From: Octopus sinensis | Taxonomy: Eukaryota | Assembly (NCBI RefSeq): GCF_006345805.1 | Contig: NW_021832231.1 | Coordinates: 310,001-374,000 of the forward strand | Length of the DNA stretch: 64,000 nucleotides | Direction: 5' to 3' | Part shown: in pieces, positions 1 through 64,000 of the stretch | How the letters are laid out: each line of letters begins with the position of its first letter | Numbering within the stretch: the stretch's first letter is position 1 | Notes under the pieces: generated by a model | What the model saw: the letters and a program-made list of their open reading frames with translations, nothing else | Told to the model about the DNA's origin: nothing | The model's database searches: none | Translations under genes and position numbers: made by a program

Positions 1-225
1 TACTTCGAGCATCCATTGCGATTCTCGTTCATTTGTTAGCATCGATTCTGAGAAGATTATAACAGTTTTGTCACCTTGCTGGGTTTTGGAGGTTTCGAGA
101 AGTTGTCGAATTGAGATTTGAGCAATTTCCTTCGCTGCCACAGGGTTTAGTTTGTCTAGAAAGGAGGGATGTGACAGCGAATCCATCAGTTCATTCGTGC
201 AGGAACACCATTTCCGGTACATCAT
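1..225 (-). CDS. RALGAPB: Ral GTPase-activating protein beta subunit, 5' end (continues off window)
   Basis: Spliced translation MMYRKWCSCTNELMDSLSHPSFLDKLNPVAAKEIA...SMLTNERESQWMLEV resembles the RalGAPB N-terminus (MYSEW...VGREVA...LKTDKEVKWTMEV). One 27-nt GT-AG intron. Confidence 0.75.
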   Translation of the reverse strand, partial: MMYRKWCSCTNELMDSLSHPSFLDKLNPVAAKEIAQISIRQLLETSKTQQGDKTVIIFSESMLTNERESQWMLEV

Positions 226-438
226 CAGTCCACAATAACTTAAACAAATTGAATTAAATACGATAACAATTTAATTTCCCACCCAAACTAGTTTATTAAA
301 CAAATAAAGAAATGTCGAATTTTATTAGGAGATGACCCCGCCTGAGAAAAGGATTGACTAGGCGAAGGCATGCTACAATTATCAATAATCATGATAAAAC
401 AAGTTAAATTAAGTCATAACAAAGAACAGAAATATGAA

Positions 439-3400
439 TCAAATAAAGCCAAATGTCTTGACTGAAATAGCGGATAGCAACTTTGATTTGAGCATTGCTT
501 TGGAAGAATAGAGAGGGAGATACAATCTACAAATGCACGTATTGGCAGTGGGGTAGCGACAGTCCTCCACTGGACGTACACTGATTGAAGGAATGGAAGG
601 AAACCCGTCATTCGAGGATGGGAGGAAAGGACTGGAAGTCCAGAAATAAAGCTGCATAAAAAACAACACTCAAACCAAGTCATGTTTGTCAGACGTGTCC
701 ATACGCTCGAAAATATTCCAAAACCAGGAAACAAAAGTATCCACGTTGGACGTGCCTGACTCGTTGGCAATAGTGGTGACGGAAATAAGAAAGGAGAGAT
801 CCAGTGCACGCACACCCGACAAAATCAGACTCAGATCTTCAGAAGAAAGATGGTCAAACAAATCAGCAGGAACAACCTCCAACACTCCTTGTCGAATTTT
901 CTAAACAAATGACATGAAAACGTGACTTGGAGAGCAGGTTCGCAACAAGTGACCATACAGTACATGGAATACAGACGGACATACTCCCTCACATTCTCGA
1001 CAGTCACAGGCTCGTCCTCTGATTTGAGTTGTGCGACAAATGAGGTCTACTGAGTAAGTGGGAATGAGTGCCTTATTAATATCAATGCTGGCATTGAATG
1101 TTAGACACAACGAATCCATCTCCTCACATGAAAAACCACACATTTTACGAAGTGACTCGTATAAAATGGGATTGTAAAAGGCAAAGTCGTGCCATGATAT
1201 TTCCCGGTTGATAATATATTTGAGAACATGCCGACACAGATGAATGGGGAGGACTCGACTGAAGAGAAGGCATAGTCCAATAATCCTAAACCCAGTCAAT
1301 CCAAAGCAAACCTCCCCACGTTAAGGAAGGCATTCAATCTGAGAGTGTCACCCTTACCCAAGAATGGAGCAAACACACCAGCCTTGCCCGGCTGCCAGAA
1401 CAGAGGAGAATTGTCAAAGTCAGGTTCGGACTGACTACCAAATAGACGCAGATCAATACTAATTATCCGACAACATATTTGCTGCCTCTTCAATGAAGGA
1501 ATCAAACAATGTCCGCAACATGGACAGACGTTTCAGTTGGACGTCCGGAACTGCAGCAACATTCCAGTAATTTTAGTGGCCAAGGCCTATAACATAATCA
1601 GCCCAAAAATGCCGGGTATTTGTGTCGGACACGTCTGTATATCGTTTTAGCCATTTCGACCATTTGTCCCGTGCACCCATCGGGGTCAGGATTATATGGT
1701 TCTGCGTTCACATTAAATCTACAAATATCACAACACACTCACATTGAGCGTATTTCCTCCGGACGGACTGAATTCTTTTTTTGATGTGACCGAACCAGTG
1801 CCCCTAAACGTGACATACATCGAGCCAACCCAAAGAAACGAGACTGAAGGCAGGGAGAGGCTCATTGGAAGTAAGCGCCTTTGGATAACAAAAAAGGCAT
1901 ACATCAGCCAAAATAGTGAAAAAACTGCGGACTACGCCTTCTCCCCTGCCCGGTTCATTCTTAAAAATGGCGTCGATTTTATTGAGAGTGAACAACTGGG
2001 GACGTGAACTGCTGGAGTCACAGAGAGCAATCTCGTTCAGTTTATTGAATATTTCAACCAACATTTTCTTATGGTCTCTCTCAACCTGACAATAAGGCAA
2101 TGTCGGCCACCTCAAAGGTCACCGAACGGGTGTTCTTGTAAGAAATACAAGACATTCGGGTCCTAAAACGATGATCCTTCGCCCGAAATCGAGAGAACTG
2201 GCAGATCGTTGATTGGGGCTGCTTGTCCAATTGGTCCAAATGCAGTTGAGCAAACAAATCAATCGTGTTGTAGAATTTTTTCAGTACCAAAGGAATAGAG
2301 ACATTCATAGCAGCAGATAAACTGTTTTGTCCCCTAAACATGATGTTTTGAGAAAGACAGACATCAACGGATCACATAAACTAATTCTAAAATCGGTCGG
2401 TTTGTCAGAATTCGGCGACAAGTCAGGTCTGGTTCTCTTCGATTCCCCAAACAAAATGTCCTTAGTGGCCAAGGGAGTCAACAAATGAGGCATAACAGCC
2501 AGGGGGAGTGCTCGACTAACTTCAGTGTCGAGAATATCATTCTAGCAATACAAACAAATCCAAACGTAGTCATTCGTAAAAGACGACACTGAATTAGACC
2601 GCCGGAAGAAGCATCGACGTGAATTAGACTGACACTCCCCTTTAAAAAACTAAAATACAAAAAAGCAATAACCCTGGCATAGGGGGAGTTATCCGAGCAA
2701 TTCACAGTGCCTTGGAGTACTTGGTAGAAATAGGCAATGGAATCAAAAAAGAAAGCGTAATGGAGATGTGACCCTAAATTGAGTGAGGTGAGCATCTGTC
2801 CATATTGCTCGTTCGACTGAGACCTCATCAATTGTAACAGACGAGTCAGACTATCTGGGAGTACATCAGAGGGAACTGACCTTTCAGAGTGACTCCCTCT
2901 GAGTTATCCCCCCTGTCTTCAGTTGGGCGCTTTGTACGTTGCCCACTGTCCCACATTTCAATACCAAAACGAATTCTAGCCTCGAGGGATTCAAACACAT
3001 TGAGAACTCGTGACCAAATTTGCCCAATACTCCCACTCAGAGATTCCTTCGAGTCATAGAATGAAATTACCTTGAGAGCGAGCACTTGGTCCTCGGAGGC
3101 CGACATGCCTGCCAACGACATAAGCTGTGCAGCATCCACCACGACAAGACTGTACATGTACGAATAATATATGCATGTGTTGGCTACAATATCATAAATG
3201 TGTGATACTCTTCATCTGAGAATCTGACATAATCTCTCGCCCTCCAAAAACTTGATCAGATTCAACTGCCCACATTAAATTGTCAGGGACAAGTCCGTCG
3301 AAATTTTGGACCCCCACATCTGTGACATTAAAACATTCAAAGACCAATTCCGATTGAAGAAGACGACGTCCAGTCGGAAATACTTTCTGAGGAGTCTTCA

Positions 3401-6400
3401 ATGAGATGAGAATGCTCGTCCTCGCTGTCTCCTTCCACACCCAACTGCATATCGTCGAACGTGTTGGACATTTCCCCCTCGTTTGGGACTTGTTCATATT
3501 CCAAGTCTCGAGATCCATTCTCCTCTGGAATTGTCTCCAATTGAGCTGAATGATGACACAAATCAGAATACAGATCAATTCCTCTATTCTCGTCGGACTG
3601 GAATCGTCATCACTGTCATCCTCTATCACGTCCTCGTAGTCATATCTCTCATAACTTGTAAACTTGAAACACGAATGGATACTTTTCGTCAATGGGGCAC
3701 CGATTATTGCCTCTGGAAGAAGAGTCGTTCTCTTTGTCGGCATCCAATGCCTGCGTATCGAGAGAACCATGTTGTGACCCGCCGAATATATCCTCGAGTG
3801 ACTGAAAGTAACACAAGCAGAGTACAGTCAGTACATTCTTCTCGTCCTTATAATCATTAATGGCAAAAGCATCCTCGAGTGATATGCCCAGGAGGATGGG
3901 GGTTATGATCGATGTCCCTGCATAGACTAATTCATTGGCCGCCACCAATGGGATGTTCCCAAAGACGCCTTGAAGTCTTGTAAATGCAGCCTGACACACA
4001 TCCCTGCCTATATCACGGAGACCACTACATTTTTGAAGTTGCCTTGAAAATATTGTAAGGGGAGAGAAGCATGTATATCCGCACAAAAGAGCGCATGAAT
4101 CGACATTGTGAGTCATTATTCAGCTGTTTGATTGCAGCAGCGAAATCGTCAATCTACAAGAGTATTTGCCAACAATACAGATATCTTTGTAATCTTGAAT
4201 ATCAAGTTGTAGCAGAACTTGTCTATACTTCCACATTCTCGTTGCCTGCCCGGACTATACAAGTAAACACAACACACAACCTAACTGAATTACGACAGTC
4301 ACTCGTCACGAAGGACTCCAATACATGAGGACTGAATATTATATAACTAAACACATTCTCCACAAATTCTTCCACTACACCAACACAGAAAACCTCGGTG
4401 GTTATTTCTGAGACGCCGCGCTGTCTCGTCACTTCCCCAATTCTCCTTTCCTGAATTCTTGCGCAATGCGGCAGTGACAGACAGCAGAATATGTTCATTC
4501 CTTAAATAAAAGTGGTCGTTCTCACCTGTCGTCCATCATATCCACAACACCCTCGATTTCCAACAGTACCTTAAACACCTCAAAACGAATTGAATGGGAT
4601 CCCAGATTCATTGCCCGACATTTACAGTGGAAATGGCAGTCACAAAACCCCGAAGTGTATTCCTTACTCAGACTATCGAATTACAAATGTATTCCTAAAC
4701 ATGCAATCATGTCCTCGGTGACAAATCACGGCACAATTCGCACAACAACAAAAGTTCTTAGTAATATTGCATGTTCGGCACTCATAGAGAGTCTACAAGT
4801 CACTGACTGATAACACCTGTGAAGCAGTGGCGGAGGAAGTCAGACTATATGTGCAGGAATCATTCTGGCATATCACGTGGAGAGGAGACACAGGAGTGCA
4901 ATTCAACAACGTATTGAGAACCAAAGAGTGGTCGTTCCTGAAATGACCGAGTATCATGAGAGCAGCCCCATAACAGAATTCGATAAGAGAATATACGAGA
5001 GGAGTGAATCCATTCACGTCACTTAAATATAACCCAATAAAAGCAACCGTCTACTCAGCAAGGTTGTCACCGTTGTATTCAGAATCTGAGACGTACATAA
5101 CATTTCCAGCACACACAGTGAATCCCGTTCTTTGGTATTATTTTTCTCTAATATATAATAAATGGACATGCAACCTTCGTCTAAAAAACTCTTTCCAGAA
5201 GCACATCTCTTTGAGGTTTTGGACTCGGTGGCCGAGTTACCTAAAACATCGTCAGTGTGGTGGACATCACCCTCAGTCTCCACTCTGCAGGTAATGACAG
5301 CGACGTGCATTGGATTTCTATTACCATCACAAGTCTCAGTGAGGAGAGAGTCGATTAGATTCATTCGTTGGTCGTCTAATGATTATACAAAACTAAAACA
5401 GTTATTCTGTGCAGAAATAATGAGTTCTTTTAGTGCTGCATGGTCAGAATTCTGGATTATAGGCATAATTACATGTCTCTAACAAATTATTATGTTCAAA
5501 TACTTTTTGAATAAATACAATCATGTTGAAAGGATTGCCGTTTACACTGCAGCTTCCGAAACCAACACAGTCAGTGGCAGGGAACTTGAGAAAAGAAGGG
5601 AGATAAGCGGACTCCTTATTTGTGATTGGAAATAGTCGAATGCTCCCATCCTGCCTGTCCCTCATAACGATAGGCATATTCTCAGCGCACGCCACCAATT
5701 CAATCTCCTTGGGTCGACTTGTCTCCATAAATCTGTGGAGTGGATGTTTAGTGACCACATTCCCCTCACAAGTAACAAAATGAGGTTTGTCGTCGCAAAC
5801 GGCAATAAGGTTGAGTCCTGGATACACAAATACAAAGTAAACTGTTTTTTGAGTACAGAATGTCATAAATATCCCCACAAGCTGTCAGTTTAAGCATGAC
5901 TGGACATTTCTGCACGGGATTCAAAATCCTCTTGTATGACCTGCACTATGAACACACCAAACATGCCTCATGCACGGAACGGCCTCAAGATCACTCATTT
6001 TGACAATTCTGTCACTTTCTGAAGAGGAGGACGCCCTCCCCAGCCGAATGAGAGCCATGTCATTATCCACCTGCAAATGACTCAACGTATTAACCATTAT
6101 CACAGTGTAGTAGGATGACACGGGAGAACGTCTGAGTAGATATGTCGACGATACTGGAATGGAGACTTCCCCACTCTCTCCATATTTTGGATTAATGGAA
6201 TGCCGTTCTATATTATGTTAGTGTGTGCAAACTGTGGGAAATATAATCCGACTCTTCCGAACACAATCTACATTTCACACTGTATTAACTACATTGGCCG
6301 GATTGATATATTTCCATCAGATGGACAGAAATTATTGACTACATAACCTGTCTTTGGAGGAGAATTGTACTCTAAACTGGGAGAGAATGCAATGGCCCCT

Positions 6401-7847
6401 CCAATGTAGATAGACATGTTGTGATAATACACTTTGCTCCCCACACTTATTTTCGAGTCCAAGTCTCGAGAAGCCGGGTCCATTAACCTGTCAATTTTAC
6501 AAGTCGAGAGTAATTTAATTCCCCTTGTAAATGTGAGAATTAGTTCTAACCACCAAAACACGTGAGAACGGTTTGTAAGGACTAATGTCTGACTGGGAGA
6601 ACAACACAACTGGACGACCTTTTCCCCGTCGAGTTGAGGGAAGCAGCAGGCAGCATGTTCTGCCTTTACTGCATAGTCCTCAAAACAGTCATCCATCCAC
6701 GACGCAATCTTCCCACTCTTGGTCAGACACGCAGCACGAGTAGGCGAGGCAGCCAGCATTACAATCTCCTCCTCGTCCAATCCCAACAGAGACGACCGTG
6801 GACTTGGCTCACAACGATATTTCGAACAAGACCATTTTATAGTAAATAACTTCCCCGAGGACTTTTCAACAAGCAATAGTTCACTGTACAGTGCGGCAAT
6901 ATGGGAGAAAAATATATCATCTGCCTAAACACTAGTACACTCAACCCTGCCTTATTTTGTTTCACAAATACAATGACGTCACCGAAAATAACTTTAGATG
7001 ATGTTATTCGAGAAGGTTCTGGAATGTTCGAAATCTCGCGATCGGAATTGCCTCGATCGGACAGGATAGTCGACATTTGTGGAATCGATATGTACTGTTG
7101 AGACGCCAGTTCACGGAAAGAAACACCAGCAGGAATCACCGAACTCAGTAAAAAGTTGGGATGAAAGGAATTTCTATCTTCTCCACTTTCCCGACTAAGA
7201 ATATTATTTATGGCCATGTTTGGGTCCAAATTCTAAAATTGGCACAAAACAGTCACCGTCATGCGAAGTTCTCTTATGATTTCTGTCCGAGGCCTCTGGA
7301 GTACGTTATGGACCTAAAATAGCCTGTTTATTCATACCGTGGTGATCAACTCCTCAGGCACCTCCATATCCCGCCTTGAATTCGATCCCGGGATTGTCCG
7401 AATAGGCACAGATTGCCTGTACATGAGTCACTGGTGTTACCGAGATCTCAAAAGCGTAGGAAGTGACACTCTGGACAACCTCCTCTTCGGAGTACTGTCC
7501 ATATAAAGAAATATCACATAACCTGTTATTTGGGGGTGTTTTGGACTCACGATTGTCCTCTGTTGTGTAGTTGAAGAAGCCTACTCGTCCGTTCTGGGGA
7601 TATATTGGAGGGAATACTTCAAATCGGAGTACTATAGTGGATGGAAGCACCAGGCATTGGACGATTCTGTTTCCCTCGGCACAGGAAGATTTAGTGGACA
7701 TATAATCGTTGAGAGGTGTGTTGTTATTTTTGATAGCTTCTTCAAAACTATTTAAAATATGTTAAAAAATGATTTATACTTTTTATAAAAAGTGTCCTTC
7801 TCTTGAGAAGGGAGGGTAACACAACAAATGCTTTGGTTTAATTCCAT
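439..7847 (-). CDS. UBR5: E3 ubiquitin ligase UBR5/EDD/hyd (UBA, UBR-box, MLLE, HECT), >30 mini-introns
   Basis: UBA VPEELIT...[24 protein letters not shown]; UBR box CQNDSCTY...YECRTC...CHRGHDC; [19 protein letters not shown]; HECT end [38 protein letters not shown]. Confidence 0.95.
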
Positions 7848-8299
7848 TTTTGGTCACAATGACAAGGACCAACGTGACAAATGCAATCAGTTTTAATTCT
7901 AATTATATAATTAATATTTTTATTTATAAATTTAAAAAATAATAATTTGATATATCTATTTTGCTGCAAGAATTATTTCTCTTGCTGCAAGAATTAGTCT
8001 TTTTTATATACTTTATTATAATTTTCTTAAATGTATTTTCAAAAAATAATATAATAGTTTTTAATATCTGACAAAAAAACTGTTAATTTTTAAAAATAGT
8101 GTATAAAAAATAATCGAATTATGTGGATTCATCATCAAGAACAATAAATTTTTGTCTTGAATAATAAATGAAATCACATTTCAAAAAAATTTTAAATTCT
8201 TCGAGTACAGTCCACTTTCTGTGGAATGATAACTCTAATGTATGAGGTGTAACCAAATTATATTATTATTAAAGCAATCTCGCGGAATCAAAAAGTTAA

Positions 8300-8912
8300 T
8301 TAAGATTCCACTTTTGCCATGCGACTCAGGATACGCTCTGTTAGTCGTATCCACGCTCCCCTGTTACGTGCGAGGCATCTCAGTTCGTCCAGATCATCGA
8401 CCGATTTCAGTTTCCTTCCAATCGACGTGAGATCATGGTCGAGCGTAGTCGGTAATGTTGCCGTTTTATTTAATGAGCAGAAGTAGGATTCCATGTTCTG
8501 ATTGGCCGGCCTCATTTCCGAGGCTCTTAGGACATATCCAAAGAGCATCCACTTCGTGAACATCACTTTCTTTGCAATCTCGGATGTATGGGTGATTCTG
8601 TAGAGTTCATTATTGGTCATCTTTTTTGGCCAGTGAATTCCCAGGAGTAGTCGTAGTTGTTTTCTGTAAAAAGAGTTGAGCTGCTCCAGTTCTTTAGCGG
8701 TTAGGCCCAAGGTCCCCGCGTTGTAAAGTAAGATTGGTTCGACAATACATGCATCAGCTTTTTGCGGTTGATTGTATCAAAAGCACGGGATAGATCAATT
8801 CCAAGGATTGAGATTTCTTCTTTGTGTTTCTGGCACATTGCACACAGCCATCTGTGGCTCCATACTACGTCTGCTGTCGACCTTCCAGGTCTGAATCCAC
8901 TCTGACTCGGGT
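8300..8912 (-). mobile_element. RTE-like non-LTR retrotransposon remnant (deleted RT plus C-terminus)
   Basis: ORF with YRKQLRLLLGIHWPKKMTNNELY and LARNRGAW; upstream QSGFRPGRSTAD and GIDLSRAFDTI fragments. Confidence 0.75.
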
Positions 8913-8933
8913 TTGATTCTCAAGCTTCTTTAC

Positions 8934-9380
8934 TCAAGGGTCGCAAATTTAAAAAAATTACAGGGGCCGCAAATAATTTTTAACAATTATTTTTAACTAA
9001 GTAATCAAAATTAGGTTTGATTTTACTAGTTGAAGTACGTAACAAATCACTTAGAAGACTATCATCAGTCAATCTGCTGCAAAACTTTGTTTTAATTCAA
9101 ACAAGTTTACTAAATATGTTGATCCAAACATCGCTAAATTTTTCTTTGCATTATTGACTAGATTCGGAAATCGTTTCTAAGGAATTATCGATAAAAGTCA
9201 ATTATTGAAATGTTCCTGAAAAAACTTTGTAGTTCAACATCATTTTGCAAAACAATCAATTCCAGTTGGTAAATGCCGGAAACCTCATCACTTTTCATAA
9301 TTAATGAAGATGCAAATAATTTCATTGAATTTGCACCTCCTTTAAAGCTCTGTCAGCTTAAATGTTTGTTTTGTTGGATG
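8934..9380 (-). mobile_element. Degraded hAT DNA transposon end
   Basis: CAAGGGTCGCAAA...GGGGCCGCA hAT-like terminus followed by decayed transposase C-terminal residues. Confidence 0.45.
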
Positions 9381-9386
9381 TTAAGG

Positions 9387-9925
9387 TCAATAAGAAGAAG
9401 AACTGATGGCGATCCTGTTTCCCCTCACTATTGCTTGAAACACGTTCTGGAGGAGCCATCTCTTCTCCAGAGGATTGTGTGTTCTCAAGGTCTTGAGACG
9501 TCCAATACACTTGAGGAAGCACAACGACTCCTTCCCAATCGATCCCAGGGTTTCGACAGCAACCGGCCGGAAAACGTAACGATCGGTGAGCCCATCATAT
9601 TTCTTCTTCTTGATGACCTCTGCTTTATCCGCAGCTGTGCCAGCATTGCAGGCACTTTCCAACATGTTTGTCTTGGACAAGAAGTCGAAACATGTTGAAT
9701 CCCATACGAGAGGCTTTCCTTCCAAGAACGGAAAGATAGTCATCCCGTCTGGGCGTTTTCCATCTCCTCGGTTTAATCCAGGTGGTTCCGACACTGATGG
9801 GAATCCGATTGAATCGAGAGCTCTTCTTATAACGTCGTTGAGAGCTGAATGCCTCGGGAATCTACCAGAGCTTTTTCGATATGAAAGAGGGTGGAGTCCA
9901 AATTCCAGCCTTGATCGTCGAATTT
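9387..9925 (-). mobile_element. CRE-like non-LTR retrotransposon 3' fragment (restriction-like endonuclease)
   Basis: [21 protein letters not shown]...WDSTC...PVAVETLG...RGN motif set. Confidence 0.85.
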
Positions 9926-10091
9926 GATGTTTATGATGCGTCTGTGTGTCAGCTTAAATTAAATATAAAAATCCTATTTTTCTTGGAAATTTTTCGAAAA
10001 GGTTTAAAATCCGATATCACAACAACAAATAATAAACGTGACAATATTTTATTCATAAAATTTAAAAATAGAAAATCTCCAAATAAAATAT

Positions 10092-10310
10092 TTATAGAAA
10101 AATAAGCCCCTCAATTAAATTCTGAGGGCCGCACATGAGAATCACTGGTCGTCCAGATCCTGGTTTTCGATGAATCGTGCCTGTCTTCTTGTATCGTTGG
10201 ATAAAATTAGACAATGTTGCCTCATGTACCCCGACTTTTGAAGAAATTGCCAGAAATGGCCTTTTGGTTTCATATAAGGCAATAATTTTTACTTTCGTGA
10301 AGTCATCCAT
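10092..10310 (-). mobile_element. Tc1/mariner transposase N-terminal HTH remnant
   Basis: KVKIIALYE...FIQRYKKTGTIHRKPGSGRP motif. Confidence 0.7.
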
Positions 10311-10649
10311 ATGATTTTTCCTAAAATAAAGATATTAAAATCTTATAAAGAGATATTTGTTTAGATAATTTTTTTGAATCATTTTTTTTGTCACTGACAT
10401 ATACTAACATATTGTGTGTTATGCTTTTAATTTTTCCAAATTAATGTAATTAACAAATATTTTATTAAAATTAAATAATAATAATTACAACTAATCTATT
10501 AAGTTTTTTGAAATTAGAATATTTATAAGATTTTTAAGAAAAAACTAAATATGAATTTTGAATCATTTTTTTTGTCGAGGAGTGTATATACCAATTTTAT
10601 TAAAAAATTTCAGATTCGCAGAACCGAAGCAATTATTTTATACGATCAA

Positions 10650-13086
10650 ATGTCAACTCGATTTACAGCAATAATAAAATGGTTAGCGGTTTTCATTATT
10701 CCAAAATTGTCGCTAGCTATATATTCCAATCCGAAGTATAAAAATACGAATGTTTACTTTCATCTTTTTTTTGTTTATTAATGAGAACTGGAGTAATTTT
10801 GAGAATTGTTTATTATAGTTATTTCATATGACTACATAAGGATTGAAAATGTCACATGGTTTGAATACATGAATTTATGGAGTACAAATTACAAACCGAT
10901 AACAATATATGGAGAATATTATTGGATGATTGAACATATAAAAATGGGTGATGGTAATTTTATTCACATTTTTTTAGATCTAGGATGGGTTGGATTTGAC
11001 AGTTTTTCTGCTTGGAGTTTGGGATATGTCTATGGGACTAAGTTTTGCAATTTGGACGGAAAGTCTAATGGATAATTCAATTTTAGATGTATAAAAGATT
11101 TGATTTTTTGCTTATGGGGGTTACATTGGTATAAGGACTGTCATGAGAAATATTTCGGGTATTTAGTTCAAAATAACCACCATCAATATACAATTTCAAA
11201 CTGCGAAAAAATTCACGATTATTGTCCTAACATAGATTCTATTTCAAAAGGTGACATTAAAGAATGTAAAAATGGAAATGGTAATAATAAAATTATTGTT
11301 TGTAAAGAATCAAGAACTGTAACATGCAATTACGACATCTTTAGGAACCTTCAGATAATCCAAGTCGAAAGCACAAATAAGGTGAACCGGAAAATAATTA
11401 ATAGGACGTAAAAAACATTAACCAGTTTTTGAATTATGCAAATGCAAAAAATAACTTGACGGAAAAAGAAAGTCAGGTATTTTTTTACAGTAGAGAACAA
11501 TTGCAACCACATTATTATTGCATTTAGGCAATTCTTTCTAAAATCAGCAATCAATTGTCTTATTCCAAATCCACAGTTTCTGATGAAATGGTGAAATCAA
11601 CAAACATCAAGTCATACATCATTTTTAATTTAATTAGAATTATGAAGACCATAACAAATACAATAATTTCTACTGATGCCAAACCAGGCACAACCAGATT
11701 TAGTTTAGAAAATTTTGATGCAAATTTGTTGACTTTGAACAGAACAAACATAAATTCGCCGATTCTAGATAATACTGAATCCGCAATTAAAATAAAATTT
11801 GACAAAAAACATCTTCAGGATTTAGTAGAAGGTAAAATAAAATATCTTACCTGTAAGAATCTGCAAAACTAAAAATAGCATTTGTTTTTTGGAAGAACGA
11901 TGAACTTTTTAACATTTTTAATAAATCAAAGCTTCAGACATCTGTTGTGGGAATATTGGTGAATACTAACAAACCGATTCACAATTTGAAAATAAAACTT
12001 GAGTTTCCAGGAAGTATGTTTGTATAAAAATAAATAAGATTTCACTATAAAATCAGTTTGTGTATATCTGAATGTGTCCACACAAGACTGGAAGTCAAAT
12101 GGATGCACCAGTAAGATTACAAAAAATGGGATACAATGTACGTGTACTCATCTGACTAATTTTGCAGTCATTTTTGTATTTTTTGTGAAATAATTATTGC
12201 ATATAGGACCCGTCTATAGTAAAAGAATATAAATGGCTGAGCATTCTTACAAATGTTGGTCTTGCAATATCAATAATAACAGAGATTGTCGTCATTGTTT
12301 ACTCGATTGTGTCTTGGAGGTCATGTGATTACTTTACATTTCAGAAATGGACATAAATCTTATTCATTTCATTTATTTTTAAATTTATGCATTGCAATGC
12401 TTCTGATGAACCTTGTTTTTGTTTTTGGGATGGAGTTCGGTAAAAATAGGAGTTGTGGGGCAGTTGGATTCCTACTGCATTATTTACTGCTGTCTGTGTT
12501 TGCCTGGATGACAGTAGAAGGGGCCTTTTTCTACTATTTATTTGTCCGAGTTTTTGGAAATATTCCAGTCGATTTTTTAAAAATTGCATTTTGCACTGCT
12601 TGGGGTCAGTTTCTAATAATAAAATCAACTAGGCGTTCCCATCATTCCACCGATCATCATATCTGCTATTAATTGGAAAATGTATATGCAAAAACAAATG
12701 TTTTTGTTTAACTTCATTTTTAGATGCTGGCTTAATGGACTTGCATTATATTTGAGCCTATACTTCCCTATTGCTATTTGCTTAGCTATTAATGTCATTA
12801 TTTTCATACTCATCCTTATTAATCTCGATAAGAATAGAACACAAAAAAAATCATTTTCAAAAAACACCTCTTCAAAATTTAAAGAATTCTTTTTGCTATT
12901 CGGATTAATATTCTTTTTTGGTAAATTATTTTTATTTTTTAAGGTATAACTTGGGTTTTTGGTTTTTTCATAAAGTATCACCATTCAGTTTTTCTGCAAT
13001 TTATCTTCGTTTTCTTAAATTCGTTTCAAGGTTTTTATCTGGCTGCTTTGAGATTTTCCGCATATAAATATCAATCAAAACTTTAA
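10650..13086 (+). CDS. Adhesion GPCR (GAIN/GPS plus secretin-family 7TM), copy A
   Basis: Signal-like N-terminus; GPS motif CVYLNVSTQDWKSNGC...CTCTHLTNFAVIF; TM motifs LNLCIA, CGAVGFLLHYLLLSVFAWMTVEG, WGVP, LNSFQGF; multiple mini-introns. Confidence 0.9.
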
Positions 13087-13452
13087 TCCCATTATGTAAC
13101 TTAATACATTTAAAATTTTTTCGATTTAAACTCATTAAGTAATTTGATTTATTCTATGAAATAGTTATAAACATTCATCAAAAATCAATTTCGCAGATTC
13201 CAATTGATAGTCAATGTTATTTTAATTTATACACTATTATTATGTGCTGAAAATACCTAAACAATTTTAATTCATTTTTATCGATCTTAATTAATTTAAT
13301 ATAGTCAATTCATTTTCATTACTTCCTTTTTCAAAAATAACTAAGAAAATACAAAGAACTGAGTGTGTAACTGAATAGCCCTGTGATAAACTAGTTATTT
13401 TAAAAAATATTAATTTTTTGTATCATAGGGTCATTGATATAGGTACATTTTT

Positions 13453-14946
13453 TTATATTTGATAAAGCAGTAATAAAAAACCAAAGAATTGTTTTAAAAA
13501 ATGTAACTTTCTTACTTTGTTCGACGTCTTTTCGATCTGAGGTCTAAAATAAGAGAGAAACAAATCACTCGGGGAGTCAGTAACTTGTCCGTCCTCAGCA
13601 AAATATTTACTCCGAACACGACGCAAAATAAGCGGGGATTGCTCCAATAACACATTGCTGGTATTGGCAGTCTTCATTGGACTGGCAAATTTACAAATAT
13701 TGTAATCTCTCAGTCTCCAAATACTCCCAGGATTAGCCTAACAGTCAATCAGCTCATCACAACAGAAATTTCAGCCATCAAAAACGCATCACTGACAAGC
13801 TTCCCTGTCTTTGTATCGACATTACCCATCGCGACACTCAGTGCATATTCCTCGTCCAATATACTTCCAAATAAACACAAATAGAAAAGACCACTGATCC
13901 ATGCCTTTGACGGATAGGGGAATCATGTTTAGTGAATGGACTAATCCTTTCTTCACATCAAACACAGGCTGGTAACGAAATGCTTTAAACACCTCCGAAA
14001 AGTTGGATGAATACTCTCTGAGTTGTTCGGAAGAGTAGTTCGTAGGAAAAGCCGCTTTGACTCTCAACGAGACATTCTGGACTGAAATGGAAAACTTACT
14101 TCTTCAATATCCCACTCCTCCTCCCAGGTGTAGTCCCCTTCAGAATAAATTATGGACTTGGCTCGGACAATTCCAATTCCGGGAAGTGAGGGGAGATAGT
14201 CACACCCTGCCAAAATACACATTCTGAGGAATTTTAGATCGTTGAGTTTATCGTTGATTATTCTCCCAATATTTTCCATATCGACGAAATCCCCTTTCCC
14301 CGAATCGTCCAGTTTATACAAGACCTGACCAAATAATCCCAACCAGAGACCTTATGACAGCCAAAAGCTAACAAATCAGAGTCCTCAGAAATAGCAAAAT
14401 CGACTAATCCTGTTTTAAATAAATGGGCGATTTGAGAATCAGCCTCGTAGGGGGCGACTATAAAATCGACGTCCATTTCTATGCAAAGCCTCATCAAGGA
14501 TCGAGCCATCCTGAAATCCACTCCGACAGCTCTCCGCATGTACTCGTAGGCCTCGCTCTTCTTGCCTCGAGATAATAGTTTAAGCGCTGTTTCTCGATTT
14601 TGTTTACGATTGCTTTAAAATGTGATTTAATTAAATAAACTCTGATCGTTTTTTGTTTGTTTCTGACTTGAGGGGGAAAGGGAGTCCGTCAAATACTAGA
14701 ATTGGCACGATTTTATAAGATATCAATAAATTTATCATTTTTTGGCAAAATTTTAGATATCTGTGGATGATTATGATGTGAATACGCAGTTGTTGGTCTT
14801 TCGTGAAATAAATCGGATATGCAGCAAAATGTTCCCCGATGTAACCAACAATATGCGTCAACTGCTACGCGACAGCCAGAAAAGTGACTAAGTTTTTTGT
14901 GGGTTGTGATTGGAGCTAAGAATTTGTGCAAAGATTTAATTCCCAT
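13453..14946 (-). CDS. EXO1: Exonuclease 1 (XPG/RAD2 family); 3' end approximate
   Basis: MGIKSL...VAVDAYCWLHRG, VFDG, VAPYEADSQIA, SEDSDLLAFGC, CILAGCDYLPSLPGIG, FRYQPVFD. Confidence 0.92.
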
Positions 14947-15244
14947 ATTTATGACCCACCACACGTTAATCAAGCGGTCCTGTATTATATTATTTAATTG
15001 AACATGGTTTTAAATATTATTTAACAATTTTATAGCAATTATAATTATTATAATAAATTATATTTCTTTAATTTATTTTTATTTAGATAATTTTTGTCAT
15101 TAAGTTTAGCCAGTATAGTTCAATTACAATTAAAAAAAATTAAAATTATTAAGATTTTAATTAATTTATAATAAAAATAAAATACTTCCTATAATCAGAT
15201 TATCGTTTTATTGTTCTTGTTGGTCATTAATTGTATTCCTAGAA

Positions 15245-15945
15245 ATGCAGGATTGGAAACAGGATACCGAATGGAATGATGCTCTCAGAAAGTTAGGAAT
15301 AATTCCAGAATTACCCAAAGAACCAGAACCCGAAGAACCAATCCATGACGGTATGTCTAACAATACTTATAAATGTTATCAGATGGCATCCACCCAGAAA
15401 AAATGAGTTTAAAGCAGCTTGAGAAAGCAGAGGATTTATTCGACGAGGAAGATGAAATTTTTTTCCAGTTCTACAAGCAACAGAAATTAAATCAACTTCG
15501 ATTAAACCAACAAAGACCGTCATTTGGCTCAGTTGTAGAAATAACCCGACAAGATTGGACTGATCAGGTAAATAAAGCAGGAAATAATATATTTGTCCTC
15601 GTCCACGTTTATAACGATGGGTTTGTATGTGGAATAATTAGTAGTGACGAGCTCTGTTCACTAATCAACAATTGTATGTCCCGTTTGGCCCCCCTTCACC
15701 CATTCTCCAAGTTTATCAGGGGACGGGCTTCCACCTGTGTGGAGAACTATCCCCATAAATATTGTCCGTCGTTGTTTGTGTATAAAAGTGGGGATTTGAT
15801 TGCTCAGTATGTTCGTTCTCAACTGCCTTCTATCTCTTGTTTGAAAGGTTGAGTGGATGTGAGACGAATTTTAGACTTTGAGGAATTTCTGTATAAATTG
15901 AAAGTTATTGAGAGACCGTCCGAGTCGAGCGATTCTGATTACTAG
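15245..15945 (+). CDS. PDCL3: Phosducin-like protein 3 (VIAF)
   Basis: MQDWKQDTEWNDALRKLGIIP, FGSVVEIT..DW..QVNKAG, CVENYP; three introns (32, 24, 27 nt). Confidence 0.9.
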
Positions 15946-15959
15946 TTAATTAATTATTT

Positions 15960-16610
15960 ACTAATATATTTTTTGAACTTGTTTTTAGTTGGTACTAGTT
16001 GTGTTCATTCCTAAAATCATATTTGATTACTATTTATAGCTTGTTGTGATTTACCTGGCAGTCGACTTTTGTTTTATGACTGCGCTGATAATCTTCATGG
16101 GATGTGTAAGGTAGGGTTGGCTTGGGTCTCAAATTTGCACAAATGAACAAAATTCATTCAGAAATTGACTAAATGAAATTTCCATACACATAAATCGCTT
16201 ATTTCATTTTTTCAGTACTGATCTTTTATGTGCCATAATATACACATCATACTCTCTTAGCGTTCTTGAGATTTTCAAAGTTATTGAAGGGGCATTTCTC
16301 TTTACACTAACTGATTTACAACCCCGGAGACATTACCAAATGCTCTTAAATTTTTTAGTTCTAATTTTAATGAAACGTAATGACACTTACTTTCGGAAGG
16401 TTTCCCTATTTTCTAGAACTGTGTATTCAATTCAGAAATTCCCTTTAAATTGAATTATTTAGAGTCATTCCTAAAAAATTAAACTACTCAAAAAAATGTG
16501 AGTTTAACGATGAGAAAATAGTTTTTATTCAAAACTGAGGTTATCTAGAGAAAATAAGGTCATTCTTAGGAAATATAAGACTAATCGACTGAATCACATC
16601 AATTATGCCC
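15960..16610 (-). CDS. Possible unidentified spliced gene
   Basis: Several strong donor/acceptor pairs on the minus strand (e.g. CAG|GTAAAT near 16055, GTAAGT near 16390) between short open stretches; no recognised domain. Confidence 0.3.
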
Positions 16611-16661
16611 ATTAATAATTAATTTATAATAAAAATTGAATACGATTTAAATTAGTGATAT

Positions 16662-18945
<2,284 letters not shown>

Positions 18946-21073
18946 ATTTATTTAACGGCTTTACCTCAACTATTTAATCGTTTCCGCCACATTATTCGCA
19001 CTTTCCTGTCATAATCTGATTGCCCCAATTTGTCTAATCTCATTATACTTGTTGATAAGGACATACTCACTTTTAGACTTGGGACTATCCAAATCACACT
19101 TTCCGTATGTTCTCAATAGTTTTATGTTGAGGGTCATATAACCCAACTCCATTTTGGGATAGATTCCGATCTCAGTTACTGGATATTTTTGACATTATAG
19201 AAATGCAGTTTTCATTGGCTAATTAAACATATCACGCCCTAGTTATGGGAACTTTTAATAATGAAAAGATTTTTAAAGTTTTAATTAAGAAAAATTATTA
19301 TCCAGTTTTTTTAATTAGTTTTTAAATATTTGGTTCAGAATAAATTATCACAAATTTATCAATAGGAAAGTTATTCTGTTTATTGAAATATTTAAGGATA
19401 TTGTGTCCAAAATAAATCTTATTTTATCCAATTTTAATTAATTTCCAAAAAATTCTTGGAATTAATTTATCAATGCATAATTACACAAACTAAATCAAGT
19501 TTGATTAACCAGTTGATAAATTTTGTTAATCTTAATGATGACAGTTGTACTATTGATACTTAAAGTCGACTTATTTTCTCAGCATTTGATTGAATAAAAC
19601 TCAAAAAGTGATTGATTTTTAAGCATATTAAAAAGAACATTTACGCCCAACGTCTTGAATTAAATGATATATATTAATTTCACTTATTAAGATTCCAGTT
19701 TTGAAAACGCTTCTTATTTCTATTAAATAAAAATGGCAGGTGGAGTTTCTTGCTTTCCAGTAAGGCAACACTAAGATGATCAGTTTCCACTTTTTGATGA
19801 CGTTAAATTTATTTGGTATTATCTCACTGACTACCATTATAAACTTGGTTAGATTTTTTGCCAGTTTGTAGCTCTTACGTTGTCAGCAAATCTATGTAGC
19901 AATCCACATTCAAACTACTTTATAATGTCATTTTTTATTAGGTACAACCAAGACACCTGGCTTAGTAATTTTGGTAATGTACTTTACACCATTTTTTGTA
20001 AATTTTGTTCGTCAAATATTTATTCTGCAGAATCAAGATTGTTTTTAAGCGTTTTTTGATGATTTGAGTCAGTAAATGGTCTTTGGATCGTTAAATTTTC
20101 CTAAAACAACATACAGTCAACCCTCTCTATAGTGAACAGACCACATTAATAATTTAATATTTGTACATCTTTAAAATAAATAAACTACAGTTGGTAGCAT
20201 GGTGGAAAATCGAAAACGCCTGTCATTTTTACAAAAGAAGGATATAATCAAATTTTATCATCAAAAACGGCCTGCCGCCCGGTGCAATCTTGTGTGGGCT
20301 CGTGGAAAGATCAACGAGCAAAGATGAGGTCCCTGGTCGAGTGCATCGAGATTACGTGACTTTTGTTTGACTCTTATCGTGGTCTTGGCGGTTAAATAAA
20401 TCATAAAAATAGACATTACACACAGAATGATTTATTCCTTTATTTCAATGTTTCTCTAGACTGCATAAACAAAATTCTGAAAAATAATGAGGAAATACTT
20501 ATTTTTAAAGATTACCAAAAAAAGAAACTTTACTTGCCATCGAAGTTACAACCCTTTGATCAAGGAATAATAAAATCCTTCAAAGACAGGTATAGACAAC
20601 TCCTATGTGCATACTTGATTAAATTTTATACTAATGATGGCAATGTAGATCACGAAAAAGTTACGGAAAAATTGAAGAAATTCACTCTATTGAATTGCTT
20701 GATATTCATAAATCAACTTGGTTAGAAGTATCGGAATTGACAATTACAAATTGTTTCAAGAAAGCATATGGAAATGCATTAATACAGAACCTGACAAAAA
20801 TAAAATAGATTATGAAAATTGTTTGATTTATGAAAATGATATTGACGACGAAAACTTTATACAGAACTTTGCGAGAAAACTAAAACTGCAAGACTAAGTT
20901 GAAGAGGAAGATAAAAAAAATTCATGTTCCAACACAAAAATTTTAAGAAATTATCAAACTAATCATTCTCAAACTAAAAAATCATCGATTACATGATTAA
21001 AATATCTAAATTATACTTATTTATTGCTATTCCTGTTTTGATTCCTTGTTCTATTTTTTTGTTCACCATAGAC

Positions 21074-22885
21074 CAGGTCTGCGGGCCAGATAATATTTTT
21101 ACTTATTTAAGGCTAATATTAATTAATTGAATAAAACTTTATTTAACCAAACAAAGAGTAAATTTTAATTAAATTTGCTGTTTAATTTTTCATACACTGT
21201 CGTTTATTGTTCGAGAGTTCATCGATATTAGGTGCATAGGTCGTGGGCAATAAAATTGAAACATAATTATCCGTAATTCTTGTTCTATGATTGTTTTTCA
21301 TTTTTGAAAATAACTGTTCGCAAACAAAGGTATTTCCAAATAAAGATATTATTTTTGTGGAATGGTTTACTAACAGCGGATATTTTCCACACGGTTGAAC
21401 ATATTTCTCATAAAATTCCACAATGTTACAAGGATTTGAATAAAAAATCGTTTTAAGAACATGATCAGACTGCAAAGCTATAAGTTCCAATTGATAGATT
21501 TCATTTGTTGAATTGATTTCTACATCGAAAGGTATAGAAAACATCTCAAATTCGTCCGAATGAGCTTTAAAGTCAAAAATCAAGATGAAAATTGGGATTT
21601 CAATTCGTTAAGGACATCTAAAAATGAATAAATCATTTGATTTTGTTTCTTTTAAATTTGGGAGATGAATGAAGTTTCGATTTTTGAATTGACAAATCCA
21701 CAAATTAATCTTATTTTAAAATGCAATAATGTGAGAATATAAGCAGTTTTTTTCCTTGTAAATTCAAATTCAGATCATTAAGATGAGAAGTAATGTCAAC
21801 CAAAAATGCAAATTTTGCAAGCCATTCAGGATCACGAAAGTATGAAGCATCAAAATTTTTACTTTCAGTAAATAATCGTACTTTATTATGCAATGAAAAC
21901 AATCGTTTCAACATAAATCCCCTGCTTAGCCATCTAACATTTGAAAAACACGTTAGATCTCCGTATTCTGATTTTATGCCCAGCAAAAACTGCTGAAACT
22001 GACGATGATACATTATTATTAAAACCAAGATCACCGTCCAAAACATAAAACTAATTAATCAGGTGATCCCGGCTTCTCTGAGGAGGGTCCTCATCTTTGC
22101 CCGGTGCTTCTCCCTAGTCCCGGCACAATTTCTGTGAGGGCGCGGTGGTGGAGTTTTAGGGCCTGTAGCCCCGATGTTTCTTCCCAAGATTTCATTAAAT
22201 GGGGCGATGAATAGATGTTCATTCGGTCCTTTTAGTGCTTTTCGAAAGCTTTCTTGAGTTTTTTCGATTTTAACGCGGTTCGTTTCACTGATAAACCCTC
22301 CCCACGCCTCACAAGCATAACTAAGGGAGGGTTCGATAAATTGCCGGTATATTGATTGGCGTGCGGGGAAGCTGATCCATTGGTTTGCATTTTCGGAGGA
22401 ACACTTTTAAGATGTTCAGTTTCTTCATGCAGCTAGTAGTAACATTTTCAACTTGTTGGGAGAAACACATATGACTATCGTAAGTCACGCCGAGGATTTT
22501 CTGGGATTTTTTAAACGGAATTTTCATGTTGTTTAGATACATGTTCACCACCATTTTCCCAAGCTTCCTTGCTGAAGTCATAAGCGTAGTGATCGATTTT
22601 TCAGGACTCGTTGATAGTCGATTTAACGAGAGCCAACTTTCGAGATTGTGGAGGTAGTTCTGCAGTTTTGTACTTGCCGTGTTCACCTCACGGCTCCGGG
22701 TAACAATTACAATATCTGAAACTGACGATGATACAAGGCTCGTGATAATATTACGTTAACAGTATTAGCGTGAATCAAATGTTAATTCATTAAGCATAAG
22801 TACAAATTAAATATTTTATCTAAATAATTTATTTTGTCGGTAATATATACAAATCTATACTCGGGCCGTATTTTGCCGACCCCTG
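21074..22885 (-). mobile_element. hAT (Charlie/GTF2IRD2-like) transposon, decayed
   Basis: VRWLSRG, LAKFAFLVDIT.HLN.LNL.LQG, FGNTFVCEQLFSKMK; terminus TTTGCCGACCCCTG; 8-bp TSD CCATAGAC/CTATAGAC. Confidence 0.85.
22013..22715 (-). mobile_element. 5'-truncated copy of the Ingi/Vingi-like retroelement at 54537
   Basis: High similarity to 55740-56440; (TAA)n tail; 20-bp TSD CTGAAACTGACGATGATACA at 21993-22012 and 22716-22735. Confidence 0.9.
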
Positions 22886-22943
22886 CTATAGACAATAGTG
22901 AACATGATGTTTTGACGTGGACATTTTATTCACTATGACTGTA

Positions 22944-24326
22944 TCTGACATCGTTCAAGGCGATATAATCTGCTCCTAACAAGAACATCATTATTCGGAT
23001 AGTCGACGATGCACTTCGAAATAATTTGGTTCAAAGGGAAAATTTCCTTTTGTTATTTACGGATGCTGCAAATTATATGAAATTAGGTTACATTTTATGT
23101 TTTAGCTGAAAAATACTTAAAAATCTTTACCCCAAGTTATTTCATGTCACATGTGCCGTTCATCTATTACACAATTGTTGTGAGAAAATATGAGACTCTT
23201 ATCCTGAAATTGATTTAATGATAGCTACTGTACAAGCTGCCATTAACAAAAACAATAGAAGAAAACAAATATTCAAAGATAGAAACATCCCCATTCCACT
23301 TCGTGTGCATTTGGAAAGATGAGGTCCTGGCTTAAGACCGCTACATAATATTCAGAAAATCTTATTAGAGTTCAAAATATTTTCGAATCATTCGCGGATG
23401 ATGGATAATTCGAACAGCTAAAGAAAGTCTCAAAAACCATGTGTTAGTTAGCAGTCTATGTGACTCTATCCGATGCTATTTGAACATTCCAGGTTTCCAA
23501 ATAATGTCGTTATTGTAGATATTCCTAAGAAATTTGAAAGTACACGTTGCACAATTGAAGAAGCATATGATAGTTTAGAATCGTTGAAATTTGGAAATGA
23601 CAACAAATTTATTAAAGAATACATAAATAAAAGGCTTCAAAAAAGATATTTCAAACATAAATAAAATAACTAATTTACACACATCGCCTGCCGAGTATTC
23701 ATTACTTCTGAATTGTCAGCCAACTTTGTGCTCGGTTGAAAGATGTTTCTCTGAGATAAAGTCCAGCCGAAATTTTCTGATAAAAAATTTCGGAAATTAT
23801 GTAATTTGTATATGTATCAAAAAGTTTTAGTGTTTTTATTCTTTAGTTATTGAGTGCCGGCAGGATCCCCAGACACGCCTCATTGAATGACGTTGTGAAG
23901 CGCGAGCTTAACGCCGCTGGATTCCCCTCAATGTTAGAACCGGTAGGACTAGACAGTGGGGATGGAAAACGCCCTGATGGGTCGACTTTATTCCCGTTCA
24001 GGGAGGGAATGGCACTCGTGTGGGATGTTACCTGCGTAGACTCATTTTCCTCACATCGTTGGTTGACTCCGCTTCTCGTCCTGGATCTGCATCTGTCTTT
24101 GCCGAATCTAGGAAAACTGCAAAATATGGCTCTTTGACCGATACCTGCTGCTTCATTCCTCTGGCTTTCGAGACCAGTGGGATAATTGCACTCAAAGCCC
24201 TCAAACTCCTCTCAGAGATGTCGCATACTATAGGCGAGTTGTCGCATAGCCTTTTTTTTAGTTTTTAGGTTTATAAAGTTAATTTTTTTAGATTAAATTT
24301 TTATTTTTACGTAAAAAAATCGCCCT
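22944..24326 (+). mobile_element. hAT-like (DUF659/CGGBP1-related) transposase pseudogene containing a CRE fragment
   Basis: TDAANYM, LYPKLFHVTCAVHLLHNC, SVERCFS motifs with stops; right end ...CGCCCTA. Confidence 0.7.
23850..24240 (+). mobile_element. CRE-like REL fragment
   Basis: [11 protein letters not shown]...[15 protein letters not shown]...WDVTC...PLAFETSG. Confidence 0.85.
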
Positions 24327-24653
24327 AATAATCACTAGTCGACCTCGTTGATGATAGCTGACAATGAGTGGAGGTTTGTTGGCATCTTCCTGAGTCCATC
24401 CACAGGACTATCCACCCAATTTTTCGTGCTTTCGTATACCCAGACAGACAAATTCCCTGCTTCCTCGAGAACTAACAAACCGCAACAAGGTTATGACTCA
24501 ATTAATTATATAAACATCAAAAATCCCACAAAACCACAGACTTGGTAAATTCTACGAACAAATAGTTGCTGAGTACGTCTCTATTAAATAAACAGGACTA
24601 ATTCGATTAAAAGCATATAAGAATTCTATTAGAAAATATTTTAGTTAATTAAA

Positions 24654-26655
24654 TTAGTCGAAATTTATAAGAAACTGATCAGTCTCCTCTTCCAACAACT
24701 CGCCTCCTTTTGGCATCGTAGTATTAGCCTGAGATGTCTAAAATTAAAATAAATAATAAAATTTTAAACTGGCATTGAAGGGAAACTATATAAATTTGGT
24801 TGGGGAGACCGCAGTCCAGCAGCAGGGTGTAAATACTGATCCACTCTTGGATGTTCCTGAGATTCCGATAAATAATTTGACTGTGGATAATAGTAAGGCT
24901 GGAATGAAGGATTAAATACCTCCCCCATTAGCGGACTGCAAAAATATAAATAAACTACTTTGTCTGTGCTGTTCTAATGTTCAACTGCTGCATTTGCATC
25001 TCCAACTGATATTGCTGGTATTCCTACAATAAATATACACTCATACGGTTTTGGACTGTCGAAGGTAATTCACTTTATTCTGCAGAGCTCGATTCCTTTC
25101 CGCCTCCAATAGTTCTGCTTCCTGCCTCAGTCGATTCTGGTGATCCTCCCGAAGTGCAGACAGAGCATCCCTTGCCTCGTTAACCATGGTCATTGTGTCC
25201 TGAAGTCTCTCAAAGTACTCTGTAATTGTCAGTCCATCGACCACCTCTCCGGGCATATATATGTCCCACAATATCCCTAATCTGTCCATATTTCCCACAC
25301 AGTGTTGTAAATAAGTTATATAAAGCCACGTCTGCACTCAGTGGCCTCCCTCGCTGTAGGGAACTCTTCATTCGAACTGCAAAGACGCCTGTGTACTCCC
25401 TAAAGGACTCCACCAACGATTCCGGTGCCAACTTCTCAGTGATCTACCAATCAAAAATAAATCTCCACCAAAGGTCCCGGAATGTACTCTTTGGCCTGAT
25501 TTGAGGAATCCTGCACAGTGGCCTCTCCATAGGACATTGTGGCATTGAGTGGCTGGTGGTATTCCGTGGTCACCATCACGGGGACTGAACACACGATAGG
25601 CTCACATTCCCCCGTCTAAACTAAATGGGAGACACTACATTCTCTTGCTTGTTATTTCCAAAATTCTTGTATCGCTCAATTATTTCATTTTGCTTCTAAT
25701 TTTTAATTAAGGTGTTTTTTACGAGTCGTTTCTTTTCCATTTCCGCACTCTCCAACATGGCCTGTTCAAGTTGTTGTTGAAACTCCAAGTCCTCCTCACT
25801 CCTCTCCTCCCGCTGAACTGTCTTTTCCTCACTACAAATAAACCCAATCTGAACAAACTTTCCCAATGAGTTGTAACAAGCAGTACACACTCTCACAGGA
25901 GTTATGTGGCCAAATTTGGGGATTGGAATCGTGTTGGGAGAACATTTATTACACACAAGTGCTCCACAGGCACGACAGTGGTGCTGAGTGTAAATACCCA
26001 ATAAAAGTACTTTTCTGTTAACAAATGTAAAATCCTGTTCACATACTGTACAGGCTCCCCCTTCTTTCCACTGAGGTGGCAATTCGGACGTCACCATTGC
26101 CTGGGATTCCTCCAAATCTGCCATTTTGTACCCTACTCGTAAACAGGGTATTTCCACCGTTTTCCGTGGCGACGGTGACAGCCCGTTCAATGTTGGAATA
26201 TCCCTCTATATTCCGCAGATGGAGTCTCCATAAGTTGAGAACCCCGATTATGTGCTCAGTGACCACTGGTTGGTGATTCTTCTCGATCAAGTCGACTATG
26301 AAATTGCAGAAGCCTTCCGAGGCTATTTCTTTGTGGAGAGCCCAGCCGCAGTTCTTTGAAGCCGAGTCCAAAATCTAATGGTTTGTGAGGAGTCCTACTT
26401 TAATAGCATTGAGGGCTTTTCTCTGAATGCCTGACTTGATGTGTGTCTTGATGATGTTGAGGAATTTGTTATGTCTGTTTTCTGAGTGGAATATTACTTG
26501 ATTTTGTTTTCTATGAGCAGGTCGCATATTTCCAGGACGGTCTCCCAGTCATCCTCGTTTGTGATTGCTTTGTCTATTAAAAAATATTATATTATATTTT
26601 TGCCAAGTAGGTCGTTTATTTGGGTTGTTTCTTTCGACTTAAAAAGAGCCGTCAT
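24654..26655 (-). CDS. HGS: Hepatocyte growth factor-regulated tyrosine kinase substrate (ESCRT-0; VHS-FYVE-UIM)
   Basis: VHS (DWETVLEICDL, KNCG..LHKEIAS); FYVE (PPQW...CTVC...RKHHCRACGALVCNKCS...RVCTAC); UIM LEQAMLES; helical core TMVNEARDALSALREDH. Confidence 0.92.
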
Positions 26656-26913
26656 AACCACAAGAATATATAAATGTATTACATTTGTTTAAACATTTTC
26701 AAAATTAAATTCATAACTAATTAGAATTCATATTTTTTAATGGTTAAAAAATCTTTTATTGATTATTTTATAACAAAAATTGTACAATTTTCATTTTATC
26801 GATGCTAAAAACAGTATAAATAAACGTTCAGCTGTTTTATCTGCTTTAGACAACAAAATGTTTTTTTTATTTGCTTGGATGGACTTGATTGCTTTTGTAG
26901 GCGTTTGAATGTC

Positions 26914-27130
26914 TTTTGCTATGTTTGGCCTATTTTCCAGACTTAGTGTGATTTTCTACAATCTGTATTCACAAGTTTGCCATTTGATGATTTTCTGGTC
27001 CAATACTTTATTCGACAAAGGGTTAACCGCTTTTAATTTTGCTATGTTTAACCTGTTTTTCAGACTTAATGTGATTTTCTACAATCTCTACTACACATGT
27101 TTATCCTTTGATGGTTTTCTGGTCAAATAC
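26914..27130. repeat. Two-copy diverged direct repeat, period ~123 bp
   Basis: TTTTGCTATGTTT...TGTGATTTTCTACAATCT...TTTTCTGGTC at ~26914 and ~27037. Confidence 0.7.
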
Positions 27131-27457
27131 TGTATTTAACTGCGTTTAATTTAGGCATGAACTTACTGCCAAAGTCGTAAATTGTCTGAATATATTTTTA
27201 AATTATACTTTTTATATAAGAATGGATGTTCTGTTGTCTGGATAAAATAAATGAAGTTTGCACAAATATTTCCAAGTAGCGACTGTCTATTATAAAAAAA
27301 ACTTTGATATTTATTAATAATGTGTAGTTCTATACCAATAGAACCCATCGAATATTTATCATCACTTTTTATAATGAGACTTTCACTTTCAGACAAATAT
27401 ATATTACTTTGGTCAAATAAATAATTGTTGTTTCTATAACTACGCACAACTATCTAT

Positions 27458-29252
27458 ATGATTAGAAATTATTACGCTTTATTGGGAACAATCTCACAAC
27501 AAAATGCAGTTTTTTGCATCAATTCTTCCTACACTATGGCTCCCTACTTGTCCACGATTATCGAGAATTTGGCAGAGTTTTTACACGATTCTTTATTTGA
27601 AAAAAGAAAAAAACACATTTCGTTGTCAAAATTCGATTGTCAGTGTAAGGTTTTTAGTGATTGCATACAAAAATGTACAGAAAAAACGGTTTTTAACATC
27701 TATTAATCAGTAGGTGTCAAAAATGGATAAATGGCTAAGAAATGTGAAGCCTCAATATAAAGCCGACTTATCCAATGCATTGGTCGTATCCAACAGAATA
27801 GAAAATTGTCAAAATTTATTCATCATTACAAATAATATTGACCAAACCAACCCGCATGAATTACTTCGCTATGCATTCATGACAATGAAAAATAGAATTA
27901 AACTGCATTTTATTTATATAATCGACAAAAACTACGACAAAAATGTGCACCAGTTATTTGATGAATTGGCGGAGATCACAGAAGGGTCTGTCCGGATTGT
28001 CGACGTCTCACAAGCCCCCTGTCACAACAAAGTGACCTTTGTAGACTATCATGACTACTCGTGGGTATCTACCGAAAGAAAAATCACCGACAGTGTCGGA
28101 TATTACTGTGATCATTGTCCGTGCAGCCAAGAGCAATTTTTTGAAAAACAGGTGGAAAAAGGAATTTATTTTAGTCTAAAATTCCTCCTTCCTTAAACGC
28201 GTTGTCGTACATGCTGAATACCGTTGTGGTGGCCCGTCGTATCAAGGACGGATTTTTTTATAGAGGAATAGTCCGTGAAATTGTTTTGCATTGATTTCAT
28301 AATTAAAGGGAGAGAATAATAATTTAATTGTGTGTTTTACTACCACATGCCATCGCTTAATTGAACATGAAAATGTTCTAATTGATGATATGTTGTCTTA
28401 TTATGACACATTGCGTCTTCCAGTCAGGAATAACGGAACTGTATTGGCTCTGTTGTATCCTGAGTCTGGAGCATATGCCCCTGGAGTTGTGACTGAAGGA
28501 TCACTGGAAAGGCCGAGAGAACGTATTATATATTTTAATCTAACAGAAATTAGATCCTTTTACTGAAGAGGAAGTAAGAATTTTATTTTGGAATGGAATG
28601 AGTGAAATCTTACCGTCGGATAAAGTTTTTCGGATATCTTCAAAAATGTACGACCGTGTATGTCGTAATATTGATCTCCCGAATCCAGTAAGTTAGAATT
28701 CTTTAGTATTTTTTATAGATTCGACGCTCAGAACAAGAGTACATAAACTACAGTAGAACTCCAGTTCACAATCGAAGACCTAATGATTTTAGAAATAAAG
28801 AATATCAGAATGACAGACATGTAAATCAAACTAAAAATATATTTAGGCTAAGTTTCATTTTGAAAACGAAGACAGTGAAAGTTCTTCCGAAGAATCAGTG
28901 TTTTGTAGAAATCACATTAATAAATTAAAAATCGCACCAAAAACTAAAAATTTGAAAAAAATAAAAGTCAGGTAAATCAAGTTTTATCAGTTTAAAGCAA
29001 TGCTGTGAGTCAAAGACCCCCTTGGAAAAAATATATAAAGGCAAATGGAATACCTCCGTTGGAACAAAAACATGACAAGACCCAATACACGGAAGGAGCC
29101 TGCGCTGCACCGTTTGATTCAAAGCAACATCAAAGTTTTTTAGCTTTTAAAACACATTAGGTGAATGGAAATCTTCTGCTTTCAAAGTGGTGGATTATTT
29201 GGCTAAAGCGGATCGAACAAATACAGTAAAAGAGGCATTAAACTATTACTAA
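27458..29252 (+). CDS. vWA-like plus DUF4537 (VWA3B/C11orf16-like) protein; boundaries approximate
   Basis: vWA-like N-part (AVFCINSSYTM...LAEITEGSVR); VVVARRIKDGFFYRGIV and VLALLYPESGAYAPGVV resemble DUF4537; mini-introns. Confidence 0.5.
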
Positions 29253-29358
29253 TTAGTATTATTTATTTATAGGAAATTTTTCAGTTTGTTTTTATTATAT
29301 TGGCTGACATATTAATTATAAATAAATAGCGTTTATGCATTGTGTTTCAAAGGTTGAT

Positions 29359-30090
29359 ATGGTGTCCCGCCTTCCTAATATAATTTTCTTTCTTGGCCCA
29401 CCCGGATCAGGCAAAGGAACCCAGTGTTCGATGCTAGCAGAAGTATTCTCTTTGATAGTTATATTCTCAAGTATTTCAAATGCGAACACTTGTCAGCGGG
29501 GAATCTACTTCGCCAAGAGCAAAGTCGCCCCAATTCTGAATTTTATTCAATTATCAAGTACAACATCGACAACGGCCTGATAGTCCCAGTAAAAATAACC
29601 TGCTCTCTGATCGAAAAAGTATGTCAAAATATTTATTTCAAGGCCATAAAAAACTCCCCTTGCAATAATTTCATAATCGACGGATTTCCACGGAATCAGG
29701 ATAACTACGACGGGTGGAGTCTTGCCATGGCTGATAAAGTGAACTTGAGGGGAGTCATATGTCTGGATTGTCCTTTCGACGTTAAAAATAAGAAAAGATT
29801 TTTAGATTTGCGAAGAACGGTGTGTCGGACGCAACAGAAGTGATGATAATTTAACCACGTTTAAAAAACGGTAAAAATTCAGATTTCAGAATTTCAGGTT
29901 GGATATCTTTGAAACCGACACTTCGATGATTTTGGACATTTTTAAAGAGCGCGGGCTGTTGTTTAGAGTGCAGGGATCGGGTACACCCCAAGAGGTGTTT
30001 TTTGTGTTTATGCTTTCTTAGATTTTTGAGGAAATTAGGCCTTATTTTGAATCCATTTGTGCCCCTCTCGATGAAGATGGGGTCGACTAA
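29359..30090 (+). CDS. CMPK1: UMP-CMP kinase
   Basis: FFLGPPGSGKGTQC, HLSAGNLLRQE, GLIVPVKITCSL, IDGFPRNQDN, GRNRSDDN; five introns of 24-29 nt. Confidence 0.92.
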
Positions 30091-30449
30091 ATTAGAATTG
30101 ATTTTCATTTTTTAGTACTTAATTTAATTGGTACTGTCTGTTGTTATGGATAATTATTGATGGTAGGGGATTAGGATTAATTATTAAATATTGTTGATTT
30201 GACGTAATTTTGGTTTTATTCATTAATTCAATGCAGTGGGAATCAGATAGATTGACTTTTTGCGACAATGCTAGCAAGACTGTTAGCAACTCCGCCAGTC
30301 CTCAGGTTGAAGAGTCAAAGAGGAAGAAATACCTGTATTTCGAATTTAATTTAGTAATTATTAAATGGTACTATAATTTCACGTGTTTATTTTTATTCTT
30401 GCGTGATTCGAATAATCAATCTTTTGCACAAGGTAAATCGTCTACACTA

Positions 30450-31197
30450 TACCTTTCCAAGTTCAATATGGGAATTTCGAAATTCAATATCGGGATTTCC
30501 AAATTAAATATGGGATTTTCAAGTTCAAGGATTTTCAAGTCGGTTATTGAATTCATTTATTAATTTAAAATCGCCTTACATTACAAAATGTACGTTATAA
30601 AAAGAAAGAATTAGCTGAAAAAAGAAAAAATTTGTTGACCGTTTACGAAAATGATGGGGATTGGAATCAAGTTGCATGTTCAGAATTTCGGAAACAGAGA
30701 TTGGAGGATTTAATTAAACAATCTATGGACGAAGTTACTCCAAAGATTTGTGCTAAGTTAATAGCCAGAATCCAAGGACTATTGCCTTCCTTATTAAATT
30801 ACAAGGACGTAACATTTTAATTTTTTCGTTTGATATAAATGAGTCATGATTTTTTTTTCAAATATTTTAAAATTAACTTGGAAAATCCCACTTTGAACTT
30901 GAAAATCCCATATTGAATTTGGAAAATCCGACTTTGAACTTGGAAGTCCCATATTGAATTTGGAAAATCCGACTTTGAACTTGGAAATCCCATATTGAAT
31001 TTGGAAAATCCGACTTTGAACTTGGAAGTCCCATATTGAATTTGGAAAATCCGACTTTGAACTTGGAAATCCCATATTGAATTTGGAAAATCCGACTTTG
31101 AACTTGGAAATCCCATATTGAATTTGGAAAATTCCACTTTGAACTTGGAAATTCCATATTGAATTTGGAAATTCCCATATTGAACTTGGAAAGGTAT
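30450..31197. mobile_element. Foldback/Tc1-like non-autonomous element with repeat-built terminal inverted repeats
   Basis: Inverted termini TACCTTTCCAAGTTCAATATGGGAATT flanked by TA; arms made of 20/21-bp subrepeats; centre holds a helical ORF remnant (30632-30820). Confidence 0.75.
30876..31190. repeat. Tandem array, 41-bp dimer of 20/21-bp units
   Basis: AAATCCCATATTGAATTTGG-AAAATCCGACTTTGAACTTGG repeated about 7 times. Confidence 0.92.
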
Positions 31198-31214
31198 AGA
31201 TTGATTAGTTTTTG

Positions 31215-32030
31215 AGAGGTGAATTTCTTCCAATTTCTGAAACCATATTGAAACTGGTTGCAAAAAAAATTTTTACAAAAATAAATTACGAATCACTCAA
31301 AGCATCAAATGGATGGCTCAACCGGTTCAAGAAAAGGCAAGATTTGCTATTTAAAAACTATAAGTGGAGAAAAGAATTCGTCTGACCTTTTTTCGTTGTC
31401 CAATTTTATCTCTGATTATGACAACTGTTTAGAATATGTGTGAAATAAAAATATTTTTAACTGTGACGAAACTGCTTTATACATAAATGGTTATGGAAAG
31501 TAAATCAAGATATGATCAATGAAAACAGAAAAATTGTTTTAATACTGGATAATGCGAGCTGTCACAGAAATGCAGAATATTCCACTGTTCATTTATTTTT
31601 TTTCCAAAAAAACGACCACTTCAATTCAACCCTTAGATATGGAAATAATAAGATCCTTCAAGTTCCTCTACTTCAATAAACTGATTGATTTTACCATTAT
31701 ATTTGAAAAAGAACAGCTCTCAGATTTGAAATCTGAATAATATCAATCTTCTACAACTCATTGCAGTTGTCGGGAAGGCATGGAGAATTATGCCGAAAAC
31801 AACGATAATTAATTGTTGGCAGAAAATTAACGAACACAGATTAGAAATTTCGGAAAATGTACAGTTGGACGAAGAATTAATAAATGAATTGATAGCAGAT
31901 GTTGTAATAATGGATTCGACAATATTATTCAGCAAAAAATCACTTATGATGGAAATGAATCCAAAAAATCATCAATTAAGGAAATCATGAACATAATGAA
32001 TTCTCTAGAAGATAATCTTTTAGTACATGC
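31215..32030 (+). mobile_element. pogo/Tigger transposase remnant
   Basis: LKASNGWLNRFKKR (CENP-B HTH), IFNCDETAL, TTSIQPLDMEIIRSFK, TIINCW. Confidence 0.75.
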
Positions 32031-32109
32031 CTACAAGGTTTAAAATTCTACTACGAATTTCTTTACGTTGTGAATTGGGTTCAGAGATTTAATTTTAGAG
32101 GATTAATAT

Positions 32110-32905
32110 CAAGAATGATTCGTGGCAAAATCGAGGTCACAATATAGATCAAAGTGTAACATGATATTTGTTTGAGATCTGCTTTGGCTGGAATATTCTT
32201 AGGATGTACATGAGTTCAGCTGTATTCTATGAAATGAGTTCAGATTTTTTATTTCATACATTGTGTCTAGGTAGAGAAGTTGTACAGCATGACCGGTTTT
32301 ACGAACATGTTGTATAATTTGATTATTAAAGAGTCAGAAATTTGTTTACCTCTTAGCCATATATTGTTTAGTCTTTTAAGACCAATAATTGCTAGTGATT
32401 TTCTGCGTAGTATGCTCTTTTTATCTCCTAAAAGAGTACCAAGTTTCTTTCTATGTCTTCATTTTTTTGTGTCGTTGTTTGCATCGTCTAACTATTGTAT
32501 ATTCTGTTTTCTTAGGGTTAATTTGTAGGAATGATTTTTCAAATGTGTTTGCCAATTTATCGACAATTTCTCCTAATTGGTGGTCTGTTTTCGTGAGATC
32601 TGTGTCATCTGATAGATGACTTCTGTTATATGCCTGGGGATATTGTTCTTGGCTTTTCGTAGAGTTGCCTCTAAGTATGCTATAAACAAAACCGGTGATA
32701 CGGCGTCTCGTTTAGGGGTAATCTTTTTTGTTCCAAATACTCTGGATTTCTGTTTTCCCAACTGAATAAATTGTTGAGTGGAGGATAGATGGTAACGAAT
32801 TATTCGAATGCAATCTTCCTTGAGTAGTAGTGTTAATATTTGTGACATCTTGACTCTGCTGATTGAGTCAAATGCTTTAGATAGGTTGATTCCCATTATG
32901 TGAAC
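32110..32905 (-). mobile_element. RTE-like RT remnant
   Basis: GINLSKAFDSISR and degenerate PQGD (PKRDAVSPVLFIAYLE). Confidence 0.65.
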
Positions 32906-33408
32906 ACAGATACGGTGTGGAGGTAAACAATAAAGAGTACGTCTCTGCTGCTAATTAACTTGCGGAGCTGGCATGTCGCGAGGACACTTAATGAAAAATT
33001 ACTTTAAAGCAAAAATAGAAAATGAAGGGAAGTTTGTGGCAAACTCTTCTTCAAAACAAAGAAGAAAAATTACTGACTATCGGGATTCTTAGTTAAATAA
33101 TTTAAAAATTAAAATTCAAAATTTAGTAGAAATTAGAGGGCTAAAAAACAAGATTGCCGGAAAAAATTGAGGGTTTATAAATTAAGGAAAGAATAATAGG
33201 AATAAATCAAGAATAAAAACAAATATGTCAAAAATAATTTGACATTTATTAATTTTGAAAAATAAATTCACTTTGACCAATGATTTCCATTATCCTAAAT
33301 TTGAGAAAATATTGTTACATGTAATTCAATTGGCAAATGAATAATATAAAAATATAGTAAAAGCAATTAATAAAAAATGTTTCGTTTTTTGCTATTTAAA
33401 TAAAAAAG

Positions 33409-34090
33409 GGTACTTGTAGATTTCATGCTGCACGAAATAAGGCTCTGGAATCATACCAATGGAAAAGACATGCGAAAAAATACATTTCATGGCCCTTCAG
33501 CGGGATAATACCACATGGGTGTGCAATAAAAGCGAGTGCCGAACTTATAGTTCTGTCAGAAACGGTATAATAAGAGAGAACTTTATTTTTAGGTACGTGG
33601 CTCGAAGGCACGACAGTGCCCTTAGCATCATGTATTCGTTTTATATATATGTGGAGCTTTGACAGACACACAATTTCATGGTGTCAGCGTCAATTGGAGT
33701 GGAGTAGCCAAACTATTTGTAATTGGTCTCACTCCCTGCGGGAGGTATGTGCTGATTATTTAGTTAATCGTCCGAACACATTGATTGGTATATTACTATA
33801 TTTGATTGTATAGGTGGAATTGGAAAAAGTGTTGAAGTAGACGAATGCATGTTTTCAAAAAGAAAGAATAATGCAGGACGGATTCTCCCTCAATAACTTT
33901 TTTACTTTGTCGGTATAGTCTTAACACCATTAAGACGTTAAGAATTCAAAATTTTATTTAAAAAAATTTATAATAATATTTACAAATTCGGCATTGTTCA
34001 TTTTTTTTAATTTTTCATATTTTTAATCAAAAAAATTTTCCAAAATTAAGTTAGAGCCTTATTTCGTGCAGCATGAAATCTACAAGTACC
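33409..34090 (+). mobile_element. Merlin (IS1016/IS1595-like) DNA transposon, internally deleted
   Basis: Perfect 38-bp TIR GGTACTTGTAGATTTCATGCTGCACGAAATAAGGCTCT; 8-bp TSD TAAAAAAG; transposase motif IGGIGKSVEVDECMFSKRKNNAGR. Confidence 0.92.
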
Positions 34091-34514
34091 TAAAAAAGTT
34101 ACGTAGCTTCCTTCACAATCACAAGCTAGAAAATTGTGCCAAATATATTCTAATGATTCTTCCAGGATCAAATTCAAGTATTCCATCAAATTTTATTTTT
34201 TAGACAACAAAAAATTTTTTTGATAACCGATGAGACTCAAATCCGAAACCAACGATATGTTGCGGTTTTGGTGGGGTCAATCAAACTCCCTAGAATTAAT
34301 TTGGTTTCATTCGAGCAAATTGATTCTGCACCTACAAAAAATATTATAGACCAGATTGTTTATGATACGATCCGAAATCTTATTTCGAAAGGGATAATTT
34401 TATGCTTTTTATTTCTGATGCTGCAAGGTATATGATGGCCGGTATTGTTTTAATTCATTTACGATTTAGCCGGGAAAGTTTTAAAAAATCTATATCCTAA
34501 TCTTTTCTATGTCA

Positions 34515-36020
34515 ATGCCACGATTGGAGGGCCGTGGGGAAAAGTTTTTGACGTTCTGTCACAAGCCGTGCCTGTACTACGAAAACTCGGACTTGATATA
34601 AATATAAAGAAATCGGAGCTGATAAATATCACATACTCGGAAAGTGATTTTATCAACGTGGTCAAGTCTTTCAAATCGATATTACCTGGGATTACTGTCT
34701 TACCTCGGGAGAGGGCATACTTTCTTGGGTGCCCACTTGGCGAAAAGGAACTGCGGTGCCATCTGCTGGAAAAAAACAAGGGTCTTTCTAGAGTTACGGA
34801 GAAACTCTCCTTACTCAATGCTCATACTGCATTCTTCCTTTTGAAAAATAGCATTGGCTTGCCTAAACTCCAATACGCTCTCCGTTGTTCTCCCTGCTTG
34901 GAACATCGAGACATTCTACAGACACTGGATAGGACTTTGAGAAGTTCAGCTGAATCGCTCCTGAACATCCACTTCGACGAACCTGGTTGGAATCAATGCA
35001 AGCTTCCTACACGCATCGGAGGAACGGGTCTCAGGTCGGCGCTGGATTTCGCATTCCCGGCATATCTGTCATCGCTTTCAAGCTGCAGTCATCTCGTCCA
35101 GGAAATCCTACGTAACACTACTGGACTCTCCTTGGACACAGTATTTGACAAGGCTTGCTTGCAGTGGAAGGAAGCCGGACTTTCAATCCCAGATGATGTC
35201 TCGAGACAGAATTGTTGGGACGCAATATCATGCAAGGCTGTCGTTGATGACCTGAAGCGGGAGTTGAACCAACACCGGCTCGTCTGTTTGCTATCCGGGG
35301 CACAGCACGGGAGTGGTGCATGGCTCCACGCATTTCCATGCAGTTCATTCGGTACGCTTATGGACGACGATTGTGTGAGAATCGGTGTTGCACAACGCTT
35401 GGGTCTTGACGTCTGTCAGGAACACAGATGCCGGTGTGGAGGAATAGTCGATTCCAAAGGACTACACCCTTTGTCTTGCAAGAGGAGTGCAGGTCGCGCT
35501 CCCCGCCATGCCGCACTCAACGACATAATACGACGGGCCCTCGAGAGCGCAGGATTTCCAGCACACCTGGAACCCATCGGGCTTGACCGGGGAGATGGCA
35601 GAAGGCCCGATGGGATAACTCTTTTCCCGTACTCCCAGGGAAAATCACTCGCATGGGATGCGACGTGCGTAGACACGTTCTCCCAGTCCATGATTCTTCG
35701 GAATATTCATTCGCCCGGTTGGGCTGCTAATGCAGCAGAAAAGGCGAAGATATCTAAGTATTTGGAGATCGGAAAACTTTTCCGTTTTGTTCCTATCTCG
35801 ATAGAGACGTCTGGTGTAGTGGGATCCAAAACCGCGGAATTTCTCAAGGAAATTGGGGCGATGCTGGCTAAACGAAGGAGGGACAGTCGCGAGGGGTATT
35901 GGCTTCGCCAACGTATCGGAATTGCAGTTCTTCGTGGCAACACGCACGCGATACTGGCTGCCGGAGCGTGACGATTTATAATATAAAACTAATCTAGCTT
36001 CAAAAAAAAAAAAAAAAAAA
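34515..36020 (+). mobile_element. CRE-like non-LTR retrotransposon, 5'-truncated, with uninterrupted 3' ORF (RT thumb, zinc knuckle, REL) and A-tract
   Basis: 467-aa ORF with LP.R.GG.G, CRCG..VDSKGLHPLSC, RH..LND, RPDG, WDATC, ETSG, RGN; A-run at 36002-36020. Confidence 0.92.
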
Positions 36021-36889
36021 TTAACTAATTAATAATATCAATTTAATATAAAATTGCGTTTTTCATATTTTACATAATTGTTCAATGGAGGTCAGAAAAT
36101 CTTATCCAGAAGTCGATGATGTGATAGCTAGCGTACATGCTATTAGAAAGAATCAAAAGCGACAATTGTTGTTTTCAAAATTGAAATTCCACCAAAAGTC
36201 GTATTGACTAGATGGGGTACCTGGTTAAAAGCTGCATCTTATTATTCAAAAAATTTAATCTCAGTGATTAATATTTTCGAGTTAATTGAGAACAAGGGAA
36301 TTTTAGTAACTTCTACGAAGAGTGCATTGAAAAATGACAGATTAGTACAAGTTTATGTGCAATTTCGCATTGCCATTCACACATTTCAGGTTGTTTATAG
36401 AAAAAATATTAAAATTTGAGAGTAACGAATGCACAATAGGCTACGCATATTTGACTCCTAGTTTAATGGAATTTGGGAAAGATGAAATAGAGGTTAAAAA
36501 ATATTTGGAGAAGAGAATTTCGGAAAGCGATCTAACGAAAATTATTAATATGGAATACAAAAATATCTCTTTTGAAGATTATTCATTCCTTCAAAACTGT
36601 CAGCCATCCTCAGCATCTGTCGAACGATGCTTTTCGCAATTCAGGAGTTTCTTGAGGTTAAATAGAAACTTTAGTACTCAAAATCTGGAAAATTACGTTA
36701 TGTCAATTTTCAATAAATTTTCCTTAAAATAAGTTTTGTCTTCTATTATCTCGTATAAAAGTTTAAACTAAGAACTTTACACGTTTAAGTTAAGAAAAAA
36801 TAATTATTTTTTTAATTTTAAAGTTAAAAATTTTGGTTTATAGGTTAATAAAGTTAACTTTTTAAGGTTAATTTTTTTCAATTTTTCTG

Positions 36890-37610
36890 GCTTGCTTATT
36901 GGCCGCCCCGCAACCATATTCTGGTGCATGGCTTACAGCAATCCCTATGGCGTCAATCGGCACCTTAATGGACAACGACTGTGTAAGGATTTCCGTCTCT
37001 CTCCGCCTCGGACTTCCCATTTGCAGAACACACCAGTGCCGCTGCGGTTTAAGAGTGGACTCATTTGGCCATCATCCCCTCTCCTGCTCACGTAGTGCCG
37101 GACGTTTCCCACGACACGCCGCCATCAACGACACCGTGAGCCGTGCCCTAACGACGGCGGGGTTTCCTAATGAGCTCGAACCAGTCGGGTTCGACAGAGG
37201 CGACGGTAAGCGTCCGAATGGCATGTCAATCTTCCCGTTTGAAAAGGGGAAATGCCTTATCTGGGACGCCACCTGTTCCGACACTTTCTCCGCCAAGAAT
37301 CTAATTGTCTCCGCTACGGAACCGGGCTCAGTTGCAAAGCAGGCGGAACTAACAAAACAGAAGAAGTACCGGATCCTGGCAAAGAATCACCAATTCACTG
37401 CAGTCGCGGTGGAAACCTCTGGAGTCATCGGCCCGCAGACGCTATCGTTTCTCCGCCGCCTTGGATCTAAGCTCGTGGTTACCACGAAAGATCCCAACGA
37501 GTCGATCAGACTCTTTCAAAGGATCTCATTGGCCATCATGCGCGGGAATTGCCAGTCGATCCGCTGCGCATTTTAACTCTTTTTGTTTGATATATTTAAT
37601 TTCAATTTAA
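36890..37610 (+). mobile_element. CRE-like 3' fragment (zinc knuckle plus REL)
   Basis: SGAWL..IP, CRCG...DSFGHHPLSC, RPNG, WDATC, ETSG, RGN. Confidence 0.9.
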
Positions 37611-38289
37611 AAAAAATTTTTTATGGTTTAAAAATATTCGTCCTAGTTATAATATTTTTCCTACAATTTCAAATACTACACATAGGAGCAATAAAAAGCA
37701 TTAAAATTTCATTCCAACAATTCACGTTGAAATTTATTTTTTTATATTATTGAGTTTTGTTTTTGCTTTTAATTGAACAAAAAAACTATCTTATCGTTCG
37801 TGAATATTATTTTTTTAAATCATTTAAAAGCATCACTTGCAGTTGCATTGGTTTTTTCAATATATAATATTGTTTAATTGAATATAGTCAGCTGGCCTTG
37901 AAATAACAAAAGATAAATCTGTCCATACGGATTTTCGAAAAAATTCCTAATTAAAAAATATACCTAATTAGATTAGGGAAGTCTTTATAAGATAAAAATA
38001 TGATTCTAAGCCTTTATATAAATGGAGAATCCATATTTTATGCTTTTTTGATGATAAGTGAGCCTTTATATTAGAGCAACCTCCATGAAAAATTGAGAAA
38101 CGCAAATAGCATAGCATGCATTCAGGGGTATGATCGTTTCCATATTTTTAAGAAATGGATAATAATAGTTTGGTTAAAAATATACGTTCTCTTTGATCGA
38201 AATGCATCACAAACAATTTTTAAAGAACGTGCTATATTAACAAACGTTTGCTTAGCCGCTGCTTTTATTTTTTACGAGTTTATTCTATA

Positions 38290-38945
38290 AAGTTCCTGCA
38301 GATAGATTGAGATTAATCGGTTTTATGGTTTGTGATATTTTTGTGGAATAGTTCGTTCTGTAGATAAAATTGTTTCTTAAGAGTTTGACTGCATATAACT
38401 TCTCTGTTTTTAATTCTGTTAATCAAAATCTTCTTTTAAGAAAGAGTTTGATGACCAATAGTTTATGGTCACTCGATGTTAGCGTTCCTCCATATGTTGG
38501 GGCATCAATGAGTAAAGCTTTCTGTGATTGTCGACACAGAAAGTAATCAATTTGGTTATATATTTTGATTACTTGTCTTTCTGAGTCCCGACGTTCTCCC
38601 GTCCAGGTCGTGATATGTTACGCAGCGTGCTGGAAAGCCGTGTTGCAATTGAATAATTTTTATTGTTGGTGAAGTTGGCCATGGCTGCTTTAGAAATGTT
38701 CCTCCGACCTCTCTAATAGATACCCATGAAGCTTAGTTCTCGGCTCCTTTTACAATCTTTGCATTCCAATCTCCGCCTATGTAAAATAGATAGCTCGTTG
38801 ATATTTCTATAAAGGTTGTGGATAGTGAACTGTAAAAGTCATCCAGTTCCGTTGAGTTTTTAGACGTTTTTTGAGATGTAGGTGCATATACATTTATAAT
38901 TGTAATTTTAAAGTTAGATCTAATATTCAGTTGAATTACAAAAAC
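38290..38945 (-). mobile_element. RTE-like APE endonuclease remnant
   Basis: IINVYAPTS...DDFYSSL...GGDWNAKI; NQIDYFL and SDHKL downstream. Confidence 0.75.
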
Positions 38946-38949
38946 ACAA

Positions 38950-39555
38950 ACACAGTGGCTTCTGGCTTGAAGCTTTCCCGTCGGCATTAACGGGCTCGTT
39001 GTTGGTTGAAGAGAATCTCCGAATTGGAGTTGCTCTCCGGTTGGGTCTTGACATCTGCATTCCCTACCGGTGTCGATGTGGAGGAATAGTGGATGCAAAA
39101 GGTCTGCACCCCCATTCACGTGCCGCCATAGCGCAGGCCGCTCTCCTCGTCATGGGGCACTCAACGACGTCATCTTGAGAGTACTTAATGCAGCTGGTTT
39201 TCCAAATGTACCTGAACCAGTGGTCTGAACGGAGAGGACGGCAAGCGGCCGGATGGGATGACAACCTTTCCATTCCAAAGTGGAAAATGCCTCATCTGGG
39301 ACGCAATTTACACAGAAACTTGGTCCCCATCCGCATCTTCTTCTGGATCCGCGGCTTTGGCGGAAGCCCAAAAAATAGAAAAGAACAGAAAACTCGCCGC
39401 CCTACATTCATATGTCTTTCTTGCATTCGGAACCTCCAAAGCATTTGGCCCCCAAGCATCGAAATTCCTGCAAGACGTCGGCCTCCTTATCGCTTGGAGG
39501 AAAATGGATGCACGTGAATCCTCTTGGCTGAAATAAAGGATCTCTACTTGGCCCG
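38950..39555 (+). mobile_element. CRE-like 3' fragment, decayed
   Basis: [36 protein letters not shown]. Confidence 0.8.
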
Positions 39556-39894
39556 GAGTTAATACTCGAACTCTTTAAATTGTTTTTTATTAAAAAACAC
39601 AAATTACGGAAATTCTGTGATTTACTTTCCATATTCTTTTGATATTTTCTTAGTCTGATATCTACCGCAAAACCCATCCCGTAGTGGTGGCAGTCCGATG
39701 GAAGCAGGATAAGGTCTTGGTCAACATTTGTTTAAAAACCTTTGATTTTGATCTCTTGCAGGCAGCAGATAATGTTGTATCGTTTCTGGCAGAGTGATAA
39801 AAGAGTAATCAATAATCTAGTATAAATTTTATTAATAGAAAATGCTTCCCTTTTCTTCTCATGTAGTTCAATTTTTGTTATTAATTTTCTTTTG

Positions 39895-40570
39895 CACCGG
39901 GAAAACTCGAGGAATGGTTCCTAACCATGAACATGATCAAGACTGAAGTTGTTGACATATCACGTTCGGACACTTATGGAAACATGGAGACTGTCAAAAA
40001 AGCTTGGTTCAGTTCTTGGAGGCGGGAGAACATCATTCACAGAAAGACTCTCGCCCCTGCTGCTCTATAAGCAGTCATGAAGGATTGGTTACGACATTAT
40101 CCTGTGCACCCATCACTACGTTCTAGAATCTAGAATGTTTTTGTTAAACCCGTCTTACTGTAATATTCATCTACATAGGGTATCTCCGACACCGAACTAA
40201 AGAATCTATTTTTTCACAAAAATCAGCTCTGTGTCTTAAATGGCCTACATTAGCCTAAGAAAATCAACAACTAATCACTCTACAGACTCAGTAACTCGAT
40301 ACCAACTAGCCGAGACATCATAGACGGCCGCTGGAGGCTATTCTGGCACATCATGAGAATAGATTCAACTGCACTTGCTTACCAGGCCATGGAAGAATAC
40401 TTTCTGACTTGGAGGATTCCGAACAACATCGCCTGCTGTTTTGCAACATGATTTAATCCGCGTGGAGAAAACCCTAAACAACTGTAATAGCCAGGATAAA
40501 CTCCACAGGTAAGCTAGAAACCGCAGAAGTTGGATAATTATGGTTAAAAAATCATATCGTGTGTGGGACG
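39895..40570 (+). mobile_element. RTE-like 3' remnant(s)
   Basis: VKPVLL, RWRLFWHIMR, LARNRRSW fragments, similar to the 8300 element. Confidence 0.55.
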
Positions 40571-40671
40571 TGTGGGAATGCACCTCTTTCTGTTCATGTC
40601 CATACGGGATGTGCTATAATAATAAATTGCCTGAAATATAACTTTATTAGATAAAAATTAATAGAAAAAAT

Positions 40672-41646
40672 ATGATAATGGATCTAAGTGGTGTTTTTAA
40701 AACGTTGAAATTTGTTCGTGTCTTAAGACAAGATAAAACATCAAACACAATATTTTGTCTATTCAAACACAATCAACACGACGCGATTGTAATCATGCAG
40801 CACTCAAATCTAAACGTCACCAAAATCAATCAAATTGTCGACTTTGAAGCAAACAAATTTTCAAATCAAATTTCTAACGACATCTATCATCGATGCCATT
40901 TGAAAACGTGTTCTGATTTCCTGGGAAAGAATTATTTATATGCTTATTTTTAGAATTAAACACAACTCTAATTTGTCCAGCCACCCCTCTCCACATTGAG
41001 AAATACAGCGAGCCATCTTCTTTTGTCATGTTAAGAGAAACTGGCGAAGAATACATCAATGCAGTCCTCCCTTACCTAAAAACGTGCCAATTTAATACCA
41101 CAGTACTTTGTCTACTTTATTTTTAGTGGATTCAAAACCTCTTGGCCAGTGATTGTGAAAAAGTGATTTTTCGAGATTCCGATCCTTCAACAGGATTCGT
41201 GATGGTCCCGGATCTAAAGTGGAATCAAAATGCGCTGGATGAACTCTACACTCTAGCTATCTGCAATCGAGGCGACATTATGAGCATTCGAGATCTCCGA
41301 CAAAGTCATATTCCCCTCCTCAGAAACATTTTGGAGAGCGGAATGGTTAGATTCTGTGATTAATCATACTTAGAGAGAAATTGAGCGAGAGTATGCTTTT
41401 CCGAGAGCTTCCTTGCGAGTGTTTGTTCATTACCAACCCACATTTTATCATTTTCATGTTCATTTTGTGAGTTTGAAAAGTGGACTGACTGGTTATGGTG
41501 TGGGGAAAGCACACTTATTGGAGGATATTATCGAAAATTTGAACTGGGATTCCGATTATTATGTAAAAAGGACAATTTCGTGTGTTCTACCTGGAGATAG
41601 TCCTTTGCTCTCCCAAATCAACCACTACAGAGATTCCAATAAATGA
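40672..41646 (+). CDS. DCPS: m7GpppX diphosphatase (scavenger decapping enzyme)
   Basis: SNDIY, TTLICPATPLHIEKY, GFVMVPDLKW, SIRDL...HIPLLRNI, HIT motif HYQPTFYHFHVHF, GKAHLL. Confidence 0.93.
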
Positions 41647-42108
41647 ATTAGTTTTGTAAACTGGACTTTTTCCTTTCTTTGTTGACTTTCTTTGTCTTTG
41701 TAAATTTTTTTGATTTTTGCAATATTCCTCTTTATTTTAACTGATATTCTCTTAATTCAAAATGTCATAAACATTAAAGTTCATATCATAAACAACCAAA
41801 TGCAGAATTCCATCAAGCACATAACATAAGGATACATTATTGACAAAATTAAATACTTTCATTAGACCAGGTGCTGTAAAATTTTTCAGTCCTTTTATTT
41901 AATGATGGGAAGCTAAGTGCGATAATATTGAATGTGTTGCGAAAATAACATCAGTCTTTATCATACCATGCAGAACTTTCTCGGTAAGTCTTAATATTTT
42001 TTTTAGATTTACATGTTTAAAACTCGAATTTTAAAACAATGCTCAAATCAACTTATTTTTATCAATCAAAAAAGTAATTTAAAAACGAAAAATCAAAGAA
42101 AAAGTAAA

Positions 42109-42663
42109 TTATTTAAGAGGAATAAATCTAGATGAATGCGTGGCACCATGTCCTGGTCTCCCGTGTTGTACGGGCTTGTAAGTCATTGAAAATTCTCCCA
42201 AATAACGTCCAACCATCTCAGGCTGACAAATAACCCAGTAATAATCAAACCTTAATTTCTACTTTATTGTATATCTTTCCACTATATACTCCAATAACGG
42301 AACCAATCATGACTGGATCCACAATCACGTTCCTTAAGTGGGTTTTTACTGTCTTAAAAATATTTGTGATAAAGATACTTTGGGCTTCTCATACTCGGCT
42401 GCCTCCTTCTTTGCCTTTGCAAGTTTTGACAAAAGTTTGATTTCTCCACGTTTTCCTGCACATCGCCTCATATGTCGTCGAGCTCGGGAAGTCGTCAACT
42501 CAGCAAACTCGGTCCTGTTGGATGCGTCAATAGGATTTTAACCTCGACAGCTGAAGCAGTTTTTCTACATTATATCCTCTGTATGTAAATCGTTGAAATG
42601 TTCTACGTTTTTGTACTGGTTTATCAGCCTAAAAATATATTAATAAATATGAGAAAACACCAT
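42109..42663 (-). CDS. RPS15: 40S ribosomal protein S15 (uS19)
   Basis: [59 protein letters not shown]; ATG-only first coding exon; four introns. Confidence 0.95.
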
Positions 42664-42790
42664 CACAGCACACTTAACAATAAGACACGTTTATTTAAAT
42701 AATTTAATAGTTTCAATTATATATAAAAAAAATATTATAATTATTTTAATATTTCCTTATATCAACTTAGGACAAATTTTTACAACTGTG

Positions 42791-43019
42791 ATGTCAGAAT
42801 GTCAAGAAAAGAAATCAAGTCTAAGCAAAAATAGAGAGGCTTTTTGGATCGTTTAGACTTGCTTACAAGCCTCAGTAAAATTAGGTGGAAAATTTGCTAC
42901 CTCAGAGCACTTGGTGTAAATTCAAATTAATTAACCAGCTTGTATTTTCGTTATTTATATGAACTTGGTTTATTGGTGGCCTAAACTTGATGCCCACAAT
43001 ATCGAAACTGATATAAAGA
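42791..43019 (+). CDS. Possible small membrane protein divergent from RPS15
   Basis: Open stretch GFLDRLDLLTSLSKIRWKICYLRAL, a 25-nt GT-AG intron, then ACIFVIYMNLVYWWPK...*; start unclear. Confidence 0.3.
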
Positions 43020-43199
43020 ATTATGACAAAACGCTTTAAATCAAACGCAAGGAATTTAGTATACGGGTTGGTCGATGCTCACATTATTAATTAGGCAGTA
43101 AATTACTCACCATTAATTCACGTTTTTCAGAATTTCCCTTAACTCTGATATCCTTTGGTCAAGATCTATTTGTTATTTGTGATTTGGGGAAACCCAGGT

Positions 43200-43385
43200 A
43201 ATCCACCACTTTAGGAGTCGGCAAAAGCTGGCTTGCTAGGCATTGGTGGCTTTTTAAATCTTAACTAGGCTCTTCTTGAAAAAAGCCACTAGAAAGAGAC
43301 GAGCTGGCTTTTTCAGAAAATCTCGGTCGCCGTGCTCCGCGGAAACTGTCATTCAACACACAATGCGGCGTCGTTGGGGTGACCA
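43200..43385 (+). mobile_element. CRE-like extreme 3' fragment
   Basis: WLFQKISVAVLRGNCHS motif; followed by a hAT end (...TTTGCCGACCCCTG at ~43723). Confidence 0.6.
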
Positions 43386-44517
43386 TTAAATCTCTATTTT
43401 AAATTTATATATGCCTAGAAATACAAAAATTGATAATACGCGACATTTTCAATCAAATTAGACTGAATCTTTTGCATTCACATCTAATTTAAAACAACCA
43501 CGAGAATGCCTTATTTGTCAGAAAATTTTAAATCGAAACAAAAAATCAAATTTAGAGAACCATTTTAACACAAAGCACGCGAATTTTGCAAAAATATTTA
43601 GTGGGTTACTCGCAAAAGAAAACTGGAAAAACTTAATTTTTTAATAAATTCATAATTATTATTGAATTTTTGTACAAGAATGTCAAAAATTAAATCTTCT
43701 CTAAAAATTTTTGCCGACCCCTGCACTACACATCACAAAGATAGAAAAACCATAGCAGCCTTCCTCTTCCAATCAAAATCATACCTAAAATTGACCCAGG
43801 TGAGAGATTATATATTCAGTTCGATAATCTTATTCTGGTTAATCATTTGTATTTTTCTTTGAACATGTTTTACCACCTTTTATTGCTCTTGTATTATTTT
43901 TTTGACCTCAATACAAAAATAAACACATCCTAACCAATCATAAAGAAAATAGTCGGACTATTTGCGTTTTGTATCACAAGTGGTTGTTTTTTAAAAATAT
44001 TTCAATTTTATTCTCAATACTGTGTCGCAGCGACAACACGTGACAAAGAGTATTCTTGCACATGATTTTTGTTGCGTATTTTCTACTTGGGACGCAAAAG
44101 ACCATAAAATGTATGCTCAAGCAATTGATCTTCTCAAAGATAGTGATTTAATCTTTCTCGTCTGGCTGTTTGCCGATTGTTAACAAGGCTGTTGCAGAAC
44201 AGTAATCTTTTATGCATGATCACGTTTAACGTAGTTATGGGAGTTAATGTGTATTCCGGTTTGATAAAATTCTAAAAACTCATGCGAATTCCTAGAATTT
44301 AAGCTAACCACAATAATTCTAATTCATATTGGTAATGACAATGTGTATTTTATACAATAATCAAATCGAAATAACATTAAATGCTTTCTTCAAAATAAAC
44401 ATTCGAACTGATACGATCATTCAACAATTTCTCAATAAATAAATTAAACAAATATATACCAATTTTATTAAAAAATTTCAGATTCGCAGAACCGAAGCAA
44501 TTATTTTATACGATCAA

Positions 44518-46954
44518 ATGTCAACTCGATGTACAGCAATAAAAAAATGGTTAGCGGTTGTCATTATTCTAAAATTGTCGCTAGCTATATATTCCAATCC
44601 GAAGTATAAAAATACGAATGTTTACTTTCATTTTATTTTTGTTTATTTATGAAAACTGGAGTAATTTTGAGAATTGTTTATTATAGTTATTTCATATGAC
44701 TACATAAGGATTGAAAATGTCACATGGTTTGAATACATGAGTTTATGGAGTACAAATTACAAACCGATAACAATGAATGGAGAATATTATAGGATGGTTG
44801 AATATATAAACATTGGTGATGGTAATTATATTCACATTTTTTTCGATCTAGGATGGATTGGAATGGAAATATTTTCTTATTGGAATATTGGATATGTTTA
44901 TGGGACTAAGGTTTGGAATTTGGACGGAAAGTCTAATTGATAATTCAATTTTAGATGTATTAAAGATTTGATTTCCTGCCAATGGGGGTTATCTCAGTTA
45001 AAGGACTGTCAGGAGAGATATTTCGGGTATTTAGTTCAAAATAACCACGATCAATATAAAATTTCAAACTGCGAAAAAATCCACTATTATTGTCCTAACA
45101 TAGATTCTATTTCAAAAGGTGACATTAAAGAATGTAAAAATGGAAATGGTAATAATAAAATTATTGTTTGTAAAAGAATCAAGAACTGTAACATGCAATT
45201 ACGACATCTTTAGGCAACTTCAGATAATCCAAGTCGAAAGCACAAATGAGGTAAACCGGAAAATAATTAATAGGATGTAAAAAACATTAACCAGTTTTTG
45301 AATTATGCAAATGCAAAAAATAACTTGACAGGAAAGGAAAGTGAGGTATTTTTTTACAGTAGAAAACAATTGCAACCACATTATATTGCATTTAGGCAAT
45401 TCTTTCTAAAATCAGCAATCAATTGTCTTATTCCAAATCCACAGTTTCTGATGAAATGGTGAAATCAACAAACATCAAGTCATACATCATTTTTAATTTA
45501 ATTAGAATTATGAAGACCATAACAAATATAATAATTTCTACTGATGCCAAACCCGGCACAACCAGATTTAGTTTAGAAAATTTTGATGCAAAGTTGTTGA
45601 CTTTGAACAGAACAAACATAAATTCGTCGATTCTAGATAATACTGAATCCGCAATTAAAATAAAATTTGACAAAAAACATCTTCAGGATTTAGTAGAAGG
45701 TAAAATAAAATATCTTACCTGTAAGAATCTGCAAAACTAAAAATAGCATTTGTTTTTTGGAAGAACGATGAACTTTTTAACATTTTTAATAAATCAAAGC
45801 TTCAGACATCTGTTGTGGGAATATTGGTGAATACTAACAAACCGATTCATAATTTGAAAATAAAACTTGAGTTTCCAGGAAGTATGTTTGTATAATAATA
45901 AACAAGATTTCACTATAAAATCAGTTTGTGTATATCTGAATGTGTCCACACAAGACTGGAAGTCAAATGGATGCACCAGTAAGATTACAAAAAATGGGAT
46001 ACAATGTACGTGTACTCATCTGACTAATTTTGCAGTCATTTTTGTATTTTTTGTGAAATAATTATTGCATATAGGACCCGTCTATAGTAAAAGAATATAA
46101 ATGGCTGAGCATTCTTACAAATGTTGGTCTTGCAATATCAATAATAACAGAGATTGTCGTCATTGTTTACTCGATTGTGTCGTGGAGGTCATGTGATTAC
46201 TTTAATTTTCAGAAATGGACATAAATCTTATTCATTTAAGTTATTTTTAAATTTATGCATTGCAATGCTTCTGATGAACCTTGTTTTTGCTTTTGGGATG
46301 GAATTCGGTAAAAATAGGAGTTGTGGGGCAGTTGGATTCCTACTGCATTATTTACTGTTGTCTGTGTTTGCCTGGATGACAGTAGAAGGAGTCTTCTTTT
46401 ACTATTTATTTGTCCGAGTTTTTGGAAATATTCCAGTCGATTTTTTAAAAATTGCATTTTGCACTGCTTGGGGTCAGTTTCTAATAATAAAATCAACTAG
46501 GCGTTCCCATCATTCCACCAATCATCATATCTGCTATTAATTGGAAAATGTATATGCAAAAACAAATGTTTTTGTTTAACTTCATTTTTAGATGCTGGCT
46601 TAATGGACTTGCATTATATTTGGGCTTATACTTCCCTATTGCTATTTGCTTAGCAATTAATATCATTATTTTCATACTCATCCTTATTAATCTCGATAAA
46701 AACAGAAGACGAAAAAAATTATTTTCAAGAAACATGTCGTCAAAATTTAAAGAATTCTTTTTGCTATTCGGATTAATATTCTTTTTTGGTAAATTATTTT
46801 TATTTTTTAAGGCATAACTTGGGTTTTTGGTTTTTTCATAAAATATAACCATTCAGTATTTCTGCAATTTATCTTCGTTTTCTTAAATTCGTTTCAAGGT
46901 TTTTATCTGGCTGCTTTGAGATTTTCCGCATATAAATACCAATCAAAACCTTAG
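44518..46954 (+). CDS. Adhesion GPCR, copy B (recent paralog of 10650-13086)
   Basis: Near-identical exon/intron structure, GPS and 7TM. Confidence 0.9.
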
Positions 46955-47689
46955 TCCAATTATGTAACTTAATACATTTAAAATATTTTTCGATTTAAAC
47001 TAATTAAGTAACGTGGTTTATTAAATGTAATAGTTATGAACTTGAATTCAAGTTATTTTGTAGATTTCATTAAAAGTGTAGTAGGTATTCTAATTTTTGT
47101 TATATTTCCCTTTACTTATTTCTTAAAATGATCATTTACTCTTTTTTTAATGTCGGTCTTGTTTAAAGTTTACCTAAATTTCAACATTTTTGTGTATAAT
47201 TAAGTTTTAGACGCAAATATTCCTGAGTTTTGCTTACATCTGGCGTTTTTCTTTTTGAAGATTGTTCTTTTTGTTTAAAGACTGACTTACATCTTTTTTT
47301 CCCTATGTTTCGTTCCCTCTAATTCTCTATCAAAAATCGACAATCTTGTCTACGAATCATAAATATAAAATCTCAATTCGAGTTGTACTGGTGACGGTTT
47401 TAACCCTGCCAGGCTACCTACACGTTTCGCAGGGATCGGAATTCGCTCCTGTGCGGACCTGGCTTTGCCTTGCTATTTTTTCCACCTCGGCTTTCAGGAA
47501 TTTTGTTTGCTCAGTTCTATTATCTTTTTTTGAATTCAACGAGTTTTTGGAATACTCCTCCGCCTGCTGTGTTTGCTGCTTATTTGGCCTTTGTTTCCTT
47601 GCGATTTCTTTAGTACAAAGGAGCTGAAACAAAATTTACTGTTTAAATACATTACCCAAACTTCGCTTAAATTCGGACCAACATTAGCT

Positions 47690-48375
47690 GGCCTCACTAT
47701 ACTGCATTTGTCAGCCGCATATGAGAGACTGGCTCAAAGCACTCCCTATCCCCAGTACGGGATTACTACTGGACGATGAATCCTTGCGGATTATCTGTTT
47801 ATGCTTGGGCTTGGACATCTGCTAGCCCCACCCATGCCGGTACGGAACCAAAATTTTGCGAACGGCTTGTACGCCTTGTCGTTCAAGAAGAATGTTAATA
47901 GAATTCCTTCCCACACTTAACTAAACGTTGTCAGGAGGGCTCTAGAGTCGGCAGGTTTTCTTTTCACTCTAAAGGCAGTCAGTCTCTTCCTGAGTGACGG
48001 TAAGCGTTTCGACGGGGTGACAACCTTTTTCTTTTAGGGAAAGAAAGTTTTTGGTTTGAGATGTCACCTGCGTCGACTTTTTTCTGCGGCGATGCAACCT
48101 AAGACTGTTAGCAACCCGAGCTTTGCCATTGCTCAGGCTACAACGTCAATGAAGAAGAAATTCTTGTGTATTCCGGATTTTTTGAGTTTGTCCCTTTTGG
48201 CTTTAAAACCTCAGGAATTGTCGGCAAGGCTGCGACTAAACTTTTCACTTACATTGGTAAAGAATCTCCTTGAAAACAAACGATTGGAGGGAGACAAGCT
48301 GGCTTTTCCAACGAATCTTGGTCGCTGTGCTCCGCGGAAACTGCCATTCGATACGCAGCGCGGCATCGTTGAGCT
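47690..48375 (+). mobile_element. CRE-like 3' fragment, heavily decayed
   Basis: RRALESAGF, DGKRFDG, DVTCVD, LFQRILVAVLRGNCHS. Confidence 0.7.
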
Positions 48376-48956
48376 GAGCTTCTTGGCTATTCTTTAGCTA
48401 CTTACCTATCTAGCCTCTAATTTTTTGGGACTTTCATTTATAAATATTTAATCTAAAAAATATCACGATCACGCTTTGATATTTATCGTTAAAGTGAAGA
48501 TTATCTCAAGCAGTGAATTGCACTTAATTCGTAAAAAGTGACTTCCTAGATAAATTTTCTTTATCTGAGATTGTCTCTACATTCTTTAAGAAATATAAGA
48601 TCAAGGAAAGTTGGCACGGATATATACAATTTATTTGAAGAAAACACTGTAGAGCACGTTCGTTGAATAAAAGTATGGTTCTGAAAATACGCCTTATTTT
48701 GCTAAAAAGGGATAACGACAAGATTCTATAATCGAAGAAGGCGAACAAAATAACTCCAATTGGTAACACCAATCATGGGAAGAGGATTACAGAGGTAAAC
48801 TTTTTTGTGGCTGTCGAGCAGCCTGTAAACTATTTAATTTAGCCATAATCACTTTACAAATTGGAAATATTTAATTAATCTTTTTTTTTTTTAATTTTTT
48901 TTTTATTAAAACTAGTTTTTTTTAATTAATCACGACAGAGAAAAACACTTAATTTA

Positions 48957-49396
48957 TCAAATAGTGTAACTTTTGTGTAGAATTGAAAGAGCCATTGCAA
49001 GCGCCTCTTTGTTGAGACAAAGCACACTCATTCTGTTGCGGAGAGGAAGCTCGGTGTTCTTCTTGCAGAGATGGCACACAACTGTCCATCCTGTTTTACA
49101 AATTTGATTGACTATGCATCGATTGCACATAGTATGTCGACATTTTGTAAGAATTTTCGGTTCTCTCAAGTATTCGTCGTAGATACGAGAACACGAGTTA
49201 CAAATCCCATCATTTACTTGTTCCATGATAATACCATCCGACTCTACTGAGCTAACTTCATCGATAGAATTTTCAGGAGTGTCGATTTTATTTATTGCTG
49301 CTAAGTCGAATAGAAAGTCTCTAAAAAGGTTTTCTGTGGGCTCTTCAACATGACTGCATTTTATATAATTCAAAATCTAACTAAAAATGTTCGACA
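48957..49396 (-). CDS. Small C3HC4 RING finger protein (TRIM-type RING)
   Basis: CNSC...PKILTKCRHTMCNRC...VVCHLCKKNT. Confidence 0.7.
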
Positions 49397-49869
49397 TTTT
49401 CTTCAAATATTTGTGGTGAATAATAATAGTCGTTTTTACGCGGAGATGAATTTGAGTATGAATCAGACATATTATTATCTCACGAACATTTTTGATTTAT
49501 ATACTACTCTAGAGCGATGTAATTTTAAGACATTGGATGACTTTGAAGTATAATATTTTTATGACATTTTTAGGATTAAGATTTTAGAATAATTATGTTT
49601 CAAAAACATAGTGATTCTATAACGAAATAAGTTGATTTTCCTTTCTAAAAAAGAGGAAATTAATCACTTCTTTGACTTATGTTCTCCTCCAAATTAGAGA
49701 CGTAGAAGAAATGTATTAATAGAATTAAATTTTGTAATAAATTATGTCAACGGAGAATCTTGTTTATCGTTCAATCGTATATTTTTGAAGAGTAAATTTG
49801 AATTGACCTGATTTTGTTTCTTTTTCGACTTTGTCCTTGATAAAAAGTCAATTTATAATGTAAATTAAT

Positions 49870-50450
49870 CTTTCATTTCTTCGTCCTGTGGAGTCCAACA
49901 GGGTGATCCTTTGGGCCCTTTATTGTTCGCTCTTACCGTAGATTATATTGCCAGGTAAATGAATCATCTCTAAATCTCTGGTATCTCGATGATTGTATCC
50001 TGGGCCGTCCGCCTGATGTTTTGTTAAAGGACTTAGCCACTCTAATTCCGGCGTTATCTAACATTAGTCTGGTCATTAATTCCAGCAAGTCTGAATTTGT
50101 CAATCTCTCTGTTGAGCCATCCATGTTTAAAAACTTCTTCTCTCTTTTCTGCGGACTCCTTCCTCAGTTGAGACAGACACCTCTGTCTGATCTAGTAATT
50201 CTGGGGTCACCGATTCTCGCCGACTCAGCTACACATATCCTCCTCGCCAAAAAAAATCTTATCGCATCTTTTTGTAAAAAACTTTCTGTCATTGATCCTC
50301 ATCCTTTATTTTCAAGAACTATCTTTTGATCCCAAAAATCATTTATATACTGAGGAGCTGTCTTTGTTTTTATGTCACGAAGTGCTGGAATCTTTGAGAA
50401 AATTCTTAATGTTCATTTCGATGATATTGACTGGTGTCAGGTAAACTTCC
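49870..50450 (+). mobile_element. CRE-like RT core fragment
   Basis: SSCGVQQGDPLGPLLFAL, LNLWYLDD, INSSKSE, ILGSPI. Confidence 0.8.
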
Positions 50451-50919
50451 TGTGAGTCACGGAGGTCTGAATCTCCGTTCCAGTCTTGATTTGGCTCTTC
50501 CTGCCTGAGAGACAAAGACGAATTCAATGATTCTATTTTTTTCGTAAAAAACTGCCACGTTTCCACTTTGAATAATTTCAGTAGTTTCAAAGCACATCTC
50601 TAAACCACACATCTGACTATCCGCAGAGAGGGCAACTGTAACAACCATAAGAGTAAAGTCACTATCAATCATTTGCCAACGCTATCTCTCGGATCACCTA
50701 AACAATCGTTTCTACAGATAAAGTTCGTCTCAGATGTCAAAAACAGACGACATAAATAGACGAAGGGGGCGATAATATATTTAATAAAATATTCGAATTT
50801 AAATATAATACAAGTATTTATACATGCTAATTTTAATGTTTCAGATTTATTAATATTTTTTCTATAGTGTTTATCCTTAAATATTTTATTCAAAATAACA
50901 CGCTGTTTTTACATCTAAG

Positions 50920-51427
50920 ATGTCTTCTCGCTCAAATAAGAAAAGTTGTCATTATCAAAACGAATATTTAAAATATGGGTTTATTCTAAGGACTGAAGAT
51001 ACAAAACAGCCTTATTGTCTTATTTGTCAATGTTCTTTTTCAAATGAAGCGATGAAGCCATCATTATTATAGGATCATTTAAAACGCAAGCACCCGGATA
51101 AAATGTCAAAGCCGATTTAGTATTTTCAAACTTTAAAATACAATTTTGAAAATAAGAAAACGATCGAATCGTTTTTCACAAAGCCAGTACATGATGGTTA
51201 TTTAACATTTACATGGTTATTTGTGGGTGCGCAGATCGCTTATTATAAAATTGTTGAAATTCAAGGGTCTCACTAATAATTTTTAATAAAAATTCAATTT
51301 TTGCATTTGATTTATTGTTGTATATTTTGATTTGTGAGTTATATACAAAAAAACTAATTAAGGGACAATGCACAAAAATTTTTAAATTGTATGTGGACGA
51401 TGAACAAAAAAAGGTCGAGAATGCCTG
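50920..51427 (+). mobile_element. hAT remnant (BED zinc finger plus terminal repeat)
   Basis: YLKYGF...YCLICQ...SNEAMKPS...HLKRKH; end ...AAAAAGGTCGAGAATGCCTG. Confidence 0.65.
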
Positions 51428-51574
51428 ACTTAAACAATCGTTTCTACAGATAAAGTTCGTCTCAGATGTCAAAAACGGACGATATAAATAAACGATAAAA
51501 ACAGCAATCTTAAGTAAAGAAAAAAACACCGAAATGTTATTTACAAACAAAATAGCAATCACGTCCACAAATAT

Positions 51575-53254
51575 TTATTGAATTAACGAATCAGATCCAA
51601 TTGTATCATCGGGATTACACCATAAATTAATCCCATTAAAAGGGAGATTTTGAGGAGAAAGTGTCCCCATCAACTGCATTACCGTAGCTTTCAAACTCCG
51701 ATTACTTACATACTCCCTTCTCCTTCCACAACTCGGAATGGGGACTGTCGACATATATTCCTCACCTACCAATCATACATCATCACTTACATAACTTGCG
51801 GGCTGCCAAAAGGTCTATTCGACAGCAAGGCTTCAGTCGTAGTGTAGAATATGACAACAACGAAGAACTGGAAGCCACACTGCGAGCCAGTTTCCCCACA
51901 GGAGTAACCACAAGACAGAACGACTCCCGATCTTTCGGCGGATTTGAAACATCGAGAGAGCCTCTAAAAACAGGAATAATTCCATATTTCCTCCACAGAA
52001 GCCAGCATTTAATACAAAGAGAGGTCTCATTAGTCGAATCCAGTTTATATATAGTCTCGGAGACACCACACCCTCCGCACGTGGCTTGAATTGACACTTG
52101 GCTCTCAATTGGATCCAAATAAGCCATTGTAATGGAAGTGACCTTCTTCTGCTTTTGTAGAGCCTTGGCAGACTTCTATTCCGTAATATCGACTAAATAA
52201 CCGTGGGGACATATCTGTTTGTGGTTTTCCAGATGTAATACATTTCTACTAGACTGGCGTGTGTCTTCCAAGGCAACTACAAATCATTCAACGACAAAAC
52301 AAAGCATTCTTTTATCGAAGAAAATTTTTTAGACGACTTTTCAAGACCTTGTTCGAAGAGACTGATCTCCGAGGGAGACCAACGTTCCAATTCGTCCAAA
52401 TAGAGAATTGGACTCCCCTCCGACATGAGCATTCCAACAGCTCTTTCAAAGTCGTAATCTGCTTCGTTCAAAATGTCATGAGCGAATTGAGTTGTCACAT
52501 CCCGACAGGCCGAGGACACGCTTGAATGAAGGGAAGGTTGACGTACAGAACTCACACAGTCAAAAGCCCGTGCCAATGTCCCAAGTCCACTGCAATGCCT
52601 CTTTATAAACTCATTACCGGGCTACTGTCAAATAATTCTCTATTTGAGCCATTTTAAAGTCGGCCTTCCATAACTGGGTCTCCCTTTCTTGGGGAAGCAC
52701 TCCATCAACTATTTTTAGATATTTTTGTTAGTACATGAAGGTTGTGGGGACAACACAGCCTGATTAGCAGAACCAATGTGTATTTCCCCTTTGTATTCCT
52801 TCATCTCTCCATCAGTGACTGTAAATTTGAAATAGAACCAGTCCTTGTGATAGAGGATAAAAAATACTTCTTTGGATGTTATTTCTTCTACAGTGTCAAA
52901 ATTGTTGAGGTGGACAACCACACATTTCCCGCGAACTGTCCCTGCTTCAATCCAACTGTCAGAATTAGACAGGAGGATCAATTCTCGACATTTTTTGGAG
53001 TCAACTAAGAATGGAATAAAAGAATTTCTCACCTAATTTTGGTAGTGGTTGGGTTCTCTGGTAGGATTGTACTTTCATCATGATTTGTCCTGTGGGTCCC
53101 TAATAGAGAATATAAGAAATAAAGAAGACAGGCTGCATTTCGATTATTTTTTTAATTTCGTAGGGTTTTTTGTAGTCTTCTTCAATATATACATGATCTA
53201 AAGATTATTATAATAAATTAAATTACCACCAACATTGTACAACGTATCATCCAT
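51575..53254 (-). CDS. MTA1: Metastasis-associated protein (NuRD; BAH-ELM2-SANT-GATA)
   Basis: YNVGDHVYIE, GEIHIG, LARAFDC..SVRQPSLH.S...ACRDVT, DELERWSPSEISLFEQGLEK, LPWK..SLVEMYYIWKT, LCIKCWLLWRKYG. Confidence 0.92.
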
Positions 53255-53314
53255 CACACACCAAAACAAATTAATTAATTAAAATCAAACAAAAATATAT
53301 TAAAAATAAAACAA

Positions 53315-54258
53315 TTAATATTTCAAATCCTCATTAATATTATCATAATAATGACTATGATTAAATTGAGAAATCCAAGGATGTTCTTGTGCCTCAGCAA
53401 GAGACATTCTCTCTCCAGGCTCACTCCTCATCAACTAAAAATACAAAAAAACTCAACTTACACTCAAAATAAAATCTTTAGCCTCCCTGGACACACATTC
53501 TGGCACAGAAAAGTCCATATTTTCAATATTTTTCATAATTTGTAGCTCACTCGAATGAGAAAAAGGAGTTTTCCCCACCAAAAGTTCATAGGAAAGCACT
53601 CCCAGGGCCCAAATATCAACAGAGTGGTCATATCCAAGTCCCCTGACCACCTCTGGGGACATGTACTCGACAGTCCCCCCCATCGTGATGCACCGGGAGG
53701 CATCTGGGTGGACGGATATCCCAAAATCGGAAAGACGGACAATATCGTGGAGTGCAAACAATACATTGGCGGGCTTTATATCTCGGTGGATAACCCCAAA
53801 TGAATGACAATGTTTAAGCGCGAAAATAAGTTCGGAAATTATCTTAATTGTTATTTAAGTATTACTCGTGAGGCTTCTCGTTCAGTGAGGGCCCCCCTTG
53901 CCTGTAATTTGTCCTCGAGTGACCCGTTGATGGCATGTTCCATGACTAAATAGACTGTCTCGTCGTCGTAGAAGTAGTCGAATAGTCTGAGGATGTAGGG
54001 ATGTCTTGTATGACTCACTCCACTTACCTCAAATGGTAGTGGAACTCTATTTCTCGGTAGACGTTGATTATTCCGTTTTTGGGGAGTCTGTCGTAGTCGA
54101 TTGCTTTTATTGCATATACGGTCTTTGTTTTCTTTTCTTGGACCAGGAATACATTTGCCAATGCTCCTGAGCCTATTTTCTTCCCGATTATAAAATCGTC
54201 TAAACAGTAGCGCTTTCTATTTTAATTATGTCATTATTGACTACTTATTGTCGCACAT
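53315..54258 (-). CDS. Aurora-like Ser/Thr kinase (divergent)
   Basis: LDDFIIGKKIGSGAFANVFL, REIEFHYHLRHPYILRLFDYFYD, HRDIKPAN, DFG, GTVEYMSPE, DIWALGVLSYELLVGKTPF, HPWI. Confidence 0.8.
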
Positions 54259-54470
54259 CGATATTTATTAATTTCCGGTATTTTATTTAAAATATAAGTT
54301 GTATATAAACTATTTATTATATAACTTAATTAAAAATTCGAATTACTGATCACATTATTTATATTTTTGCGATTTAACAAATTTCCCGGATTTTCTAAAC
54401 GATTCTTTTTAAAAAAATAATTAAAAAACTCTGATTTATATAAATATTATTTTTTTATTGTAACAGTTTT

Positions 54471-56510
54471 TAATAATTAATTTTTTTAATAAAAGAAAAA
54501 TAACAATTAAGTGGGGCATGCATCATTCAATAGAGAATTTAGTTAAGCATGCGTCGTGTGATTCGCCTTTTGTGGTGGCGCAAAAATCCAGTTATTGGAT
54601 TGAAAAAAGAATCATTCGCTCATCCCCCCGCGACTATCGTCAGTCCGGGGCGGCCTTCTCTGTGGACCTCACTCTCCCGTTTTGCCCTTCTCACTATCTG
54701 TGGGGATGTGGAACCTAATCCCGGCCCAAAGAGGCATATATCAATTCTCCAACTGAACATCAACGGAGTTACCGGAAAATCAACAGAACTAAACTCTTTT
54801 TTGATCAAGCATGATATCGACATATGTGTACTCCAAGAAACAAAACTCAATCCTTCTTCGAGGTCTCCACGTTTCCCCAACTACCACATGGAACGCCTGG
54901 ACAGACCCTCAGGCCGTGGAGGGGGTCTCATAACACTTATTAAGAAGGGAATCACTTACCAGGAGAGCTCCCCTTCGCTCAGCCCTAAAGGAAGCAAAAA
55001 CACGAGTCTGGAATTTTCTGCAATTACTATCCCCATCTCACTTGGAAACATAGTGATTTGCAATATGTATATCCCACCAACAGGATCGTGCCCGAAACAT
55101 TTTATCACAGATCTACGCCCGTTTGATAATCACGATAATCTAATTATTTGTGGGGACTTGAATGCAAAACACCCGCATTGTTTAAAGTCACAAACCGCTG
55201 ACTCCCGAGGAAAGTCTATTCTCGAGCAATTGGACAACCTTGTAATCCTGAACAACCCATCACTGCACACAAGAACTCCTTACAACACCAAGGACAAGCC
55301 TACCTCCCCCGATCTGACCCTCTGTTCCTCCAACCTCGCACCTCTGGTCAAATGGGGCGTTACCTACGATCTACGGACCACCTCGCACCTTGTCACTTTG
55401 ACGAACTTCATCTCAGATGGACTATCTACCAAACCGTATAACCAAAAAACGGTTATGTGCTCAGTGGATATCCATAAGGCTTTTGACTCCGTTCCCAGAA
55501 AAATACTGACCAGGAAAATATCCTTAGTGGAATTCACCCAAGACTGAAAATGTGGCTAGCTAACTTCCTCAGCGGCCGAAGAGGCAGAATCCAACAAAAC
55601 AATACAAGATCGATGTCTCGATACTTTCCAAACGGGGTCCCTCAAGGCTCCCCCCTTTCACCAGCCCTGTTCAACCTATTCTTATCGGATCTACCGCTAC
55701 CAAACGACAAAGACTCAATCATTTTATCATACGCTGACGATATCGTAATTGCTACCCGGAGCCGTGAGGTGAACACGGCGAGTACAAAACTGCAGAATCA
55801 CCTTAACAATCTCGAAAGTTGGCTCTCGCTAAACCGACTATCAACGAGTCCGGAAAAATCGGTCACCACGCTTATGACCTCAGCAAGGAAGCTTGGTAAA
55901 ACGGTGATGAACCTGTACCTAAATAACATGGAAATCCCGTTTCAAAAATCTCAGAAAATCCTCGGGGTGACTTACGACAGTCATATGTGTTTCTCTCAAC
56001 AAGTCGATAATATTACTACGAGGTGCATGAAGAAACTGAACATCTTGAAAGTGTTTCTTCGTAAATGCAGACAGTGTATCAGCTTCCCCGCACGACAAGC
56101 CTTATACCGGCAATTCATCGAACCCTCCCTTAGCTATGCTTGTGAGGCGTGGGGAGGGTTTATCAGTGGAACGAACCGCACTAAAATCGAGAAAACTCAA
56201 GATCGCTTTCGAAAAGCACTGCAGGGACCGAACGAACATCTACTCATCGCCCCATTTAATGAAATCTTGAGAAGAAACCTCGGGGCTACAGGGCCTAAAA
56301 CACCACCACCGCGCCCTCACAGAAATTGTGCCGGGACAAGGGAGGAGCACCGGGCAAAGCTGAGGACCCTCCTCAGAGAAGCCGGGATCACCTGATTAAT
56401 TAGTTTTATGTTTTGGACGGTGATCTTGGTTCTAATAATAATAATAATAATTAATTTTTTTAATAAAAGAAAAATAACAATTAAGTGGGGCATGCATCAT
56501 TCAATAGAGA
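54471..56510. repeat. 66-bp direct repeat (54471-54536 = 56445-56510), target-site duplication containing the INTS11 ATG
   Basis: Identical TAATAATTAATTTTTTTAATAAAAGAAAAATAACAATTAAGTGGGGCATGCATCATTCAATAGAGA on both sides. Confidence 0.93.
54537..56444 (+). mobile_element. Ingi/Vingi-like non-LTR retrotransposon, internally deleted, with 2A peptide, APE and partial RT
   Basis: LLTICGDVEPNPGP; APE motifs QLNING, LQETKL, YIPP, GDLNAKH, SPDLT; RT motifs DIHKAFDSV, GVPQGSPLSP, YADD, LGVTYD; (TAA)n tail; flanking 66-bp direct repeat. Confidence 0.9.
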
Positions 56511-58491
56511 TTCTGCCCTTAGGCAAGTGTCCTAATCATATATCTTTAAGGAGCTGGACAGGACGTCGGCAGGAGTTGTATAATCCTCACAATTGCTGAC
56601 AAACGAATCATGCTTGACTGTGGAATGCACATGGGCTACAGTGACGAGGTGACATTCTCCCTTCACACTCCCACAGAGAAGATTCCCCGACTTTAATTTA
56701 ATCACATCGGAAGGACGAAGTCTTACAGATGTCATCGACTGTGTAGTCATAAGGTATTTCTGACTATATATACGACCAGTCACTTCCATTTAGACCACGT
56801 AGGAGCCCTTCCTTACATGACTGAGGTTGTGGGATATCAAGGACCAATATTTATGACTTATCCTACAAAAGCAGTGTCCCCAATTCTCCTGGTAGTGACA
56901 GAATCACATTTCAGGACGACATGAGGAAAGTCATGTTTCAAAAAGACAAGGAAGAAGTATTTACTTACAATATGATCTCTGCTTGTATGTTGAAAGTGAC
57001 ACCTCTCAGCATCAACGAGACTTTCAATGTCGACGTGTCTTTAAGTCTGAGGACATTTCCCGCTGGGCATGTTTTGGGGGCAGCCATGTTCCTTATAAAA
57101 GTCGGGGACATTTCTGTGCTTTATACAGTAGTTTGGGGTTGTTGTTTTGCAGGGGGATTTCAATATGACTGCCGACAGACACCTCGGGGCTGCCAAAATA
57201 GACTTTGGGTTGGAGCCGAATGTTGTTATTAGCGAATCGACCTACGCCACGACGATTCGGCAGCCAAAGAGGTTCAGAGAGCGAGAATTTTTGTCCAAAA
57301 TTCAAAACTGTCTTGTCAACTCAGGAAAAGTGCTTGTTCCTGTGTTTGCCCTTGGGAGAGCCCAGGAACTGTGCATTCTCTTGGAAAATCACTGGGAGAG
57401 ACTCGGACTGGATTATCCAATCTATTTCAGTGCGGGACTTGTAGAGAAAGTTATTATTACGTAATAATGGCAGGCACATTTTTATTATCGACTTTTTGTG
57501 ACGTGGGAGAGTGAAAAGATTCGGGAAACTTTCGTCGATCGTAATTTATTTGAGTTTAAGCATATAAAAGTAGTATTTATACATATTTTTGGTTTTGCAA
57601 AAATCGACGTGTGATGAAGAAGGGCCGATGGTTGTTTTTGCCACTCCCGGAATGCTCCATGCAGGGACGTCTCTGCAGATATTCAAAAAATGGCATTCGG
57701 ACCCCAAGAATATGGTTTTATTCCGTGATTACCAATTTTAGGTGATCATTCCGGGATATTGTGTTCAGGGGACAGTCGGAGAACAGCTTTTGAGCGGGAA
57801 ACGAAAGTTCCAGATTGACTCGGATGAATTCGTGGATGTCAAATTGAGCGTAGAATATCTATCGTTTTCTGCCCATGCCGATGCTCGGGGAATAGTGCAG
57901 TTACTGCAGCAATGTCGTCCTCAAAACGTGGTCCTTGTGCACGGGGAATTGGCCAAAATGAAGTTTCTCTCACACAAAATAACCGACGAGTTGGGTATTT
58001 GGATTATCCGAATATTTCAGACATTCCTTGTTATATGCCAGCAAATGGAGAGAGATGTCTTATTAATATTAATAAACATGTGCCTTGTCTTGTCGAAAAG
58101 TCTGTTCGACCTCCACATGTTTATATTGACCAATCAAATGATATTCCTCTTGTTTGTGATCCACGAACAGTGTCCGAAAGAATGGGGTGGCCAGCCATGT
58201 CAGTCACTCAGAGGTATCGGCGTGAGCACGTGTGTGACTCACCAGTCGATTTAATATCGAGATTGGCTGCTGCATTGAAGTGTGTGATCTTCGGGATATT
58301 ACCATGACGGAGGGAGGGTTTGTTGCAAGAGTTATTGATGAAGAGGAAATTATTCTGGTTGAGGTACAAAATGGAGGTGAGCGAGTCATTACTACTGTCT
58401 CGTGGCCTATTCAAGTTTGTGTTCGTTGATTTAATTGTAGAATTCGAAGAGGGGAATTAGTTTATCCAGCTTTATTGATTATTTGTTCTAA
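56492..58491 (+). CDS. INTS11: Integrator complex subunit 11 (CPSF3L), MBL/beta-CASP nuclease
   Basis: [88 protein letters not shown]. Confidence 0.95.
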
Positions 58492-58565
58492 TTTTTGTAT
58501 TTTTAAATGTATTTTTATATGGCAAACCTAAATTTTTGAATAGACTATTTGAAATTTATCAATAA

Positions 58566-60116
58566 ATGATTTTTATTTTTGTAATTTTAACAACAATCCA
58601 AATTGGATGTTATTATCAGTTTAATAATCCAAATGCTCTGAAAATAGATCGAAACGAGCCTTTAATAATTACTGATTATTTGAATAATGGACAAGCTGAT
58701 TTGGCCAGAGAATTGAGCAGAGTTGAACCATTTCTTGGAAATATTGAAAGTTTCGCTGGTTTTTTCAGAGTCAGTGAGGATTGTGTGAGAAATATGTATT
58801 TCTGGTATTTTCCAGCTCAGGTAAATTTAATTTATATTTTGATAAGAATGGGAATTCTTCAGCACCTATTTTAGTTTGGCTACAAGGTGGTCCTGGCGCT
58901 TCCTCACTCTATGGCCTCTTTGTCGAAAATGGTCCATATTATTTTGACTCAAACGACAACTGTTTTCGACTATTTTATTATTTTAGTGAATTTAAGAGAA
59001 ATAGCATGGACGAACGAGTTCAATGTCATTTACATCGACAATCCGGTATTCAATTATTCCGATTTCAGGTTGGAGTGGGATTTAGTTTCTCTGATGAAGA
59101 ATGTTATCTCACTACAGAAGAAGAAGTCGGTTTATATTTATCAATGTAATTTTATCAAAATTTGAAGATTAGATTAATGCAACAATTTTATCAGTTATTT
59201 CCTGAACTGATTCCTAACCAATTGTATATAACTGGAGAATCTTATGCTGGAAAATATGTCCCAATTATGGTTTATTCCATCGATCAATTTAATAAAAACA
59301 ATCCTACTCCAATAAATCTGATTGGAATGGCAATCGGGGACGGTTCGTGTGATCCATATAATGTAAATAATCATTATTAACTTGTTTTAAGATGTTGGAT
59401 CTTGGAACATATTTATACAACATTGGGCTTATTTTTGATAATCAAATTTCCCGGTTTGACGATTTATTTTTATTGGCTCGTCAAAATATTGAAGCAGGGG
59501 ATTATTATCGAGCTAGTCAAGTTTGTTTTTTAATAAATTGCAAGTACAAAAGTGAAATATTTAAACTTTTCCACACTGTGACTGGACTTAGTGATATTTA
59601 TAATTATTACGCAGACCAGGTCTATTTATAAAAGCACACATTTAGGAAGAACCATATCAAAATTACATCGATTTTGTAAATAAAAATTCAAGAAGACTGA
59701 ATGCTGGAAATTTGACATTTTATGACGAATCTGATTCTGTTTATATGGCTCTTTTTGAAGATAGAGCAAAAACGATGGCTCCTATAATACAACAAATAAT
59801 TAATGCGGGATATAAAGTTATTAAATTTGCTATTAAACTTTAGACTCTCTTTTTTTCAGGACAATTAGATGTCATTATACCATATCCAGCGACTAGTGAA
59901 TTTCTGAGGCAGCTTGAGTGGAATGGAAAAAAGGATTTTGCGACCGCTTCTCAACAAATTTGGTATTCAACAGACGGTCCTAAACGAGTAAATGGATACT
60001 ACAAATCAGCTGGGAATGTCATGCAGCTGATTGTCAGAGATGTCGGACATATGGTTCCAATGGATAATCCTGAGGCTGCTATCGAAATGCTCAGATTATT
60101 CATTTATGGATTCTAA
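58566..60116 (+). CDS. CPVL: Serine carboxypeptidase, vitellogenic-like (S10)
   Basis: Signal peptide; WLQGGPGASSLYGLFVENGP, IDNPVGVGFSF, TGESYAGKYVP, GQLDVII, DVGHMVP. Confidence 0.88.
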
Positions 60117-60285
60117 TTTGCTAAATTTTAACGATAGTCAATACTAATCTCATTGAATATTTTTAATAACTAATTTGATTTTTCAATAAGCAATTTTAAA
60201 ATTTTGACCTGATTTTATTATTTTTACAACTTTTAGTAATTCTTTAATAAATTAAAAAATTTGAATTAAAGTATTAATTTAGTGA

Positions 60286-62136
60286 CTAGACCTCAATATC
60301 GCACAAATAAATAGCTGGAAGAACAAAATTCCACAACGATCCCTAAACTAAGCCTTAAACCAACATACTGTATCAAGAGTACAATTCCGTCTAGTCTGAA
60401 ACTCAAGAGTGTAAAATATGAAAAATATTGAGAAGCCGAATGTCATTGCCAGCATAAATAAGATATTCGTCAACTGAGGAAACAATTTCAGATCAGGAAG
60501 TAACGACAAAAGTGCTAGATTTAAAAAATAATCACAACTTCCAAAGCCCAAAAAAAGAACCAAAAGTACCGGATAGTAAAATCCAAGAGCAACATACACA
60601 ATATATTCATGAACGATCGCAGAAATTAAAAAAACACACAATTTCCCTAACAGTTTGAACCGCATTCCAAAAATCTAAAATAATAAAACTCGAATCAAAC
60701 CAAACAAACATCCCGATAGACATGAGTATGTAGCCAATCATGTACCACCAAATTCCACGTACGGAAAAACTGCGAGAAATGCACGGAATTCCACCAGTCC
60801 TTCAAATCAAGACCTTCAAATACCTTATAAAAAAGACGATCACCAAAAAGTAATAATTCCCCGAAAATGTTAAGCCAGCAGTGCTGGAAAGAATAAAAGA
60901 CTGCCAATAATTAAACTTAAAAACCCATAAAGAGAGTAAGTACCGACGGAAGTGCCACCCGAATAAATAAAATTGCCAAATTTTGTGCCGTTTTTTTTCC
61001 ATCACGGAAATTCCTCATATAAACAACGCAGTAATCGAGGTAGAGGAAATAAAATAATACGACACACACCACAAATTGGATCAAATAATAAATAGTCCGC
61101 CACCAATTGACCTTCAAGTTCGCACTCCTACCATCAAAATCCACCAAACAAAAACCGTGGGTATTCACGTCTATATAATAAAGTCGGGGCCAAAAAAAAG
61201 TAGGCATAACTCCTGAGACTTGGAAATCCCTTATCCGCTCCTTCTTCTATATTTTTAAGTACAATTCTATTACTCGTGATTTTGTAGAAGACCACGTGTC
61301 TTAGAAATGAGTGGATCTTCATCAGTATTCTGATCTAAGCATTTTATTCAAACGTCCGACCTGTTCACAGAGAATCACCAGTCTTGAACAAACTGAGAGG
61401 TTTTTACGAAAAATTAGCATAGTAGGAACCATCAAATATAATATCATCAAAAAAGTATAAATCCCAGAAAAAAGACAATCAATAGTAATTTCTAAATTAA
61501 TTAATTTTGTTTATTAATAAAATTATTTTAATTGATAAATAAAATTGAACCAACTTTGATGTGATCTTGTTCGAACAATGGTCCACAGCCACGCAAGGGC
61601 ATAAATAAATAAGTAAAACATAGTCATGGCGCATTCCACTTGTACAATAAATAATTTATGGGTAAAATGATTAAGAAAGTAATTCCTTCAACAACGTTAA
61701 ATACTTGGACTAACTCAGTGCCAATTTTAGGAAAAATTGAGTTGCCAATCAAGACGAGAGCAACAACTATCAATATATTAAAAACCGTCTCGAAATGTTT
61801 AAGCCTCAAAAGACGCCTCAAATAAATAATAAATATGCAACGTGATTATAGATTCTTGACAGACGAATTGTTTTTCTGGAATGTTCGCCGTGTCTCTGGA
61901 ATTTTTTTAAGTATTTTTATTACCTCTTGTAGCTCGAAATAGTTTTTTTATGTGGTTTGATCTCTTTTATAAATTCGTCGAGATGTTTAATTAAAAATTT
62001 ATCAAATTCATGAACAAGATTTTCTCTAAAGACCTGTCAGTAGTGAATCAGTTAATCATACGGAGGCTCTTTCTAGGATGTCGACCACTTCTTCAGAATC
62101 TAGAAAATTGGACTATTGTGACGACCAACCAGACAT
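60286..62136 (-). CDS. SOAT1: Sterol O-acyltransferase (ACAT/MBOAT)
   Basis: [70 protein letters not shown]. Confidence 0.93.
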
Positions 62137-62489
62137 TAATGTTAATTTTTGCTAATTAACTTAATTATATTTCGTTTATCTAACGATATTAAATAAATAT
62201 CAAATGTTATTATTATTAAAAAATTGAATTTTGATAGTATTTGTAATTACCTAATATTTGGAAGGACGTACAGATTTTCGGATTATCTAAATAATTTTTT
62301 AATGTTGACAAATACGGACTCGTTATGCTACTTTTCAAACTCGTTGTTTTTTTACTTCAATCCCTTTGGAGTCTTCAAGACGTATCGTCGGAGGATGTCG
62401 ATTCGATGATCTTAAACAGAATAAAATTACTTTATTTGGTAGGTTGAAAAATAAAAACAGTCATTTTCTTGGTTAATTTCTATAATAGA

Positions 62490-62760
62490 GGTCTATCCCA
62501 AAGTCGTCTATTTTAGTTCTTGCGTGTTTCTATAATTGGATAATGGAACCGAATTTAAGAACTCTCATGTGACAAAAGTCTGTGAAGAGTTCTGTGTTAT
62601 TTAAATACATTGAAGATTAAGCAATCCATAAATTCATTGAATTGTTGAAAGATTCAATCAGACAATTACAAGGAGTTAATCCAAAATCACAAGTTTGAAT
62701 AACAAAAAAGAGTAGATAAAACATATAAAAAGGCTGTTTTTATATTGTCACACACCTCAC
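62490..62760 (+). mobile_element. Retroviral-type integrase remnant (Gypsy/Ginger/KRAB-A-like)
   Basis: DNGTEFKNSHV and IVERFNQTI fragments with stops. Confidence 0.55.
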
Positions 62761-62955
62761 TTATCCACAAATTAATTTTTTGCTTTAATTTCTGATAAAA
62801 ATACGACCGAAAAGACTTACACATTTTGAAAAGGAAAGTATTTGTTTCCTAATTGACTTTGGCCAAAATTCCACTAAAGCATATTTGAACAAATTTTTCA
62901 AAATCAAATTTTTAAAAGTAAGAGTTTTATCATTTTATTTAATCCATCTTTGAAA

Positions 62956-64000
62956 TCTTAATAATAAAATGGTATGGTGTGTGTCGTCTGTCTGTCTGTG
63001 TGTCTGTCTGTCTGTCTGTCTGTGCACACCCACATTCAAATTGTTACAAACCAGATCAATAAAAAATTATTTTCTGCGTTTTTGTTAAAATGAACAACAA
63101 GAAAGTCCTCGACTCACATGATGTGGTCCCCCAAAACCTTCAAGGTAAAAAATTAAAAAAATTATTTTCTGCGTTTTTGTTAAAATGAACAACAAGAAAG
63201 TCCTCGACTCACATGATGTGGTCCCCCAAAACTTTCAAGCCAAAAAATTAAAAAAATTATTTTCTGCGTTTTTGTTAAAAAAACAACAAGAAAGTCCTCG
63301 ACTCACATGATGTGGTCCCCCAAAACCTTCAAGCCAAAAAATTAAAAAAAATTATTTTCTGCGTTTTTGTTAAAATGAACAACAAGAAAGTCCTCGACTC
63401 ACATGATGTGGTCCCCCAAAACCTTCAAGCCAAAATAAAAAAAAATTATTTTCTGCGTTTTTGTTAAAATGAACAACAAGAAAGTCCTCGACTCACATGA
63501 TGTGGTCCCCCAAAACCTTCAAGCCAAAAAATTAAAAAAAATTATTTTCTGCGTTTTTGTTAAAATGAACACAAGAAAGTCCTCGACTCACATGATGTGG
63601 TCCCCCAAAACCTTCAAGCCAAAAAATTAAAAAAATTATTTTCTGCGTTTTTGTTAAAATGAACAACAAGAAAGTCCTCGACTCACATGATGTGGTCCCT
63701 CCTCAAAACCTTCAAGCCAAAAAATTAAAAAAATTATTTTCTGCGTTTTTGTTAAAATGAACAACAAGAAAGTCCTCGACTCACATGATGTGGTCCCTCA
63801 TAACCTTCAAGCCAAAAAATTAAAAAAAATTATTTTCTGCGTTTTTGTTAAATGAACAACAAGAAAGTCCTCGACTCACATGATGTGGTCCCCCAAAACC
63901 TTCAAGCCCAAAAATTAAAAAAAAATATTTTCTGCGTTTTTGTTAAAATGAACGACAAGAAAGTCCTCGACTCACATGATGTGGTCCCTCAAAACCTTCA
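62956..64000 (+). mobile_element. Probable Helitron 5' portion
   Basis: A|TC start, TAATAATAAAA, then a (GTCT)n microsatellite and a tandem array, the layout typical of animal Helitron 5' ends. Confidence 0.5.
63058..64000. repeat. ~95-bp tandem repeat, 10 copies, running off the window
   Basis: Unit ATTATTTTCTGCGTTTTTGTTAAAATGAACAACAAGAAAGTCCTCGACTCACATGATGTGGTCCCCCAAAACCTTCAAGCCAAAAAATTAAAAAA; periods 94-98 bp. Confidence 0.97.

Follow-up and report, generated by a model that had tools for sequence, protein, structure and literature searches.

Introns that begin with GA are very rare in animals. In human, 14 of 222,263 introns carry such a donor (quoted in PMC5714493), and GC donors account for about 1% (PMC3167603, in part). 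Vertebrate FGFR1-3 use a GA donor, read by the major spliceosome, as an alternative site, and this use requires a GT placed 6 nt upstream (PMC4176328, PMC7072748 and PMC5714493, in part). In Eurytemora affinis (PMC5714493) and Oikopleura dioica (PMC7072748, in part), GA-AG introns are constitutive and carry A at +3 together with G at -1; in Eurytemora, GA and GG donors make up 10-12% of the sampled introns, follow an obligate AG and are lineage-specific gains (PMC5714493). In the plant Trema orientalis, the GA-AG intron 12 of SYMRK is spliced at about 95%, with more retention than in a relative (PMC10668435, in part). Dicyemids, for their part, are one of two animal lineages with introns shorter than 30 nt, and a 2026 paper left open how these are recognised (PMC13644364, in part). 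A literature search for GA donors in dicyemids came up empty: the available part of PMC13644364 makes no mention of them, and its supplement contains 0 matches for GA-AG, GC-AG or non-canonical; Ogino et al. 2010 and the supplements of PMC6736024 and PMC6543705 lay outside the scope of that search.

Here we describe a GA-AG intron in the gene for the scavenger decapping enzyme DcpS, located in a 64,000-nt stretch (the window) of the Octopus sinensis genome assembly. The intron is real and well supported by the DNA, by transcript-like contigs and by an orthologous gene.

The DcpS gene and its first intron

The assembly comprises 2.72 Gb, and the contig carrying the window (C8702) spans 1,033,805 nt at a GC content of 36.6%. 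Introns on this contig are tiny, with 1314 of 1342 confident GT introns measuring 22-31 nt. An aldolase exon on another small contig, C8901, is 93% identical to the aldolase of Dicyema acuticephalum, the best of 7,896 matches, and the next identity is 63%. Loci on C8901 share repeats with C8702 at up to 96-98% identity, compared with 0 of 13 loci on large contigs. The tiny introns, the aldolase identity and the repeats common to C8901 and C8702 together identify the window, on sequence grounds, as Dicyema DNA assembled together with that of its host. Dicyemid contigs inside a host assembly are a source of false host genes. An earlier note, made from the letters of this DNA, did not recognise the parasite origin and its 22-31-nt introns, which are the key to the probable choice of donor described below. 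The small contigs C8702, C8896, C8901, C10363, C12468 and C12596 share repeats with one another and not with the large contigs. Two similar gene copies lie in the window at about 10500-13000 and 44600-47000; we take them to encode seven-helix, adhesion-GPCR-like proteins.

The DcpS gene runs in four exons from the ATG at 40672 to the TAA at 41646 (Table 1), and its product carries PF05652 and PF11969 with the HxHxH motif of the HIT-family scavenger decapping enzymes. A protein search for dicyemid DcpS relatives returned one distant match (46%) and none among representatives. At intron 1 the sequence reads ...TTC CTG G/GAAAGAATTATTTATATGCTTATTTTTAG/AA TTA AAC (slashes mark the splice sites), with TGG before the intron and AAT after it. 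Joining at the GA donor yields an open frame of 297 residues. Use of the in-phase GT at 40910 leads to a stop at residue 80, in agreement with the TAA that the earlier note saw this GT create, and retention of the intron leads to a stop at residue 94. Enumeration of frame-restoring joins found 65 (GT, GC, GA, GG and AT donors shown); all frame-keeping GT and GC joins use the AG at 40980, at the cost of LNTTLICPA, which is part of the Pfam match. In human DCPS, 14 residues separate the NDIY and xTT motifs. The same spacing results from the GA join and is found in the host ortholog.

Table 1. Coordinates of the DcpS gene, its splice sites and other non-GT introns (window positions unless a contig is named)
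Feature	Position	Strand	Evidence
DcpS coding exon 1, first ATG 40672	40672..40924	+	Pfam PF05652 E 7.6e-07; X5 contig start 40654; open frame
DcpS intron 1, 29 nt, GA-AG, phase 1, ancestral position	40925..40953	+	29-nt gap in X3/X4/X5; A at 40926 in X1 and 4/4 copies; host GT intron at same codon
Donor context TGG/GAAAGAAT	40922..40932	+	6/9 flanking positions complementary to standard U1 5' end (host U1 as stand-in)
Two upstream GT dinucleotides (40908, 40910)	40908..40911	+	46 and 44 nt from acceptor; use would cause a frameshift or TAA; unused in every contig seen
DcpS exon 2	40954..41102	+	PF05652 positions 86-103; RNA-like contigs
DcpS intron 2, 24 nt, GT-AG	41103..41126	+	Gap in X5 and X2
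DcpS exon 3	41127..41345	+	PF11969 E 8.6e-12
DcpS intron 3, 28 nt, GT-AG	41346..41373	+	Gap in X4 (28), X5 (27+1); X2 gap total 52 = 24+28
DcpS exon 4, HFHVH (HIT-type) motif, TAA stop	41374..41646	+	PF11969 E 3.5e-08
Poly(A) site	near 41671	+	X5 contig with loose poly(T) at 41671
Five modelled GC-AG introns	1047-1071, 1587-1612, 5941-5966, 6925-6950, 16957-16981	-	Gene model
Candidate second GA-AG intron, 28 nt, phase 1, single-copy BCKDHA-like gene (PF00676)	L104:9478-9505 = G000:C8702:593478-593505	-	Homology

The host ortholog is a second DcpS gene in the assembly, with kilobase introns, on a 77.5-Mb contig. Its corresponding exon ends ...TAC G/GTAAAA and the next begins TTGCAG/AT GTA, enclosing an intron of about 4.3 kb that was assigned by homology rather than from RNA. 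This intron and the one in the window interrupt the same codon in phase 1, sixteen codons past the Asn of the NDxY motif. Because a GT intron occupies this codon and phase in the host as well, intron 1 is ancestral, and a point change within the dicyemid lineage would have turned its donor from GT to GA.

Gene copies and spliced contigs

The A at position 40926, which the earlier note wished to see confirmed in reads, stands. It is present in all four copies of the gene in the assembly. Three copies (L001-L003) are intact, carry G/GA and are open once the three introns are removed; the fourth (L004; G000:C8896:70463-71531) is frameshifted and decayed, with both donor G changed to A (A/AA). In the DNA run X1, a single contig covers 40464-41387 at a depth of 317 with nine differences, all listed and none at 40926, and no T was seen there. 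A sequencing error is ruled out by the copies together with X1, which is perhaps the assembly's own sample and thus serves as a check of the base rather than as an independent individual. Contigs drop rare variants, and a minor GT copy of DcpS could escape the X1 contig; searches of the assembly by DNA and by protein family gave no fifth dicyemid-type copy. A minor contig matching L004 is also found in X1, at depth 48 of 354.

Three further runs from two studies (X3, X4 and X5) each yielded one contig that lacks 29 bases at 40924, at depths of 66.8, 6.5 and 57.7, with no unspliced contig beside the joined ones. All three introns are missing from the X5 contig, which closes with a poly(T/A) tail, and on this basis we read X3-X5 as RNA, although their run type is not on record as such; the evidence consists of contigs rather than raw reads, and the individuals differ from the assembly sample. 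The earlier note had named use of another donor as speaking against its proposal; none of the three joined contigs uses one, and the GA-AG intron that it described as apparent is borne out by the GA in the DNA and the exact 29-nt gap. The gap can be placed at 40925-40953 (GA..AG) or, sliding by one base, at 40924-40952 (GG..TA). With support that consists of contigs, one might take it for an artefact of template switching or assembly, or for an intron with true ends GG..TA. We give this virtually no weight, as the end repeat is only 1 nt, the identical gap recurs in three runs of two studies and coincides with the position and phase of the host intron, and TA does not serve as an acceptor, in contrast to the typical TTTTTAG.

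Run X2, from the same sample as X1, skips introns 2 and 3, and its contigs break only at intron 1. One contig ends at 40923 and the next starts at 40953, small further contigs give a depth of 13.9 at 40924, and among the rows listed there is neither a gap at 40924 nor a joined contig for intron 1. The contig starting exactly at 40953 has all four variants that mark the majority form of the DNA, and from the way contigs are built we infer that its start is the predicted merge point of the GA join with a retained form. The end at 40923 lies one base earlier than a simple fork between spliced and retained forms predicts, and perhaps derives from an expressed form resembling L004. Partial retention is a possible cause of the break.

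These data raise the question of whether the sample's lineage has, in its GA allele, a mutation that weakens or abolishes splicing, the spliced mRNA having come from GT alleles elsewhere or from an unassembled GT copy. The joined contigs come only from other samples; in X2, intron 1 alone breaks contigs in which introns 2 and 3 are cleanly skipped, and the depths of 13.9 at 40924 and 15.9 minus 11.3 at 40968 are a weak hint that about one-third may be retained. DcpS is also a multi-copy gene of which one copy has decayed. We nevertheless judge this explanation unlikely: GA accompanies an otherwise open frame in three of the four copies and GT is found in none, the DNA and family searches gave no fifth copy, the majority DNA contig has GA, and X2 resumes at the very base that the GA join predicts.

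The descent of the alleles bears on the same point. Six coding variants unite L004 with X5 against L001-L003, although L004 carries A at +2, and X4 sides with L001-L003 at all four such sites that it covers (41013, 41273, 41388 and 41403), one of them on the junction contig. Since X4 nests with L001-L003 and L004 keeps A at +2, the spliced allele in X4 likely descends from a GA ancestor, which places X4 within the GA lineage. Site 41024 conflicts with this tree, and gene conversion could be the source of the A in L004. X3 and X5 are only about 97% identical. The GA in DNA and the joined RNA come from different individuals, and among X3-X5 it is for X4 that descent points to a GA donor.

Frequency of non-GT donors

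To count donors, we used a self-trained, ab initio gene model of C8702 (1.03 Mb, 14% masked as repeats) in which donor dinucleotides are estimated by EM. The approximately 2,000 modelled introns divide into about 1,870-1,900 with GT, 67-72 with GC, 0.2-2.7 with GA and 2.6-4.4 with GG, and the twelve other dinucleotides receive 0-8.5. GC donors thus amount to about 3.5%, raised about threefold over the human share. Four of the GC-AG introns in the window lie in what is presumably a UBR5-like gene and one in a presumed protein kinase C-like gene. When 10, 20 and 40 of 1,669 confident GT donors were relabelled as GA, the estimates were 17/26, 32/32 and 52/63, and with four or six relabelled donors they ranged from 5.9 to 13.2 in five draws. 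The model thus puts GA donors on C8702 probably under about 0.5%, a soft bound in that the two GA sites with outside support receive low posteriors (0.06 and 0.13) and the spikes sat at well-modelled sites. At DcpS intron 1, the model gives 0.95 to the need for an intron other than GT or GC and 0.06 to GA itself. Among the contig gaps listed (for X2, 12 rows, with 28 more beyond the listing), eight introns can be placed exactly, seven of them GT-AG and the eighth the DcpS GA-AG intron; the model has five exactly, two are masked, and at the GA intron it finds the right acceptor with the wrong donor.

One of 13 inspected model candidates is a site in a BCKDHA-like gene, TAG/GAATAT...TTAG/GA, across which PF00676 is contiguous with no gap. 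The host ortholog reads QYREAG/GTATGT, with a GT intron at the same codon, and this homology makes the site a candidate second GA-AG intron. The GG candidate at 986834 and two others were rejected because they lie in retroelement endonuclease fragments, and candidates in MRP-S23 and L51/S25 were read by eye as exon or GT introns. Two unguided screens and one targeted screen are void, having missed both GA introns (DcpS ranked 309 of 579 in one), and a list of posterior clusters missed the BCKDHA-like site. A fourth screen was loosened until both controls passed, which makes it circular for DcpS and the BCKDHA-like gene. It gave 35 candidates, of which 31 pairs were scanned and four crossed a locus edge, and found no third GA intron: the Pfam join is contiguous in two of five GA pairs, both already known, and in 0 of 26 control pairs. 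One of the control pairs did match a common family, but with an overlap, and it can be solved with a GT. In a p38-like kinase gene (PF00069; G000:C8702:88637-88662, minus strand, L167) the reading frame is broken at an intron that no simple GT join repairs; an assembly indel is the probable cause.

Two GA introns in about 2,000 correspond to 0.1%, and one of the two prompted the search. GA donors in the dicyemid genome are likely sporadic, on the order of 0.1% of introns; an ordinary GA rate may remain compatible with the data, since the DcpS intron started the search. The earlier note had suggested tolerance at donor position +2 and a count of GA and GG donors. The count, made on one 1.03-Mb contig, found outside support for two GA introns (RNA and homology for DcpS, homology for the BCKDHA-like gene) and left GG unsupported. 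The tolerance holds for GC, which is common, but finds no support for GA and GG as classes, whose estimates stay within the control range. An altered recognition of donors in dicyemids, through a variant U1 or a changed snRNP protein, would turn GA and GG into donors of regular use, comparable to those of Eurytemora and Oikopleura. Such a change would fit with the pair of GA introns found on a single contig, with the raised GC fraction and with a donor consensus that holds little beyond GT, both in the model of C8702 and in the available part of PMC13644364. We hold it to be quite unlikely, however, given that the GA estimate falls within that of the controls while spikes of 10, 20 and 40 are readily recovered, that seven of the eight exactly placed RNA gaps listed are GT-AG, that the fourth screen gave no third GA intron, and that both GA introns are ancestral rather than new gains.

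Donor choice and comparison with known GA donors

The stretch 22-31 nt upstream of the acceptor AG at 40953 contains neither GT nor GC, and use of the upstream GT dinucleotides would call for an intron of 44 or 46 nt, whereas lengths of 44-46 nt occur in none of the 1342 confident GT introns. Four sites starting with G fall within range. Scored against the host U1, from which the dicyemid U1 may differ, the site at 40925 pairs at 6/9 positions and the other three at 5, 3 and 2. At least 6/9 is reached by 67 of 1342 confident GT donors (mean 3.3), while free duplex energy ranks it above 64% of GT donors, a moderate strength only. GC donors on C8702 show the same compensation, with a mean U1 match of 4.7 and, for n=29, G at -1 in 86% and A at +3 in 76%. 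U12-type donors follow the consensus RTATCCTT; the DcpS donor, GAAAGAAT, does not, and a U12-type intron was rejected. Editing of the +2 base would not help, as A-to-I conversion would not yield GU.

Searches for the dicyemid U1 gave no candidate. An Rfam search, in which 42 of 31,093 candidates were scored, gave 41 matches on large contigs and a single match on a small one; the latter was rejected, as it reads as a host pseudogene. Two U1 patterns gave one chance-level match each, which Rfam does not class as U1, and nhmmer with the host U1 as query found no match on C8702. Six U1-like starts on C8702 (730782+, 860240+, 963307+, 239176-, 156983- and 23678-) have ATACTTACCTG behind a TATA-like stretch; the one tested by Rfam is no U1. 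By eye, the other strand of these repeats presumably encodes fragments of a Helitron-type helicase. Such Helitron-like repeats that start like U1 are a trap for U1 searches. A search for the dicyemid U6 returned 229 matches, and all of the 100 listed lie on C1-C4.

DcpS intron 1 is an old dicyemid intron with a GA donor. We consider it likely that its removal is the work of the standard major (U2-type) spliceosome, and this would choose the site by its distance from the AG and by the pairing of its flanks with U1. Anchored on the acceptor, the major spliceosome would span the very short intron, and the donor would be set by the distance back from the AG together with the U1 pairing of its flanks, a mismatch at +2 being accepted where the flanks pair well. 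The GA allele would itself serve as donor, and some retention, ending at the stop at codon 94, would be bearable through the several gene copies. Alternatively, U1 could first be recruited by a nearby helper GT and then passed on to the GA site, as cited for FGFR in the available parts of PMC4176328 and PMC7072748; DcpS does have GT dinucleotides 15 and 17 nt upstream of its GA donor, and the BCKDHA-like gene has one at 14 nt. This seems very unlikely to us, in that FGFR requires its GT 6 nt upstream, where DcpS has none, the upstream DcpS GTs pair poorly with U1 (1 and 3 of 9), and GTs at such distances are common by chance.

Beyond selection of the DcpS donor by AG distance and U1 pairing, we tentatively raise the possibility that the dicyemid spliceosome locates donors chiefly through their distance of 22-31 nt from the acceptor, in which case even the invariant +2 U of introns that are ancient and essential could mutate to A and be kept. 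If this were true, about 0.1% of roughly 29,000 introns, or tens of unannotated GA introns, could be expected, at least 10 times the human rate, and these would form a natural mutant series showing the requirements of a minimal intron. An ancestral intron that has lost the +2 U and yet continues to be skipped puts distance-based donor choice directly to the test. Gene finders limited to GT and GC would break DcpS and likely the BCKDHA-like gene too.

C8702 resembles what has been described for Dicyema, namely ultra-short introns with a median of 24-27 nt, a weak GTa donor and conserved positions (PMC13644364, PMC6736024, PMC6543705 and PMC2222250, in part), and its GC content is close to the 36.7% of D. 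japonicum (PMC6736024, PMC6543705 and PMC2222250, in part). With the constitutive GA-AG introns of Eurytemora and Oikopleura, DcpS intron 1 shares its animal setting, A at +3 and G at -1. It differs in that dicyemid GA donors stay below about 0.5% rather than at several percent with GG (as estimated ab initio on one contig, C8702) and no GG donor is supported; in place of an obligate exon-end AG, DcpS has TGG, and TAG precedes the BCKDHA-like candidate; and both introns occupy ancestral positions, shared in position and phase with the host orthologs, rather than recently gained ones. FGFR1-3 demonstrate use of a GA donor by the major spliceosome in an animal, as we propose for DcpS. There the GA is an alternative site with a helper, whereas in DcpS it is the only productive site, with no GT at -6 and no alternative donor in any of the three joined contigs. 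There is a likeness to intron 12 of Trema SYMRK, another old intron, in which a point change produced the GA donor and whose removal is needed for the full protein (PMC10668435, in part); the Trema gene differs in its GC ancestor and its plant setting, compared with the GT of the host ortholog and the 29-nt length in DcpS. By this analogy, the DcpS donor may work as the SYMRK donor does. DcpS intron 1 is not a new splicing system, and single GA donors of such a kind have already been described.

Follow-up and report, generated by a model that had tools for sequence, protein, structure and literature searches.

An Outlying 66-bp Target-Site Duplication Flanks a Young LINE Copy Just Upstream of INTS11 in a Tiny-Intron Contig of the Octopus sinensis Assembly

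In a 64,000-nucleotide stretch of the Octopus sinensis assembly (GCF_006345805.1, contig NW_021832231.1, positions 310,001 to 374,000 of the forward strand; hereafter the window), an exact 66-nt direct repeat lies on either side of a non-LTR retrotransposon at the start of INTS11, a gene essential for snRNA processing. We find that the repeat is a target-site duplication of the retroelement and not a part of the element's own sequence, and that it is the lone outlier in its family. On balance, we think it probable that a young, internally deleted LINE was inserted 47 bp upstream of INTS11 by target-primed reverse transcription with a distant second nick, and that INTS11 likely starts from the 47-nt leader together with the AT-rich tail of the element. 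The original prediction had the long duplication rescuing the gene; the causal story is the reverse, in that a long duplication protects what lies on the 5′ side of the element and not the gene on its 3′ side.

Results and Discussion

The Repeat at INTS11

The two copies of the repeat (54471-54536 and 56445-56510; Table 1) are 100% identical and are spaced 1,974 nt apart, whereas 2,000 random pairs of 200-nt windows placed 1.9 kb apart contained no exact repeat longer than 14 nt. The 66-bp duplication beside a retroelement is thus borne out. A 25-nt pattern taken from the repeat occurs at only two places in the whole assembly, both at the INTS11 site, and the 3′ flanks vary among copies of the element, which rules out the repeat as an element terminus shared with other copies, an outcome against which the original prediction had itself warned. 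No other copy carrying the INTS11 leader, as a retro-copy would, was found in the assembly. The repeat consists of 47 nt of AT-rich leader followed by 19 coding nt (six codons, the ATG included, and 1 nt), and its left copy stops at the first base of INTS11 codon 7, in agreement with the earlier statement that some 47 bp of upstream sequence and six codons had been copied to the other side. Its initial 7 nt (TAATAAT) can be assigned either to the (TAA)n tail or to the target, which gives a duplication length of 59-66 bp.

Table 1. Features of the window discussed in the text (positions are those of the window)
Feature	Position	Strand	Basis or remark
5′-truncated sister copy	22012..22716	-	20-bp duplication
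Aurora-like kinase gene, divergent neighbour	53315..54259	-	Aurora match
Native head-to-head spacer, 258 nt, 16% GC	54260..54517	.	Aurora ATG to original INTS11 ATG
Left duplication copy, 59-66 bp	54471..54536	+	47-nt leader, ATG, 6 codons + 1 nt
Orphan 66-aa ORF from duplicated INTS11 ATG	54518..54718	+	overlaps element ORF, out of frame
Extra 9 nt, 5′ junction	54537..54545	+	between repeat and element's usual 5′ end
Non-LTR retrotransposon copy, both ends present	54546..56444	+	97.9-99.6% identity to 7 copies compared
2A-like motif, element ORF residues 53-60	54705..54728	+	sequence motif; N-terminal of endonuclease
APE endonuclease domain	54747..55355	+	PF03372, PF14529
Internal-deletion junction, ~977 nt removed	55377..55378	+	copy comparison
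Remaining RT and C-terminal part	55378..56395	+	domain matches; no RNase H
Element 3′ UTR and (TAA)n tail	56396..56451	+	sequence
Right duplication copy	56445..56510	+	start = inferred first nick; AATAAA at 56462, INTS11 ATG at 56492
INTS11 gene	56492..58491	+	introns placed by eye: eight (23-28 nt) plus one uncertain

The Element and Its Clade

The element has the marks of an APE-type non-LTR retrotransposon, with an N-terminal APE domain followed by RT, a simple-repeat 3′ tail, 5′ truncations, and duplications of variable length. Full-length family copies are ∼2.88 kb and have a single ORF without ORF1, the start of which lies within ∼4 nt of the 5′ end; in the window copy, this ORF begins at ATG 54549. 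Because full-length copies exist and one of them (L034) keeps a 909-aa open frame with both the APE and RT domains, the family has been active recently. The internal-deletion junction of the window copy is unique in the assembly, and since no other copy shares the ∼977-nt loss, a spreading deleted subfamily is ruled out. The window copy also has a one-base gap near 55521 relative to all five copies covering the position, which is either a mutation or an assembly error. Elsewhere in the family, L054 has ∼20 nt of the extreme 5′ end joined to position 767, either a second kind of internal deletion or a template jump, and in L042, L043, L045, and L046, 200 nt from the 5′ part of the element (the 2A-like region included) are fused to a common unrelated downstream sequence, possibly a derived repeat.

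Judged by its sequence, the window copy is a young, internally deleted single-ORF LINE that is Ingi/Vingi-like. Like Vingi, the family is built on ∼2.9 kb with one APE-RT ORF and no ORF1. Pfam-type domain matches revealed no RNase H domain in the window copy or in L034, and the domain is present in only 1 of the 120 RT relatives listed, none of which is a named clade reference. This absence, along with the compact single ORF, is a likeness to Vingi, and internally deleted copies are a feature of Vingi-1_EE as well. The Ingi clade, as described in PMC13708176, has RNase H. With Ingi and L1Tc the element has in common an N-terminal 2A-like motif, at a position expected of Ingi; residues 53-60 follow the 2A consensus and form a putative 2A-like peptide. 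The motif is found in 4 of the 120 relatives listed, in 2 of them at the same position. According to PMC3708506, 2A lies 40-80 aa from the N-terminus in Ingi and L1Tc and none was found in Vingi; an RT alignment in the supplement of that paper bears on the clade question. What sets the present element apart from both Vingi and Ingi is the combination of a 2A-like motif with the absence of RNase H, and an ORF at the very 5′ end.

A 5′ HDV-like ribozyme, expected of Ingi, gave no Rfam match at the 5′ end of the element. The first 70 nt (54549-54620, also coding) allow an HDV-like nested pseudoknot to be drawn, and the descriptor, which was built after seeing the fold, fits 13 of 2,000 shuffles. 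HDV-like ribozymes depend on a catalytic C in the linker. In the 12 of 13 alignment rows used, the linker is without this C in every copy (12/12), no pair has a compensatory change, and the folding z is -1.2. The fold may possibly be that of a decayed ribozyme.

Duplication Lengths across the Family

All 81 exact matches to the 3′ end of the element were combined with BLAST hits, giving 89 3′ ends that reduce to 70 distinct sites. A duplication scoring at least 10 was recovered at 29 of the 70 sites, as compared with 2 of 400 mismatched-flank controls. The other 41 sites have no recognisable duplication, and an unconstrained search of these for long repeats returned one 12-nt match only. Apart from the INTS11 copy, the remaining 28 duplications span 10-35 bp with a median of 15, two of them exceeding 20 bp; those of the 13 youngest copies span 11-25 bp. 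The check on duplication length over the family that accompanied the original prediction thus leaves 66 bp as an outlier against the median of 15, while the 20-bp duplication given for the sister copy in the window stands. Overlap of the tail with the target by 1-7 nt is seen in 25 of the 28 duplications and 5-21 extra 5′ nt in 8 of the 28, and because both are common in the family, the window copy can be said to have its usual junctions.

Only the INTS11 copy (1/29) has a duplication above 35 bp, which rules out long duplications as a family-wide trait. Such a trait is reportedly found in R9 of Adineta vaga, a non-LTR element with long duplications at a fixed target as a property of the family; here, in contrast, the long duplication is one of 29 and the family is without a fixed target. 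The nearest parallel is L1. PMC5223499 describes duplications of >100 bp in up to 10% of L1 events in HeLa cells and ascribes the rare long ones to a distant second nick, and duplications of several to several hundred nt are noted in PMC1291365. Both families have a tight mode, at 15 bp here and at 13-15 bp for L1, and rare outliers that are ascribed to a distant second nick; they differ in that we are dealing with a natural genomic copy of a non-L1 family at a gene start and not with cell-culture events. Since the family mode is tight, there is no sign of a general repair defect, and the long duplication at INTS11 is likely a one-off insertion accident. Another long duplication by a non-LTR element is that of RTE-1 in prk-1, which is said to be ∼200 bp in length and to include prk-1 coding sequence. 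That C. elegans insertion is reported as intronic in PMC1291365. Our search of the literature, partial in coverage, found no precedent for a LINE duplication covering the start codon of an essential gene.

Geometry of the Insertion

The gene downstream of the element matches INTS11 (E 9e-40) better than CPSF73 (5e-19), and separate CPSF73-like loci are present in the assembly. The alignment of exon 2 with the fly and human INTS11 proteins begins at their residue 11, and most of the orthologues listed start 7-15 residues ahead of the same motif, which makes ATG 56492 the likely start and agrees with the intact ORF originally read from this ATG. The first intron (56523-56550) appears as a 28-nt GC-AG intron; three of the four differences of a short-read X1 contig lie inside it. 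The divergent neighbour, called an Aurora-like kinase in the same prediction, does match Aurora kinase.

The Aurora-like gene keeps the whole native 258-nt intergenic region, while INTS11 has lost 211 of the 258 nt and kept 47, and is now separated by 96 nt (21% GC) from the stop codon of the element. The tiny promoters assumed at the outset find support in the very small spacers between tandem neighbours, of which the start codons were placed by eye: 60 nt separate the Aurora stop from an MTA-like ATG, and 74 nt separate the INTS11 stop from a carboxypeptidase ATG, each at ∼15% GC. The first exon of the MTA-like gene gave no database match. XPG-family and phosducin-like genes in the window (14946-15245) also stand head to head ∼300 nt apart, like the Aurora-INTS11 spacer. 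From an ATG in the 3′ UTR at 56408, a frame of 28 hydrophobic residues stays open up to 56491, passing through the tail (as Ile codons) and the leader, and enters INTS11 without a stop.

According to the standard model as set out in PMC4245944, the first nick is joined to the 3′ end of the element, and a second nick downstream sets the length of the duplication. Applied to this site, the model would have the (TAA)n tail anneal at TAATAAT (54471-54477), which would fix the 3′ junction and place the first-strand nick 40-47 bp upstream of the INTS11 ATG. The second nick was likely made at a distance of 59-66 bp, where 15 is usual for the family, and this would have copied the leader, the ATG, and six codons to the 5′ side of the element. 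The original promoter would now read into a defective element, where the orphan ATG would open an out-of-frame ORF from which no useful protein is expected. We note that the start (54518) and 66-aa length of this ORF are as first described, and that it runs into the element out of frame with the element ORF (ATG 54549). In what we regard as the weakest step, INTS11 would have become a tandem-type gene 96 nt behind the element stop, like its 60- and 74-nt neighbours.

Under this model the right copy starts at the first nick, and a 15-bp duplication beginning there would give INTS11 an identical 47-nt leader and an unchanged ORF. The frame of INTS11 would thus not depend on duplication length, and neither rescue nor rebuilding of the gene by the long duplication is supported. 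An insertion into codon 7 describes the second nick only; the first nick falls 40-47 bp before the ATG.

Host Genome and Window Surroundings

The contig that carries the window is 1.03 Mb long, in an assembly of 2.72 Gb. Introns of the window genes are 23-28 nt long, and three of them appear as gaps in short-read contigs, two 23-nt introns of the Aurora-like gene being missing from an X2 contig and a 27-nt INTS11 intron from an X3 contig. The window gene is the sole INTS11 that we found on small tiny-intron contigs; a second INTS11 with a long intron sits on a large contig, and all 81 exact matches to the element 3′ end lie off large contigs such as this one. The tiny introns, the second long-intron INTS11, and the distribution of the element together suggest a small-genome organism that was co-assembled with a large host, and the contig likely belongs to a tiny-intron parasite. 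Among animals, such introns are reported only for dicyemids and myxobolid myxozoans (PMC13644364, PMC6543705). One named relative of the RT (P0227) comes from an octopus gene set, on a 483-kb contig, which leads us to favour a dicyemid.

Other repeats were seen in the window. A block of ∼2.5 kb is duplicated at 10585-13172 and 44453-47041, the copies being 95-99% identical where aligned and each having a secretin-family 7TM frame. Tandem arrays with 41-nt and 95-nt units occupy 30793-31232 and 62952-64000. Diverged copies of another repeat family, which presumably resemble the ends of restriction-like-endonuclease retroelements, are found at 23846-24134, 34454-35968, 36872-37573, 39130-39514, and 47972-48394; these have open frames with no Pfam match.

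Alleles of INTS11

The short-read check drew on assembled contigs (32 of 629 pieces), which cannot show transcript starts, strand, or allele frequency. One X1 contig ends at 54500, the branch point of a 31-letter graph if the tail joins the repeat; this favours a real 3′ junction, X1 being possibly the source sample. A second contig of X1 continues past the end of the repeat into INTS11, with differences from the assembly at 56528, 56545, 56547, and 56716. A second haplotype therefore exists in the short-read contigs, and it may be empty.

These contigs bear on the alternative that the filled INTS11 allele is weak or silent, segregating in the parasite population or heterozygous, with function supplied by an empty allele, which we consider a possibility of secondary weight. 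The copy is young, with identical repeats and up to 99.6% identity to other copies, the X1 contig runs unbroken across the repeat end with its four differences, and flanking contigs differ from the assembly too; for a dicyemid genome from pooled animals, PMC6736024 gives a heterozygosity of 1.24%. However, none of the seven joints in the listed short-read contigs skips the element, and an empty-site allele was found neither in the assembly nor in the metagenome contigs. A spliced INTS11 contig in run X3 (same sample as X1) covers the 3′ part only and is ambiguous as to allele: it has the assembly base at 57737 and not that of the X1 contig, with the phase over 1.2 kb uncertain. Among 120 of 1,759 protein hits, there was no near-identical INTS11 (best 72%).

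Other Copies at Gene Starts

To place the INTS11 insertion among its relatives, 122 flank frames from 31 sites were scanned with Pfam (two best frames per flank), and gene starts were placed by eye. Of the 28 well-defined sites, four have a gene start no more than 260 nt away. One is L115, a sense copy of 87 bp whose duplication measures 19 bp and which precedes an RPAP2-like start by 51-98 nt. The other three have the gene on the left: an enoyl-CoA hydratase start 53 nt from the first nick at L085 (35-bp duplication), an NFX1-like start 131 nt away (16 bp), and a DCAF15-like start 223 nt away (12 bp). At L085, the likeliest RRP4 stop is ∼95 nt away from the duplication. This locus and L087, L102, and L103 represent one older insertion in the RRP4-like/enoyl-CoA hydratase interval, assembled four times at 98-99.7% identity. 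L106 was ruled out as a gene-start insertion, as its flank is another retroelement. Insertions into other mobile elements are frequent among the remaining copies, and an aspartyl protease exon is interrupted by one. The survey of gene-start proximity that had been suggested yields no significant excess against a rough baseline of 6-9% derived from the 14 gene starts in the window (P 0.07-0.24), with P at 0.002 if the baseline is put at 2%.

Three of these four copies have ordinary duplications of 12-19 bp, and the proposal that long duplications make gene-start insertions survivable finds no support. Against our reading, the two longest duplications in the family (66 and 35 bp) are both at gene starts, and one could imagine that a long duplication was selected because the left-hand gene benefits, the Aurora-like gene keeping 258 nt instead of ∼226, in which case long duplications would be enriched at tight gene starts. 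We think this improbable. L085, with its left-hand start so near the first nick and its four assembled copies, is in keeping with selection, but the NFX1-like and DCAF15-like genes, also on the left, have short duplications, and with two cases, one of them (INTS11) chosen because its duplication is long, selection and chance cannot be told apart.

Expression of the Displaced Gene

Tf1 of Schizosaccharomyces pombe offers a comparison for insertions of this kind. PMC7175516 describes it as inserting in promoters while neighbouring genes are left intact, and as able to compensate disrupted promoters. The likeness lies in a compact genome, an insertion in a promoter region, and intact neighbours; as differences, Tf1 belongs to the LTR elements, is actively targeted, and gives promoter activity, whereas the gene-start excess here (4/28) is not significant against the rough 6-9% baseline. 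Within the family, L115 shifts its promoter by only ∼106 bp and is a weak precedent for a displacement of 1.97 kb.

By analogy with Tf1, the element might itself supply INTS11 transcription, either from a promoter within its 3′ part or as read-through. The compensation reported for Tf1 insertions (PMC7175516), the common orientation of element and gene, and element sequence in X2 and X4 contigs (kind of run unrecorded) speak for such a role. We nevertheless hold it to be unlikely, as any transcript beginning before 56408 would include an in-frame ATG that extends the protein by 28 residues, most of them hydrophobic, and the AATAAA at 56462 could end element transcripts ahead of the INTS11 ATG. 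Trans-splicing finds no support either, since inspection by eye before seven gene starts revealed no common AG acceptor. A scan for bacterial promoters gave hits at chance level and is irrelevant to this organism.

An assembly artefact or chimeric long read, for which one could cite that neither junction is spanned by any listed short-read contig (32 of 629 pieces) and that the internal deletion is seen nowhere else, is very improbable: the copy shows the signs of insertion seen across the family (a tail that overlaps the target, extra bases at the 5′ end, and an exact duplication), and the end of the X1 contig at 54500 agrees with a real 3′ junction.

Conclusions

The mechanism proposed here, a LINE insertion with a distant second nick, is an ordinary one, as there are earlier examples both of promoter insertions and of long duplications that arise sporadically. 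Our analysis corrects a common misreading of long duplications at gene starts, since it is the 5′ side that is protected and not the 3′-side gene, and the site is useful as a natural promoter-truncation test. Our literature search, which was not aimed at that question, found no promoter study of such animals. We tentatively suggest that a gene in a tiny-intron parasite may need <50 nt of its own upstream DNA, with the 3′ UTR and (TAA)n tail of the element acting as a ready-made spacer, so that copies might split the bidirectional promoters of essential genes, convert head-to-head pairs to tandem ones, and capture the old promoter for the element. The filled INTS11 allele, if fixed and expressed, would be natural proof of a minimal animal promoter: a gene for snRNA processing would then function with no more than 47 native nt upstream, and this would set a limit on promoter size in an animal genome that is among the most reduced.
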